In this document: piece by piece, positions 1-64,000 of the stretch
Position numbering within the stretch: the first letter of the stretch is position 1
Layout of the letters: every line of letters starts with the position of its first letter
Notes under the pieces: generated by a model
Database searches by the model: none
What the model was told of the DNA's origin: nothing
Seen by the model: only the letters and a program-made list of their open reading frames with translations
Translations under genes and position numbers: made by a program
From: an uncultured candidate division Zixibacteria bacterium
GTDB taxonomy: Bacteria; Zixibacteria; MSB-5A5; GN15; FEB-12
Length of the DNA: 64,000 nt
NCBI GenBank assembly: GCA_963806185.1
Contig: CAWDXE010000007.1
Location: forward strand, 192,001-256,000
Reading direction: 5' to 3'

Positions 1-1
1 G

Positions 2-785
2 AACACCGAGGATGTCTACGCCGGTATCGAGTGGAAGAAGGGGAGCCCGGAGGTGAAGAAAGTCATCAACTGGCTCAACAAGAACATGAAGACCAAGATT
101 CGGCCCGATTCGGGTATCGGCATCAAGCCGATGTCGGCGACCGGTTCGAAGCGGCTGGTCCGCAAGGCGCTCCAGCACGCCATCGACAACAAGCTGCCGT
201 CGGTGACGCTGGTGCACAAGGGAAACATCATGAAGTACACCGAAGGCGCGTTCCGTGACTGGGGGTACGAGGTAGCCAAGAAGGAATTCGGCGACAAGTT
301 CGTCACCGAGGCCGAAGTGTTCGAGAAGCACAACGGCGTAACGCCGGCAGGGAAGATCATGATCAAGGATCGCATCGCCGATTCGATTTTCCAGCAGGTG
401 CTGTCTGCGTCCGGATGAGTACTCCGTGCTGGCGACGCCGAACTTGAACGGCGATTATCTGTCCGACGCCTGCGCCGCGCAGGTGGGCGGACTGGGGATG
501 GCGCCGGGGGCGAATATCGGTGACTTTATCGGCCTGTTCGAGGCGACGCACGGTACCGCGCCCAAGTACACCGACAAGGATATGGCGAATCCCGGTTCGT
601 TGTTGTTGTCGGCGGTGCTGATGCTTCGCTACATGGGGTGGGACGAAGCGGCGAATCGGATCGAGGCCGCGATCGAGAAGACGATTTCGCAGAAGACGGT
701 GACGTACGATTTGGAGCGTCAGATGGAAGGCGCGACGAAAGTGCCGACATCGGGTTTTGCGACGGCGATAATCAGCAATCTGTGA
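2..785 (+). CDS. icd: NADP-dependent isocitrate dehydrogenase, 3' part (starts before the window; +1 indel near 404)
   Basis: Frame 2 reads [11 protein letters not shown]...[22 protein letters not shown]. After removing one base (gtg ctg t ctg cgt) it continues [22 protein letters not shown]...[11 protein letters not shown]...ANPGS. Confidence 0.95.
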
Positions 786-800
786 TATCTGTATCTACTG

Positions 801-826
801 CGTGGCGCACGGAGACGTGCGCCATG
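801..826. repeat. GC-rich palindrome CGTGGCGCAC..GTGCGCCAYG, copy 1 (REP-like)
   Basis: Same arm sequence as the hairpin at 31401-31428; both lie between convergent genes. Confidence 0.45.
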
Positions 827-855
827 TATCGATATCGACTCAATCAGACCGCGAC

Positions 856-892
856 CACAAAAAAGCCCGCGTTGCCGCGGGCTTTGTGTTTT
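856..892. terminator. Bidirectional intrinsic terminator between icd and the RRM gene
   Basis: aaaaaagcccgcg-ttgc-cgcgggctttgtgtttt: hairpin flanked by A and T tracts. Confidence 0.8.
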
Positions 893-910
893 CAATTAGA
901 ATTGCGAGGC

Positions 911-1273
911 TTACCAGCCGCCGCGACGACCACCGCCGCCACCGCTGCCACCACGACCACCACCGCCACCGCGGTTGAAACCACCGCCGCCGCCACTGCG
1001 GCCGCCACCACCGCCACCACCAGTGCGCGGTTCGCGCGGCTTGGCTTCGTTGACCACGATCGCGCGGCCGTCGAACTCTTTACCGTTGAGTTCGGCGATC
1101 GCCTTCTGAGCGTCGTCATTCGAAGTCATGGCAATAAACCCGAAACCACGGGACTTGCCGGTGAACTTGTCGGTGACGATGTTGGCACGGCCAACTTCGC
1201 CAAACTGTTCGAAGATCTGTCGCAGATCCGCGTCGCTCATGTCAAATGAGAGATTGCCGACGTAGATATCCAT
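911..1273 (-). CDS. RRM-domain RNA-binding protein with Gly/Arg-rich tail
   Basis: RNP2 IYVGNL and RNP1 RGFGFIAM motifs, IVVNEAKPR, RGG-rich C-terminus. Confidence 0.95.
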   Translation of the reverse strand: MDIYVGNLSFDMSDADLRQIFEQFGEVGRANIVTDKFTGKSRGFGFIAMTSNDDAQKAIAELNGKEFDGRAIVVNEAKPREPRTGGGGGGGRSGGGGGFNRGGGGGRGGSGGGGGRRGGW

Positions 1274-1540
1274 CTGTTACTCCATACGTTTGTATTTGGG
1301 CGGCGCGGCCTCTATGCGAGGATCAACATCCACAAATACCTGATTGCTGCGCACCATTGCGCTGGGTCACCAAAATAACCTGTGTCTGTTGATTGATCTT
1401 GTGGGAAGAATCGTAAGATACCATTAGTTTCGGAGACTCGTTAACTCTGCCTCAATAAACACTGTTTTCGGCAAAAAGGATAATAAATCTCACGACAAAC
1501 AAAGAATTTTTTGGCCCACAATCGCGGTGTTCAAATGCGA

Positions 1541-1569
1541 TTGCAATCGGTAACTCATTGACGTATAAT
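1541..1569 (+). promoter_or_regulatory. Sigma70-type promoter 5 nt before the ATG (leaderless candidate)
   Basis: TTGCAA-17 bp-TATAAT-ggcat-ATG, no SD. Confidence 0.7.
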
Positions 1570-1574
1570 GGCAT

Positions 1575-2144
1575 ATGGACAAATTAAAGTCGAAACACTT
1601 CGCCGACAGCCGGCTCTGGCGGGCCTGGCTCAAGCAGAATCATGCGTCCGAGACCGAAATCTGGCTCAAATTCTTCAAGAAGCATACGGGAAAGGAAGGG
1701 TTGACGTATCTCGGTGCGCTGGAGGAAGCGCTCTGCTACGGCTGGATTGATACGACGGTACGCACGATTGATGATAGATGTTACATGCAGCGGTTCACAC
1801 CGCGGCGAAAAGGGAGCCTCTGGTCGGAGCTGAACCGTAAGCGAATGAAGGCGCTGGTGGCATCGAAGCGAATGACCACGGCGGGGCTGGCGGTGTTTGA
1901 CGAATCGGCGCCGGTCGCGACGAGTAAACTGAGGAATTTGCCGCCGATTCCCGTGCCGGACGATCTGCTGAGGGCGCTCGAAAGGAACCCGGAGGCGAAA
2001 GCGAATTTCGCCAAACTAACAGAGAAGTATACGCAGCTTTGTTTGCGGTGGATAACAGTCGCGAAGAAAACAGAGACGCGCGCGAAGCGGGTGGCGGAGT
2101 TTGTGGAGCTAACGGCGAAAAAAAAGCGGCTGGGGATGAAGTAG
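1575..2144 (+). CDS. YdeI/OmpD-associated family protein
   Basis: WRAWLKQNH, EEALCYGWID, FTPRRKGSLWSELN, AKKTETRAKR motifs typical of the family. Confidence 0.85.
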   Translation: MDKLKSKHFADSRLWRAWLKQNHASETEIWLKFFKKHTGKEGLTYLGALEEALCYGWIDTTVRTIDDRCYMQRFTPRRKGSLWSELNRKRMKALVASKRMTTAGLAVFDESAPVATSKLRNLPPIPVPDDLLRALERNPEAKANFAKLTEKYTQLCLRWITVAKKTETRAKRVAEFVELTAKKKRLGMK

Positions 2145-2161
2145 GCGCGCTTGATGCACGC

Positions 2162-4891
2162 CTACTTCACCAGCAGCATTTTCTTCTGCAGAGCCGTACC
2201 ATCGGCGGTCACGCGGTAGAGATACACGCCGCTGGCGGCAATATCACCGGAATCATCACAGCCATTCCATATGATTCTGTGAGTACCGGCACCCATTGGC
2301 CCGTTGAGCAGAGTAGCGACCTTGCGGCCGAGCGAATTGAAAATTTCCACCCGAGCGTTGGCGGCGCTGGGCAGAGCGAATTCAATCACCGTGCTCGGAT
2401 TGAACGGGTTGGGATAATTTTGCGCAAGCGCGAAGGAGGACGGCAGGCGATCATTCGGATTGTCGGCCACGTCGGTCGGCTCGTAGACGTAGTAGTTCCC
2501 CCACACCGAGGCGCCGTTTTCGCGGGGATCGATCCAGACAGTCCAGGCGTTGCCGACGGCGGCGTAGACGGTCGGGGAGACAACATATTCGGGTGTGCCG
2601 TTGGTCATCTGTTGATTGGCGCCGATGGGAAGGAAACCGCTGGTGAAGGCCTGCAGCCAGACGCGTGTTTGAGCGGCGCGGTGATCGATCCACGACGCGG
2701 CGATGTAGCCGGCGTTGTCGATGGAGACTGACGGTGTTTCCGCATCCGACGCAGCCAGATCGTTGAAGTTGTACGGGGCGAGCGTCTGAGTGCCGGTCGA
2801 GGAAAGGGCAGCAATATAGATGTCTTTCGCTGCGCCGTTGAGAGTCGTGAAGACGACCGCCAGCGCTCCGGCTGGGGTGACGGCGGCGGACATTTCTTCA
2901 ATCGTCTCGGTAGGCGTCCAGGTGAATGAACCGACTTCGCTCTTGTTCGTATTGTACAGATGCGCCTTCACACTCGGAGATGCGGTGCCGTGGTCAAGCC
3001 AGGAGACCCAGAAGCGGTCACTATTATCCGTTCCGATACACAGATCATCGTTCTGGGTGTCGGTAGCGACGGTGGACACGCGGAAGTCTGCTCCATCGTT
3101 TGAGCCGTCGGCGTTTCGCCAATGCCCCCACACCTGGTAGCTACCGTCGCGATTGTCCAGCCAGACAACCAGCGCCCGGCCGTTGGGGCGACTGGCCACC
3201 CTGGGAGATCGTTTGGAGGCGACGCTGGCGGAGTCGGAAATGATGAATTCATTGGAATAAAACGTGCCATACCTGCTGCTGAGTCGTCCGTAGATCCGTT
3301 GGCCGGATACGGCGTTGACCGCTCGGCCATCGACCCAGGCGATGAGCACCTGTGAGTCGGCCGCGGCGGCAGTCGGTTCCGACTGAAGATTCGAGCCGAT
3401 ATCCTGATTGACTTTTACGTTCGTTCCGACCAATCCACCGAAGTAGCCGAAGCGCTGGAGATAGATGTCTCCCGCATCGGCTCGTCGAGAAGAGAAGACG
3501 GATATCCACCACCAACCGGTACCTGAGATCACGGAGGCGGATGCAACGGGACTGCCGGCGGCGTCGTCGTTGAGTCGGATTTCACTTCCGAACAGCCGGT
3601 TACCGAGAGTGTCGAAAGCCATCATCTGAGCGTCGGCGTCTTCGCTTACAAATTCGGTCCAGACGACACCAAAGTTATTTTCGGCGGCGAACCGGGCTGC
3701 GGGGCCCCAGCGGTGACCGTCGGCGTCAAGATTGACAGAGAGCAGTGATCCGGCGGTGGTGAGAGCAGCGCCGAAGCGCTGAGATTGGATTAGGTTGGTC
3801 GATTGCGACGCACCCCAGGAAGCCAGGAGTTTTCCACTGGTGGCTACGGCAAGATTGAGATCCCAGTTGGTGGTGACGGAGTCGCCCGAGCTGATGAGCG
3901 TGTTGGCTCCCGCAAGGCCGGAAATCGGGTCGTAGCGCTGGAGATAGACTTCCTGTCCCGTGCGGCGATCGATCCACCCGATGACGTACTGATTCAACGA
4001 GGAATAGGCGACCTGCGGCGCATACTGCGCATAGTTTGACTCGGGGGACGGTACCAGGGCAAAATCATTGCCGATCGATGCTCCCGCTCCGGTGAAGAGT
4101 CGGGCGTATATGTCGGCCTGACCGTTGCGGTAATCTTCCCATGCTACCAGATACCCTGAGCCGGATTGTACGGCAACCGAGGGAACCCAGCGCTGGGAAC
4201 TGGAAGCGTCGGAATGTACGGTGGTCGGTCCGGCGACAGTAGCGCCGGCGGCGTTGTAGACGCGCATCTGGATCGTGGAGCCGGTCACGCCGTAGTTCTC
4301 CCAGACGACAACGGTGCGTCCGTCGGGAAAGACAGCAACGTCGTACGGACCTGCGAAGGCGCTGTTGCTGGAATCGTTGACCACGAAGGGGGCCAGATTC
4401 TCGGTGAGATCCGCATTGTACCGCGAGCCGTAGATGAGACCGTTGGTGCGATCTCGATAAAACAGATATACCAAACCGACCGAGTCGGTGAGGATTTCCG
4501 GATCGATGAAGTCGGCACCGGTGGTCGAGCCGGCAGCCAGTACATTGGCGCCCACCAGCGTACCGCCAGTAGTCAACCGTTGCTGCCATATTTTCTCACT
4601 CCCGGAACGGTTATCGTTCCAGACGGCCAACCAGTCGCTGTTGGCCAGAACAGCCAGTCGGACATGGTCCTGGGTGAACATGGCGGGGGAGCCAGCCTCG
4701 GAAAGACGTAGGTCGGAACCGGCGGAGCTCGCCTGGGGCAAGGCAGGGGGGGTCGAGATATACGTTCGTTGGGTGAGATTCAATCCGGATAACTGATCCC
4801 GGTGAATCTGGTCCCGGTCAAATCCGTGTGTTACCGATGTCGTTGCCAGGATCAGGCCGACGCTGAGAGCAGTGCGAAGAGCAGGTGCCAT
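2162..4891 (-). CDS. Secreted repeat (probable beta-propeller) protein with C-terminal FlgD/T9SS-A-like domain
   Basis: Signal peptide from ATG 4891 (gagga SD); many PxVA..LVAWxDxR..DIY repeats; C-terminus LAQNYPNPFNPST...SGVYLYRV...KKMLLVK. Confidence 0.8.
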   Translation of the reverse strand: MAPALRTALSVGLILATTSVTHGFDRDQIHRDQLSGLNLTQRTYISTPPALPQASSAGSDLRLSEAGSPAMFTQDHVRLAVLANSDWLAVWNDNRSGSEKIWQQRLTTGGTLVGANVLAAGSTTGADFIDPEILTDSVGLVYLFYRDRTNGLIYGSRYNADLTENLAPFVVNDSSNSAFAGPYDVAVFPDGRTVVVWENYGVTGSTIQMRVYNAAGATVAGPTTVHSDASSSQRWVPSVAVQSGSGYLVAWEDYRNGQADIYARLFTGAGASIGNDFALVPSPESNYAQYAPQVAYSSLNQYVIGWIDRRTGQEVYLQRYDPISGLAGANTLISSGDSVTTNWDLNLAVATSGKLLASWGASQSTNLIQSQRFGAALTTAGSLLSVNLDADGHRWGPAARFAAENNFGVVWTEFVSEDADAQMMAFDTLGNRLFGSEIRLNDDAAGSPVASASVISGTGWWWISVFSSRRADAGDIYLQRFGYFGGLVGTNVKVNQDIGSNLQSEPTAAAADSQVLIAWVDGRAVNAVSGQRIYGRLSSRYGTFYSNEFIISDSASVASKRSPRVASRPNGRALVVWLDNRDGSYQVWGHWRNADGSNDGADFRVSTVATDTQNDDLCIGTDNSDRFWVSWLDHGTASPSVKAHLYNTNKSEVGSFTWTPTETIEEMSAAVTPAGALAVVFTTLNGAAKDIYIAALSSTGTQTLAPYNFNDLAASDAETPSVSIDNAGYIAASWIDHRAAQTRVWLQAFTSGFLPIGANQQMTNGTPEYVVSPTVYAAVGNAWTVWIDPRENGASVWGNYYVYEPTDVADNPNDRLPSSFALAQNYPNPFNPSTVIEFALPSAANARVEIFNSLGRKVATLLNGPMGAGTHRIIWNGCDDSGDIAASGVYLYRVTADGTALQKKMLLVK

Positions 4892-5328
4892 ACATCCTCG
4901 AATATACACTTTTTGGGTCGGTGATAAAATATGGTTCTGGGAGTATTCCCAGTCGCCTCGGGGCCTCTTCTGGGAGGATTTTCGTAATGTTATATATAAC
5001 TTACGGTTACGCCGGTAAAGGGTGATTGCCCGATTTCCACGACAACAATTTTACAGTTTATTCTCATGTTCCGACCAAATCGATTGTCAGAAAGTATATC
5101 GGCGCAAAAGTGCGATTGGTTCACCTTGCGCAAGTTATTCACATATGAAGAATTAGGGGAATTTCCGGTGAAACTTACCCGGGGTGGTTTCGTAATGCTT
5201 ACTGTAGGGGGCGACCTGCCTTTTGTATTGGCCGGGGGCCCCCCAACAATGCATACTCGGATGTCCTGCCGGGCTTTTTGATGGGGAAGAATATTGCGGC
5301 GGGCGGGTAGCACAAACAGGTGAGTAGC

Positions 5329-7179
5329 ATGGGTAGAATTCGTCCGAACCACATTGTTTTGGGTATCGCCATTCTGGCTGTGGCTGGGATTGTCTATGGG
5401 CAATCGTCGTCGGGCGGAACGAGCAAATCCAAGGCAAGGGCTGGTACCGACGAAATTCACGAAGTTGCCACCGAGTATGTCGACCTTCTTCAGGGACTGC
5501 GCGACGTCATTTCAGATTACAGCGACTACCTTGGTTCGGATGGGCTAGACTCGCGCGCCGTTCTTGAGACGTCACTCGACAAGTTCAGTGAGGGGCTCGA
5601 TGAAGAGATCTACATGCGGGACAACAAAGTCCTGGAACAAGATCTGTCGGCGGTGTCGGCGCGAGTGGTCGCTGAGAGAGCCCAGTTGGGGAAATCGTCG
5701 GACGCCAGATCGCAGAAGGCGATGCGTGTACTGCGAAGCTTCGAGCGCGAGTTGCAGTTGATTCAGGAACTGCTGTCCGAGCACAATGCCCGTCTGGCCG
5801 AGATGAATATTCGCCAGGCGGAAGTTGCGGACGCTGTGGGCGGAGATTTGTCCTCGAGCCTTGAAAAACTGAAGCAGAGCCTGAAACTGCTGCAAAAGAA
5901 CTCCAAGAAAACCTATGTGATAGAAATGCCGCCGATCCCCAAGGCGCCCGTGCCCTCCATTCCATCGGTACCGTCAACGGGGACGCCCGCGCCGACTATC
6001 CCCAGGATTGCTGTCCCGCCGATTGGCGCCGCAGCTGGTGTGCGGGGGATGCCCAGAGAATTTAGCGGTACCATGCATGTTACGTCGTCGGGTGCCCCCA
6101 TCTACATCTCAAACCCATCAGGCAATGTCGAAGTGGCCGGGTGGGGAGAGAGTGACATCACTGTTGTGCTCGAAGTCGAAATAGCGTCCGGTTCCCGGGC
6201 GACTGAGAAGGAATTGATTGATCAGATCAGCCTGACGTTGGAAAATCCCTCGAACGGCCGGTACAATGTCCGAGTGGGATTTCCCAGAATCAGCGATCCA
6301 AAAACGCGAATAGTAGCCAGCCGGCTGGCGGTAAACGTACCGTTTCAGAACCGAATCTATGTGGAGAATGCCTTTGGCGATATGGATGTAAGCGATCTTC
6401 GCGGAGGCGTGGAAGTTACGGGCAATGTGTCGCAGATTCAGGTTTCCTCGATTCGCGGGGGGACCACGGTCAAGAACGCCATGGGGGCAATTTCGGTCTC
6501 GGATGTCAGCGGCGGTCCGACCTTCATCAGCAATTCGTATGGCACGATTTCCGCAAACTCGATTGAAGGCCCGATGACCATACAGAACGCGTTTGCGACC
6601 GTTTCCGTCGAGGATACTCACGGGGAGTTACGCATCAATAACAGCGGTTCCGTCGAGGTCTCCAGTCATGAAGGGAACGTGTCGATCGACAATTCATACG
6701 GCGCGGTTACTTTGGGCGAAATCACCGGGAATGTGACGGTGAAAAATGCCTTTCAGTCGATCGAGGCTCAATCGATTAGCGGCAGTGCACAGCTGGCCAA
6801 CCAGTACGGCAGTATCACGGCAGAAGAAGTGGGCGATGGGCTGAGCGTGTCCAATTCGTTTGGCTCGACTGATCTGTCACAGATCCGAGGGCGGCTCGAT
6901 TTGAACTCGACAAATGGCAGTCTGCGGGTGAACCTCGACGGTCAATTGCTCGGTGCCTCCACTATTGTTGCCAATGCCGGCAGTGTCTTTTTGAATTTGG
7001 CTGACAATCAGGATTTGCTGTTCAAGGCTCGGGTGGAGGGGGGCAGTGTGACAAGCGAGGAGCCGATGGATATGTCGAATGATGGCTCAGTGAAAACAGT
7101 CGTTCTTCGACTGGGCGCCGGACGTCAGGCTCTGAGTCTCCGCGGGATTGGCTCGTCGATTGTCATCGCCCGCGATTGA
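5329..7179 (+). CDS. DUF4097-like beta-strand repeat (adhesin-like) protein with N-terminal coiled coil and Pro-rich linker
   Basis: Signal peptide; repeats of NxxGxIxVxxIxGxxxI (NAFG/NSYG/NSFG). Start 5320 or 5329. Confidence 0.75.
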   Translation: MGRIRPNHIVLGIAILAVAGIVYGQSSSGGTSKSKARAGTDEIHEVATEYVDLLQGLRDVISDYSDYLGSDGLDSRAVLETSLDKFSEGLDEEIYMRDNKVLEQDLSAVSARVVAERAQLGKSSDARSQKAMRVLRSFERELQLIQELLSEHNARLAEMNIRQAEVADAVGGDLSSSLEKLKQSLKLLQKNSKKTYVIEMPPIPKAPVPSIPSVPSTGTPAPTIPRIAVPPIGAAAGVRGMPREFSGTMHVTSSGAPIYISNPSGNVEVAGWGESDITVVLEVEIASGSRATEKELIDQISLTLENPSNGRYNVRVGFPRISDPKTRIVASRLAVNVPFQNRIYVENAFGDMDVSDLRGGVEVTGNVSQIQVSSIRGGTTVKNAMGAISVSDVSGGPTFISNSYGTISANSIEGPMTIQNAFATVSVEDTHGELRINNSGSVEVSSHEGNVSIDNSYGAVTLGEITGNVTVKNAFQSIEAQSISGSAQLANQYGSITAEEVGDGLSVSNSFGSTDLSQIRGRLDLNSTNGSLRVNLDGQLLGASTIVANAGSVFLNLADNQDLLFKARVEGGSVTSEEPMDMSNDGSVKTVVLRLGAGRQALSLRGIGSSIVIARD

Positions 7180-7206
7180 TCCCGGCAGCGCACTCCTGGG
7201 ACCAGG

Positions 7207-7230
7207 GCCATCCGACAGGATGGCTTTTTT
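7207..7230 (+). terminator. Intrinsic terminator
   Basis: gccatcc-gaca-ggatggc-tttttt. Confidence 0.8.
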
Positions 7231-7263
7231 GTGTGTGGGCATATATGCGGCACGATGGTGACG

Positions 7264-7848
7264 TCAGTATTTGTACTTTGGCTCCCAGCCATTTGGACCG
7301 TTCGGCAGCAGGTCAAGCAAAGGCCAGACGCTACAGAAATCATCGCCTGGGCCGAAGTAGGTATGGGCGACCTGCTCTATCCTGCCGTCGCTGAGTCTGC
7401 GAAAGGTAGACACACCCGGCCACGGATCATTCTTCTCTGAAGCGAAGCCGGAATCGCGGAAGAAGCTGGTGCCGTGAGACGAATACATGCGGAATTTCCA
7501 GCCTCGCGACGCGTAGAATTTCTTCTGAGTCTCCGGATCGTCCGGGGAAATCACCACAAAGGGCGCGCGATTTTCAAGATGCTGCCACACCCCGTTGAGT
7601 CCATCCGCCCATAGGGTACAATACGGGCACTGCTTGCCCATGTTGTGAATGACCATCAGTTCATCGCCGCCGGCGAATAGGCTGCTGAGTGTGACTTGTT
7701 GTCCGTCATGCGTCAGAAACGTGTAGTCGGTTACGGGCGTCGGCGGCTGTTGGCGGCGTAACGTCACCAGTTGTTTCTTCTTCTCCTGAATCTCTTTCTC
7801 CAGAGCGTCGATCTGCGGGAGAATTCTGAACGGCGATGTTGAGCCCAT
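7264..7848 (-). CDS. DUF899 family (thioredoxin-like) protein
   Basis: LRRQQP, VTLSSLF, HNMGKQCPYCTLWADG, FGPGDDFCSVWPLLDLLP. Confidence 0.85.
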   Translation of the reverse strand: MGSTSPFRILPQIDALEKEIQEKKKQLVTLRRQQPPTPVTDYTFLTHDGQQVTLSSLFAGGDELMVIHNMGKQCPYCTLWADGLNGVWQHLENRAPFVVISPDDPETQKKFYASRGWKFRMYSSHGTSFFRDSGFASEKNDPWPGVSTFRRLSDGRIEQVAHTYFGPGDDFCSVWPLLDLLPNGPNGWEPKYKY

Positions 7849-8230
7849 AGGCTGTCCCCTTACAGTAATTTTGCCAGGTTCCGGTTAGGTGTTCACCCCA
7901 GAGTCAGGGGGTACAAAGGGGAATATACGCTGAAAAGCTGGTGTGTGACAGTCCTTATCGTGGCGTCCATGGACCCGGAATCAGCTTTTCCGAATCAGGG
8001 ATTGGGTGTGCCAGAGCAAGCTATTGGTGTGTTCGCAGCGCTTGTGGGACAACGGGGAGGGCGCCAGGTCTGTCCTCGCGTTGCTCCAATTGCCTGGGAA
8101 TTACGCCTAATGATGCGGTATTCCGGGCTTCGAAGAGGAGATGGGCCGATAATGGCGGGGTAGTGGACCCAGTTTAGGGGGAAGATGATTGTGCCGATAC
8201 CTAACTGACCGGTGTCCGCCGGGAATTGTA

Positions 8231-8259
8231 TTGACAGCGGAGCCATGACAGCGTATCTT
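8231..8259 (+). promoter_or_regulatory. Sigma70-type promoter
   Basis: TTGACA-17 bp-TATCTT about 90 nt upstream of the 8352 gene. Confidence 0.7.
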
Positions 8260-8351
8260 TTTAGAAATACTTACACAGGCACAAGTCTCGCCCCAATTGG
8301 CACCCGCCTGGTATACTTAGAGTTGACGCGACTACCGTAGGGAGTTCATGC

Positions 8352-11300
8352 ATGCCTCACCATAGCACACTCTTCGCGGCCGTCACAGCAGCGATTATAT
8401 CGCTGTCGCCGCTCAATGCGGCAGCCGTGAAGACTGGGGGCACTCCTGCCGCCTCGGAGCATCGATTCGGCGCTACTCTTACGCAAACGCCTTTGACGTT
8501 CGTGCCCAACCGCGGACAGTGGCCCAAGAACGTATATTTTCGAACTGAATCGCATGGTGCGACCGCTTGGATCGGGGCGGGCTCGGTCTGGTATTCATTT
8601 GTTCGAGAGACTTCGGTCGGCCCATCGCAGTTTGAGTCCGACGTGCGATCGTTGGTTCGCGCCGGGCATGATTGCGGACAGCCGGAACGTCTGAACGTAA
8701 CGGTATCATTTGAAGGGGCCCTCACTCCGGCGGCGGTTGGCGAGGCAGAGCTGTCAGGGGTGACCAATTACTTCATTGGTCGGGATCCGGCCAAGTGGCA
8801 GACGAATGTGCCGACCTATGCTTCCGTCCGCCTGGACGGAATCTACCCGGGAATTGACGTCCGGTATTATACTATCAACGAGCAGCTTGAATACGACTTC
8901 ATTGTCGCTCCCCAAGCTGATTACCACCAGATTCGATTAAATTACAGCGGGGTACGCCGGATGGAAGTATCGTCTTCCGGGGACCTCAATATCGAAACCG
9001 AATGGAATACGGTGACGGAGCACCGGCCGATAATTTTCCAGGAGGCTAATGGTGAGCGCATACCTGTTGAAGGTGAGTACGCTCTCACGGGTGATCGGTC
9101 GGTCAGTTTCAACCTGAAGAATTATGATAAATCTCTCCCGTTGATCATCGATCCGGCGATAAGCTACAGCACGTTTCTGGGCGGAGTGGCAAATGACAAC
9201 GGCGGGGCGATTGCCGTTGACAGTGCCGGGAATATGTACGTGGTCGGATCGACGCGCAGCTGGGATTTTCCTGCCGATCAGGGGTATGACAGCGTATTTA
9301 ACGCTACCGATTCGGTTGACGTATTTGTGTCGAAGTTTTCACCCGATGGACAAACCCTGCTTTTCAGCACGTTCGTCGGTGGCACCGGCAACGATTACGG
9401 CTACGGCCTTAAACTGGGCGCGGGGAATGAGGTTGCCATCGTCGGCTATACGCGCTCGAGCAACTTCCCCACGACCGTTGCGGGAGACACCAGTTTCGGT
9501 GGCGGGATGTTCGACGCGTTTGCGGCGCGTTTATCGGCCTCGGGTGATTCCCTCATCTGGTCGTCGTATATCGGCGGCTCCAGCAACGACTATGCCTTTG
9601 GTGTTGCGGTGGACGCGTCGGGCAATGTCTGTGTCGTTGGTGCGACGTCGTCGTCGGATTTCCCCACGAAGTTTGCCTATGACACCTCAGCGAACGGGCT
9701 CAACGATATTTTCGCAGCCAAACTCGCCGCGGCGGATGGAGCGCTGGACTACGCCACATATATGGGTGGGCTGCAGAATGACTTCGGCCTGGGCATAACT
9801 GTTGATGCTTCCGGTCGCGCGTATATCACCGGGTATACGGAATCGCTGATTTTTCCGTGCATCAATGCACTCGACTCGACACTCAACGGCACCCTGGCCG
9901 ACATCGTTGTCGCCAAATTCGGCCAGCGGTCGGACACGTTGTTGTTCTCGACCTTGATAGGGAGTGCCGGTGCGGATCTCGCCCGTGCCATTGAATGGGT
10001 GAGTCCGAATACGCTCTGGGTGGCCGGCCAGACCGGATCATCGAACTTCCCGGTACCGTCACCGTATGACGGCACATTCAACGGCGGCACGTATGACGCG
10101 ATCCTGATGAAGTTGACTGCCGACGGATCATCGTACACGACCGGCACATATCTAGGTGGCATGGGGGACGAAAATGCGATTGACCTGGCGGTAGACCCGG
10201 CCGGTGAAGTGTTCCTGACCGGCACTACAACGTCCAACGACTTTCCTTTGGTCAATGCATTTCAGCTTTCTTATCAGACGGCCGGCGATGCGTTTCTGGC
10301 AAAATTCAATTCCGGCGCCACAAGTCTCCTGTTCTCCTCGTATTTGGGCGGTCAGTCTGTTGACAATTCATATAGTGTGGATGTGAACGCCAATGGTTCA
10401 GCCTACCTGACCGGCGAGACTTCGTCGGCGAACTTCCCGAAGGTCAATCCGTGGGATGCTTTCTTTGGCGGTCAGTTCGACGCCTTCATTACGATAGTAA
10501 GTTTCGACTCCGACGGAGATGGTGTGGAAGACGCGCATGACAATTGTGTATTTACCTCTAATCCCGGCCAGGAGGATGCGGACGGTGACCTTGTTGGCGA
10601 CGTCTGCGACAATTGCCAGAATACGATCAACGCCAACCAGGCCAATGCCGACGGTGACGCGTTTGGCGATCTTTGCGATGTGTGCCCAAACGACGCTAAT
10701 AATGATATTGATGGCGACGGGGTTTGCGGCAACGTCGATAATTGTCCGTCGCTGTCCAATCCGCTACAGGAAGATTCCAATAACAACGGAATCGGCGACA
10801 AATGTGAGACCGGGTATACCGTTCCGGGTACCAACGTGGCGATTACTTACGGCGGCATAACGGTCACCTTCCCAACTGTGACAACCGCAGGCGTGACAGA
10901 GATTATCATCGGTGTGACCGGTCTTCCGCAGCCGGACGGCTACGTGATTCAGCCTGCAGCCGGCCCCCTCGGCTATGAAGTGAAGACGACCGCAGGCTTC
11001 ACCGGCACTCCCGTTGTCTGTCTGAATTACAATCCCGGTCAAATATCCGGCTCCGAAAGCACACTCAAATGGCTGAGATACCAGAGCGGCAACACCTGGA
11101 CCAACGTCACCGGTGCAGGCTATCCAAACGTCAGCACCAACTACATCTGCGGAACGACGACCCTTGGGACCTTTGCGCTGGCCCAGGCGGGATCCTGCTG
11201 CGTGTCACCGGTCGGGAATATCGACTGTGATCCCGCGAACTCGATCGATATCTCGGATCTTACGGCACTCATCGATAATCTTTTTGTCAGTTTCACCCCT

Positions 11301-11417
11301 TTGTGCTGCACCAAGGAAGCAAATGTTGACGGTGCAGGCGGGATTGATATCGCCGATCTGACTTTCTTCATCGATCACTTGTTCATCACCTTCGTGGCTC
11401 TGGGCAACTGTCAGTAG
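8352..11417 (+). CDS. Secreted SBBP beta-propeller repeat protein with thrombospondin type-3 Ca-binding repeats and C-terminal dockerin-like domain
   Basis: FVPNRGQW and LIIDPAISYSTFLGG; repeated IAVDxxGxxYVxGxTxSxDFP; DxDGDGVxDxxDNC repeats; tail GNIDCD..IDISDLTALIDNLF..ANVDG..IDIADLTFFIDHLF. Confidence 0.85.
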   Translation: MPHHSTLFAAVTAAIISLSPLNAAAVKTGGTPAASEHRFGATLTQTPLTFVPNRGQWPKNVYFRTESHGATAWIGAGSVWYSFVRETSVGPSQFESDVRSLVRAGHDCGQPERLNVTVSFEGALTPAAVGEAELSGVTNYFIGRDPAKWQTNVPTYASVRLDGIYPGIDVRYYTINEQLEYDFIVAPQADYHQIRLNYSGVRRMEVSSSGDLNIETEWNTVTEHRPIIFQEANGERIPVEGEYALTGDRSVSFNLKNYDKSLPLIIDPAISYSTFLGGVANDNGGAIAVDSAGNMYVVGSTRSWDFPADQGYDSVFNATDSVDVFVSKFSPDGQTLLFSTFVGGTGNDYGYGLKLGAGNEVAIVGYTRSSNFPTTVAGDTSFGGGMFDAFAARLSASGDSLIWSSYIGGSSNDYAFGVAVDASGNVCVVGATSSSDFPTKFAYDTSANGLNDIFAAKLAAADGALDYATYMGGLQNDFGLGITVDASGRAYITGYTESLIFPCINALDSTLNGTLADIVVAKFGQRSDTLLFSTLIGSAGADLARAIEWVSPNTLWVAGQTGSSNFPVPSPYDGTFNGGTYDAILMKLTADGSSYTTGTYLGGMGDENAIDLAVDPAGEVFLTGTTTSNDFPLVNAFQLSYQTAGDAFLAKFNSGATSLLFSSYLGGQSVDNSYSVDVNANGSAYLTGETSSANFPKVNPWDAFFGGQFDAFITIVSFDSDGDGVEDAHDNCVFTSNPGQEDADGDLVGDVCDNCQNTINANQANADGDAFGDLCDVCPNDANNDIDGDGVCGNVDNCPSLSNPLQEDSNNNGIGDKCETGYTVPGTNVAITYGGITVTFPTVTTAGVTEIIIGVTGLPQPDGYVIQPAAGPLGYEVKTTAGFTGTPVVCLNYNPGQISGSESTLKWLRYQSGNTWTNVTGAGYPNVSTNYICGTTTLGTFALAQAGSCCVSPVGNIDCDPANSIDISDLTALIDNLFVSFTPLCCTKEANVDGAGGIDIADLTFFIDHLFITFVALGNCQ

Positions 11418-11493
11418 ACTGGTTGCCCGACACGACCTGGTCGCACGACACTCTTCGATCGTTTCTACTTCGCGTTGAGGCGTTTCCGGGGAC

Positions 11494-11518
11494 AAAAAAA
11501 CCCGCGATTGCGGGTCTT
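11494..11518 (-). terminator. Intrinsic terminator downstream of tRNA-Arg
   Basis: Minus strand acccgc-aatc-gcgggt-tttttt. Confidence 0.75.
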
Positions 11519-11530
11519 CAACTTCAAAAA

Positions 11531-11604
11531 TACGCCCGAGAGGATTTGAACCCCTAACCTTCTGGTCCGTAGCCAGACGCTCTATCCAGTTGAGCTACGG
11601 GCGC
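11531..11604 (-). tRNA. tRNA-Arg (anticodon ACG); CCA not encoded
   Basis: Reverse complement gcgcccgtagctcaactggatagagcgtctggctACGgaccagaaggttaggggttcaaatcctctcgggcgta folds as a cloverleaf. Confidence 0.97.
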
Positions 11605-11624
11605 ATCATGCATTTGGGATGCCT

Positions 11625-11654
11625 ATGGTACGGTGGAACAGGTCGGATTGTCAA
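11625..11654 (-). promoter_or_regulatory. Sigma70-type promoter for tRNA-Arg
   Basis: Minus strand TTGACA-18 bp-TACCAT. Confidence 0.6.
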
Positions 11655-11669
11655 CTGGTTTCCCGAGCC

Positions 11670-12674
11670 TTACTTCCCGCCGGATAAAACCATGATGGTC
11701 ACGGCAATAGCGATGAACACAACGGCGATGACGATCAAGACGGTCTTACTGGTGCCGGGGGTCCGACTGGTCACGTCGTTTTTTTTTTCGGCCGGTTCCG
11801 CCTCTACCAAGAGCTGTTCCAGCCACCGATTCTCGGCCTCGAGTGCGGCCTCGGATTCGTGGGTAACGGTGAGCACGTCCATCTGAGGCAGGGGGGACTC
11901 GGAGGTTTCGATAACCTCGATCACCACTACGGTCACGTTGTCAGAGCCGCCCCGATCATTGGCCATCTGGACCAAAGCTCCCGCCAGTTTGTCGATGTCT
12001 TTGCGGTAACGATCGGCGACGGCAAAGATTTCGTCATCGTCGGCGTACCCGCACAGGCCGTCCGAACAGAGTATATAAATTTCGCCGGGAGCCGTTTTGA
12101 CTATTCGGTAGTCAACCTCGACGGTTTGTCGGACCCCGAGGGCTCGCGTTATGACGTTCTTGCCGATAATAGACTGCGCCTCATCAGCGCTCAGTTGCTG
12201 CTCGCGCTGCATTTCGGCCACCCACGAATGGTCGCCGGTCAGTGGCTTGAGAGCGCGCTCGTCCAGCCGATACGCCCGGCTGTCGCCGACATGGGCGATT
12301 GACATGATATCCGACTCAAAAGCGACCGCCACGATGGTCGTCCCCATACCCGATTTCTCAGGATCTTCGGCGGAACGGACGTTAATGGCCCGATTTGCCA
12401 GTCGAACCGCCTTGACGAGGAGATCGCCCGAGCCCGGGAGGGTGCGTTCGAGCGACAGGCGCGGATCACCCATGAGCTCTCCGGAGTAGCGATGAAAAAC
12501 GTCGTGGAGAATTTGCGAGGCCGTCATGGAGGCGACTTCGCCCGCCTGGTGTCCACCCATGCCGTCGCAGACAGCGTAGACCCGGTTATCATCATCCAGA
12601 TGGAGGTAGTCCTCATTCCCTGAGCGAACTAATCCCTTGTCTGTTATTCCAGCTACGCGGAGTCTGACGGGCAC
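11670..12674 (-). CDS. PP2C/Stp1-family Ser/Thr protein phosphatase with C-terminal transmembrane anchor
   Basis: NED, VCDGMGGHQAGEVAS, MGTT, HVGDSRAY, LCSDGL, GGSDNVTV; hydrophobic C-terminal helix. Confidence 0.92.
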   Translation of the reverse strand: MPVRLRVAGITDKGLVRSGNEDYLHLDDDNRVYAVCDGMGGHQAGEVASMTASQILHDVFHRYSGELMGDPRLSLERTLPGSGDLLVKAVRLANRAINVRSAEDPEKSGMGTTIVAVAFESDIMSIAHVGDSRAYRLDERALKPLTGDHSWVAEMQREQQLSADEAQSIIGKNVITRALGVRQTVEVDYRIVKTAPGEIYILCSDGLCGYADDDEIFAVADRYRKDIDKLAGALVQMANDRGGSDNVTVVVIEVIETSESPLPQMDVLTVTHESEAALEAENRWLEQLLVEAEPAEKKNDVTSRTPGTSKTVLIVIAVVFIAIAVTIMVLSGGK

Positions 12675-12844
12675 TAAGCTTTCCCTCTCTGATGTGTGCT
12701 TCGAGATTCTGAACGGTCAAAATATCCGATCTTCAACGCGTGGGCAAGTAGATATTCGCGATTACCTGGCTGGAGCAATCCATAAAAAGGCCCCGCAGAG
12801 GACCGCAGGGCCGCAAGCATAGAGAAGTGGTGTAGTGAAGAATC

Positions 12845-13891
12845 CTATTTCATCAACATCATCTTTCGCGTTTCGGTATTATGCTCCGTAGTCACGCGAT
12901 ACAGGTAGACGCCGGAGGCAAGTTGGCTCGCGTCGAACTCAAGACTGTGGTCACCCGCGGTCAATTCCCCCAGGTTCCGCGACTCCACTGTTCGGCCAAG
13001 AATATCGAAGACATCCAGAGTAGCCGTCGAGCGGGTCGGGAGCGTGAAGGAAATTGTGGTGGAAGGGTTAAACGGATTCGGGTAGTTCTGATGGACCGCG
13101 AAACCGCCCGGCAGGTTGTCAGTCGGATCCTCCACGTCGGTAATCGACATTGAAATAGTAAACGAGCCGGTCACCGCTTTGGACGGATCGAGTTCTGAGA
13201 AGACTTCCAGGTTAACCTTGTTCTCCGTAACGGCGGAGAAAGTGGCCACCCGAATCTGGAAGTATACGTAAGCAGTCTCGCTGACATTGGCATAGGTCAC
13301 CGCCGTGGGGGCAAAGGATCGCCAGCCCAGCGGGTCGGATTCGGCGGCATCCATCGTAATGTGCATACCATAGAGATCCAGACCGTCGCCATCATTGCGA
13401 ACGCCCACGCGGAGAGTATACGTGTGTCCCGGGCCACCAAGCATATCGTCGGGGAATTCGATCCCCGTGATCGCGATATTGCCGGTCGCGGCCAAGGAAG
13501 CAGTGCGCAAGGTCTGATCGGTCCAGCTCGCGCTGCCGGCAGTCACCGCAGCCGGTCGGCCGTTGATCTTGAAGGAAATGGTCTGAGAATTCGTAGCCCC
13601 TTCATCGGCGGCAGAATTGGGGTCATCACCGTACACCGGCATAAACCCATAGGTGCCGGCTGTATGTACAGTGAAGGCGCCGCACTGCACTCCGTCGGGA
13701 TCAAAGGCGGAAACCACCGATCCGACGGGGAGGGCCCGACCGTTAAACGTAGAAGTCATGAGCGAGTCGTAGAACGACGTGAAATAAGGTGTCGGTGTGA
13801 TACCACCGGCCATTGCCGATCCGAACATCACCGTCACCGCGCTCAGGACACCGAAAAGAATACGAAATTGTTTGCTCACCGTTATCACCAC
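12845..13891 (-). CDS. Secreted protein with C-terminal FlgD/T9SS-A-like domain
   Basis: Signal peptide; HQNYPNPFNPSTTISF...ASGVYLYRV...RKMMLMK; N-terminal domain shared with the adjacent giant protein. Confidence 0.8.
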   Translation of the reverse strand: MVITVSKQFRILFGVLSAVTVMFGSAMAGGITPTPYFTSFYDSLMTSTFNGRALPVGSVVSAFDPDGVQCGAFTVHTAGTYGFMPVYGDDPNSAADEGATNSQTISFKINGRPAAVTAGSASWTDQTLRTASLAATGNIAITGIEFPDDMLGGPGHTYTLRVGVRNDGDGLDLYGMHITMDAAESDPLGWRSFAPTAVTYANVSETAYVYFQIRVATFSAVTENKVNLEVFSELDPSKAVTGSFTISMSITDVEDPTDNLPGGFAVHQNYPNPFNPSTTISFTLPTRSTATLDVFDILGRTVESRNLGELTAGDHSLEFDASQLASGVYLYRVTTEHNTETRKMMLMK

Positions 13892-13952
13892 TTTTCTATC
13901 CGGCCCGCCTTTCGACGGGCCGGAGTTATGTGCAAACCACTCTTCTCGTTTG

Positions 13953-16900
13953 CTACTTCAGCAGCATCATCTTCTTGGTTTCCGATGCCGCGCCGGCGGA
14001 CAACCGGTACAAGTAGATACCGGAAGCAACCGACTGTCCATTGAGATCTTTACCGTCCCAGACCACGGTCGTGGAACCGGCAGTCGCCATACCGTCGAAC
14101 GGTACTGCAACCAGCGCGCCAAGGACGTTGTAAATCTCAACCTTCGCATTGCCGGCCACCGGCAAGGAGAAGCTGATTGTCGTCGACGGGTTGAACGGGT
14201 TCGGGTAGTTCTGGCCCAGAGCGAAGGAGGCCGGAAGTGTGCCGGCACCGGCGGCCGTCGTCAGAGCGCCGACTTCCATTCGGTCGCCATTGGCCGTCCA
14301 GGTAAACTGCTCCTGAGTCTCTACGCCGTCGACAGACAGGTAGAAGGCATCACCCGGCTTCAGAGCTGACGAAGCATCGGCGTATACCGGCATGAAGCCG
14401 AACTTGCCGCTCGTGGTCATCGTGAAGATGCCGACTTTGGTGCCATCAGCCGCCGAATGGGCGGTAATGACTGCGCCGGCCGAGACTACATTGCCGTCAA
14501 CCTTCAGATTAGTTGCATACAGGTTCACCCAGGCTGTCGTTGTGGCGACATCGCCGGCGGCCGCCGCAATGTTCGAATTCTGCACAACGTAGCGCGGGGT
14601 TGCGACGGTTTCGTCACCCGGATAGACCAGCGTGCCGTTCGCGTCAATCTTGACCCAATAGCCGTTGCACGGGCTGAGCGTCAAAGAAGAGTCGGCGAAG
14701 TTCGGCGAATAGAACTTGATGCCTTCGTCCCAGCCGTAGGCATAAAGCAGCTGATCAAAGATGCTCGCGAAACCGTCGGCCGGCTTCATTGAAGTCTCCG
14801 GCAGGTAGCTCACCAGGTTCCAGCCCTTCGTGACCGGAATCGGAGTTGAAACGGGTACCGCGGTACCGGTGAGTTCGAGGGTGACGGAACAACCGGGCTT
14901 CACTTTGATCCAATAGCCGTGGAGGTGATCAACCGACCAGAGGTCGGAGAATTCTTCAAGCTCCGGATCATAGGTCATGCCACCCTGGTCGAAGCCAAGT
15001 ACGACGTCGACACAGTTCAAATAAGGGCCAAGCACGGTCTTGATGTCGTCGGAAGCAGTGTTGACGTTCCAGCTCACCAGATTCCAGCCCTCTTGCAGGG
15101 TGCAGGTCTTGGTGACTTCTTCGCCGGCTTCAACACAGACTTCTATCCGCGGGTACATGTGATCCCCGGGGAAGGTGACGCTGGGAGTAGCTGGGATGCC
15201 ATTGACGTAGAACGTGATGGCCTGATCGGTGCGCGCGCCGTTAGTGGCGGTCTCATCATCGGCAGCATAGACATGAAGCGGGCCATAATGGCCGACGCTA
15301 TCAACGACACACTGACCGACGAGAAGCATCTCAGGCGTGTACGCCTCAACCACTGAACCAACGGGGATCGGGGCGCCAAAAAGCGTGCTCATGTTGTCAC
15401 CCGTGCCGCAGATGTAGTCGACCCAGAACAGGGACTTTTCAAAGGTGATATCCTTAAGGGGCTTCAGGACGATCTTCTCGCCCTTTTCGCGGAAGTTCAG
15501 ATTCTCGACCCGGCCGGGATAGTATCCCTTTTTGTACGCATATACGTCGAACGGAACTGCTGAGAAGTCGGAGAACGCAAACGAGCCGATGGCAGTTGAA
15601 ACTGTGGAATCGATGGGTGAACCGTTTGGCCAATCGGCGTAAAGAAGAACGGTCGCGCCGGGGATATCATTACCCAAGGTATCGACAACCGTTCCGCAAG
15701 TGAAGTTCTGTAGTCCGAACCCGACGTTTATTGAACCAGGATAGGATATGGGCTGATCATAGACCAAGCCTGTTCCGCAATTACGGCCGAAGACGACCGA
15801 ATCCATTACCGCGAAATCCTTTTCGCCTGCGGAAGCGTCCGGTCGAACCGTAAAGTGCATGTCGGCCAGATTGCCGAAACCGGTCGGCACCAGGTAGGCA
15901 TCATCGGCTATCGCTTTAATCGTCACTGTACCCAGGACGTTGTCGATCGTTACGAATTGCAGTTCGAAGAAGGTGATGCGGGAATTGGCGAACGACACGG
16001 AGTCCAGATAGAACTCAGCCGGGTTGAAGTGCAGGCCGAATTCCGCGGATTTGAAGTCACAGCCATTCTTGAAATTGATCGGAACGACCACCCGTGCACC
16101 GGGGACAGCAGGCGTGTTCACCACGACAAGTGTGTCGGCGGAGGCCGGCTTCACGACCAACAGGTTGACGCAATACGACACCTGGCTGTTGCATATCTGT
16201 GCGACCTTGGCAGTCGGCTCATCCGTCGCAAACGTTACGCAATACTGGTAGGTGCCGGCGGTGGCCGGTGTAACGGTAAACGTGAGTCCGACCACGCTGG
16301 GCGTCGTGCCGTTATCGCTGCTTAGCACAAAGGTCCCGTCATGAATAGCGTGCCAGCTCAGTTCATCCGGACTGGTGCTCGTCAATAACAACGAATCGGC
16401 CTTCGTATACGTATCGCCGAGGAAGATCGTGTCATAGATTGCGGTCTTATTGAGCGCCAGAATCGGACACTCACTGATGATCAAGTTGACTTTCACCCAC
16501 TGCGGCGAATTGACCACGGCAGCGGAGGTCACCTGAACGGAATCAGTGTACGTACCGGCGGCCAGTCCGGTGATATCCGGAGTAACGACAACGGAATCGG
16601 GCGTGTTGCCTGACGTCTTATTCAAGGCGAACCAGCCGGCGCCCTCAGTGACGGCGAACGCAACCACTGCGTCATCCTGCTCGGAAACGAGGAAGGGCTT
16701 TGCCTCCGGATTCGGGCCACCCAGGAGCGCCGTGAAATCAAGCGACGTCGGGCTTACCACGAGATGTTTCGGCGGTTCGTTGACAGTGACGTGAATGCAC
16801 ACCTGCACCGATGACGGATCGCAGTCAGCGGGAACAAGCTCGCCGGTAGTGCCGATCGTGAAACACTCGGTGTAGGTGCCGGCGGTGGCGTATGCTTTCT

Positions 16901-18899
16901 TGAACTGGAAGCCTACGACTCCCGGCGTAATACCGCCAACGGGATCGAAGGCGAAGTTCGGAGTAGCAGCGGCAGCGAAATCAAGGTTGCTGCCACTTGA
17001 CGTTACTGAGACGGTCTCACTGAGAGTCAGACTATCGCCGACCAGACCGACGAGGTTGAACGACAGCGGGTCGCCAACCAATACGGGACAGGATGAAACC
17101 ACCAACTTGACCGCAACTTTCTGCGGTGAGTTAGTAGCAGCGGCGACAACGGCAATCGTGTCTTCATAGGTGCCGACAGAAAGGCCCGTGCCGTCGACAT
17201 TGACCGTGACCGTCTTCGGGGTTGTGCCGGCGCCGTCGGTGAGAGTAATCCAGGTCGCGGATTCGCTTGCCGCGTACGCGATAGCCGCGCCGCCCTGTTC
17301 CGAAACATCAAACGTCTTCGGAGCCGCTACAGGACTGGAAACGGTGACCGCAAAGTTGAGATTGAGTGGCGTAACCACGAGTACCTTGGGTCGCGGATTT
17401 ACCATTAAGTGGACTCTCACCCATTTCGGCGAATTGTTCGCCGCGGGCGCCGCCACCTGGATAGAATCCACATACATATTGGGGGCTAGGCCGGCGATAT
17501 CTACGTTCACCGTGACGGTTCCCGGAGTATTGCCGCTTGCATCCAGCAACGAAAACCAAGCGGCGGTTTCAGTCGCATCAAAAGCGATGATCGCTCCGCC
17601 GGCCTCGGTGACTTGGAACGACTTGGCGGCCGGATTTCCGTCACCTTCAGTCGCTTCAAAATTCAGGATAGTCGAATCGACGGCCAGTACTTTCGGCGCC
17701 GCGTTGACGGTCAGATTGACCATCACCCAGATTTCCGGATTCGTGGCGGCACCGGCGACGACGAGGATTGAGTCGTTGTAGACACCGGGAGTCTTGCCGG
17801 TCATGTTGACGTCGACACCGACATCACCCGGAGTCATTCCGCTGGGATTTGTCAAAAGAACCCAGGCGGCATCAGTCGCCGAATTATAGGATATGGCGGC
17901 CCCAAGCTGTTCGGATACGTGGAAAGACTTCGCGTCCGGGTTGCCGCCTTCGGTAACCTCAAAATTCAACACTAACGGACTGACGACCAAGACCTTCGGC
18001 CGGGGAGTCACCGTCAGGATGACCTTCACGTACACCGGTGAATTGGTCGCGTCAAGAGAAGATACCTGAATGGAATCCGTGTACGTACCGGCGGTCAGAC
18101 CCGTAATGTCGGGGTTGACCGTGACGATGCCGGGAGTAGTGCCGTCAGGATTGGTCAAGCTCATCCAGGCGGCGGACTCGGTCGAGGTGTAAGCGATTGG
18201 ATGGGCTGTCTCCTCGCTGACCGTAAAGTTCTTGCTTGCCGGATTGGGATCGTTCTCCTGGGCGCTGAAATTGAGAACGGCGTCGGACACCTGGAGCTTA
18301 AAATTTGACGGCGGCACATAATTCGGGTCATGAATTACGATCTTGCCGGGCCATCTGGGGATGTAGCTGACCGACGGCGGCGCGACGAACTTCAGGATAG
18401 CGCCCGCCGCAAATGCGTTGGTGTCGACCACAATGGAGTCGTTCACCGTCCAGTTGTCGACCACGAAGTTGTAGGTCGCCAGTTTGGTCGGAGTCGCACT
18501 CGCAGGAAGTCCGGCCTCTTCGGTCTGTCGAGCACCGGAGGCCTGGAAATTACGGAAGAGATTTGTTTGGGCGATATTGTTACTGCGATAGAGGTACTTA
18601 ACGAAGTCCCACGCAGCAAGTCCGTCAGCTGTCCAGGCGGCGGACTTCATCCTTACATCCGTTCGGTCCCACTTGAACCCGCAGGAAGCGCTGGCCAATT
18701 TCTGGACATCGTTGGAGAAGTAAATCTCCATCTTAAACGTCGAGTCATCAGCGGCTCCCGCCACAGGTGGGGTCACGACGAAGAAGACCGAGTCCTGACC
18801 ACCCTGATCATTGGGGTCCTGTTGCGCAAAGCCGGGGATAGCCAAGAGCAACAACAGGGACAGGGTCCCGATTACTGTTTTGAAGTTCATCTGAAACAT
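13953..18899 (-). CDS. 1648-aa secreted scaffold-like protein: two cohesin-like domains, about 7 BACON-like Ig repeats, GWNLVS repeats, FlgD/T9SS-A-like tail
   Basis: Signal peptide; ~100-aa repeats LxVxPxxLxF..AAW..GxTP..GxYxDxIxV..NSP; DTLVVVNTPAVPGARVVVPINFKN..LDSVSFANSR; NYPNPFNPST tail; ggaggg SD. Confidence 0.8.
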   Translation of the reverse strand: MFQMNFKTVIGTLSLLLLLAIPGFAQQDPNDQGGQDSVFFVVTPPVAGAADDSTFKMEIYFSNDVQKLASASCGFKWDRTDVRMKSAAWTADGLAAWDFVKYLYRSNNIAQTNLFRNFQASGARQTEEAGLPASATPTKLATYNFVVDNWTVNDSIVVDTNAFAAGAILKFVAPPSVSYIPRWPGKIVIHDPNYVPPSNFKLQVSDAVLNFSAQENDPNPASKNFTVSEETAHPIAYTSTESAAWMSLTNPDGTTPGIVTVNPDITGLTAGTYTDSIQVSSLDATNSPVYVKVILTVTPRPKVLVVSPLVLNFEVTEGGNPDAKSFHVSEQLGAAISYNSATDAAWVLLTNPSGMTPGDVGVDVNMTGKTPGVYNDSILVVAGAATNPEIWVMVNLTVNAAPKVLAVDSTILNFEATEGDGNPAAKSFQVTEAGGAIIAFDATETAAWFSLLDASGNTPGTVTVNVDIAGLAPNMYVDSIQVAAPAANNSPKWVRVHLMVNPRPKVLVVTPLNLNFAVTVSSPVAAPKTFDVSEQGGAAIAYAASESATWITLTDGAGTTPKTVTVNVDGTGLSVGTYEDTIAVVAAATNSPQKVAVKLVVSSCPVLVGDPLSFNLVGLVGDSLTLSETVSVTSSGSNLDFAAAATPNFAFDPVGGITPGVVGFQFKKAYATAGTYTECFTIGTTGELVPADCDPSSVQVCIHVTVNEPPKHLVVSPTSLDFTALLGGPNPEAKPFLVSEQDDAVVAFAVTEGAGWFALNKTSGNTPDSVVVTPDITGLAAGTYTDSVQVTSAAVVNSPQWVKVNLIISECPILALNKTAIYDTIFLGDTYTKADSLLLTSTSPDELSWHAIHDGTFVLSSDNGTTPSVVGLTFTVTPATAGTYQYCVTFATDEPTAKVAQICNSQVSYCVNLLVVKPASADTLVVVNTPAVPGARVVVPINFKNGCDFKSAEFGLHFNPAEFYLDSVSFANSRITFFELQFVTIDNVLGTVTIKAIADDAYLVPTGFGNLADMHFTVRPDASAGEKDFAVMDSVVFGRNCGTGLVYDQPISYPGSINVGFGLQNFTCGTVVDTLGNDIPGATVLLYADWPNGSPIDSTVSTAIGSFAFSDFSAVPFDVYAYKKGYYPGRVENLNFREKGEKIVLKPLKDITFEKSLFWVDYICGTGDNMSTLFGAPIPVGSVVEAYTPEMLLVGQCVVDSVGHYGPLHVYAADDETATNGARTDQAITFYVNGIPATPSVTFPGDHMYPRIEVCVEAGEEVTKTCTLQEGWNLVSWNVNTASDDIKTVLGPYLNCVDVVLGFDQGGMTYDPELEEFSDLWSVDHLHGYWIKVKPGCSVTLELTGTAVPVSTPIPVTKGWNLVSYLPETSMKPADGFASIFDQLLYAYGWDEGIKFYSPNFADSSLTLSPCNGYWVKIDANGTLVYPGDETVATPRYVVQNSNIAAAAGDVATTTAWVNLYATNLKVDGNVVSAGAVITAHSAADGTKVGIFTMTTSGKFGFMPVYADASSALKPGDAFYLSVDGVETQEQFTWTANGDRMEVGALTTAAGAGTLPASFALGQNYPNPFNPSTTISFSLPVAGNAKVEIYNVLGALVAVPFDGMATAGSTTVVWDGKDLNGQSVASGIYLYRLSAGAASETKKMMLLK

Positions 18900-19398
18900 A
18901 CCCTCCAGAAGACTTGGTTAAATACTATGTTTAATATCTTGTATTCTATCATTCGCAACTTGATCAACGAAGCATACCGCTCGCCAAAAACGCGGGGAAA
19001 TGCTCTCAAACGAGTGCAGAGACGAGTGACCTCTCTATTGCAGATGAATGATCTCGGCGAAGGCTTCTATGGCGACGCGAAAAAGGGTTGAGGAGTCCCC
19101 TTCGCCCGGGGTGGCGAAGCTGAGGCAACGAGCGGGACGTAGTGAGGCAAACCCGTGAGGATAGCGTCACTCGACAGACCAATCAGTCCTCCGAACCAAA
19201 CTACGTGAATCTAATTTGTATTACCCAACCAACTCAGTTAGACCATTTGTAAGGGATTGAAAGGGGCCTGTAGTAAGGTAGAAACAGACGCCGTTTTTCC
19301 CCTTAACGACCACTCCAAATATACCATCTCGACAGCCAGAGTCAAGAGATAACCGCTTGCAACATATGAGAAAAATTTGATCAGGTTGATGGAATACG

Positions 19399-19788
19399 TC
19401 AGGCCCCGGTATCCCTTGGCTGTCGTCGTGCAATTGACCACATAATCATTACCACCAAGCCGGCTCCGAGGAGATCGGTGGAGAAGTCCCGGATGTCGGG
19501 TCGGCGACCGGGAATGAAATTCTGGTACAATTCGTCACCAGCCGCAAACAGTGCCAATCCGCCGATAGCCGCCAGGGCCACTGTCTGGGTCGTTCTTAGC
19601 CAGGGGAACCTTATGAAGGATCGAAAGGTGAGTCCCGCAAAAACTGCGTATTCGCAAAAGTGCAGAATTTTGTCGACTGGATACTTGTGCAGAAAGGGAG
19701 TCTTGAGGTTTGGGATCGAAGAAAGGCCAATAACGAGCAACGCATAGAGCATGGGAGGGAGGTGATATCGCATGAATGGTGTGAGCAC
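19399..19788 (-). CDS. VanZ-like family membrane protein
   Basis: LSSIP, DKILHFCEYAVF, DELYQNFIPGR..DIRDFSTDLLG; GTG start after aagga. Confidence 0.8.
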   Translation of the reverse strand: MLTPFMRYHLPPMLYALLVIGLSSIPNLKTPFLHKYPVDKILHFCEYAVFAGLTFRSFIRFPWLRTTQTVALAAIGGLALFAAGDELYQNFIPGRRPDIRDFSTDLLGAGLVVMIMWSIARRQPRDTGA

Positions 19789-20165
19789 GTCAGATCCTTT
19801 CGCAGTCCAGTGGCTTCTCTGAGTAGCAAAACGGAATACATTCGTCAACAAATAACGCAGGTCGCATGCAGGAATGGCCCTCGGGCAGCGCAAGCAGTTG
19901 CACAAAAGTGGCTAAGCCGATCATCCGTTACTACTGCCGCTTTCGACTGGATGGTGGAGACAATGACGGGTCTGAGTGGAGTGGCAAGGGGCGAGGCGTC
20001 GGACGCAGACTGATCTAATCTATTATAAGGTTATTGACCGCGGCATGGGGGACTGTCCCGGCAACCGCTCCATTGGCGCCCCTTCGCGCCGTAGAACGGT
20101 CGTGTGACAGGGGATGCGAGTAGGGCGTGACGGTCGCGAGAGGGGCCAAGCGGGCTAAAAAGACC

Positions 20166-20194
20166 TTGCCATGCTCCTCAAGCGTACCTATGTT
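20166..20194 (+). promoter_or_regulatory. Sigma70-type promoter preceding a ~220-nt leader of the DAACS gene
   Basis: TTGCCA-17 bp-TATGTT. Confidence 0.5.
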
Positions 20195-20423
20195 TACGCG
20201 ACCTGTCTATCCCTGTGTCTGGAACGGACTATTCAGCGCCGTAATTATCCCCTCGTTCGCGGAGTAGTTATTGAACGTGGGGTGACGTATTGACGGGAAT
20301 TGTGAAATAAATCGCCGACCCGCCTGCCAGTGTCTGCGCGACAGGTAAGAGCGACACAGGTGAAGATCAGAACGCATGCAGGTCGTCGGCACAACGTGTA
20401 GTTCTTGTAGTTATAGGACGGTT

Positions 20424-22736
20424 ATGTCTGGGAGAACCCCAACCTGGGTCTTGCCGGGGATGCTTGTAGGCGTCATTCTCGGCGGACTGCTCGGCTTCTA
20501 CCTACCTGATGTCATGCTCTCGGCGAGCTTTGTAGGTAAGCTGTTTACCAACGCCTTACGTATGCTGGTGATCCCGCTTTTGGTGGGCACCTTGATTGTC
20601 GGAATCGGCCAGATCGCCGACAATCGCCGTCTCGGTCAAATCAGCGGGATGGCACTTGTGTATTACCTTGGTACAACGCTATTGGCGGCCATAGTGGCTG
20701 TCGTCACGGTCAGTCTTCTGTCGCCGGGTGTGGGAGCGAACCTGGTCGGACTGGATTCCATGCCCAATCTTCCGAGCGCCGGCGGTCGATCGCTCACCGG
20801 CATTCTGGGGTCCATTTTTCCGGAGAACATTATCCGCGCCATCATCGAAGGGCAGTATCTCGCGATTGCGGTGTTTGCCGGATTGCTCGGCGTGGCTCTG
20901 ACGTGGCTGGCGTCACGCGGGCGAAGTGTCGTGTCGTTCTTTATGGAAGTCAACGACGCACTTATCCGCCTCGTGTCGTTTGTCATGTATGCAGCCCCGG
21001 TCGGTTTACTGTTTCTGATGGGTGGCGTGGTAGCCAACAGCCGGAGTTCGTTTGGCGAAATGGCCGGCACGCTCGGCATGTACACGCTCACCATAGTGGC
21101 CGTGCTTCTCGTCATCGGCGCAGTGATTTTCCCGCTCATTTTCATTGCGGTCACCAAGCGGAGTCTCGGCTCTTATCTGAACAACATGTCGACAGCCCTG
21201 ACAACGGCGTTTGCGACATCATCGTCTGCCACGGCGTATCCGATCACGTACGACGCTGTAATCGATACCAATCGCGTCGACAGCAAGGTGGCCTCAGTGG
21301 TCCTGCCGATGGGTCTTGGTTTGAACATGGCGGCGACGGCGGCCTATCTGGTCGTGGCGACCGTGTTTGCCGCACAGGCGTTCGGGGTCGACCTTCCGTG
21401 GCCCAATCTCATCTTATTGGTTTTGACGTCGTGCGTTGTCTCACTGGGAACGCCCGGGATGCCGTCAGCAGGGTTTCTCCTTTTGACGACTACGTTTACC
21501 ATTGCGGGACTGCCGCCCCAGGCGCTGGTGGCGACCGGGATGATTTTTGCCGTTGACTGGCTTGTCGACCGTCTGCGAAGTACAGTCAATGTCTGCGGCG
21601 ATGCAACGGCCGCGGCCGTTGTCGCCGATGGGGTTGAAGAAATGCGCTCGACCAGCCGCTCTACGATCGGGCGATCCCAGGCCGGCCGCGAAAGAACAGG
21701 TCGTCCTGCGGAGAGCAGAGATTCCAGAGAGGATCGATTTGCCGCCCGTCGCGGCGGCCGATTCGGCCGACCCGATCAACGGCCGGGCCGTGACCGGGTG
21801 GAACGACCGGACAGATCCGAACGTCCGGAGCGGGCCGAACGTCCGGAGCGAGGTGATCGGGGAGATCGTCCGGAACGCGGGGATCGCGGCGATCGGCGTC
21901 CTGGAAGTCGGCCTCGGTTTGACGAACGACCGCGCGACCGTCAGGAACGGACCCGACCCTCGCCGTTCGAAATGCCGGCGTCGACTATGCCGGCGCTCGA
22001 CGAACAGCCATCGGCTCCGGAAATCAGCAAACCGGACCGTCCCGAACCAGTAGATCGTCCCGCCATGTCCGAGCGCTCTGAACCGAGAAATGTCCCGGAG
22101 AGGGGCGAAAGCAAAGAACGTCCCGATCGCAGTGACCGGCCGGAGCGTCCTGAACGGCCGGAAAGGTCCGACCGGGAACCGCGTCGCGATAGATATGACC
22201 GCCGCGGCCGCGGGCGATTCGGAGACCGAGATCGCGGTGGGCGCCCCGACGGAACCGAAGGAGGCGGACCGCGACCACCCCGTGCTCCATATGTAAGGGA
22301 ATCATCAGGTGCAACAGCGCCAGGCGAAATGGAAGATCCGAGCATCGAGGTGAAGCCCGAATCCTTCGAGCCGGCCGAGTCGCCACGTGCCTCCGAGCCA
22401 GCCCCGTTGGCCGAGACACTACGTCCGATTCGGCCGACCGAGCCGACGGAAACGGCAGTGCCGACTCCTCCGCAGAGCCGGCGTCCGTTTGAGCGCTCCG
22501 AACCGGCACGCACGAGTGAACAGGAGGGGGCCAGAGAGTCGACGTCGAACGAGAGCACCCAACAAGAAGGTTCACAGGAGTGGGGGCGCGGTGTGAAACG
22601 GAGGGGTAGAATGGTGGGTGGAGAACACTCCGCTGAAGAGACTCCTGCTACCCCAACGCCTGAACCGACATCCAGTTTTTCCGCGGAGAATATCGAATTT
22701 GGAGGGCGGGGGCGGAAACGCAAACCAATTGTCTGA
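20424..22736 (+). CDS. Dicarboxylate/amino acid:cation symporter (DAACS/GltP family) with long disordered C-terminal extension
   Basis: GKLFTNALRMLVIPL, FPENII, ATSSSATAYP, PMGLGLNMAAT, DWLVDRLRSTVNVCGDA, then a ~365-aa R/D/E/P-rich tail. ATG 20424 follows aggacg. Confidence 0.9.
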   Translation: MSGRTPTWVLPGMLVGVILGGLLGFYLPDVMLSASFVGKLFTNALRMLVIPLLVGTLIVGIGQIADNRRLGQISGMALVYYLGTTLLAAIVAVVTVSLLSPGVGANLVGLDSMPNLPSAGGRSLTGILGSIFPENIIRAIIEGQYLAIAVFAGLLGVALTWLASRGRSVVSFFMEVNDALIRLVSFVMYAAPVGLLFLMGGVVANSRSSFGEMAGTLGMYTLTIVAVLLVIGAVIFPLIFIAVTKRSLGSYLNNMSTALTTAFATSSSATAYPITYDAVIDTNRVDSKVASVVLPMGLGLNMAATAAYLVVATVFAAQAFGVDLPWPNLILLVLTSCVVSLGTPGMPSAGFLLLTTTFTIAGLPPQALVATGMIFAVDWLVDRLRSTVNVCGDATAAAVVADGVEEMRSTSRSTIGRSQAGRERTGRPAESRDSREDRFAARRGGRFGRPDQRPGRDRVERPDRSERPERAERPERGDRGDRPERGDRGDRRPGSRPRFDERPRDRQERTRPSPFEMPASTMPALDEQPSAPEISKPDRPEPVDRPAMSERSEPRNVPERGESKERPDRSDRPERPERPERSDREPRRDRYDRRGRGRFGDRDRGGRPDGTEGGGPRPPRAPYVRESSGATAPGEMEDPSIEVKPESFEPAESPRASEPAPLAETLRPIRPTEPTETAVPTPPQSRRPFERSEPARTSEQEGARESTSNESTQQEGSQEWGRGVKRRGRMVGGEHSAEETPATPTPEPTSSFSAENIEFGGRGRKRKPIV

Positions 22737-22764
22737 TCGCTTTGGCTAACTAGTTATCGGACAT

Positions 22765-22799
22765 AAGGCCCGAACCGCCATACTGGCAGTTTGGGCCTT
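22765..22799 (+). terminator. Hairpin after the DAACS gene (probable terminator)
   Basis: aaggcccgaaccgcca-tac-tggcagtttgggcctt; weak T tract. Confidence 0.5.
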
Positions 22800-22908
22800 C
22801 CGATTTTGCGGAACTTTGAGAACTGAGTTTCGCTATATCTGGTGGAGAAAGTAGTTGACCGGCATCGTGCCGGTCGGTTAACTGATCCCAGGAGCTACGA
22901 GAGAGAAT

Positions 22909-23778
22909 ATGAATAGTGTAAAAGTTGCCCTATTGATGGCTGTGCTGCTGATCCTGTTCATGTGGGTCGGCGGTATCGTCGGGGGGCGTAACGGCATGAT
23001 CTTGGCGTTCGCGATGGCGACTCTGATCAATGTCGGAACGTACTGGTTTTCGGATAAGATTGTTTTGAAGATGTACGGCGCGCGCGAAGTGACCGAGGCT
23101 GATCATCCGAGACTTGTTCGCATTGTCAAACGGGTGACCACGGCGTCATTGATGCCGATGCCAAGAGTGTATATTGTGCCGAGCAAGGCGCCGAACGCTT
23201 TTGCGACGGGACGTAATGCCGAAAATGCCGCGGTGGCGGCGACGGAAGGCATTTTGGAGTTGCTCGATGACAGTGAACTCGAAGGCGTGATTGGCCATGA
23301 AGTCGCCCATATACAGAATAAGGACATGCTGATCGGGACGATCGCGGCAACTTTTGCCGGGGCCATCGGCATGTTGGCGAGTTTTGCCAGATGGGGCGCA
23401 ATCTTCGGTGGAGTGAGCCGTGATGGAGAGCGCGGGAGTAATCCGATTGCGCTGCTGGTTGCGGCGATTGTGGCGCCTTTGGCGGCGATGCTGATTCAAA
23501 CGGCCATCTCGCGTCAGCGTGAGTACAAGGCGGATGCCGAGGGTGCCCGTATCACGGGTAAGTATCTGCCTTTGGCGTCAGCGTTGCAGAAGCTGCACGC
23601 GTCACCCAAACGCGCTCTGCTGGGTGAACATAAGTCTACGGCCAATCTGATGATCGCGAATCCGCTTTCCGGAAGCGGGATCATGCATCTGTTTTCGACG
23701 CACCCGCCGGTTGAAGAGCGCGTTAAGCGGCTTCAGGAGCTGGCGATGAATCCGCCGGCGACGGTCTACCCGGGTTGA
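22909..23778 (+). CDS. htpX: Zinc metalloprotease HtpX (M48)
   Basis: PNAFATGR, HEVAH, ISRQREYKAD, LFSTHPP. Confidence 0.95.
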   Translation: MNSVKVALLMAVLLILFMWVGGIVGGRNGMILAFAMATLINVGTYWFSDKIVLKMYGAREVTEADHPRLVRIVKRVTTASLMPMPRVYIVPSKAPNAFATGRNAENAAVAATEGILELLDDSELEGVIGHEVAHIQNKDMLIGTIAATFAGAIGMLASFARWGAIFGGVSRDGERGSNPIALLVAAIVAPLAAMLIQTAISRQREYKADAEGARITGKYLPLASALQKLHASPKRALLGEHKSTANLMIANPLSGSGIMHLFSTHPPVEERVKRLQELAMNPPATVYPG

Positions 23779-23833
23779 TGCTTCGGTATGTCACCCGATA
23801 ATCCTTCAAGTAGCACCGGGGCGGTCTGCCTGT

Positions 23834-25153
23834 ATGGATGACCGCCTCTGGATAGAGATCGGTGCAATTTGTGTGCTCGTGTTAGCGAACGCATTCTTCG
23901 CGCTGGCCGAGTTCTCGATCATTGCCAGCCGAAAGAGCAAACTTCAGCAGGAAATTCAGGATCGCAAATCCGGGGCCCTGGCTGCCGCGCGCCTGCATGG
24001 TAATCCCGAGAGTTTTCTCGCGACTATTCAGGTGGGTATTACGCTGGTCGGCGCCCTGCTGGGGGTTTTCAGCGGTGCGACACTGGTCACACGGCTGGAG
24101 CAGATCATCAGAGCGGTGCCCTTATCCGGCATTGCCGAGTACGCCACGCCAATCGCTTTTGGTCTCGTCGTGTTTGTGTTGACTATCCTGAGCGTAGTCA
24201 TTGGCGAGCTCCTCCCGAAGTACATTGCCCTGTCGCATCCGGAGCGCTTCGCGCGCCTGATCGCTCCCCCGATTACGCTGTTCCTGAGAGTTACCGCGGT
24301 GTTTGCACGATTTCTCGGTTATCTGGCGCGGCTGATTGCCGGGCTGTTGGGCGTGCGGCGCGACGCCTCTCAGAACGCGATCACCGAGGATGAAATCAAT
24401 CACATGATCATCGAGGGAATGGAGAAGGGAATCTTCGACGAGACCGAGCAGGAATTAATTCGGTCGGCCTTTTCATTTTCCGACTCGACTGTCCGTCGCG
24501 CGATGCGTCCGCGCACCGATGTCGTGGCGATCGACGTGAATGCAACGCCGGAGCAGGTTCAGAAGATCATCTTCGACAGCAACTACAGTCGCTATCCCGT
24601 GTACGAACGCACGATCGATAATATCGTCGGTGTACTCTATGTGAAAGATCTGATTAGCCGGGCGATCGACTTGAACTCCATTTCCCTTCGAGATTTCCTT
24701 CGCAAACCGCTTTTTGTTCCTGAGTCGATGGAATTGTCCCGCTTGCTGACTGAACTCAAGAAGGGTTCGACCCACCTTGCCATTATCCTGGATGAGTTCG
24801 GCGGCACGGCCGGGATCGCCACGATTGAAGATGTGCTCGAGGAGATAGTCGGCGAAATCCAGGACGAATACGATGCGGAGCTGCCTCCGGTGGTGAAGCA
24901 TTCGGACACGATCGCGTACGTCGACGGGGCGGTCTGGCCCGGCGAAATTAACGAATTGCTCGGAGTGCATCTTCCGGAAGAGACAGCTGACACCATAGCG
25001 GGGCTGTTTATCGAGGAGGTCGGTCATCTGCCGGATCGATACGAATCAGCTCGCATTGCCGACGTGAAGTTGACGATTCTCGCGAAAGACCGTAATCGGG
25101 TCCTGCGGATGAAGATTGAAAAGGTGGTTGCGGGAGCAGCCTCCGCCGAGTAG
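23834..25153 (+). CDS. CNNM-CBS-CorC (HlyC/CorC, hemolysin family) membrane protein
   Basis: NAFFALAEFS, TIQVGIT, GELLPK, YSRYPVY, DEFGGTAGIATIEDVLEEIVGEIQDEYD. Confidence 0.92.
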   Translation: MDDRLWIEIGAICVLVLANAFFALAEFSIIASRKSKLQQEIQDRKSGALAAARLHGNPESFLATIQVGITLVGALLGVFSGATLVTRLEQIIRAVPLSGIAEYATPIAFGLVVFVLTILSVVIGELLPKYIALSHPERFARLIAPPITLFLRVTAVFARFLGYLARLIAGLLGVRRDASQNAITEDEINHMIIEGMEKGIFDETEQELIRSAFSFSDSTVRRAMRPRTDVVAIDVNATPEQVQKIIFDSNYSRYPVYERTIDNIVGVLYVKDLISRAIDLNSISLRDFLRKPLFVPESMELSRLLTELKKGSTHLAIILDEFGGTAGIATIEDVLEEIVGEIQDEYDAELPPVVKHSDTIAYVDGAVWPGEINELLGVHLPEETADTIAGLFIEEVGHLPDRYESARIADVKLTILAKDRNRVLRMKIEKVVAGAASAE

Positions 25154-25373
25154 TCCTGGCGCTCAAGGACGACAGGGCGCAGGCCCGCATTTGAAGAAGT
25201 AATCTGCAAGACAGAGCAAATCAACGAGGCTCGCCTCACCGTCGCAATTGGGATCGCCGGCCTCCAGCAGCTCCGGTTTGATCTGACAGCCTAAATACTA
25301 ATCGTTCAACTCGACCAGGTCGTGCAAGTCCAGACCGACGTCACTGTCGGCATCACCGCAGATCGAATTGTGA

Positions 25374-25402
25374 TTGTGCCCCAGCCACTTAGATGGTACA
25401 TT
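25374..25402 (+). promoter_or_regulatory. Extended -10 promoter 6 nt before the rarA ATG (leaderless candidate)
   Basis: TTGTGC-17 bp-TACATT with upstream TG, then ccaacg-ATG; no SD. Confidence 0.55.
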
Positions 25403-25408
25403 CCAACG

Positions 25409-26785
25409 ATGGACCTGTTCGGAAAGGACAAACCCTCGGCGCGGTCAGAACGGCCAACCGGACTTCCTCCTCTAGCTGACCGGATGCGTCCGCAATCATT
25501 CGACGAATTCGTCGGCCAAGAGAAGATCGTCGGGCCCGGGACGCCCTTGCGTAAGGCGATAGAGCAGGACAAGGTTGGATCGCTGATTTTCTGGGGGCCG
25601 CCCGGTTCGGGCAAGACGACGCTCGCCGAATTGATTGCGCGTTCGACCCGGGGACAGTTTGTCCATTTCTCGGCCGTGAGCTCGGGCATTAGAGATGTCA
25701 AAGAGGTGCTGTCAAAGGCGGGTGGTTACTTTCAGTCGAGCGGACGTCGGACCTACATCTTCATAGATGAAATTCATCGCTTCAACAAGGCCCAGCAGGA
25801 CGCCTTCCTTCCCTACGTGGAAAAGGGGGACGTCATCCTGATTGGTGCCACGACGGAGAATCCGTCGTTTGAGGTCAATGCCGCGCTGCTTTCTCGTATG
25901 CGCGTACACGTGCTGAATCGCCTGGGCGAGCCTGAGATTCGCGTCCTTCTGGAGCGTGCCTTGACCGACGGCGAGCGCGGCCTCGGCCATATGAACCTGA
26001 CCGTTGACCAAGCAGCGCTTGAGCTCATGGCGGTTGCGGCCGACGGCGACGCACGGCGAGGGCTGACCCTGCTGGAAACAACGGCCACGTATATCGGCGC
26101 CGATGGAAAGATCACGGTCGAAATTGCGCGCGATGTCCACCAGAAGGGTGTGCTTCTCTATGACAAGTCAGGGGAAGAGCACTTCAACATCATCTCCGCG
26201 CTGCACAAGACAATTCGTGGCGGGGATCCTGATGCCGCCCTGTACTGGCTGGCGCGCATGTTGGCGGCCGGGGAGGACCCGATGTACGTTATCAGGCGAT
26301 TGGTCCGTTTTGCCGTTGAAGACGTGGGCTTGGCTGATCCGTATGCTTTGACTCTGACACTCAATGCTCGCGACACCTATCATTTCCTCGGCTCGCCGGA
26401 GGGGGAGCTGGCTATCGCTGAAGCGGTGGTATACATGGCCTGTTCTCCCAAGTCCAACGCTATCTACACGGCGTTCGGCGAGGCGATGAAAGACGCCAAC
26501 GAGCATGGTTCGTTGCCCGTGCCGTTGTCCATTCGAAATGCCCCGACCGGACTGATGAAGGCGCTGGATTACGGTAAGGATTACCGGTACGCCCATGACT
26601 ACAAGGACGGACTTACGGGGCAGGAGTACTTTCCGGATCAACTGGCGGGGACGGTATACTATCATCCGCGACCGGTGGGTAAAGAGGCGCGGATGGTCGA
26701 GTATATCAGCAAATACCGGGAATTCCGGAAGCAGGCGAATGAAGACCCGGCGCTCGTCAAACCGGCTGAGCGGAAAAAAACCTGA
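25409..26785 (+). CDS. rarA: Replication-associated recombination protein A (MgsA/RarA AAA+ ATPase)
   Basis: PLADRMRP, WGPPGSGKTT, IDEIHRFNKAQQD, GATTENPSF, SPKSN. Confidence 0.95.
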   Translation: MDLFGKDKPSARSERPTGLPPLADRMRPQSFDEFVGQEKIVGPGTPLRKAIEQDKVGSLIFWGPPGSGKTTLAELIARSTRGQFVHFSAVSSGIRDVKEVLSKAGGYFQSSGRRTYIFIDEIHRFNKAQQDAFLPYVEKGDVILIGATTENPSFEVNAALLSRMRVHVLNRLGEPEIRVLLERALTDGERGLGHMNLTVDQAALELMAVAADGDARRGLTLLETTATYIGADGKITVEIARDVHQKGVLLYDKSGEEHFNIISALHKTIRGGDPDAALYWLARMLAAGEDPMYVIRRLVRFAVEDVGLADPYALTLTLNARDTYHFLGSPEGELAIAEAVVYMACSPKSNAIYTAFGEAMKDANEHGSLPVPLSIRNAPTGLMKALDYGKDYRYAHDYKDGLTGQEYFPDQLAGTVYYHPRPVGKEARMVEYISKYREFRKQANEDPALVKPAERKKT

Positions 26786-26808
26786 ACTCAAGATTACCCC
26801 TGATGTGT

Positions 26809-28080
26809 ATGAAAGAAATGCGCCGAGTACTAACGTTACTATGTATCGTCCTGGGTCTGCCGTGGGTCGCGACGGCGAATTCAATTCTCATTCCGATGGA
26901 CGAATCTCAGACTGACCATCTCAAAGCCTATGGTGTAATATACAAGGCGCTCGAGTTGGGAAGGCAGTGCCAATGGCTGCTAAATTATCGGGGGGGATCG
27001 TTCCTGATAGACTACTCGAAGGATATTGCCGACCTATGTCTTTTGCGTGGTGTTTCGGCCGAAGATGTCTCTTCGGGCACCGTAGCCGACATCTATTCCC
27101 AGATCGAGGTCTCCAACATGGAGCGGGTCGAACTGCAGAAGGCGCCCAGTATCGCCGTCTATGTGCCGCCGTCGTATCAGCCGTGGGACGATGCGGTCAC
27201 GCTGGCGTTGACCTACGCGGAGATTCCGTACAAGAGTATCTGGGATGAAGACGTGCTCAACGGTTCGCTGGATGATTATGACTGGCTGCACTGCCATCAC
27301 GAGGATTTCACCGGCCAATATGGGAAGTTCTTTGCCGCCTTCCGCAATCAGCTCTGGTATCAGGCCGACGTCCGCGCCAACGAGGAAATGGCCAGAAAGC
27401 TCGGCTATCGGAAGGTGTCGGAGATGAAGCGCGACGTGGTGAACAAAGTGTACGATTATGTGCGGCGGGGCGGCTTTTTGTTCTCAATGTGCTCGGCGCC
27501 GGAGACGATGGATATGGCACTGGCGGCAAATGGCGTTGACATCGTGCCACAGGAGTTCGACGGCGACCCGGTCGATCCGGGGGCGCAGTCGAAGCTCGAT
27601 TTCACGCGCACCTTTGCCTTCGAGAATTTCACTATCAATATTGATCCGATGGTCTACCAGCGTTCAAACATTGATACGTACCCCGATCGGCTGGTCAGGT
27701 TTATTGACCCCAAGGACGATTTCTTCTTCCTGTTTGAATTCTCGGCCAAGCTCGACCCGGTGCCGACGATGCTGGTTCAGGACCACACGTCGACAGTGAA
27801 CGGATTCATGGGACAGGTGACTGGTTTTCGCAAGTCGCTGCTCAAAAAGCATGTCACGATACTTGCCCAACCCGACAACTACGACGAGGTGCGGTATATC
27901 CACGGTAATCTGGGGCGTGGGACATTCACCTTCATGTCCGGTCACGATCCCGAGGATTATCAGCATATGGTCAACGACCCGCCTACGGATCTGTCGTTAT
28001 TCAAGAACTCTCCCGGTTACCGACTGATTCTCAATAATGTTCTGTTCCCAGCCGCGAAGAAGAAGGAACGAAAGACCTAG
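26809..28080 (+). CDS. Conserved secreted protein of unknown function (family often labelled asparagine synthetase B; class I GATase-like features)
   Basis: Signal peptide, LIPMDESQTDHLKAYG, DWLHCHHEDFTGQYGKF, FSMCSA, GHDPEDYQH, NSPGYRLILNNVLFPAAKKK; no Ntn Cys1 or ATP-pyrophosphatase motif. Confidence 0.7.
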   Translation: MKEMRRVLTLLCIVLGLPWVATANSILIPMDESQTDHLKAYGVIYKALELGRQCQWLLNYRGGSFLIDYSKDIADLCLLRGVSAEDVSSGTVADIYSQIEVSNMERVELQKAPSIAVYVPPSYQPWDDAVTLALTYAEIPYKSIWDEDVLNGSLDDYDWLHCHHEDFTGQYGKFFAAFRNQLWYQADVRANEEMARKLGYRKVSEMKRDVVNKVYDYVRRGGFLFSMCSAPETMDMALAANGVDIVPQEFDGDPVDPGAQSKLDFTRTFAFENFTINIDPMVYQRSNIDTYPDRLVRFIDPKDDFFFLFEFSAKLDPVPTMLVQDHTSTVNGFMGQVTGFRKSLLKKHVTILAQPDNYDEVRYIHGNLGRGTFTFMSGHDPEDYQHMVNDPPTDLSLFKNSPGYRLILNNVLFPAAKKKERKT

Positions 28081-28106
28081 TTTGCCGGATTACCAATAAA
28101 ACGACT

Positions 28107-28137
28107 GCCGGTGCATTGCCTGTGCACCGGCTTTTTT
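28107..28137 (+). terminator. Intrinsic terminator
   Basis: gccggtgca-ttgcctg-tgcaccggc-tttttt. Confidence 0.8.
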
Positions 28138-28184
28138 GCCTTTGGCCGTCGACGCTCGAGCAGACAAACCGGGCGACGATCAAT

Positions 28185-28310
28185 TCAGGCTTGGGATTGG
28201 TCCTTGCGCTTGGCCGCACGAAACGCCATTATCACCATAGCTATCGTGACCGGCACGAGCAACACTGCGAGCGCGAACATGACGATGAGCATTTTCAGAC
28301 CGACAGACAT
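28185..28310 (-). CDS. 41-aa single-pass small membrane protein (not in the ORF track)
   Basis: MSVGLKMLIVMFALAVLLVPVTIAMVIMAFRAAKRKDQSQA; gaggtg SD; hydrophobic helix followed by basic residues. Confidence 0.6.
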   Translation of the reverse strand: MSVGLKMLIVMFALAVLLVPVTIAMVIMAFRAAKRKDQSQA

Positions 28311-28561
28311 GGGTCACCTCTCTTCGAGGAGACACAGCTGCGGCGCCGACTGAACCGGGTACAGCGCCACATGCAAGTGGTCCTCACGTGGTGTAATCGA
28401 TATCGGATCTTCTATCTAAAAACGTCGAGTCAATGTCGCGTTCGCGAGGGTCGTCGGAAAAGTGGTGCTCGTTGTACGATTTGAGTTGACAATAACGACC
28501 ACTTTTGTATTGTTAACATACGTCTTAAAGAAAATCGTGCAAGAGGAAAAACGGGAATCAT

Positions 28562-29302
28562 ATGCCCAAAATTCCACAACAGGTTCTTCCGATCGTGTTG
28601 ATTTTCTCGTTTCTCATTGCGGCGCTTTTAGTTGGGCGGGCGATTCTGATCCCCAAAACGTTTGGAGATTTCGGTTTCTACCGTGCCGCTGCGCTCGGCG
28701 AGATCTCAGCTTTGCCCCAATCATATGCCGGTGGGCGTGTGTGCGGGGATTGTCACACTGATGAGTGGGAAGCCAAACAGGGGTCGCACCATGCCTCTGT
28801 CGCATGCGAATCTTGTCACGGACCCGCATTCGCCCATACGGAGAGCCCGGATGAGGTTCAGCCAAAGGTCAATTCGGGTCGCGACGCCTGTACTATCTGT
28901 CATGGGTACAACATATCGCGGCCATCCGGTTTCCCGCAAATTCAGGCTGATCTGCACAACGCCGGTCAAAAATGCATCATTTGCCACAACGCCCATGCCC
29001 CTGAGTTGCCGAGCGCGCCGGGAGAATGTGCCGCCTGCCATCGAACAATTGCCAACCAAAAGCGGGTATCCCGTCATGCCGCACTGGGGTGTGAGACCTG
29101 CCATCCAGTACCGGCGGAGCATAAGATATCACCTCGCACGGCCAAGGCCCAGCGACCGACATCGCAGGAAGTATGTCTGAAATGCCATGCGGGGACGGCT
29201 GCTCTACCGCTTGAGGCGCCGCAAATTGATGCTTCGACCCACGGGGGGAGTTACCTTTGCTGGGAATGCCATTACCCTCACGATCCGGAGGCGAACCGAT
29301 GA
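28562..29302 (+). CDS. Membrane-anchored octaheme c-type cytochrome
   Basis: Eight CxxCH motifs (CGDCH, CESCH, CTICH, CIICH, CAACH, CETCH, CLKCH, CWECH) and an N-terminal TM helix. Confidence 0.9.
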   Translation: MPKIPQQVLPIVLIFSFLIAALLVGRAILIPKTFGDFGFYRAAALGEISALPQSYAGGRVCGDCHTDEWEAKQGSHHASVACESCHGPAFAHTESPDEVQPKVNSGRDACTICHGYNISRPSGFPQIQADLHNAGQKCIICHNAHAPELPSAPGECAACHRTIANQKRVSRHAALGCETCHPVPAEHKISPRTAKAQRPTSQEVCLKCHAGTAALPLEAPQIDASTHGGSYLCWECHYPHDPEANR

Positions 29303-30072
29303 AACCAGAAGTACCAGACATGCCTCGCCGGGAGTTCCTGGAAACGCTGGCGGTCAAAGTGCCGCTTTGGCTCGCCTTTGCGACAGCCGTGCCGCGGTTT
29401 GTTGCCGAAGCAGCTTCGGACGATACACCCTACGATGCAACCAAGCACCTCTATGCGATGGGTGTCGATATCGACAAATGCATCGGCTGCGCCCGGTGTG
29501 TGGATGCCTGCAAGACAGAAAACCATGTTCCGCGCGAGCCGTATTTTTTTCGCACGTGGATTGAGCGGTATCTGATTCCAATGAATGGTGACGCGATTGT
29601 CGACAGCCCCAACGGCGGGCTGGACGGATTTCCCGAGGTCCACAGCGACGTCGCAATTCGTCGTTCATTCTTTGTCCCAAAACTCTGCAATCATTGCGCC
29701 AATCCGCCCTGCGTGCAGGTCTGTCCGGTCGGCGCGACCTTTTCATCGCCCGACGGCGTAGTGCTGGTTGATGGAGAGTATTGTGTGGGGTGTCGGTACT
29801 GCATCCAGGCCTGTCCGTATGGAGCTCGGTATCTTGATCCAGTCCGAAAGGTCGCCGACAAATGCACCTTCTGCTATCATCGCATCACCAAGGGGGGGCT
29901 GCCGGCCTGCGTTGAGGTATGTCCGACCGGTGCACGAATATTCGGCGAGCGCAATGAGTTGAGTTCGCCGATTCAGCGATTCCTTCGCTTCAACGACGTC
30001 ACGGTCCTCAAGCAGTGGCTGAATACGGCTCCCAAGGTGTTTTACGCCAACGCTGACATGGAGGTGAGGTAA
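29299..30072 (+). CDS. Tat-exported 4Fe-4S protein (NrfC/PsrB/TtrB family)
   Basis: PRREFL twin-Arg; CIGCARCVDAC, CNHCANPPCVQVCP, CVGCRYCIQACPY, KCTFCYHR..PACVEVCP; ATGA overlap with the upstream gene. Confidence 0.92.
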   Translation: MKPEVPDMPRREFLETLAVKVPLWLAFATAVPRFVAEAASDDTPYDATKHLYAMGVDIDKCIGCARCVDACKTENHVPREPYFFRTWIERYLIPMNGDAIVDSPNGGLDGFPEVHSDVAIRRSFFVPKLCNHCANPPCVQVCPVGATFSSPDGVVLVDGEYCVGCRYCIQACPYGARYLDPVRKVADKCTFCYHRITKGGLPACVEVCPTGARIFGERNELSSPIQRFLRFNDVTVLKQWLNTAPKVFYANADMEVR

Positions 30073-30075
30073 GAC

Positions 30076-31320
30076 ATGAAGCTCATCCTGCTGGCGATGC
30101 TTGATCAATTGTCCGGCGCGACCGGATACATATATCCCAACGAGTATGAATTGCACTGGGGTCTGCTCATTGTTGTCTATCCGTATCTCACCGGTCTGGT
30201 GGCTGGTGCCTTCATCCTGGCGTCACTCGAGAGGGTGTTCAACGTGAAAGTCCTCCAGCCGGTCTACCGGTTGTCTCTACTGACGGCGCTGGCATTCCTG
30301 TTTGTCGCCCCGATACCGCTGTTGAGTCACCTGGGCCATCCCGAACGAGCGCTCGAGATGTTCCTTACCCCACACACCGAGTCAGCCATGGCTATGTTCG
30401 GTTTTGTGTATGCCTGGTATCTCATGGTTGTGCTACTGCTGGAAATCTGGTTTGATTATCGCCGCGCGATCATCGAATGGGCCAACGAAAGCAAGGGGAT
30501 CAAGCGGCTGTTTTACAAGGTACTCAGCCTGGGGACGAACGATGTCACCGAGCGGGCACTGCAATTCGATGAAAAGGTCGGACGGACGATCACCTTGATC
30601 GGCATTCCCTCCGCTTTTCTTCTGCATGGATATGTCGGGTTCATTTTTGGGTCGGTGAAGGCCAATCCCTGGTGGAGCAGTGTACTGATGCCGATTGTTT
30701 TCTTGTTTTCGGCGATCGTCTCCGGAATCGCCATTGTGTTGATCATATATATGGTAAGCTCAATGCTTCGTTGGCGCCGAATTGAAATGAATTGCCTGAA
30801 CAAGCTGGGCGAACTGCTCTTGTATGCGATCCTCGTCGATTTCAGTCTTGAACTGCTGGATTTTGTGCACCGTCTGTATGAGTCGGAAGAGTCCATTCAC
30901 ATTCTTTCGGAAATGATATCGAGCCGACTATTCATTAGTCTGATTGTTTCACAAATCCTGTTGGGGACGGTCGGGCCGTTAATATTGTTGGCCTGGGCGA
31001 GATTCGGACGTTTGCCGGACGAAATGCGGCGGATTACCTACCTCATTGCGGCGCTGCTGGTGCAGGTGGGCATTTTCAGCACCCGGTGGAATGTCGTCAT
31101 CGGCGGACAACTCTTCTCCAAGAGTCTTCGAGGACTGACGGTCTACAAACTGGATCTCATGGGGCGCGAAGGGCTGTTTATGAGCATTGCGCTTCTTATC
31201 CTTCCGTTCATCATTCTGTTCATACTTACCAAGATACTACCGCCGTGGGATAAGAATGAGACGATTGTGCCAAGAGGCGGTCCGCTGACCGACACCAAAG
31301 CTGAAGCCGCAAGTGGTTGA
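30076..31320 (+). CDS. NrfD/PsrC-family quinone-interacting membrane subunit
   Basis: WGLLIVVYPYLTGLVAGAF, HLGHPER, LHGYVGFIF, RWNVVIGGQ; multiple TM helices. Confidence 0.9.
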   Translation: MKLILLAMLDQLSGATGYIYPNEYELHWGLLIVVYPYLTGLVAGAFILASLERVFNVKVLQPVYRLSLLTALAFLFVAPIPLLSHLGHPERALEMFLTPHTESAMAMFGFVYAWYLMVVLLLEIWFDYRRAIIEWANESKGIKRLFYKVLSLGTNDVTERALQFDEKVGRTITLIGIPSAFLLHGYVGFIFGSVKANPWWSSVLMPIVFLFSAIVSGIAIVLIIYMVSSMLRWRRIEMNCLNKLGELLLYAILVDFSLELLDFVHRLYESEESIHILSEMISSRLFISLIVSQILLGTVGPLILLAWARFGRLPDEMRRITYLIAALLVQVGIFSTRWNVVIGGQLFSKSLRGLTVYKLDLMGREGLFMSIALLILPFIILFILTKILPPWDKNETIVPRGGPLTDTKAEAASG

Positions 31321-31400
31321 TTAACTTCGCGGATGTTCTCTGCAACACTAAGTCGGTTGCCGAGGTTACGAACATTGCGTGAAAGAGACCAGTCATTGAA

Positions 31401-31428
31401 TCGTGGCGCACCGGGTGGTGCGCCACGA
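31401..31428. repeat. GC-rich palindrome, copy 2 (REP-like or terminator hairpin)
   Basis: tcgtggcgcacc-gggt-ggtgcgccacga, a perfect 12-bp stem. Confidence 0.5.
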
Positions 31429-31459
31429 ACAGATGGTATTGTTTCGATTTGTCTGTCAA

Positions 31460-33622
31460 CTATCTAAGCAGGATCATCTTCTTCGTCTGCGTGAACGTAC
31501 CGGCCTCCGCCCGATACAGGTAGACGCCCGAAGCATAGGCTGAGGCATTCCATTCAATACTGACCACCCCCGGCCCGCCATAGCCGTGGAACTCGTCCAC
31601 GACCTGGCCGGCGATGTTAATGATGGTGATGTGCCATTCGGACGCCACCGGCAATGCCAGGTTAATGGTCGTGGTGGGATTAAACGGGTTCGGGTAGTTC
31701 TGATCCAGCGCAAACTCCTTCGGCAATCCGCCGTCGGTATTCTCCTTTCGATCCGCATATATGATCGCACACGACGCCATCGCACAAGTGAAGGTGCTGG
31801 TCGCCACGCCGGAGTCGAAGGGCGCGCTGAACTCTTGAACCAGACCGGTAATGTTGGAGAAGTTTTGGCAACTATCGACGGAGAGACTTATCACCTGACC
31901 GCCCGACATGCAATTGATCGGCTCCAAACGGAATTTGGCCAGATTGGTGAAGTTGTCGCTGGCTGAAATGGCGACGTTTCCGGCCACGGCGTACCGCCTG
32001 CCACCCAGACTCGTGACGGAGATTCCAGTCAGGAGCGAAGCGGAACTGATCAGGTTTGCATTTGATGGGACGGTAACGATCATGCGTACACTGTCGATGA
32101 CGTTACTGTTCCTGATCCGCACGGTTTGCCAAATGCACCCGTTGCCAGAGACCGTGGTAGTGCCCGGCTGGGCCATTTCCACCAGGACAGAGTCGACCGT
32201 ACCCCGCTTGGGTGTGGCAATAAGATAGTCACAGAGCGCCGAGGGCGCTGTAGTCACGTATCCGTTCCACGTGGAGTCGAAGTGCGGTTTCAGATACCGT
32301 CCGGCCCATGTTGGAGAAAAACCGGCGGGGTCCCACTTCAGGATCAGCGCTACCCGATCGGTCAGGGGACTGGCCGGTATTGTGTCAACCGTGTTCTGAT
32401 AGATAGCCGTCTCGTCGCCCTGGAGAGGGGCCACGGCTTCCCAGCCCAGATTGGTGTCGAGGACAGTGTAGTCCGTAGCATCCAGATTGGCGGAATTGTC
32501 ATTGAATACAATGGTAACACCAGGATCGTATTGGCTCTGCTTCCCGACGGCAAGAGTATTCATGAGCTGAATGGTGTAGGTGACCGAACTCGTGTCTACT
32601 CTGCTGACCGTTGTCGACGAAGGCAGAGTCGCCTTGACTTCGGTCGAATCACGCATCGACAACGTGCCGCCACTGAAGACGGCCCCGATGCCGGCAAAAC
32701 AAAGATCAAAATGTTGACTTAGGCCGTAAGGGAAAGCGAGCTTGGCCGTATCCATGATGGACGAACTGCACTGGGGAGTTACCCAAATGCGGTAAAGGGT
32801 ATCACCCGTCGGTTCCGCTTTGGGTGTGAGAGTATATGTGGAAACGCCAATCGTATCGGTTCTGGTCGCGTCAACATCTTCGATAAACCAAACGCTGTTG
32901 AAGGAGATCGAATCGAAATGCAGCTTTGAGTGATTGTAACGAATGACGTGATCAAAACCTGCATATCGGTGATTCCCCTCGGCCAAAACAGGTATTGGGA
33001 TCGAGCGGCCGCGCGCGTTTGACACGGTCTGATAGGGAGTCCAGTACGCAAACCAGGAATCATCGACCGTCACGCCGCCTGCATAGCAGTGCCCGGAGAT
33101 CGGCGTGAAGAGATTTCCCGTGTGCTTGCTGACCAGATAGGTTCGTTCGCTTTGCATGACGGTCAGCGACATTGAGCTGAAATCGGGCAGGCACAGGGGA
33201 CTGAAATAGGCTGTCGCGAATTGGACGTAGCTGCTGGTCAGCGGCTTGCCGCCACTGGCAAAAGAGAGCGTGACCCGACCAACGGAAGCGGAGTCGATGA
33301 CGGTAAAACTACCATTCCAGTTTGACGTGGCTGCGGCACTAATGAAGTCGAGACTGCCCTGGTCATACTGAATGACGACAGTCATATTCAGAACCGAATC
33401 GGTGGTCCAGAAAGAACTGCTCGATTTCAGGTTGATCGGGATTTCTGCGCGAGTCAACGAGGTGTCGGTTCGCGTACCGTAGTTGAAAGAATAGTCACTT
33501 CCAAGTTGAAGATAGAGGCTGGTGTCGGAAATGATGATGTTAGGCGAGGCCATGATCAGCGGTGCCGTCAGGCACAGGGCGATCATGAGCGCGCTCAGGA
33601 GAATTATCCTTTTACCAAACAT
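31460..33622 (-). CDS. Secreted protein with tandem cohesin-like beta-sandwiches and FlgD/T9SS-A-like tail
   Basis: ATG 33622 after aaagga; signal peptide; AEIPINL..IQYDQGSLDFIS and SIPIPVL..IRYNHSKLHFDSISF segments; DQNYPNPFNPTT..ASGVYLYR..KKMILLR. Confidence 0.75.
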   Translation of the reverse strand: MFGKRIILLSALMIALCLTAPLIMASPNIIISDTSLYLQLGSDYSFNYGTRTDTSLTRAEIPINLKSSSSFWTTDSVLNMTVVIQYDQGSLDFISAAATSNWNGSFTVIDSASVGRVTLSFASGGKPLTSSYVQFATAYFSPLCLPDFSSMSLTVMQSERTYLVSKHTGNLFTPISGHCYAGGVTVDDSWFAYWTPYQTVSNARGRSIPIPVLAEGNHRYAGFDHVIRYNHSKLHFDSISFNSVWFIEDVDATRTDTIGVSTYTLTPKAEPTGDTLYRIWVTPQCSSSIMDTAKLAFPYGLSQHFDLCFAGIGAVFSGGTLSMRDSTEVKATLPSSTTVSRVDTSSVTYTIQLMNTLAVGKQSQYDPGVTIVFNDNSANLDATDYTVLDTNLGWEAVAPLQGDETAIYQNTVDTIPASPLTDRVALILKWDPAGFSPTWAGRYLKPHFDSTWNGYVTTAPSALCDYLIATPKRGTVDSVLVEMAQPGTTTVSGNGCIWQTVRIRNSNVIDSVRMIVTVPSNANLISSASLLTGISVTSLGGRRYAVAGNVAISASDNFTNLAKFRLEPINCMSGGQVISLSVDSCQNFSNITGLVQEFSAPFDSGVATSTFTCAMASCAIIYADRKENTDGGLPKEFALDQNYPNPFNPTTTINLALPVASEWHITIINIAGQVVDEFHGYGGPGVVSIEWNASAYASGVYLYRAEAGTFTQTKKMILLR

Positions 33623-34442
33623 GGTGAATCCTTTCTTGGGATATGACGATGCAATTTTCAGGTTCTCGTGGCCCTTTGCGTGTGTGCGGCCGTTCTCACC
33701 TCCTTTGGTCAGACAAGGCAAACGGGAAGACAGAGGCCCTGCTCTGCGCCGAAGTGTTAGTATGTGGCGACAACCTATTGCTCGATCCGCAGCTCGCGCA
33801 CGGTCTGCCAATGATTCGTTGGAACGGAGGATCCGAAGGCGCCTGGTCGCCAGTTGCCTAATGCCGATCTTCTCCGGAAAGAAGGATGCAATACGTCACT
33901 GTCAGAATCTGACAGTGCGAGTCAAAAAAAGTGACACCCCGGCCAACATTTCTCGGAGCATCCAGACAAGGCGCTCGCCGACGGCATTGTCCGCTCGAAT
34001 GAATGAGGACCAGCCGGCGGCACGTGTTCAGAGAGGCGCGGAAGAATCGATGCCAAAAGGAGATAGCTGAATGAGCGCGGGGGCGAAATGTACTCGGGAT
34101 CACTTTGGATATGGATGCGTCATCGTTGTGCCGCACGATCTGTCAGGATGCCGCTGTCTTCTGCGAGAGTGGAAAGTTCAACTTCCGACCGGTGAGAATC
34201 TGCTTGTCCTTGTTCGCCAATCAGTTGTCTGGATGCACCGGCATCGGTAGATTTTTCGCATGTGCTGTTGAGGCCACGATTGTCGACGGACACATGCGTC
34301 TCCATTTTTCCCGCTTGCCCTCCGCACTGACTATTTCTATCTTAGTACTCTATGATTGCGGACGTCACACTCCATCTATGCTATTATTGCATTGAACCAC
34401 AACATATTAGACTTGCCCGCACAACCTGTATCGAGGTGAATT

Positions 34443-35492
34443 ATGGCAGGAATCGTCGGTTACGGCGCCCATCTCCCGCGACATCGCATTAGAGTCGAAG
34501 AGATTGCGAAAGTCTGGGGCATGGATGCCAACAGCTACAAAAAGGGACTGATGCTACGGGAAAAATCCGTGCCACCTTCTGACATGGACACGATCACCCT
34601 GTCGGTCGAGGCGGCGCGCAATGCACTCCGGCGGGCGATGATCGTGAAGCCGGCGGATATCGGAGCGATTTACATCGGTTCGGAATCTCATCCGTACGCG
34701 GTGAAGCCATCCGGAACGACTGTCGCCGAGGCAATCGGCGCGACGCCCGATATCCATTGCGCCGATTTTGAGTTCGCCTGTAAGGCAGGCTCGGAAGCGA
34801 TGTTTGTCGCCCTGTCGCATGTCCAGTCAGGATTCATGAAATATGCTCTGGCAATTGCGGCCGATACCTCGCAGGGTGCGCCGGCCGACGCGCTGGAGTT
34901 TTCCGCGGCGGCCGGAGCGGGAGCCTTCATCATGGGGATGGATCACCTGGTGGCGGAGTGTCTTTTCACCCACTCGTATATGACCGACATGCCCGATTTC
35001 TGGCGACGCGAGCACCAGTTTTATCCTCAGCACGGTGGACGGTTCACCGGTGAAGAAGCCTATTTTGCACACACCAAGGGTGCTTCGAATGCGATTTTGA
35101 AAAAGGCGAATATGAAGCCGAAAGACTTTGCCTACGCTGTCTTCCATCAGCCGAACGGCAAATTCCCGCAGCGGGTTGCGCTGGAGCTGGGCTTCACGCA
35201 GGAACAGATCAATCCGGGATGGCTGTCACCGACTCTCGGCAACACCTATTCGGGTGCGTCGCCAATTGGATTGACGGCGACGCTCGATGTCGCCAAACCG
35301 GGTGATATGATTTTCATGTGCTCCTACGGTTCCGGAGCGGGGTCGGATGCTTTTGTCTGGAAAGTGACCGATCGAATCAACGAGGTACGCGACAAGGCGG
35401 TTCGCACCAGGAAGCTGCTCGAGGAGAATCTGACCTATGTCGATTACGGCACGTACGCCAAGTACCGTCACAAAATCCGGAAGAACGAGTAG
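34443..35492 (+). CDS. Hydroxymethylglutaryl-CoA synthase, archaeal type
   Basis: [20 protein letters not shown] (catalytic Cys), [29 protein letters not shown]. Confidence 0.92.
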
Positions 35493-35506
35493 GAGGTGAT
35501 GAGCAT

Positions 35507-36669
35507 ATGAGAGAAGTTTGTGTCGTTGGCGTCGGCCTGAGTGAATGGGGTGAGGTCTGGCGGTCGTCGATTCGCGATTTATGGGTCGATGCCGCCATGG
35601 CGGCGATCAAGAATGCCGGTGTGGATCATATCGACTCGATGTATGTCGGATGCATGTCCGGCGGATTGTTTACCGGACAGGAACATCTGGGTCCGCTGAT
35701 GGCGGATTATCTCGGCATGCGGGGTATTCCGGCGACGCGAGTCGAATCGGCGTGTGCGTCGGGGGGAATGTCTTTCCGGCAGGCGTACATCGAAGTTGGT
35801 TCGGGGTTGTCGGAGATCGTACTCGCGACCGGTGTCGAGAAGATGACTGACATCTCCGGTGACGACGCGACCTACGCGCTCGCGACGGCCGCGGATCAGG
35901 AATACGAAGTATTTCACGGCGCGACATTCCCCGGCCTCTACGCCATGATGGCCCATGCCCATATGGCGAAGTACGGAACGACGCGCGAGATGCTTTCGGC
36001 CGTCGCGGTGAAGAATCATCGCAACGGTGCAAAGAATCCGGTGGCGCAGTATCCGTTCGAAGTGACCGCCGACACAGGTCGGAAGCTCAGTGATGATTGC
36101 CGATCCGCTGCGGGTGCTGGACTGCTCGCCGATTACCGACGGTGCGGCCGCGGTAGTAGTGTGTTCGGTCGACGTGGCCAAGAAATTGAAGAAGCCGTAC
36201 ATCAAAGTGACCGGCTCGGCCATCGGTACCGATTCGATGGCGCTCTGTCAGCGCGATGATATGACGACCATCAAGGCAGCCACGATCGCCTCGAAAAAAG
36301 CGCTCCAGATGGCCGGGCAAGAAGATCGAAGAAATCAATTTCGCCGAATTGCACGACTGTTTCACGATCGCCGAGATCATGCTGGCGGAATCGCTCGGCA
36401 TTTTCCAGCCGGGTAAAGCCGGACAGGCGGCGCTTGACGGGATTACGTCACTCGAAGGGAAATTCCCGCTCAATCCATCGGGCGGTCTCAAATCCAAGGG
36501 ACATCCGGTCGGCGCGACCGGGGTGGCGCAGATCGTCGAGGTATACAAGCAGCTCACCGGCATGGCCGAGAATGGTCGCCAGATTCCGAAGGCGCCGAAG
36601 ATCGGCATGGCCCAAAACATGGGCGGCTCGGGCGCATCATCGGTCGTTCATATCCTGGAGGTGGCGTGA
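35507..36669 (+). CDS. Archaeal/SCP2-type acetoacetyl-CoA thiolase (two +1 indels near 36074 and 36316)
   Basis: [60 protein letters not shown] across three frames. Confidence 0.88.
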
Positions 36670-37070
36670 TGACTATGTTCAGCGCGCGCAATTGGCGCGA
36701 ATATCCGCAGCGCTACCGTCTGGAGGCGGTGCGCTTCAAGAAGAGCGGCAAGACCTATTATCCGCCGCGCAAGGTCGATCCGGAGACGGGTGACACCGAA
36801 TTCGAGAAAGTGATTCTTCCGGATACCGGCAAGGTGCTGACTTATACGGTCATTCGCACGGCCCCGCCGATGTGGAAGGACCTGGCGCCGTATGCGCTGG
36901 CGATTGTCGAGCTGACCGACGGCACGCGCATAATGGTGCAGATGACCGACTGCGACGTGGACAAAGTGCACATCGGTATGGAGGTCCGGCTGGAGTTCCG
37001 CAAGATTCAGAACGAAGGTGATGCCGGTGTGCTCAGCTACGGGCACAAGGCCGTGCCGAAGTGGTATTGA
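36669..37070 (+). CDS. DUF35 family (Zn-ribbon/OB-fold) scaffold subunit, Cys-less ribbon
   Basis: WREYPQRYRLEA, YYPPR, GKVLTYTVI, PYALAIVEL, IGMEVRLEFRK, YGHKA. Confidence 0.88.
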   Translation: MTMFSARNWREYPQRYRLEAVRFKKSGKTYYPPRKVDPETGDTEFEKVILPDTGKVLTYTVIRTAPPMWKDLAPYALAIVELTDGTRIMVQMTDCDVDKVHIGMEVRLEFRKIQNEGDAGVLSYGHKAVPKWY

Positions 37071-37533
37071 GGGGGCAATCTGCCGCGAGAAAGCGGCAGA
37101 TCCGATCTGACCTGTCGCCATCATCTTAGATGGGGGACCTCCCCGATTGGAATTCTATCGCGGGGGTCCTTCGAACTCTATATCTAAGCTATAACAGCAG
37201 TTGTAACGGTAGGAGCAGCCAATTCTCCGCTTTGTCTAAAGCAATTCAACCATCGTGAAAGCGGATGATTGTTGTGGCGACTTCTTTACGGTCAACTTGG
37301 TTCGCAAATACTGCTTGACATGAATGGCATGTAGTTCGTCATTGTAAACGGGGGCTAATTTCGCGATATACCGTTTTCAAGGATTTCTGGGATGCGTGAC
37401 GGCAGGGCAAAGGCGCATTTTGAATCGTCCATTCGGAGTAAGATTCGCGTGGGGGATACCGTATTCAGGAAGAAGATTTACACTCTTCCTGCCCTCAAAG
37501 GGAACGTATTAGCAATGAAAGGAGGTGAGTACA

Positions 37534-37887
37534 TTGAAAAGATCGAAAACATTTGAATTGTCAGTTATTGCGGTCTCGTTACTTGTGATTTTCATCGGTT
37601 GCGAAGAATCGACGGATGATAATTGGGTAACAGTGCGCGGTATCGTCACAGATGCGACAACCGGCGTGCCACTGGATTCCGCTTTGATCCACTTGCGGGA
37701 CACACTTACTGATCCAGCGGGTGAATCCGATTCGCTTGGCAACTATTCGGCGACTGATCTCGGCTCCGCTCCGGTCGAAGTGTACTGTGTGCGCACGGGC
37801 TATGTCACGCAAATGCGATTGGTGCAAAAGCAGAAATTCCAAAACTCGTATAGGGGAATCAATTTCAAGATGGTGCAACAACAATGA
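37534..37887 (+). CDS. Lipoprotein with carboxypeptidase-regulatory-like domain
   Basis: AAGGAGGTGA SD then TTG start; lipobox FIGC; VRGIVTDATTGVPL..SDSLGNY..RTGY. Confidence 0.75.
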   Translation: MKRSKTFELSVIAVSLLVIFIGCEESTDDNWVTVRGIVTDATTGVPLDSALIHLRDTLTDPAGESDSLGNYSATDLGSAPVEVYCVRTGYVTQMRLVQKQKFQNSYRGINFKMVQQQ

Positions 37888-37897
37888 GGGAGAGGGT

Positions 37898-39907
37898 ATG
37901 AAATCTTGTACGTTTTGGCTATTCTTGATAGTCATTTTGGTTGGGGGGGGGGCTTACTGCATTCCGCTCAGCAACTGCTACATCGCAGGCGATAGCTCCG
38001 AAGTCAATTATTCGAATATCGAATCGCTTGGTGGCCGCGTAATCCACTACTTCCCACCCAACGAATACCTCTGTCATTTCCAGCCAAGTTTGCTGCAAAA
38101 GGCTGTTTCGGTAATGACCGCCTCCGGAGTCAAAGTATTATCTCTGACTGACGACAATTCATCGCTATCGACGTATTCTGTTGAAAATGGTGGATACGGA
38201 TTGATGTGTTTTATGGCTGGACGGGGTTTCTCGACCGAGGAATTGTCTCCAAGCCGGATCGCACCGGACCCCGGAGACACGATGCCATTCCAGTGCAGTT
38301 TTCATCACGAGGAGGGAGGCAGTTCAGCGGCCGCGTCATCATCAATTATGCGGCCTTCACTTGCAAACATGAATACGAGTGAATATCTAATTGGGCGTAT
38401 AGCTGTCTGCGTCATGCTGATGGAAAGCACAGGGCCCATGGAAAATTGGACTACCTCCAAGGAAAACACTTCCATTCTGAATGCGTTCGAAGCGTGTGAC
38501 GAGCTCAGTGCCCAAGCCCTAGCGTACAACGTTCCGTTAACCTGGGTGTACGAAATACACACTCAGGTATCGACGCCGGAAGAGCCGATCATGACTTATT
38601 ATCCATATTGGGGCGGCCTTCCACCTCAATGGATCTTCGGTTGGATCGATGACGCGTGGGAAGCACTGGGAGTCGGCGAAGAGTGGGATGGATCGTATGC
38701 CAATGCGAACAGAATGCGCAGGCAATACGGCGCAGATTATGGCCTGACGCTTTTCATTGTAATGAATCAGACGGTGCCGACATTTCCAACTGGTGCCAAC
38801 GGTTATTCACAATCGTGGTCGGAATCATTAGGGGAACGTTGGCAGGCACCGTTTGCGGTCGCTACTCATTATCGAGGTGAAGGCACGGCGACCTACAGCG
38901 ACAGAGTATTCGCACACGAAATGCTACATGTCTTCGGGGCATCGGACGAGTATTCTGATGCGCCTGGTTGCTCCAGTGAAGACAATTGTAGCGACGAATA
39001 CGGTTTCCTGCATCATGATAATTTGAATTGCGCACACTGTGGATCCCAGGACGATTGCATCATGTTAAGCGTAGGCTACGGGTATCGTTTTTGTGCGCAC
39101 TCCCGATACCACATAGGATGGGTCGATTCCGACGGGGATGGAGCCCCGACGCCAATTGATCCAAATGCCGAGTCGTGGTTTACGATCGGACCCGTCATCA
39201 CGGGTGACTTGGCGAAAATTTACACCGTAAGCGGATCGGCGGTTCGGACAATTAGCGTAACAGACGACAAGCGTGGCGTCTACCCAGGCGGTGGCGGTAT
39301 TCTGTTTGATTGTCAGAATTATGGAGGCGGGGAAATCGCTCCCGGAATCTATTACTGGACCGTTAACGACGGCCCACCGCATACCACCACGCTCTTTCAA
39401 GCAGAATCACCATCATTGACGGTGAATTCAATTGCATACTCTAACGATACCCTGAGATGGGAAATGCCAAACTCCTTCGCGTATCTGACTCTCGAGATTC
39501 TGGCCGTCGATCGTTGGCACAATGATGACACGTTTCTACTGGCGAAACCGCAGTGGAATAAATTTCACTTCAGTTCCGTTGATATGCCACACAAGAAACA
39601 GGCAATGACGGGCATAGAATGCAACCCGTGCCGTGCACGGTTCATGTTATGGTTGCCCATGGGTAACGTGGGTCCAACTGTGGAATATTCGTTCGACACA
39701 TACCAGTGCGGTGATTTCGATGGCGTACCGGGTGTGGACATTGGCGATGTGGATTGGCTAATCGCGTTTCTCTTTTCCGATGGCCTACCACCGAGTCCTA
39801 TGGTAGCAGCCGATGTCGATTGTACGAATAACGTCGATATGGGAGATCTCACTGCGCTCATAGACAATCTTTTTATATCTTTTTCGCCTCTGATGTGTTG
39901 TTGGTAG
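37898..39907 (+). CDS. Secreted zinc metallopeptidase with C-terminal dockerin-like domain
   Basis: AHEMLHVFGASDEY (HExxHxxGxxD) and CIM Met-turn; tail CGDFDGVPGVDIGDV..ADVDCTNNVDMGDLTALIDNLF. Confidence 0.8.
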   Translation: MKSCTFWLFLIVILVGGGAYCIPLSNCYIAGDSSEVNYSNIESLGGRVIHYFPPNEYLCHFQPSLLQKAVSVMTASGVKVLSLTDDNSSLSTYSVENGGYGLMCFMAGRGFSTEELSPSRIAPDPGDTMPFQCSFHHEEGGSSAAASSSIMRPSLANMNTSEYLIGRIAVCVMLMESTGPMENWTTSKENTSILNAFEACDELSAQALAYNVPLTWVYEIHTQVSTPEEPIMTYYPYWGGLPPQWIFGWIDDAWEALGVGEEWDGSYANANRMRRQYGADYGLTLFIVMNQTVPTFPTGANGYSQSWSESLGERWQAPFAVATHYRGEGTATYSDRVFAHEMLHVFGASDEYSDAPGCSSEDNCSDEYGFLHHDNLNCAHCGSQDDCIMLSVGYGYRFCAHSRYHIGWVDSDGDGAPTPIDPNAESWFTIGPVITGDLAKIYTVSGSAVRTISVTDDKRGVYPGGGGILFDCQNYGGGEIAPGIYYWTVNDGPPHTTTLFQAESPSLTVNSIAYSNDTLRWEMPNSFAYLTLEILAVDRWHNDDTFLLAKPQWNKFHFSSVDMPHKKQAMTGIECNPCRARFMLWLPMGNVGPTVEYSFDTYQCGDFDGVPGVDIGDVDWLIAFLFSDGLPPSPMVAADVDCTNNVDMGDLTALIDNLFISFSPLMCCW

Positions 39908-40206
39908 CCGAGTCTCCAATCCTATGCACGCGGAGGATTCGTTTCCTTCGCGTGCCATGAACGGCATCGTCGACTATAGATGGTGCAGTGCTCCGTCTCT
40001 CGTTAGCCTGTTCCGATGCCCTCAAACCCAGAGCACTATCACTTTCAGTGTCCTGTTTCTGGATCGCCGTCGTTGAATGACCACGGGTCCGACGCGACTA
40101 CCCCCTTTACAAATCGCCCCGATCCCCCTATATTCTCGGCTTTCCAGACGGAATGCGAACCGGGTCGAGATTGACCCACAACCATTTAGGCGAAATCATA
40201 GGCTAC

Positions 40207-42008
40207 GTGAAGAAAAACATTCGTGTCGGCAATGCCGGCGGCTACTGGGGCGACGATCTCTCGGCGCTCAAACGTCAGCTTATGGGCGGGCCGCTTGACT
40301 ATATCACCATGGATTTCCTCGCGGAAATCACCATGTCGATTCTCCAGCGTCAGCGCAAACAGAACGCCGATCTTGGCTACGCCGTTGATTTTCTCGATCA
40401 GCTTTCGGAATGTCTCCCGTTGATTGTAAAGAAGAACGTGCGCGTCATTTCCAACGCCGGCGGGATCAACCCGATCGGCATGGGGCGGAAGATCGTCGAG
40501 ATGGCCCGGAAGATGGGGCTGGATATCAAAGTCGGCATCGTCTATGGCGACGATATCGTCAACAACCTGTACGAACTGAGTGCGGCCGGCGAGCGCTTTA
40601 CCAATATGGAGACGGGCGAGGACTTCTTCGGCGTCCGTTCTCGGATTTCGTCGGCCAATATCTATCTTGGCGCCGAGCCGGTCGTGAAAGCGCTCGAAGC
40701 GGGGTGCCAGATTGTCGTCACCGGACGGGTCACCGATACCGGCATCACGCTCGCGCCGATGATTCACGAATTCGGCTGGGCGATGGACGATTGGGACAAG
40801 ATGGCGGCGGGCATCATCGCCGGACATATCATCGAGTGCGGCGCGCAGGCGTCGGGCGGGAATATCAGCGACTGGCACGAGGTGCCGAGTTTCCACAATA
40901 TCGGCTATCCGATTATCGAGATGGAAGCGAGCGGTGAGTTCACCGTCACCAAGCACAAGGGAACAGGCGGGCTGGTAAGTGAAAAGACGGTCAAGGAACA
41001 GCTGGTGTATGAAATGGGGGATCCCTCAAATTACATCTCACCCGACGGTGTGGCGCGGTTTGATACGATTCAACTCAAGCAGGACGGCAAGGACCGGGTC
41101 CGCGTATTTGGTATCAAGGGAAAGCCGGAGCCGGATTGCCTGAAAGTATCGATGTCATTCGAGGACGGTTGGAAATCCTCGGGCGAAGTGCTGGTCTGCG
41201 GTCCGGATACGTCGCGCAAAGCGAAGATCATCGCAGAAATCTTCTGGAAGAAACTGAATCACAAGTACGAGGCGACATATACGGAGATGATCGGCTCCGG
41301 GTCGATCTGGCCGGCAGCAGTGGCCCAAGGGCGAGTCGAACGAGATTTTACTGCGTTTCGGCGTTCGCGACAAGAAGTACGAAAAGGTGCGCGACTTCGG
41401 CAAAGCGCTCTCTACATTGATTCTGTCCGGTCCGGCGGGGATGGCGGTGACGGCGAAGGGTCGTCCGAAACCGACGCAGGTCATTGCCTACTGGCCGGCG
41501 CTGATGCACCGCAGCCGCGTCAAGGCGAAAGTGCTGACGATCAATACGCAGGGTGACGAAGATTTCTTCGAGATTACGTTCCCGATGCGGGTACATTCTC
41601 TGCAGGGCGATGAGGTCAAGGCTGTTGCTCCCGCCAGACGAAAGAAGGTGGTCGGTGGTCGGCAGATCGCGGCACGACTCCAGGACATCTGCTATGCGCG
41701 GTCCGGCGACAAAGGGGATACGTGCAATGTCGGCGTTCTGGCGCGATCGCAAGAGGCATATGACTGGATCGTTCAGAATCTGACGGCTGAAAAAGTTCGG
41801 CAGTTCTTCAAGGGGATCACGCTCGGCAAGGTGATTCGCTATGAACTGGACAATCTTGCAGGGATTGAATTTCCTGTTGGAGGAAACGCTGGGCGGTGGC
41901 GGTACCAAATCGCTCAAGATAGATCCTCAGGGCAAGACCCTGGCGCAGGCATTGTTGCAAATGCCGGTCAAAGTACCGGCGGGCCTGGTGAAAACCGGCA
42001 GGCGGTGA
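40207..42008 (+). CDS. atuA: AtuA-family (acyclic terpene utilization, DUF1446) protein with fused C-terminal domain (indels near 41323 and 41858)
   Basis: RVGNAGGYWGD, DFLAEITM, SANIYLGA, GRVTD, GHIIECGAQ, EQLVYE, ARSGDKG, LGGGGTKSLKIDPQGK. Confidence 0.85.
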
Positions 42009-42013
42009 AAAGT

Positions 42014-43624
42014 ATGTTCCGGATTGAATCGAAAATCGATACGTCATCAGCGGCTTTCAAAGAAAACCGCGACAAGAATCTGGCCTCGCATAATCTCTTC
42101 AAAGAGACGGCTGGAGAAGGTCAAACTGGGCGGACCGGAGAAGTCGCGACAGCGCCATGTCGAGCGCGGTAAGACTGCTTCCGCGCGAGCGGCTGTCGCG
42201 TCTGCTCGATCGCAACACGCCGTTTCTCGAATTGTCGCGCTTGCGGCTTACGACATGTACGACAACGACGCACCGTCGGCCGGCATGATCACCGGTATCG
42301 GCGTCGTTCACGGTCGCGAAGTGATGGTGGTGGTGAACGATGCCACGGTCAAGGGTGGCACCTACTATCCGATGACAGTGCTCAAACATGCCCGGGCGCA
42401 GGAAGTCGCCGAGATAAACAATCTGCCCTGCATCTATCTGGTCGACTCGGGCGGCATCTTTCTGCCGCTACAGGCAGGGACCTTTCCGGATAAAGATCAC
42501 TTCGGGCGGATATTCTACAATCAGGCCCGGATGTCAGCCAAGGGATCTGCCGCAGATTTCGGTCGTCATGGGTTCCTGCGACGGCGGGCGGCGCGTACTT
42601 GCCCGCAATGTCCGATGAGACGATCATCGTTCGGAAGCAAGGGACGATTTTCATTGGCGGCCCGCCGCTGGTCAAAGCGGCCACCGGCGAGATTGTCAGC
42701 GCCGAGGATCTGGGCGGCGCCGACGTGCATTGCCGCAAATCGGGCGTGACCGACCATTATGCCATGAATGATGAGCATGCCCTGCAAATAGCCCGTAATG
42801 TCATCGAGAATTTCAACCGACCGCCGCGGTGGGAGCTCGATCGCGCGACGCCGGAGGATCCGTATTACGATCCGGAAGAATTATACGGGGTCGTCTCAAA
42901 CGATCTGCGGAAGCCGTACGACGTACGCGAGGTTATCGCGCGGATTGTCGATCGGTCGCAATTCCACGAATTCAAAGAGCTGTACGGGGCCACGCTGGTC
43001 ACCGGGTTCGCCCGGATCATGGGGTATCCAGTGGGGATCATTGGCAACAACGGTGTACTCTTCGCCGAATCGGCGCAAAAGGGGGCGCACTTCATTGAAC
43101 TGTGCACACAGCGGCGGATTCCGCTGATCTTCCTGCAGAATATTTCCGGCTTCATCGTTGGTCGGCAATACGAGGCGGGCGGGATCGCTCGCGACGGCGC
43201 CAAGATGGTGCATGCCGTGGCGAATGCCGACGTGCCCAAGTTTACAGTAGTGGTCGGCGGGTCGTACGGCGCCGGTAACTATGCCATGTGCGGGCGCGGG
43301 TATTTCCCGCGCATGCTCTGGATGTGGCCGAACTCGAAGATTTGCGTCATGGGGGGAGAACAGGCAGCGGATGTACTGGCGCAGGTCAAGATCGAGCAAC
43401 TCGAGAAAGAAGGGCGGAAGCTGAGCCGCGGACGAAATCGAAGCCATCCGCCGTCCAATTATCGACAAGTACGAGTCGGAATCATCAGCGTATTACTCCG
43501 GCGCGCGGCTCTGGGATGACGGCATCATCGGCATGACCGACACCCGGCAGGCGCTGGCACTGGGGATTGCATGTCGCTTAATGCGCCGATTCCGGAACAG
43601 AAGTTCGGCGTCTTCAGGATGTAA
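42014..43624 (+). CDS. liuB: Methylcrotonyl-CoA carboxylase carboxyltransferase (beta) subunit, about 7 indels
   Basis: [83 protein letters not shown]. Confidence 0.88.
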
Positions 43625-43626
43625 GT

Positions 43627-44408
43627 ATGACCTATTCCACAATAAGATATGAGCCGAGGGACGCGGTCGCTCGGGTGACGTTCAATCGTCCGAAGATCCA
43701 CAACGCCTTCAATTCGACTGTTATCCAGGAAATGCTCGAGGCGTTTCGGATCATCGAAAACGCGACCGACATTCGCGTGGTCGTCCTGACAGGCGAGGGG
43801 AAATCGTTTTGCGCCGGTGCCGATCTGAACTGGATGCGCGGCGTGATCAAACAGACCTTTGATGAGAATCTGGCCGAAGCCAACGCGCTGGCTGATCTCT
43901 TCTGGGCAATTTATACCTGCCGGCGGCCGGTGATCGCGCGGGTCAATGGCGCGGCGATCGGCGGCGGAACCGGCTTTGTCGCCGTATGTGACATGGCGAT
44001 TGCGGCAAGGTCGTCGCAATTCTCATTCTCCGAAGTGAAGATCGGCGTCGTGCCCGCCTGCATCGGACCGTATGTCATCAAGAAGATGGGCGAGGGGAAA
44101 GCGCGCGAGCTGTTCATCACCGGCGAGCGGATGAATGCCGAACGCGCGCAGGAAGTCGGACTGGTCAATAAGGTGGTGGATGACGACAGCTCGATGACGA
44201 CGTGAACACGCTGGTGAAAACAATTCTATCCTCGGGTCCGGAAGCCGTCGCGATGGCGAAAAGGCTAATCGGTACAGTGCCGGGGATGTCGCCCGAAGAG
44301 TTCCGGCCGTACACGGCGGAGATGATTGCGAAGTTGCGGGTCTCGCCGGAGGGTCAGGAGGGGATGGACGCGTTTCTGAACAAGCGAAAACCGAAGTGGG
44401 CGGAGTGA
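43627..44408 (+). CDS. liuC: Enoyl-CoA hydratase, methylglutaconyl-CoA hydratase-like (indel near 44188)
   Basis: NRPKIHNAFN, FCAGADLNWM, AIGGGTG, FSEVKIG, EGQEGMDAFLNKRKPKW. Confidence 0.82.
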
Positions 44409-44422
44409 GGGCAGGTTATGCG

Positions 44423-45946
44423 ATGACAAAGCTATTCGAAAGAATCCTCGTCGCCAATCGGTCGGAGATTGCCGTTCGTGTAATCAACGCGTGTAAGTCA
44501 CTCGGTATTCGCACCGTGGCAGTCTATTCCGAGGCTGACGTCAATAGTAAGCATCGTTTGATGGCCGATGAATCGGTACTGATCGGTCCACCGCCACCAC
44601 GCGAATCATACCTCGACATCGATAAGCTCATTATGGCGGCGAAGCAGACCGGGGCCGACGCCCTTCACCCCGGATACGGTTTCCTTGCGGAGAACCCGGC
44701 CCTCCCGGAGCGGTGCGCCAACGAGAAGATTACGTTTATCGGACCCGGCGCCCGGGCGATGAAATTGCTCGGCAACAAAATCGAATCGCGGGTGAAAATG
44801 GCAGACGTAGGTGTGCCGTTGATTCCCGGCATGACCGGGAAGGGCTCGGACTTCGCTTCCTATGAACAGGCGGCTGAGAAGGCCGGCTACCCAGTCATGG
44901 TGAAGGCCGCCGCCGGCGGTGGCGGCAAAGGGATGCGAATCGTACGCGAACCGGCGCAGTTACGCGGCGCGCTCGAAGCCGCACAGCGCGAGGCGCTGAA
45001 CGCCTTCGGCGACGATTCGGTGTATCTGGAAAAGTACATCGCCAATCCGCGTCATATCGAATTCCAGGTGCTGGCCGACCATCACGGTCACTGCATACAC
45101 TTGTTTGAACGGGAGTGTTCGATCCAACGAAGGCATCAGAAGATTATCGAAGAAACGCCGTCGGTCGCGCTGACGCCGGAGCTTCGCACCCGCATGGGGG
45201 CCGACGCGGTGAAGGTTGCCATGGCGGCCGGGTACACGAATGCGGGAACGGTCGAGTTCCTCTTCGACGAGTCCGGACATTACTACTTTTTGGAAATGAA
45301 TACGCGAGTCCAGGTGGAACATCCGATTACAGAATACGTGACCGGAGTGGACCTGGTAGTCGAGCAGATTCGCGTCGCAGCCGGACTCCCACTCGGAGAG
45401 CACCTGTACAACTTGCATCAACGCGGTCATGCGATTGAGTGTCGCATTTATGCTGAAGACGGCGAAAACGGTTTCCTGCCGTCGACCGGAAAAATACTAC
45501 TGTACTCGGAACCTGCCGGCCCGGGCGTGCGGGTGGATTCCGGGGTCATGCTCGGAACGGAAGTCAGCATCAATTACGACCCGATTATGGCCAAGTTGAT
45601 TGTCCACGCCCCCGATCGACCGGCGGCCATAGCAAAGATGATCGACGCGCTGTATCAGTACAAGATTCTCGGCGTAAAGACATCGAAGCGGTTTATGGTG
45701 GAGGTGCTGGAACACCCGGCGTTCGTCGGCGGGAAGACCTACACGAATTTCATCGAGACGCACATGGCTGCCCGTACGGATCGACGGGCGGATTACACAT
45801 CCATCGCCGCCGCATCGGCGTCAGCCACAGCCATGACGGTGCCGACGGCGGGCGGGGTTGGCGGAGACAGCAAAGCGACTGTGGCGACCCCGTGGCAGTC
45901 AATCGGCGCCTGGCAGATTGGAGACGACATCCATGCAAAAGCATGA
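44423..45946 (+). CDS. Biotin carboxylase subunit of the acyl-CoA carboxylase (LiuD N-terminal part)
   Basis: ILVANRSEIA, HPGYGFLAEN, GGGGKGMR, ERECSIQRRHQK, EMNTRVQVEHP, YDPIMAKL. Confidence 0.93.
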   Translation: MTKLFERILVANRSEIAVRVINACKSLGIRTVAVYSEADVNSKHRLMADESVLIGPPPPRESYLDIDKLIMAAKQTGADALHPGYGFLAENPALPERCANEKITFIGPGARAMKLLGNKIESRVKMADVGVPLIPGMTGKGSDFASYEQAAEKAGYPVMVKAAAGGGGKGMRIVREPAQLRGALEAAQREALNAFGDDSVYLEKYIANPRHIEFQVLADHHGHCIHLFERECSIQRRHQKIIEETPSVALTPELRTRMGADAVKVAMAAGYTNAGTVEFLFDESGHYYFLEMNTRVQVEHPITEYVTGVDLVVEQIRVAAGLPLGEHLYNLHQRGHAIECRIYAEDGENGFLPSTGKILLYSEPAGPGVRVDSGVMLGTEVSINYDPIMAKLIVHAPDRPAAIAKMIDALYQYKILGVKTSKRFMVEVLEHPAFVGGKTYTNFIETHMAARTDRRADYTSIAAASASATAMTVPTAGGVGGDSKATVATPWQSIGAWQIGDDIHAKA

Positions 45947-46439
45947 GTGGGCCATTGACGATTGCATTTTGGAATCAGAGGTAGAGCGCCGTGACGCGGA
46001 ATTCACGGTTACGGTTGGCGGGAAGTTCCACTCCCTGACATCGCTTGGCAACGGGCTGTTCGCGACGGTGATCGACGGTCACAAGCGAATCGTAGCGGCA
46101 GTGCGGGATAGGGACAAGTACCTGGTGGATATCAACGCCATAGTGTATGAAATCACCGAACCGTCGGCCTCGTCAGGCGTCAGCCTGGATGAAGGCCACG
46201 GGGCGAAAGACAAAGTCTATGCGCCGATGCCTGGGAAGATCGTCAAACTGCTGGTCAAAGTGGGCGATCAGATAGTCGAAAAGCAGCCTTTGGTGATTGT
46301 CGAGGCGATGAAGATGGAAAACCAGGTGACAGCCAAGGCGCAGGGGAAAGTGAAGGCCGTGAATTTCGCCGAGGGCGACCAAGTGGATACGGAACGGCCG
46401 ATCATCGAGCTTGAACTAACTGACATCGTTCACCAATGA
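45933..46439 (+). CDS. Biotin carboxyl carrier protein
   Basis: APMPGKIV...VEAMKMEN. Confidence 0.92.
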   Translation: MQKHEWAIDDCILESEVERRDAEFTVTVGGKFHSLTSLGNGLFATVIDGHKRIVAAVRDRDKYLVDINAIVYEITEPSASSGVSLDEGHGAKDKVYAPMPGKIVKLLVKVGDQIVEKQPLVIVEAMKMENQVTAKAQGKVKAVNFAEGDQVDTERPIIELELTDIVHQ

Positions 46440-46452
46440 TTTTCTAAGACTT

Positions 46453-46890
46453 ATGAGTGAAGCGAAGCTGGCCGACGTACGCGTAGCGCGACACATGAGT
46501 CATGCTGCCGAGAGAGTTTTCGACGCCTGGTTGAATCCGGCCGTGGCCTGTAAGTGGCTGTTTGCCACGCCAAACGGAACCGTGGTGCGGGCCGAAATTG
46601 ATGCGCGACCCGGCGGCGCGTATACTATTGTCGATCGACGTGACGGCGAGGACGTTGCGCACACCGGCATCTATCAGGAAATAGTTCGGCCAAAGCGACT
46701 GGCCTTCACGCTGGTCGTTGAGAAGTACTCCAAAGAAGTCAGCCGCATTGTCGTGGACGTCTTTCCTACCGGCGGAGGTTGTGAAGTTGTCCTGACCCAT
46801 CAGCAGGTAGTCCGGGATTTTGAGGAATCGACCAAAGCGGGCTGGTCCGGCTTGCTGGCGAGGCTCGACGCCGCTCTTGACGAGTCATAG
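46453..46890 (+). CDS. SRPBCC/AHSA1-like domain protein
   Basis: ERVFDAW, DARPGGAY, GIYQEIVRPKRLAFT, GWSGLL. Confidence 0.85.
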   Translation: MSEAKLADVRVARHMSHAAERVFDAWLNPAVACKWLFATPNGTVVRAEIDARPGGAYTIVDRRDGEDVAHTGIYQEIVRPKRLAFTLVVEKYSKEVSRIVVDVFPTGGGCEVVLTHQQVVRDFEESTKAGWSGLLARLDAALDES

Positions 46891-46895
46891 GACAT

Positions 46896-46927
46896 AAAAA
46901 AACCGGAGCCTTATCGACCCCGGTTTC
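46896..46927 (-). terminator. Terminator of the outer-membrane protein gene
   Basis: Minus strand aaaccgggg..ctccggttttttt. Confidence 0.6.
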
Positions 46928-46956
46928 CGAGTTCATCTCAAACTCAACGAGCGATT

Positions 46957-47565
46957 TCAGAAAAATTTCAGGCCGAGGGTAAGCGGGATAAATGCTGACG
47001 ATTCGCCGTCGGTCTGAATCGAAACGTAGCGAACCTGCGCAAACAAATTGAACGCCGGCCCCATCTTCATTTCCACCCCGCCACCAAAGTTGTAGTACAA
47101 CTTGCTCTGATTGTCCGGAATCAGGCCGTTGAGCTGGCTGGTCGCCAGGGTATTGGTACCGGAGAAATCCGTCTGCTGCATGCTGGCGAGTCCCACGCCA
47201 CCCAGAACGAACGGGTGCAGGGGAGCGGCCGGGAGGTTGGGGGCGAAGCGCAGGTCCGCTCCATACATCCATACCTTGTTGGTGCCGCCCTCGACGCCTT
47301 CATACGCGGCGAAGTCGGAGCTTTTCCAGTCGATCGCAAACGAATGCAATTCGACTTTACCGATCACCTGGAACGCAGGCGACATGTTGAATCCGAGGCC
47401 GACTGAACCGTGCCAGCCGTTTTTGAAGCTCTGCTTGAAACCTTCAGGCGCGCTGGGCACTGAGATCAGGCCGCCCGCATAAATGCTGAACGGCATCGGC
47501 ACCTGAGCCGACGCGCCGGCAGCGAGAGCCAGACAAAACAGAGCGACCAACCAAACCTTCTTCAT
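46957..47565 (-). CDS. Outer membrane beta-barrel protein (OmpA-like transmembrane domain)
   Basis: Signal peptide, amphipathic strands, PFVLGGVG, terminal Phe (LGLKFF). Confidence 0.82.
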   Translation of the reverse strand: MKKVWLVALFCLALAAGASAQVPMPFSIYAGGLISVPSAPEGFKQSFKNGWHGSVGLGFNMSPAFQVIGKVELHSFAIDWKSSDFAAYEGVEGGTNKVWMYGADLRFAPNLPAAPLHPFVLGGVGLASMQQTDFSGTNTLATSQLNGLIPDNQSKLYYNFGGGVEMKMGPAFNLFAQVRYVSIQTDGESSAFIPLTLGLKFF

Positions 47566-47917
47566 GTTTTCCTCCTGGAAAATGAGTGTGCCGAATTATC
47601 AGGCATGTGTATAGATATTTTCGGCACGGTCATGCCCTTCCTTGACCTCGAAATTATACTCGGCCAAAGTGTCATCGGTCGCGCGGAACCTCGAATACGG
47701 TCCGAATTGGTCCAGATGAGCCTTTGTATCTTCTTGTCACATATTGCCTAGCGATTGGCTGCTGGACGGAAGTTCAGCAATTGGCCGGTAAATTCCCGGC
47801 AAGTTGAGCAGTGACAGAAAGATAGCCGGTCGGAACGGTTGCGCGTCGGGCGGAAATTCGTTATATACCCGGCACTAACGATTACATGTCATCTCAGAAG
47901 TGAATCTGGAGGCTACG

Positions 47918-49108
47918 ATGGCTGATAGACAGGATGCGTATATCATCTCGGCCTGCCGTACAGCAATTGGGACGCTGCATGGTGGCTTGGGTCAATTCAC
48001 CGCTCCGCAGTTGGGCGCGCTGGCGATCAAGGAAGCCGTGAAGCGGGCTGGTGTCGACGCCAACGATTTCGACGAAGTGATCATGGGACAGGTCGTGCAG
48101 GGCGGCGCGGGGCAGGCACCCGCTCGTCAAGCGGCCATTCACGGCGGCATTCCCCCGGCCGTGCCGGCCCTTACGATCAACAAGGTGTGCGGCTCCGGAC
48201 TGAAAGCGGTGATGCTGGCGGCCCAATCCATCAAGGCCGGTGATCAGAATCTGGTGCTTGCCGGCGGGATGGAATCGATGTCGCAGACGCCCTATGTCAT
48301 ACGCGGCGCCAAGCAGGGCACCAAGTTCGGACATCAAAAACTGGAAGACATCATGATCTCCGACGGATTGTGGGATAGTTTTAACAACTACCACATGGGG
48401 AGTGCGGCTGAATACACGCGTCGTAAAGCGAATATCACTCGTGAAATGCAGGACGAGTTCGCGCTGAACTCCCACAGGAAGGCAGCCGCCGCCCAGACCG
48501 GCAACAAGTTTGCCGGCGAGATCTTTGCCGTACCGGTGCCGCAACGCAAAGGCGATCCGGTAATGTTTGTCAAGGACGAGGCCATTCGCGCGGACATCTC
48601 TCTGGAGGGTCTGGCGAAACTTAAGCCGGCCTTTGAGAAGGACGGGACAGTGACGGCCGGCAATGCGCCCGGACTCAATGACGGCAGTTCGGCCAGCGTT
48701 ATCGCCTCGGCCAGCTACGTGAAAGCGAAGAATCTGAAACCGCTCGCCCGAATTGTTGATTATGCGACCGCCGGTACTCCGCCCGAGGAGCTCTTCTTCG
48801 CGCCGATCTTTGCCATCCAGAAACTGATGAAGCAAATGAATGTCGGGATCAACCACTGGGATTTGATCGAGGCGAATGAAGCCTTCGCCGCACAGGCGCT
48901 GGCCGATGGCATCGGTCTCGGCTGGGACTGGAACCGGGTCAACGTGCATGGCGGAGCCATAGCGCTGGGCCATCCGATCGGCGCTTCGGGGACGCGTATT
49001 CTCACGACGCTGATCTATGCGCTCAAGGATCGCAACAAGAAGACTGGCCTCGCGACTCTCTGCCTTGGCGGCGGGAACGCGGTGGCTCTGGCTATAGAAC
49101 TGGTGTAA
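47918..49108 (+). CDS. Acetyl-CoA C-acetyltransferase (canonical thiolase)
   Basis: TINKVCGSGL, EANEAFA, GHPIGASG, LCLGGG. Confidence 0.95.
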   Translation: MADRQDAYIISACRTAIGTLHGGLGQFTAPQLGALAIKEAVKRAGVDANDFDEVIMGQVVQGGAGQAPARQAAIHGGIPPAVPALTINKVCGSGLKAVMLAAQSIKAGDQNLVLAGGMESMSQTPYVIRGAKQGTKFGHQKLEDIMISDGLWDSFNNYHMGSAAEYTRRKANITREMQDEFALNSHRKAAAAQTGNKFAGEIFAVPVPQRKGDPVMFVKDEAIRADISLEGLAKLKPAFEKDGTVTAGNAPGLNDGSSASVIASASYVKAKNLKPLARIVDYATAGTPPEELFFAPIFAIQKLMKQMNVGINHWDLIEANEAFAAQALADGIGLGWDWNRVNVHGGAIALGHPIGASGTRILTTLIYALKDRNKKTGLATLCLGGGNAVALAIELV

Positions 49109-49134
49109 TTGGGACCGAGTCCGGGAACAACGGT

Positions 49135-49995
49135 ATGCAACTGGAAGACATCAAGCATGTGGCCATTATCGGCAGCGGTACCATGGGCAATGGCATCGCG
49201 CAGGTGTTCGCCTCGTACGGCTACGGGGTGACGCTCATTGACGTTCAATCGACTGTGCTGGAGAAGGCGGTCAATTTCATCAGCGGCAGTTTTGATAGAT
49301 TCATCAAGAAGGGCAAGTTGACCGAAGCTGACAAAGCGGCGGCCATGGCCCGGATCAAGACCACCACCGATCTTCACGAATCAAAAAATGCGCAACTCGT
49401 CATCGAGGCGGTGCCGGAAGTACTCAAGCTGAAGAGTGATATTTTCGGACGACTCGAAGATCTCTGTCCTAAGGAAACGATTTTCGCGTCGAACACGTCG
49501 TCGCTGCCGATCACGCAATTGGCGTCGACAACCCGGCGGCCGGACAAGTTCATCGGCATGCATTTCATGAATCCGGTGCCGATGATGCAGCTCATTGAGT
49601 TGATTCGCGGGATGGTGACCAGCAATGAAACGATTGCGCTTATTCGCGACCTGTCGGTGAAACTGGGCAAGACGCCGGTCGAAGTGAACGATTACCCCGG
49701 CTTCATCTCCAATCGCATTCTGATGCCGATGATCAACGAGGCCATTTACGCCTATTGGCAGGGCGTGGGGACAGTGGAGTCGATCGATGAAGTGATGAAA
49801 CTGGGTATGGGACATCCGATGGGACCGCTCACCCTGGCCGACTTCATCGGCCTCGACGTCTGTTTAAATATCCTGGAGGTAATGGACAGCGGGCTGGACA
49901 CGTCGAAGTATCGCCCCTGCCCGTTGCTCAAGAAAATGGTCCATGCCGGGCACCTGGGACGCAAGTCCGGCCGTGGCTTCTACGTGTACGCATGA
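49135..49995 (+). CDS. hbd: 3-hydroxybutyryl-CoA dehydrogenase
   Basis: GSGTMGNGIA, ASNTSS, GMHFMNP, HPMGPLTLADFIGLD. Confidence 0.93.
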   Translation: MQLEDIKHVAIIGSGTMGNGIAQVFASYGYGVTLIDVQSTVLEKAVNFISGSFDRFIKKGKLTEADKAAAMARIKTTTDLHESKNAQLVIEAVPEVLKLKSDIFGRLEDLCPKETIFASNTSSLPITQLASTTRRPDKFIGMHFMNPVPMMQLIELIRGMVTSNETIALIRDLSVKLGKTPVEVNDYPGFISNRILMPMINEAIYAYWQGVGTVESIDEVMKLGMGHPMGPLTLADFIGLDVCLNILEVMDSGLDTSKYRPCPLLKKMVHAGHLGRKSGRGFYVYA

Positions 49996-50010
49996 TTGAG
50001 GAGGGGCTGA

Positions 50011-51153
50011 ATGGAATTTCATCTGTCCGATGAAGATCTCGAACTGAAACAGATGGCCAGGGATCTGGCGGTCAAACGGATATTTCCCATCGCCATGGAG
50101 ATGGACGAACTGGAGAAGACGCCGGACGATCTCATCAAAGAATGCGCCGACCTCGGGTACTTCGGCTTTACCGCGCCGGAAGAGTACGGCGGATTGGGGA
50201 TGAGCACGACGTCGTTCATGGGCGTGCTTGAGGAAATCTGCGCTGCTTCAGCTGGTTTCGGCATTATGCTATCGGTACACAACTCCCTTACGTGCGAAAT
50301 CCTCAAGCACTTTGCGTCGGACGAACTGAAGAAGAAATATCTTCCCAAAATGGCCGCGGGAGAGAAGATCGGCGCCTATTGTATCACCGAACCAAACGCC
50401 GGAACGGATGTCGGTTCGCTGCAGACGACGGCCACGGAAAAAGGGAACAGCTTCATCATCAACGGCACCAAGAGCTACGTGACAAATGCGAAGTATGCCG
50501 GTGTGTTGATTGTCTTTGCCAAGTCCCATCCGGCCGAAGGGCGGCGAGGTATCTCCTGCTTTGTCGTCGACAAAGAGACGAAGGGAATTACGCTCGGCAA
50601 ACCGGAGCGGAAATGCGGCATCAAGGCGTCGGACACGCGCGAGATCAATTTCTCGGACGTGGAAGTACCGAAGGAAAATGTCCTGGGGCATCTCAAGGAC
50701 GGTTTCCGCATGGCGGTGTCGATTCTCAATTCAGGGCGTATCGGGGTATCGTTCCAGGCGATCGGGATTGCCCGTTCGGCACTGGAGGAAGCGATCAAGT
50801 ATTCCAAGCAACGCAAACAGTTCGATCAGCCGATTGCCAATTTCCAGGCCATTCAGTTCAAATTGGCCGACATGGCGATGCGTCTGGACGCCGGTCGGCT
50901 GCTCGGCTATCGCGCCGCCTGGTTGAAAGACACCAATCAGCCGGTTCACCGCGAGGCATCGATGGCCAAGCTCTTTTGCTCGCAGATGGCGAACTACGTC
51001 TGCAACGAGGCCGTACAGATTCACGGCGGCTATGGCTATATCAAGGAATATCCGGTTGAACGCTATTTCCGCGATGCCCGCGTGACCGAATTATACGAAG
51101 GAACGTCGGAAGCGCAGCGCATGGTCATTTCACGGGACCTGCTGAAGGATTAA
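50011..51153 (+). CDS. Acyl-CoA dehydrogenase (short/branched chain)
   Basis: TEPNAGTD, NGTK, GRIG, QIHGGYGY, YEGTSEAQR. Confidence 0.93.
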   Translation: MEFHLSDEDLELKQMARDLAVKRIFPIAMEMDELEKTPDDLIKECADLGYFGFTAPEEYGGLGMSTTSFMGVLEEICAASAGFGIMLSVHNSLTCEILKHFASDELKKKYLPKMAAGEKIGAYCITEPNAGTDVGSLQTTATEKGNSFIINGTKSYVTNAKYAGVLIVFAKSHPAEGRRGISCFVVDKETKGITLGKPERKCGIKASDTREINFSDVEVPKENVLGHLKDGFRMAVSILNSGRIGVSFQAIGIARSALEEAIKYSKQRKQFDQPIANFQAIQFKLADMAMRLDAGRLLGYRAAWLKDTNQPVHREASMAKLFCSQMANYVCNEAVQIHGGYGYIKEYPVERYFRDARVTELYEGTSEAQRMVISRDLLKD

Positions 51154-51164
51154 CGGAGGACGCG

Positions 51165-52325
51165 TTGCTCGAAAAAAAGCACCTGGACTATCGCGCGAAG
51201 ATGCGCGCCTTCTGTAAAGAAGTGATCGAACCGAAAGCGGCTGTCCTCGACGAGGAACAGCGCTTTCCGAATGAGCATATGGGACCGCTCACCGAGATGG
51301 GGCTGCTCAGCGCTTTAATCCCGGAACAATACGGCGGCAAGCCTGTCGACACACTTTCGTATATTATTGCGGTCGAGGAGTTGTCGCGTGTCTGCGGCTC
51401 TACCGGCATCATGATCGCCGCGCACAATTCGCTAGGGACATTTCCAATACTAAAATTCGGCACCGAGGCGCAGAAGCAGAAATTTTTGCCGCGTGCGGCC
51501 AAGGGAGAACTGCTGGCGTTCGGGCTTTCCGAGCCGGATGCCGGGTCCGACGCAGGCGGGACGCGGACCTTTGCCAAGCAGGCAGGCGACCATTGGGTGG
51601 TCAACGGCAGCAAGTGCTGGATAACGTCGGCGACCAAGGCATTTGCCACGATTGGCACAGCCAGGACGTCGCAGGACCCGACCGACAAACGCATCACGAC
51701 TTTTGTCTTTGAAAGGGATTTTCCCGGCTACGCCGTGGGGAAGAAAGAGAACAAACTTGGTTTGCGCGGCTCCGACACTGCTTTCCTTCATTTCGATGAC
51801 ATGAAGGTGCCGGTGGAAAATCAACTGGGCGAAGTTGGCCATGGATTCAAGCAGATGTTGATCACGCTTGATGGTGGGCGGATCTCCATCGGCGCCATGG
51901 CGCTCGGTTTGGCGCAAGGAGCGTTTGATTGTGCGCTGAAATATGCCGCCGTGCGCAAGCAGTTCGACAAACCGATCGCGGAAAACCAGGCTATTCAGCA
52001 CAAACTGGCCGACATGGCGACTGAGATTACGGCGGCGCGACTGATGATTTACGAAGCATCAATCATGAAAGACGCCGGCGTACCGTATGGAAGATTGTCG
52101 GCGATGTGCAAGTTGTATGCCTCGGAAGTGGGTACCCGTGCGGCGGCGACGGCGATCGGGATTCTCGGGGGGATCGGCTTTACCACCGGGCCATATCCGG
52201 CGGAACGAATCTGGCGCGACGTGAAGCTGTGTGAAATCGGTGAGGGGACGTCGGAAATACAGCGCCTGGTCATTGCGCGTGACTTGCTGAAAGCTGTGCA
52301 GACGCAGGATGATGTGACCCTCTAG
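51165..52325 (+). CDS. Acyl-CoA dehydrogenase (second paralogue, TTG start)
   Basis: SEPDAGSD, LDGGRISI, KLYASE, EIGEGTSEIQR; ggagga SD. Confidence 0.92.
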   Translation: MLEKKHLDYRAKMRAFCKEVIEPKAAVLDEEQRFPNEHMGPLTEMGLLSALIPEQYGGKPVDTLSYIIAVEELSRVCGSTGIMIAAHNSLGTFPILKFGTEAQKQKFLPRAAKGELLAFGLSEPDAGSDAGGTRTFAKQAGDHWVVNGSKCWITSATKAFATIGTARTSQDPTDKRITTFVFERDFPGYAVGKKENKLGLRGSDTAFLHFDDMKVPVENQLGEVGHGFKQMLITLDGGRISIGAMALGLAQGAFDCALKYAAVRKQFDKPIAENQAIQHKLADMATEITAARLMIYEASIMKDAGVPYGRLSAMCKLYASEVGTRAAATAIGILGGIGFTTGPYPAERIWRDVKLCEIGEGTSEIQRLVIARDLLKAVQTQDDVTL

Positions 52326-52350
52326 TCACCTTGGACGATCCGAATTACCG

Positions 52351-52384
52351 AACGGCGGGTGCACACACCTGCCGTTTGTTTTTT
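52351..52384 (+). terminator. Intrinsic terminator
   Basis: aacggcgggtg-caca-cacctgccgtt-tgtttttt. Confidence 0.8.
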
Positions 52385-52393
52385 ACCGGTGGA

Positions 52394-53758
52394 CTAGTCT
52401 CCTGAAGGAGTGGACATCCCGTACTTCTTCATCCGATAGACAAGAATATGTCGCGGGATATTCAGATATTGTGCCGCCTGCGACTTATTACCCCCAAAAC
52501 GGTTGAGTGCATCGACAATTAACTGTTTCTCGGCTTCATGAAAAGTCAGGTGCCGGCCGGTCGATAGTTGTTGGCGCGAATGGGGCGAGAGCGATCCGAA
52601 ATCGGGCGGCAAGTCCTCCGGTGTCAGGGTATCGGCTTTGCGAAGGATCACCATACGTTCGATGAGATTTTCCAGTTCTCGCACATTGCCCGGCCATTCA
52701 TACTGCTGGAGTATGGCGACCAGCTCCGGAGACATCGCGACGTTTTTCGGCGCTGCCAGCCGCCGGATGAACTCGCTCGCCAGAAGGGCGATATCCTCTT
52801 TACGCTCCCGTAGACTCGGTACGTAGACCGGGATGACATTCAAGCGGTAGTAGAGATCGTCGCGAAACTTCCCCGCGGCGATCTTCTCTCGAAGATCGAC
52901 ATTGGTGGCCGCGAGGAGGCGGACATCTATTTCTCGCCGTACCTCAGCCCCGACTGGTTCAACCACCCGTTCCTGTATCACCCGGAGCAACTTCGCCTGC
53001 AGCTCGATATTCAGTTCGCTGATCTCATCGAGGAGGAGTGTGCCCCCTTCGGCCAGTTCAAATTTCCCGCGCTTGTCTTTGATCGCTCCGGTGAAGGATC
53101 CCTTCATGTGACCGAAGAGCTCGGATTCAATCAGATCGCGAGGGATGGCCGCACAATTGACGGCAATGAGCGGCTTGCCGGCGCGGCCGCTCTGTTCGTG
53201 GATTGCGCGCGCAATCAATTCCTTGCCCGTGCCCGATTCGCCCGTTATGAGGACTGTCGCATCCGTGGGGGCAACCTTCTCGACGAGGGCCAGTAGTTCT
53301 TTGAAGCGGGGGGAAATCCCCAGCAAAGGGCGGGACGGTCGAGCCCGTTTCAATTCTTCTTTGAGCTGTCGATTTTCGTCAGTCAGCCGACGAAATTTGA
53401 CGGCTTTCTCAATAGCGAGCAGGAGCTGGTCGTCTTCAAACGGTTTGGTGATGTAGTCAAAGGCGCCCAGCTTCACCGCATCGACCGCTTGACGCACGTC
53501 GGCAAAGGCGGTGATTAACACGACGGGCAGGTCGGGGCGGATAATGCGTACGCGCTCCAGCAGCTCCAGACCGGTAACTCTCGGCATCTTCATATCGGAG
53601 AGCAGAAGGTCAAAGGGGTGACGGGCTATTTCATCAAGCGCCTCCTGACCGTCGCCGACCGCCGTAACTTCATATCCCAATCGCTGGAGTTTGAACTGGA
53701 TGACTCTGCGCAGGGCGGCATCGTCGTCGGCCAGCAGGATCGAAATCGGACTGTTCAT
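52394..53758 (-). CDS. Sigma-54-dependent response regulator (NtrC family)
   Basis: Receiver domain, GESGTGKE, ESELFGHMKGSFTGA, WPGNVRELEN, C-terminal HTH. Confidence 0.95.
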   Translation of the reverse strand: MNSPISILLADDDAALRRVIQFKLQRLGYEVTAVGDGQEALDEIARHPFDLLLSDMKMPRVTGLELLERVRIIRPDLPVVLITAFADVRQAVDAVKLGAFDYITKPFEDDQLLLAIEKAVKFRRLTDENRQLKEELKRARPSRPLLGISPRFKELLALVEKVAPTDATVLITGESGTGKELIARAIHEQSGRAGKPLIAVNCAAIPRDLIESELFGHMKGSFTGAIKDKRGKFELAEGGTLLLDEISELNIELQAKLLRVIQERVVEPVGAEVRREIDVRLLAATNVDLREKIAAGKFRDDLYYRLNVIPVYVPSLRERKEDIALLASEFIRRLAAPKNVAMSPELVAILQQYEWPGNVRELENLIERMVILRKADTLTPEDLPPDFGSLSPHSRQQLSTGRHLTFHEAEKQLIVDALNRFGGNKSQAAQYLNIPRHILVYRMKKYGMSTPSGD

Positions 53759-54807
53759 GTGGTTGTCTCCGGAAGCGCAATCGTCACAATCGTGCCTTCA
53801 TTGGGTCGACTCGTCAGCGTGATTGTCCCCCGGTGATTGTCTATGATCGCCTTAACGACAGCCAGCCCCAGCCCGGTGCCGGTGGCCTTGGTAGTGAAAA
53901 ACGGCTCGAAAACTTTGTCGACGTCGGCGGGATCAATGCCCCGTCCCTCGTCTCGGACGGTCAGATGCACCCGCAATTCATCATAATGATGCAGGTCCAG
54001 AGTTACATGAATGGTGGAGCCGTCCGCCGATGCCTCCATCGCATTCAGCAGTAGATTCAGCACTACCTGGTGCAGTTTCTCGGCATCACCCGGGCACTTG
54101 ATATTGGGGGCAATTTCGCTGGAAATCGTCATCTGCCCTGCCGCGAGCTGAGGTTCCGCCTGCCGGATGGTCGCACTTACCACCTCGCTGAGATTAAGGA
54201 TTTCAATCTTACTTTCCTTCGGGCGGGCAAAAGTAAGAAATTCTTTGACCGTGCCGTCGATTCGCTTAATCTCTCTGGAGACGATTTTCGAGAATTCTTC
54301 GCGCGAACCGGTGTCGACCGATGGATCGGCTAGAATTTCCACGGCGCCCTTGATAGAGGCCAACGGGTTTTTGATCTCGTGCGCCACACCCGCTGCCATA
54401 CGGCCGACCAATGACAATTGGTGTGACCGTTCCAACTGCAACTGGGTTTGTTCCTGGCGGCGACGAAGGAGCATCTCCCGATCGATCAGCGCGCCAATGA
54501 GAATGCCGATGGCAAAATAGAAGAAGATCTCAACCAGTTCACCGGACAGGTCCATCGGGTGCATGCCCGGATTCAAAAGATAGGGCACAACCAGTAGAGA
54601 AATGACCGCCGCTGTGGCCACGCCGCCTCGTATGCCGAACCAGGCGGCCGCGATAGCGATGGGGATATAACAGAAACGGGAGTGTACGGCGTGAACCCAA
54701 TCGTGATGACCAAAGATGAGCTCCAGGATCCAGCCGTAATGGATCCCCACTGTCAGGGCAACGACAGCTACGAGTATGCCGATTTTGATTTGTGTTCCTT
54801 TGCGCAT
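53755..54807 (-). CDS. Membrane sensor histidine kinase with His-rich input region
   Basis: AHEIKNPL H-box, NLLLNA, DEGRGI, PFFTTK, GTGLGL; N-terminal TM helices with HxxW..GHHDWVHAVH..CY. Confidence 0.93.
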   Translation of the reverse strand: MRKGTQIKIGILVAVVALTVGIHYGWILELIFGHHDWVHAVHSRFCYIPIAIAAAWFGIRGGVATAAVISLLVVPYLLNPGMHPMDLSGELVEIFFYFAIGILIGALIDREMLLRRRQEQTQLQLERSHQLSLVGRMAAGVAHEIKNPLASIKGAVEILADPSVDTGSREEFSKIVSREIKRIDGTVKEFLTFARPKESKIEILNLSEVVSATIRQAEPQLAAGQMTISSEIAPNIKCPGDAEKLHQVVLNLLLNAMEASADGSTIHVTLDLHHYDELRVHLTVRDEGRGIDPADVDKVFEPFFTTKATGTGLGLAVVKAIIDNHRGTITLTSRPNEGTIVTIALPETTT

Positions 54808-54989
54808 ATCGCCTCGATAAGCTGCTCATGAACATGGACGCATGTCGCTGATAGTATAAGAAGATAATATCGGAGGAATGGAGAATATTCTTCAACGGGC
54901 GCTAATATTCTCGGTTTCCTTTCGGGGATATAGGAGTATTGAGAATCGCATGTTATTTAATTTAAGTGACTTACGGAACAACTTTCAAT

Positions 54990-55005
54990 TGGCATGCAAA
55001 TTGAT
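54990..55005 (+). promoter_or_regulatory. Sigma-54 (-24/-12) promoter for the YHS gene
   Basis: TGGCAT-gcaaa-TTGA (-12 variant), divergent from a bEBP gene, with upstream AATATT-centred palindromes. Confidence 0.6.
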
Positions 55006-55047
55006 AACTCCCCATAGTAAAGGACTCTGAACTGGAAGGAGATACAA

Positions 55048-55521
55048 ATGAAGATTGTGAATACGGCATTGTGCTTCATGACCCTCGGTGCGCTCTGTGC
55101 GGGCTCGGCGTTGGCGGGATCGGACACGGCCAAGGCCAAGGCCGCTGGCGCACCCCTTAAGTTCACGGCGCAGACGACCTGCCCTGTGATGGGCGGGAAG
55201 ATCGACTCGGCCGCTTACACTGATATACAAGGACAGCGAGTATATCACTGCTGTGGCGGTTGTTCGAAGAAATTGAAAGCCGATCCGGATACCTATTTCA
55301 AGAAGGCGGCGGCGCAGGGAGTCCTTTTCCAGAATATCCAAGCCACCGATCCAGTGTCGGGCAAACCGATCGACAAGAAGTTCGAATCCTACTTCGAAGG
55401 TCGACGCCTCTACTTCGCTGATGCGGAGAGCAAGGCGAAGTTTGATACCTCGCCCAGAGATTATCTGGCTAAAATGGCGCCGCCGACAGACTCAGAAGGA
55501 ACAAAGGACTCTCACAAGTAA
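55048..55521 (+). CDS. Exported YHS/TRASH-domain (metal-binding) protein
   Basis: Signal peptide; CPVMGG..YHCCGGC; second Cys-less repeat DPVSG..LYFADAES. Confidence 0.8.
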   Translation: MKIVNTALCFMTLGALCAGSALAGSDTAKAKAAGAPLKFTAQTTCPVMGGKIDSAAYTDIQGQRVYHCCGGCSKKLKADPDTYFKKAAAQGVLFQNIQATDPVSGKPIDKKFESYFEGRRLYFADAESKAKFDTSPRDYLAKMAPPTDSEGTKDSHK

Positions 55522-55546
55522 CAACGGTGCCTGAGCACCACTGCGG

Positions 55547-55588
55547 CGACAGCCTCGGATGAAGGATCATCTGGGGCTGTCGTTTTTT
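55547..55588 (+). terminator. Intrinsic terminator
   Basis: cgacagcctcggatga..tcatctggggctgtcg-tttttt. Confidence 0.75.
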
Positions 55589-57073
55589 CTACTGTGATCC
55601 GTCGTGTTCGGCAATCTGGATGGCGCGAAGGCCGATGGCCGACCCCATCCCGAAGCCGGTGTAGTTATCCACCGAATAGTGAACGCCGCCGTAGAGGCGA
55701 GAAACCATATCTTCAAGGGCCATCTGCTGAATATCCACGGCCTGATCCGGGAAAAGATAGCTGAGTATCACGGCCGCGGCACCGGCAGTGGTGGAATGTC
55801 CTGACGGATAAGCGGGAAAGGCCGGTGTTGTTATTGGTGAGAGCCAGAGCGGATCGTACATCCGGCGGACCTCGGTAATCGGGCGATCCGTCCAATAGAC
55901 ATACTTGGCATCCCAGCAGGCGATAAAGGCGTCAGCTTGCGCCGTCCCCAAGAGAGCCAGCATGCGCGCCATGCGCGGCTCCGACCACTCGTGTTCGTGC
56001 CCCATTTCACATCCAATAAGATTGAAGCGGCCGGGCGGGCCAAAGGTGCCCAAACCGTCTTCCCATACAACGGCCATTTGATATCGATCGTAAGTCAGAT
56101 CTCGCCAGGTCTGCCAAACCTCGGTCACCTGGGCATCGAACTCCGGCGTTCCGAAGGCAGGCGGTGGACCGGGACGGACGGCCGCACCGGCGGGAATAAT
56201 CCATGTGGTCCATTGGCCCGCACCCGGTTCTGTTGGATTGGTTTTGTACGCCGGAGGAGTGGGAACCCAATACCCCGGCCCGACTGGAGGAGTCGGCGCC
56301 ACAGTGATGTCGGAGTGGTCCGCCTCGGCACGTGCGACCACCGCCGCGCCAACCGCAAAACCCAACTTGGTCCCCTCAGTTACGTCAGTAGAGAAGTGTA
56401 CACCGGCGTAAAGGTCACAGACGCAGGAACTGTCGTAGATCGCTGAGAGGGAGTCCGACTTAGATGGGTACAGATACTTGAGCACGGTCAGAGCCGCGCC
56501 GCCGATGGCGGCACGTTCCGAGACAAATGACGGCGTGTTCACGAGCGTTCCATACGTCTGCGGTGCACTTGGATATTCGTATGGACGCGGGCGCCGGTAA
56601 GCATATTTGGCGTCCCACGCAGCTACCATGGCATCGTACATCGCGACAGAAACCAGTGCCAGGGCGCGGGCGGCCCGCGGCGGGTTGAGCGAATCCCAGG
56701 CCACCATGGCGCGGCTGATTTCATCCCAGCGGAGGACAGTTCCCTCGTTCCAGTGGTCAATCTCGGTCTCGATCTGAGGGGTGCGCTGGCTGACATAGCT
56801 GCGCACTTGAGCGAGTTCCTCAGCCGTAGATGGGGAGTCAGGAAACTCCGGTCGGAATGCTCTCCCGTCCGTGATCACCCAGGTGCGCCATTTGCCGGCG
56901 GCAGGTTCGATCCCGTCAGGAGCGCTCGACTGCGGAGCAGTCGGTGATTCGTCGCTGCAGCCGGACATGAAGAGGAAGAGGCCGGCAACTAAGGCTGGTT
57001 GCCAGACAGACAGAGGCCATGATTTTGATAGTCGCACAACAAGAGTATACGGTCCCGGCGGCGTGGTGGTCAA
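55589..57073 (-). CDS. Two-domain vanadium-dependent haloperoxidase/PAP2-like lipoprotein (start uncertain)
   Basis: Lipobox MSGC; C-terminal domain KYVYWTDRP, PAYPSGH, SRLYGGVHY; N-terminal degenerate copy. Confidence 0.8.
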   Translation of the reverse strand: MTTTPPGPYTLVVRLSKSWPLSVWQPALVAGLFLFMSGCSDESPTAPQSSAPDGIEPAAGKWRTWVITDGRAFRPEFPDSPSTAEELAQVRSYVSQRTPQIETEIDHWNEGTVLRWDEISRAMVAWDSLNPPRAARALALVSVAMYDAMVAAWDAKYAYRRPRPYEYPSAPQTYGTLVNTPSFVSERAAIGGAALTVLKYLYPSKSDSLSAIYDSSCVCDLYAGVHFSTDVTEGTKLGFAVGAAVVARAEADHSDITVAPTPPVGPGYWVPTPPAYKTNPTEPGAGQWTTWIIPAGAAVRPGPPPAFGTPEFDAQVTEVWQTWRDLTYDRYQMAVVWEDGLGTFGPPGRFNLIGCEMGHEHEWSEPRMARMLALLGTAQADAFIACWDAKYVYWTDRPITEVRRMYDPLWLSPITTPAFPAYPSGHSTTAGAAAVILSYLFPDQAVDIQQMALEDMVSRLYGGVHYSVDNYTGFGMGSAIGLRAIQIAEHDGSQ

Positions 57074-57190
57074 GGGGGTGGAAGCGGAGTTGAAATCATC
57101 CAGTTTTGCGAGGACAAAAGTGGGGCAAAAGGAAGCGCCGACGTAGATGTCTCTCCGCCGGCGCAGGCCCGTGTGATGCCGTAGAAGCCG

Positions 57191-57859
57191 CTAGTGCTTC
57201 TTGCGGCGCCAGACCATCGGCGCAACCAAGCCGAGACCGAGGGCCAGGAGGCTAATTGTCCCTGGTTCCGGAGTAGCAACGATCTGGACATTATCCAGCA
57301 GCATAGCTGAACTGGCCTGGTCCGGACCGTACCCCAGAGCAAAATAGAACAAGTAGAAATCCTGGGTCCCGCTCCACCCGGTGAGATCGTAGGTGAACCC
57401 TTTCATGGAGTAATAGCGCTGGCCCCACTGGTCGGTCTGCCAATCGCCTCCGCCCGTCCCTTTCGAGAAGATCGGATTGAAACCTCCACCTCCTGGATAC
57501 CCTACATTGATCTGCGCTCGGAAATCGTCGCCCCACGAAAGCTCATTGGTGATGAGTGTGAAGTCAAACCTCAGGGTCAACTGCTTGTTGGTAGGCAGAT
57601 TTAACACCTGATGCAACTCCGGATTCGGGTGATTGTCATCGCTAAACAGCACGGCGCACGGGGAATTGTCACCGCTCGGACTGCCGTACCCCATCCACGA
57701 GTTCGACGTAAAGACGTTCGAAGCCGGGCTTGAGGTCTGCCATCCGTTCAGGCCGCTGCTGAAGTCGCCATTGACGATCAGGTTGGGCAACGCGAACGAG
57801 CTGGTCACGCCCAGAAGAATCGCCACCATAATACCGGCGAGAATTCGCCCTCTTACCAT
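57191..57859 (-). CDS. PEP-CTERM sorting-domain protein with carbohydrate-binding-like domain
   Basis: Signal peptide, NLIVNGDFS..W, LDNV, C-terminal TPEPGT-TM-RRKKH. Confidence 0.9.
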   Translation of the reverse strand: MVRGRILAGIMVAILLGVTSSFALPNLIVNGDFSSGLNGWQTSSPASNVFTSNSWMGYGSPSGDNSPCAVLFSDDNHPNPELHQVLNLPTNKQLTLRFDFTLITNELSWGDDFRAQINVGYPGGGGFNPIFSKGTGGGDWQTDQWGQRYYSMKGFTYDLTGWSGTQDFYLFYFALGYGPDQASSAMLLDNVQIVATPEPGTISLLALGLGLVAPMVWRRKKH

Positions 57860-57925
57860 ACTGCTCCTCCTCTTGGTGCGTTACTGAGTCAGGTTGCAAT
57901 GTAGACTGGATCAAATACATTTGCA

Positions 57926-57940
57926 GCAATTCGTGTACCC
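57926..57940 (-). promoter_or_regulatory. Sigma-54 promoter for the PEP-CTERM gene
   Basis: Minus strand gGGTACacgaaTTGC (GG-N10-GC), 67 nt upstream of the ATG. Confidence 0.55.
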
Positions 57941-58463
57941 GCCGCCGGAGAGTTTATCGGCGTTGTGCGGCAACGGCCTGTGCGGGGCCCCTCTGACAAG
58001 TGTGCATTTGAGTGACAAGTTTCTGCAGGGGCCATGACACTTGCTGTCGCACACTTCCCGCAGCCGTCCTATCCCGGTCCGAGGTCGCACACCTCGTCGC
58101 GACGCATTGACGGAATCCCCCGGCAATCGACACCACGGCCAAAAGTATCCCTTCCAAATGTCGCCGGCGGCAAGCGGGATCGACAAACTCGGCATTACCT
58201 CGGTGAGATTCCAGGCCGAAACGGCCCTGTCCGGTTTAAAAGTACTTGCGTAGTATTCAACAAGTTATATTTTCTCTGACGTAAGCCAGGGGACAAAAGC
58301 TGGTCCCCCCTAAGACTCTTCGTGCTGCGCACGCGCGAGGAGCGATGGGTCAGAAGAACGATGCGAGCACAGGGATGCTGACATCACAACTGAACTTGGT
58401 CGTCGGGAGATGTCTCCTCGACGGTCGGGTATGTTTAACACCTACTCTTTAAGGAGGCCCACC

Positions 58464-58526
58464 ATGGCAAAAGGGAAAGACAAAGGCAAAAAGGAAACCA
58501 AGAAGCCGAAAAAGACCAAAAAGTAG
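58464..58526 (+). CDS. 20-aa lysine-rich small protein MAKGKDKGKKETKKPKKTKK (not in the ORF track)
   Basis: AAGGAGG SD 6 nt before the ATG, TAG stop, own terminator downstream. Confidence 0.7.
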   Translation: MAKGKDKGKKETKKPKKTKK

Positions 58527-58571
58527 GCTTTGCCGAGGTTCCGAGTCGGACACGAGTCTGGCTCGAAAATG

Positions 58572-58605
58572 AAGCCCACCCCGCAAGGATGGGCTTTTTT
58601 ATTTT
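58572..58605 (+). terminator. Intrinsic terminator after the Lys-rich peptide
   Basis: aagccca-ccccgcaagga-tgggctt-ttttatttt. Confidence 0.75.
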
Positions 58606-58626
58606 GATGGTCAGTGTCGGTGCGAA

Positions 58627-58827
58627 TCAGGCGTGACGGCGCTGACCCAGCAAACGGGAGGGAAGAAAGATGATGGCCCGGAAAAGCTCGAGCACTCCCG
58701 CGACGGCAATGCCGAGCAGCCTGAACGGCAGAAGGAAAAGCCAGACTATCGGATAGAGGATCAATGCCAGCAGCGCCAGCGGCCAGCACAAGACGAGCAG
58801 TATCATCCAAACAACAAAAGTGAACAC
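58627..58827 (-). CDS. Small hydrophobic membrane protein (66 aa)
   Basis: GTG start after gaaggga; LCWPLALLALILYPIVWLFLLPFRLLGIAV..LPSRLLG. Confidence 0.65.
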   Translation of the reverse strand: MFTFVVWMILLVLCWPLALLALILYPIVWLFLLPFRLLGIAVAGVLELFRAIIFLPSRLLGQRRHA

Positions 58828-58931
58828 GGCTGGATTCCCTTCGCTATTCCGCCCATTTCTCATACGAGATTGTCCGGAGTATGTTCGATGAAAGCAGGTG
58901 TGGGCCGGTCCGACCAAGTCCCGGATTTGGC

Positions 58932-58959
58932 TTGAATTGGCCTGTCCAATCCGTACATT
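58932..58959 (+). promoter_or_regulatory. Promoter 6 nt before the rdgB ATG (leaderless candidate)
   Basis: TTGAAT-16 bp-TACATT-caatcc-ATG; no SD. Confidence 0.55.
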
Positions 58960-58965
58960 CAATCC

Positions 58966-59568
58966 ATGCAGCTGGTTCTGGCCACCAACAACGAGGATAA
59001 AATCAGGGAGATCCGCCACCTCCTGGAGGACCTCCCGATCACCATTCTGACCCGTCGCGATTTTCTCGAGTTTCCTGACCCGGAGGAAACCGGCGCGACG
59101 CTCGAGGAAAACGCGATTCTCAAGGCAAGAGCCGTCGCCGAATTCTGCGACCTACCGGCGTTGGCCGACGACAGCGGGCTTGAAGTCGACGCGCTGGACG
59201 GCGCACCGGGCGTCTTCTCATCGCGGTACGCCGGCGAGAATGTCACTTACGCAGACAACAATCGGAAATTGATTCAAAGCATGCGAGAGGTACCGGCCGA
59301 GCGGCGAACCGCGCGCTTTCGCTGTGTCATGGCCATCGTGTGGAGTGACGGCGCAGTGGACACGGTGGAGGGAAAAGCCGACGGGTTAATAGCATCGGAC
59401 ATTGTCGGGAATGGCGGTTTCGGCTACGATCCGGTCTTTGTCTTTCCGCCGCTCGGGAGGCGGTTTTCCGAGTTGACGCTCGACGAGAAGAACCTCGTCA
59501 GCCACCGTGGCAAGGCACTGCAGGCCATCCGAACAGTCATCATCGAGAAACTAAACGGCTTGAGATAA
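58966..59568 (+). CDS. rdgB: XTP/dITP diphosphatase
   Basis: LATNNEDKIRE, ENAILKA, ADDSGLEVDALDGAPGVFSSRY, GFGYDPVF, SHRGKA. Confidence 0.96.
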   Translation: MQLVLATNNEDKIREIRHLLEDLPITILTRRDFLEFPDPEETGATLEENAILKARAVAEFCDLPALADDSGLEVDALDGAPGVFSSRYAGENVTYADNNRKLIQSMREVPAERRTARFRCVMAIVWSDGAVDTVEGKADGLIASDIVGNGGFGYDPVFVFPPLGRRFSELTLDEKNLVSHRGKALQAIRTVIIEKLNGLR

Positions 59569-61579
<2,011 letters not shown>

Positions 61580-61585
61580 GACGCT

Positions 61586-61615
61586 AATCTATGCTGTCGC
61601 TTTGGGCGCTGTCAA
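61586..61615 (-). promoter_or_regulatory. Promoter 6 nt before the ligA ATG (leaderless candidate)
   Basis: Minus strand TTGACA-18 bp-TAGATT-agcgtc-ATG; no SD. Confidence 0.6.
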
Positions 61616-62147
61616 TCATATCTCGTGCGGTGACTGGTGATCGGCGTGCCGAAAGGCGGCGATGTGCCGACCGGCGACATCATCGACAATTTCCGTTACC
61701 CATAGGCGGACGGCCGTATTAGCGGCATCGCTTTCGAGAACGACTGAACTAGCCAGTGATTGGATTCTGGCGGCCGGCCGGTCAGCGAACTGGATGCAGA
61801 CTACGTCTCGCTTCTGATTAGTGAGAATGTGCGGCTCGACGAACTGTTCGCGGAAATCGAGCCACCGGATGTCCGCATAACGAGGCCGCGGCCGGTGCTT
61901 TCAGATCGGGAATGACCTCCCAGAGCCGTCTGGAGCGCGAAATTTCTGCGAAGAGCAGCCGGCCGGTCCGGTCGATGTCCAGGCGGACGATTTCTGACTC
62001 GAGGAAGGAGAAAAAGGCGGTCCTGCTATGAGGTTGCCGACTGATCGGGACAAAGAGAATGTCCTCCTCAATCTGATAAAAACCCCGTCCGGGCGGAAGG
62101 CTATCGGACGGGGTGTCAATTCGAATCGTCAGTCTGTCGAGCGCCAT
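61616..62147 (-). CDS. Hypothetical protein (+1 indel near 61885)
   Basis: MALDRLTIRI..GRGFYQIEEDIL continues after the shift as RYADIRWLDFREQFVEP..DDVAGRHIAAFR..HEI-stop; starts 1 nt after the cpoB stop. Confidence 0.6.
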
Positions 62148-62148
62148 C

Positions 62149-62913
62149 TTATTTGAGGTCTTTCAGACGCTCCTTCGATTGCTCGGCCTCAAGCGTATTG
62201 CCGAATTCGTTGATGACCTGCTGGTAGAGCTTCTTGGCTTCGGCAGGCTTGCCCAGTTCCTGTTTGGAGCGGGCCATCTTGTAGAGTGCCTGGCGAACAC
62301 GTTCGGAACTCTTGAAGTTGTTCACCAATCCCTGGAATTGGTCGAAAGCTTCCACATACTTTTTCTGTTGATAGTAGCTTTCGCCGATCCAGTAGACGGC
62401 GTCACCGACGTTTTCGGATGTCGGGCAAGCTTGCTGGAATTTTTGGAATTGGACGATGGCATTGTCGTAGTTGCCGGCCCGCATCAACACGAAGGCGCTG
62501 TCGTACATGTTCTGGCATTCGGCATTGACTTGGGGAAGCGCGCCGGGTCCGCCCGGTTGAACACCGGGTGAGCTACCCACCGTGCCACGGGAAGATCCCC
62601 GTCCCAGCTTGTCGATCTTCTCAGCCAACTCGTTATAGTTCTCGAGCAGCTTGGCGATCTGCGACTGAAGTTCGTTGACCGAAGTTCGCAGTTCATTGCG
62701 AAGCCGCGTGTCCGATTCCGAGCCACTGACCGTGAGCGAATCCATTCGGGTCACGGCGGCGAGAACCTGCTTGTTCTGTTCCTCGACCCGGCCGACCTGT
62801 TCCTGAAGGGTGTCGATGTCACGCTTGGTGACGCAGCCCGAGATGGCCGCTCCGACGATTAGAGCCGTTGCCACGAAGGCAACGGCCCTGTACTTGTAAG
62901 ATATTGTCTGCAT
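62149..62913 (-). CDS. cpoB: Tol-Pal system protein YbgF/CpoB (lipoprotein, coiled coil plus TPR)
   Basis: Lipobox ISGC, coiled coil, YWIGESYY, ALYKMA; follows pal. Confidence 0.88.
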   Translation of the reverse strand: MQTISYKYRAVAFVATALIVGAAISGCVTKRDIDTLQEQVGRVEEQNKQVLAAVTRMDSLTVSGSESDTRLRNELRTSVNELQSQIAKLLENYNELAEKIDKLGRGSSRGTVGSSPGVQPGGPGALPQVNAECQNMYDSAFVLMRAGNYDNAIVQFQKFQQACPTSENVGDAVYWIGESYYQQKKYVEAFDQFQGLVNNFKSSERVRQALYKMARSKQELGKPAEAKKLYQQVINEFGNTLEAEQSKERLKDLK

Positions 62914-62936
62914 ACCGATGTCCCTGCTGGCGTCGG

Positions 62937-63446
62937 TTACTGTGACACGACGCGGAATTCGCAACGGCGGTTCTTTGCCCAGGCATCCTCGTTACTTCCG
63001 GGGACGGCCGGACGCTCTTTGCCGTAGCTGATCACACTCAGGCGGCTGCCATTGATGCCCAACCCTGCAATGTAGTCCATAGCGGCGCGGGCACGACGTT
63101 CGCCGAGCGAGATGTTATATTCAACCGTGCCGCGTTCGTCGCAGTGACCCTCGATCTTGATGATCGCCGACGGATAGTCCTTCATGAGCTGGTAGTTGTG
63201 ATCCAGCGCCGCGCGGGCATCCGGGCGAAGATTATATTTGTCGAAATCGAAGTAAACGGTTTCGAACTGAGACTCGGTAAGGGCCTGCTTCGGCTCTTCT
63301 ACAGGTTTGACCTCAGGAGTCTTCGGTTCTTCTTTCACCGTGGGAGTGGTTGTGATCGGAGCTTCGGGCTGCGTTTTCGGTTTGGGACAACCCCAAACAG
63401 CCAGAGCCATCACCGCCAGAAGGATTACAAAAAGGGACTTTCTCAT
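62937..63446 (-). CDS. pal: Peptidoglycan-associated lipoprotein
   Basis: Lipobox VWGC, VYFDFD, EGHCDERGTVEYNISLGERRA, SYGKERP, KNRR. Confidence 0.96.
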   Translation of the reverse strand: MRKSLFVILLAVMALAVWGCPKPKTQPEAPITTTPTVKEEPKTPEVKPVEEPKQALTESQFETVYFDFDKYNLRPDARAALDHNYQLMKDYPSAIIKIEGHCDERGTVEYNISLGERRARAAMDYIAGLGINGSRLSVISYGKERPAVPGSNEDAWAKNRRCEFRVVSQ

Positions 63447-63515
63447 CGCGGTAAAACCCTCCGATAGCATTAAAAACTAATAGTTCAAATCCATGTGCGC
63501 CAATCTAAAAGGTCC

Positions 63516-63533
63516 TGTTGACAGTGGTCAACA
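63516..63533. promoter_or_regulatory. Perfect 7-4-7 palindrome overlapping the putative pal -35 box
   Basis: TGTTGAC-agtg-GTCAACA; minus strand TTGACC-18 bp-TAGATT. Confidence 0.45.
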
Positions 63534-63617
63534 AAAATCGGAAAAATTTGACCGGTGAGGCAAATCTGGACGACGGTCACTCTTTTATTACGCGCAAACT
63601 CACCGTTTGGCCCGTTC

Positions 63618-64000
63618 TTATTGCCGAATCGGCCCCCAGGCGGGGTTAGTGCAATTCCCCGATGTGGTTATGCGCCTTTGATTCCGGCCGGTAGCGTCGG
63701 CCATGTAGATGTCCGGTTTACCGAGCCGAGTGGAGGAGAAGATCAGGTGCTTTCCGTCGGGCGAGAAACTGGGATTCTCGTTCTGCCCGAATTCGGTCAT
63801 CACACGATACCCTTGGCCGGACGTGTCGATGGATGCCAGATCGAAGCGGCCGAATTGTGTTCGGCTCACAAAGGTCACCCGGTCACCGCGTTCCGACCAT
63901 TTCGGCGAATCATTGTACTTTCCTTCGAAAGTCAGGCGTTTGACGCTCTGACCCTCCTGATCGCAGAGATAAATTTGCGGTGTGCCGGTGCGATCGGACG
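63618..64000 (-). CDS. tolB: TolB beta-propeller, 3' part (continues beyond the window)
   Basis: SDRTGTPQIY..RLTFEGKYNDSPKWS..NENPSFSPDGKHLIFSS..NPAWGP; upstream of pal. Confidence 0.9.
   Translation of the reverse strand, partial: SDRTGTPQIYLCDQEGQSVKRLTFEGKYNDSPKWSERGDRVTFVSRTQFGRFDLASIDTSGQGYRVMTEFGQNENPSFSPDGKHLIFSSTRLGKPDIYMADATGRNQRRITTSGNCTNPAWGPIRQ

Follow-up and report, generated by a model that had tools for sequence, protein, structure and literature searches.

A charged, predicted disordered tail with FGR-basic motifs on a DAACS transporter-fold protein of the Zixibacteria order GN15

Introduction

Transporter folds have been re-used for non-transport jobs, as in UhpC and CbrA, which keep their substrate site for sensing. 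In the DAACS/SLC1 family, which includes GltPh, GltTk, GltP and DctA, the C-terminal side of the protein is cytoplasmic. PMC12668577 describes the homotrimer known for this family and gives the roles of N310-M311-D312, T314, D394, R397 and N401. Aspartate is coordinated in GltPh by N310, M311, T314, D394, R397, N401 and D405, and proton-coupled homologues likewise lose Na+-site residues (PMC12668577).

A close described counterpart to the tail reported here is the C-terminal scaffold of RNase E, which is membrane-tethered, disordered and Arg-rich and carries short conserved motifs and a basic end motif, in the forms found in E. coli, Pseudomonas, Caulobacter (BR-bodies) and cyanobacteria (RRRRRRSSA) (PMC11964227, PMC3964918, 10.1101/272286). 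Basic terminal motifs, which are not the same in each group, recruit PNPase in Caulobacter and in cyanobacteria (PMC3964918, PMC11964227), REER repeats in Pseudomonas RNase E bind RNA (PMC11964227), and BR-bodies are driven by charge blocks in Caulobacter RNase E (10.1101/272286).

Here we describe a gene from a 64,000-nucleotide stretch of contig CAWDXE010000007.1, referred to in the following as the window, from an uncultured Zixibacteria bacterium of the order GN15. Its product has the same membrane domain as the DAACS/SLC1 proteins and keeps several of their substrate-site residues, but it carries a 366-aa tail, reads NMAAT in TM7 and falls below the DctA, GltP and SstT cut-offs, and some of its relatives delete the transport core. 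In contrast to UhpC and CbrA, the tailed proteins have a substrate site that is eroding and that some relatives have lost altogether, and their output is a SLiM-bearing IDR in place of a kinase. An earlier sequence-only reading had likened the tail to the IDRs of RNase E and Rho; the likeness is one of composition only, and there is no sequence homology. Like the RNase E scaffold the tail is tethered to the membrane, but no nuclease domain is present (PF00375 only), and the anchor is a multi-pass transporter fold. RNase G is encoded by a separate short gene. The motif of the window's tail differs from all four PNPase-binding motifs given in PMC11964227. In the literature covered, which included few subscription journals, we came across neither a DAACS with such a tail nor one lacking its core, nor the FGR-basic motif, nor any account of RNA decay in Zixibacteria.

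Results

A single open frame joins a DAACS domain to a long tail

The gene (P0001; 20424..22736, on the + strand, as are all features given below) encodes a 770-aa tailed DAACS/SDF protein in one open frame, from an ATG at 20424, with AGGAC upstream, to a TGA at 22734-22736. A GTG at 20376 offers an alternative, longer start. Residues 13–401 (20460..21626) make up the DAACS membrane domain, which matched PF00375 with 294.6 bits (cut-off 27.9, E 1.5e-87) and includes TM1-6, the portion retained by the core-deleted relatives described below. Solved DAACS homologues matched at E down to 4e-60, and the NCBIfam equivalog cut-offs were not reached, with 166 of 513 bits for DctA, 137 of 638 for GltP and 107 of 308 for SstT.

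The tail comprises residues 405–770 (21636..22733), 366 aa in one frame to the TGA. A long tail after the TM helices had been proposed from the sequence, with a start at 21637; the tail is indeed there, but that position is one base out of frame. The tail contains 75 R (20%), 52 E (14%) and 52 P (14%), and the repeats noticed earlier are present as RPER (six times), RPDR (twice) and RGDR (four times). A first Arg-rich block with RPER/RGDR repeats (21636..21959), whose DNA is tandemly repeated at 21801-21895 with periods of 18 and 27, is followed by an SPF...P.L motif (21960..21998) that is conserved in the window's family. Two similar motifs stand near the end, also as first read: the penultimate motif EWGRGVKRRGR (22578..22610; consensus [FY]GRxRxRRG) and the terminal motif FSAENIEFGGRGRKRK (22677..22724; consensus FSxExxSFGRxKRKRxR), which contains IEFGGRGRKRK.

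Downstream of the stop, a GC-rich hairpin lies at 22765..22799 and a second at about 22854-22882; the entire spacer between the gene and htpX gave z -5.35 against shuffles. The conserved neighbours are an htpX-like M48 protease gene (22909..23778) and, second, a gene for a CNNM/CBS/CorC protein (23834..25153). A promoter and terminator scan gave no signal above shuffles bearing on the tailed gene.

Because frameshifts are present elsewhere in the assembly, in PNPase and RNase G, we had to exclude that misassembly or read-through had produced the tail, or that it is neutral junk, a reading that is also favoured by one relative (G001) with an in-frame stop inside its tail. A 151-base contig from run X1 covers 21547-21697 and agrees with the assembly at every base across the junction of TM8 and tail (0 differences, 0 gaps); the read support concerns this junction, and among the four DNA runs no piece covers the whole tailed gene. 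The tail was in frame at all 52 of the fetched long-frame orthologue loci, conserved across the order, and its dN/dS was 0.07–0.38 in every estimable pair. The artefact or junk reading is refuted by this conservation and these dN/dS values, and we regard it as next to impossible.

The tail is predicted to be disordered

AlphaFold2, run with a 48-row alignment, placed 393 of the 770 residues at pLDDT ≥70, with a confident membrane part. TM8 was extended to about residue 420, and nearly all of 426–770 lay at pLDDT <50, in line with the disorder that had been suspected. A central amphipathic helix, L..tIeRE..kv..QL, is found in about half of the relatives (32/65) and is absent from the window's tail. 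Searches of the ESM Atlas with the tail and with its last 66 residues gave only matches below 0.9, to hypothetical clusters. A match to an RhlB cluster, at 0.76, was at chance level and was rejected.

In one alternative, the tail is mainly a multivalent polyampholyte that binds RNA or nucleates condensates, with the FGR-basic motifs acting as RNA stickers without a protein partner. The tail is the strongest charged low-complexity stretch among the genome's ORFs (20 scoring windows, with 7 in one other ORF). The first third was net-basic in 48 of 48 complete tails of at least 200 aa, a basic-to-acidic gradient ran along the tail in 48/48, and 25 of 47 relatives' tails had charge blocks above shuffles at 30 aa. 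BR-body charge blocks (10.1101/272286) and RNA-binding REER repeats (PMC11964227) also fit such a role. However, where a BR-body-type condensate former would have alternating charge blocks of 10–30 residues, the window's own tail is well mixed, with a blockiness not above shuffles (z -1.2 at 5–6 aa and -0.7 at 30 aa). The alternating charge blocks of the sequence-only reading are visible by eye, but they are no blockier than shuffles, and the description as blocks is therefore weak. Moreover, the invariant G-R after an aromatic residue, the fixed distance to the C-terminus, the SPF motif and the helix look like specific docking sites, and we consider the sticker alternative unlikely.

The tail and its end motifs are conserved within the order GN15

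Relatives that bear a name are Candidatus Zixiibacteriota, and close homologues of another gene from the window's genome carry the label division GN15, taken here as the order. The protein was matched in 59 of the 61 genomes of the order GN15. Among the loci fetched, namely all matches with a long frame and some of those with a short one, a tail of at least 100 aa was present at 52 loci from all four families in the 61 genomes searched, and its length on GN15 orthologues was about 210–480 aa. An aromatic-G-[RG]-basic motif ([FYW]G[RG]-basic) lay within the last 12 residues in 48 of 49 complete tails; the exception is G001, where the motifs lie downstream of the in-frame stop, in the same frame. 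The suspected conservation of the tail and its terminal FGR-basic motifs in orthologues is thus borne out. In the window's family (f1), two motifs about 40 residues apart were found by pattern in 26 of 29 complete tails, with the consensus sequences FGRxRxRRG (penultimate) and FSxExxSFGRxKRKRxR (terminal), and a two-motif profile matched 90 of the family's 108 genomes. Searched against 1.84 billion representatives, this profile gave 123 matches: 74 had a DAACS domain, 48 were read by eye as tail fragments, and one was an unrelated protein (P0148) with repeated FYKREISFGGKKKK segments. The SPF motif was present in 38 of 63 full-length f1 representatives.

In the comparisons made, the tail was not found outside the order. 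DAACS frames there were at most 551 aa long among the matches listed, and a family-model search of 10 genomes outside the order gave DAACS frames of 413–493 aa in 9, in agreement with the earlier expectation that such proteins end soon after TM8. An alignment-based search for related loci, covering 3 of the 64 parts of the database, returned mostly ordinary DAACS, with a long tail only in a Zixibacteria locus (51 of 80 loci were scorable); the corresponding search with the tailed DAACS as a single protein gave no match.

The gene htpX lay at most 1.5 kb downstream at 43 of 53 tailed loci (four lacked it and six were unscorable) and at none of 13 loci of tail-less paralogues; therefore, the tailed gene holds the ancestral position. 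This neighbour invites another explanation, in which anionic lipids or a membrane-proteostasis partner, such as HtpX or an AAA+ protease, would be the target of the FGR-basic motifs, and the tail would act as a degron or a mere spacer with no connection to RNA. Acidic membranes are commonly bound by aromatic-plus-basic peptides, and the repeated FYKREISFGGKKKK segments of the unrelated P0148 could be read in the same way. Yet the htpX-CNNM block is older than the tail, being present in other orders without any tail gene (14 of 14 such genomes had none, stand-alone forms included, upstream of htpX), the tailed gene and htpX are set apart by a strong hairpin, and the other carriers of the motif are soluble enzymes of RNA type (see below). 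We find this explanation decidedly unlikely.

Transport motifs are eroded in the tailed copies of the window's family

In place of the canonical TM7 motif NMDGT, at which the Na1 and Na3 sites and the substrate site meet, the window copy reads NMAATA (21324..21341), with Ala at the equivalents of D312 and G313. The TM8 motif DRLRSTVNVCGD (21567..21602) has Ser for T398 and retains D394, R397, N401 and D405; N310, M311 and T314 also have their equivalents in this copy, and the HP1 serine motif is present as TSSS, although HP1 and TM8 sites vary across the tailed f1 clade.

Exact NMDGT was found in 18 of 21 tailed copies from the other three families (f2–f4), in 13 of 13 tail-less f1 paralogues (those aligned, of about 28 listed) and in none of 31 tailed f1 copies. 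The E/Q318 equivalent was distributed similarly (19/21, 13/13 and 0/31, respectively). All eight core sites were intact in 19 of the 21 tailed f2–f4 copies, by a count in which M311L scores as a loss although this change may be harmless to function. Among the tailed f1 copies every transport site varies: R397 and D394 are each kept in 23/31 and T398 in 8/31, and the mean identity is 37% versus 73% in tail-less f1 copies. The 63 full-length f1 representatives never had exact NMDGT, and their TM7 motifs scattered over 38 variants; all 63 had the terminal motif, by which the set was collected. In a tree of 67 rows, all 31 tailed f1 copies fall into one clade on a long branch (support 100/100), the tree leaving out fragments shorter than 330 aa. 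Full-length f1 membrane domains are nonetheless under purifying selection (dN/dS 0.08–0.25).

Most f1 genomes have two copies, one tail-less and one tailed. Judged from these alignments, one paralogue in the window's family has the transport motifs and the other the tail. No close tail-less paralogue was found in the window's genome, which is 82% complete, and there is only a distant GltP-like copy. The residues at issue suggest that the window copy has likely lost transport, and it probably no longer concentrates substrate. Since it retains aspartate-coordinating residues, it may still bind or move substrate; given these residues and the loss of Na+-site residues in proton-coupled homologues (PMC12668577), transport loss is likely at most.

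The tail is under selection after loss of the transport core

In 10 genomes from three genera, HP1-TM7-HP2-TM8 is missing and the membrane part joins the tail in one frame. TM1-6 are fused to the tail in nine of them (G068, G069, G080, G159, G191, G218, G219, G022 and G198), while about four TMs are fused to it in G070, with a breakpoint that differs from that of the 6-TM forms. The survey comprised 25 loci, chosen partly for short frames; of the others, 11 were full length and four were cut by contig ends or unscorable. The 6-TM deletions may stem from a single event (p-AU 0.83). Both tail motifs are retained in the core-deleted forms, and htpX is still present at 9 of the 10 loci.

In the four closest core-deleted pairs, dN/dS by the Nei-Gojobori method, under which more distant pairs saturate, was 0.07–0.08 for the tail and 0.04–0.11 for the membrane remnant. 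Purifying selection on the tail after loss of the core indicates that the tail has its own function, which needs the membrane anchor and no substrate site; that it works without the substrate site is, in our view, very probable.

These deletions bear on the possibility that tailed copies of full length still transport or sense substrate, with changed ion coupling, and that the tail relays or regulates their state. In favour of this, the single copy of f2–f4 genomes combines the tail with mostly intact motifs (all eight sites in 19/21), and the window copy keeps its D394, R397, N401 and T314 equivalents. Against it stand the lack of any fixed transport site among tailed f1 copies and the 10 genomes that lost the substrate-binding core and kept a selected tail. 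A transceptor role, which had been proposed for the protein, is thus not supported as the function of the whole family; a sensing role may apply to f2–f4 copies. Overall, we think it quite unlikely that transport or sensing explains the tailed gene.

The FGR-basic motif recurs in RNA-type enzymes

The two-motif profile weakly matched one other protein, in 4 to 5 genomes, a fusion of a TIGR03960 radical-SAM part with TIGR03936. In its linker, [FY]GRxKKK was present at 30 of 30 loci (3 after re-picking of the frame). In other families it was found by pattern at 17 of 20 loci; of the remaining three, one came close to the pattern and two had no such motif. Among the 120 matches listed for distant homologues, 108 of the 109 scorable ones had the motif, some of them under names that point to KSB1, Calditrichia and Edwardsbacteria. 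G592-R593 of the linker were invariant in 45 of 45 aligned rows, from which two representatives without the motif were left out. As in the tail, [FY]GRx(K/R)(K/R) follows an acidic/Pro spacer in a predicted-disordered segment; unlike in the tail, it is internal, occurs in a single copy on a soluble, uncharacterised enzyme, and extends phylum-wide and beyond.

AlphaFold2 placed residues 578–607 of the fusion at pLDDT <50, with the rest of the model confident; the motif thus does not pack against the protein that carries it. Structural matches were to B12/MiaB-type radical-SAM enzymes and to TruA/Pus pseudouridine synthases (the latter from E 3e-7), the match to the TruA-type tRNA enzyme being to the C-domain of the TIGR03960/TIGR03936 protein. 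The fusion gene usually precedes rsmB. In other phyla TIGR03960/TIGR03936 presumably adjoins rne/rng, an adjacency that was neither seen at the Zixibacteria loci examined nor found in the literature; a literature search judged by title gave nothing on the function of DUF2344. No close TIGR03960 match was found in two f2 genomes searched, although f2 keeps the tail.

The motif also stands at the end of 8 of 30 DEAD-box helicases, that of the window's genome included, and is lacking in the other 22. A short-motif profile run on 10 genomes picked up the linker of the radical-SAM protein, a single DEAD-box protein and the tail itself, with otherwise weak matches; the profile was built from the tail and the linker, and recovery of both is partly circular. 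The motif pattern is also matched by a PtsI-like and a WYL-like protein of the window's genome.

Occurrence of the motif in the radical-SAM/TruA-like protein and some DEAD-box tails points to RNA machinery and lends independent support to the link with RNA metabolism drawn from the tail's sequence. Because the motif is short and basic, convergence on generic binding of RNA or anionic lipids is possible. On balance, we lean slightly towards a tail partner that belongs to RNA metabolism.

Discussion

The usual IDR scaffolds are missing here: all of 101 genomes have a short RNase E/G, with about 505–640 aa from stop to stop in complete frames, and the 418-aa Rho of the window's genome has no IDR. 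RNase Y is encoded in the window's genome, so that a membrane-anchored nuclease already exists. A complex prediction for the terminal 33-residue tail peptide with the PNPase core and the large domain of RNase G from one genome (G012) scored 0.10 against a mark of 0.32, which speaks neither for nor against binding.

The explanation that we prefer, at roughly even odds, is that the protein is an eroded DAACS copy serving mainly as a membrane anchor, and that some part of the cell's apparatus for RNA processing would dock on the FGR-basic motifs of its predicted disordered tail. From the topology of the family, and since the deleted forms still have an even number of TMs, the tail would stay on the cytoplasmic side, and a DAACS trimer would present six motifs on its three tails. 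RNA would be bound by the Arg-rich block, and the FGR-basic motifs would bind a partner common to the radical-SAM/TruA-like enzyme and some helicases. Candidates to be held at the membrane in this way would be a ribonuclease (PNPase, RNase G or RNase Y), a structured RNA or the ribosome.

Going further, a trimeric transporter anchor may have become, in GN15, the base of a scaffold that acts in trans in the manner of RNase E, copying an ancient FGR-basic docking motif and gathering the machinery of RNA decay or maturation; we offer this tentatively, as a rather unlikely proposal. If it is true, RNA turnover could be tied to amino-acid uptake where the transporter is intact, and the f1 transporter would be in the course of reduction to a bare anchor, with each step extant in living genomes.

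The genomes compared here show, as is rarely the case, all the stages of an evolutionary series: a well-studied transporter fold gains a tail, splits into a transporter and a tailed copy, erodes and deletes its core while the tail is still selected. They also amount to a natural deletion experiment on the SLC1 architecture, asking whether the TM1-6 scaffold can fold and trimerise alone. Since the motif is common to the tail and to a widespread, uncharacterised radical-SAM/TruA-like enzyme, one partner could serve both. If that partner is RNA machinery, the tailed protein would represent a new means of placing RNA processing at the bacterial membrane.

Interrupted genes and the remainder of the window

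In one relative of the tail gene (L231, on contig G001:C149), the tail is interrupted midway by an in-frame TGA codon, and the helix and both motifs lie 3′ of it in the same frame; an error, read-through and a true split are candidate readings of this codon. In the window, the spacer between the tail gene and htpX (22737–22910) contains two strong hairpins (z −5.35). Frameshifts were found in the window's own assembly (G000), in the PNPase (C7:900614–902679) and RNase G (C7:113821–114631) genes, and these are most likely indel errors; further split genes in the window, such as those near 42599 and 59572, may have the same cause. The RNase G of Zixibacteria (L303, L288–L317) lacks a C-terminal scaffold and has an insertion of ≈25 residues in the S1 region, acidic and then basic.

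Elsewhere, the window encodes large secreted proteins (13956–18899, 12848–13891, 2165–4909 and 31463–33811) whose C-terminal domains are of the FlgD-Ig/Por type; these proteins are typical of the phylum, and one has BACON-like repeats. The window also encodes a module with a multiheme cytochrome c and with 4Fe-4S and NrfD-type components (28562–31317), a tRNA (11531–11604, Rfam) and a PEP-CTERM protein (57194–57859).

Tail-like motifs in other proteins

The C-terminal end of a DEAD-box subfamily of family f2 (L429, L433–L435), an acidic spacer followed by an [FY]GR-basic motif, resembles the transporter tail. An unrelated protein, P0148, has a FYKREISFGGKKKK-like segment in four repeated copies, followed by a further domain that is apparently PilM-like. 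In the TIGR03960/TIGR03936 radical-SAM fusion (G000:C1:809987–812503, L287; also loci L234–L281), the GR motif of the disordered linker is invariant in the aligned sequences, the C-domain is TruA-like, and rsmB usually follows the gene. The fusion is a candidate RNA-modifying enzyme, uncharacterised so far.

Reduced DAACS proteins

In genomes such as G070 (L375:2348–3751), G069 (L377:1884–3563) and G022 (L064:2775–4427), the DAACS protein is reduced to TM1–6 or ≈4 TMs, followed by the tail. These proteins are natural SLC1 variants with the scaffold only.
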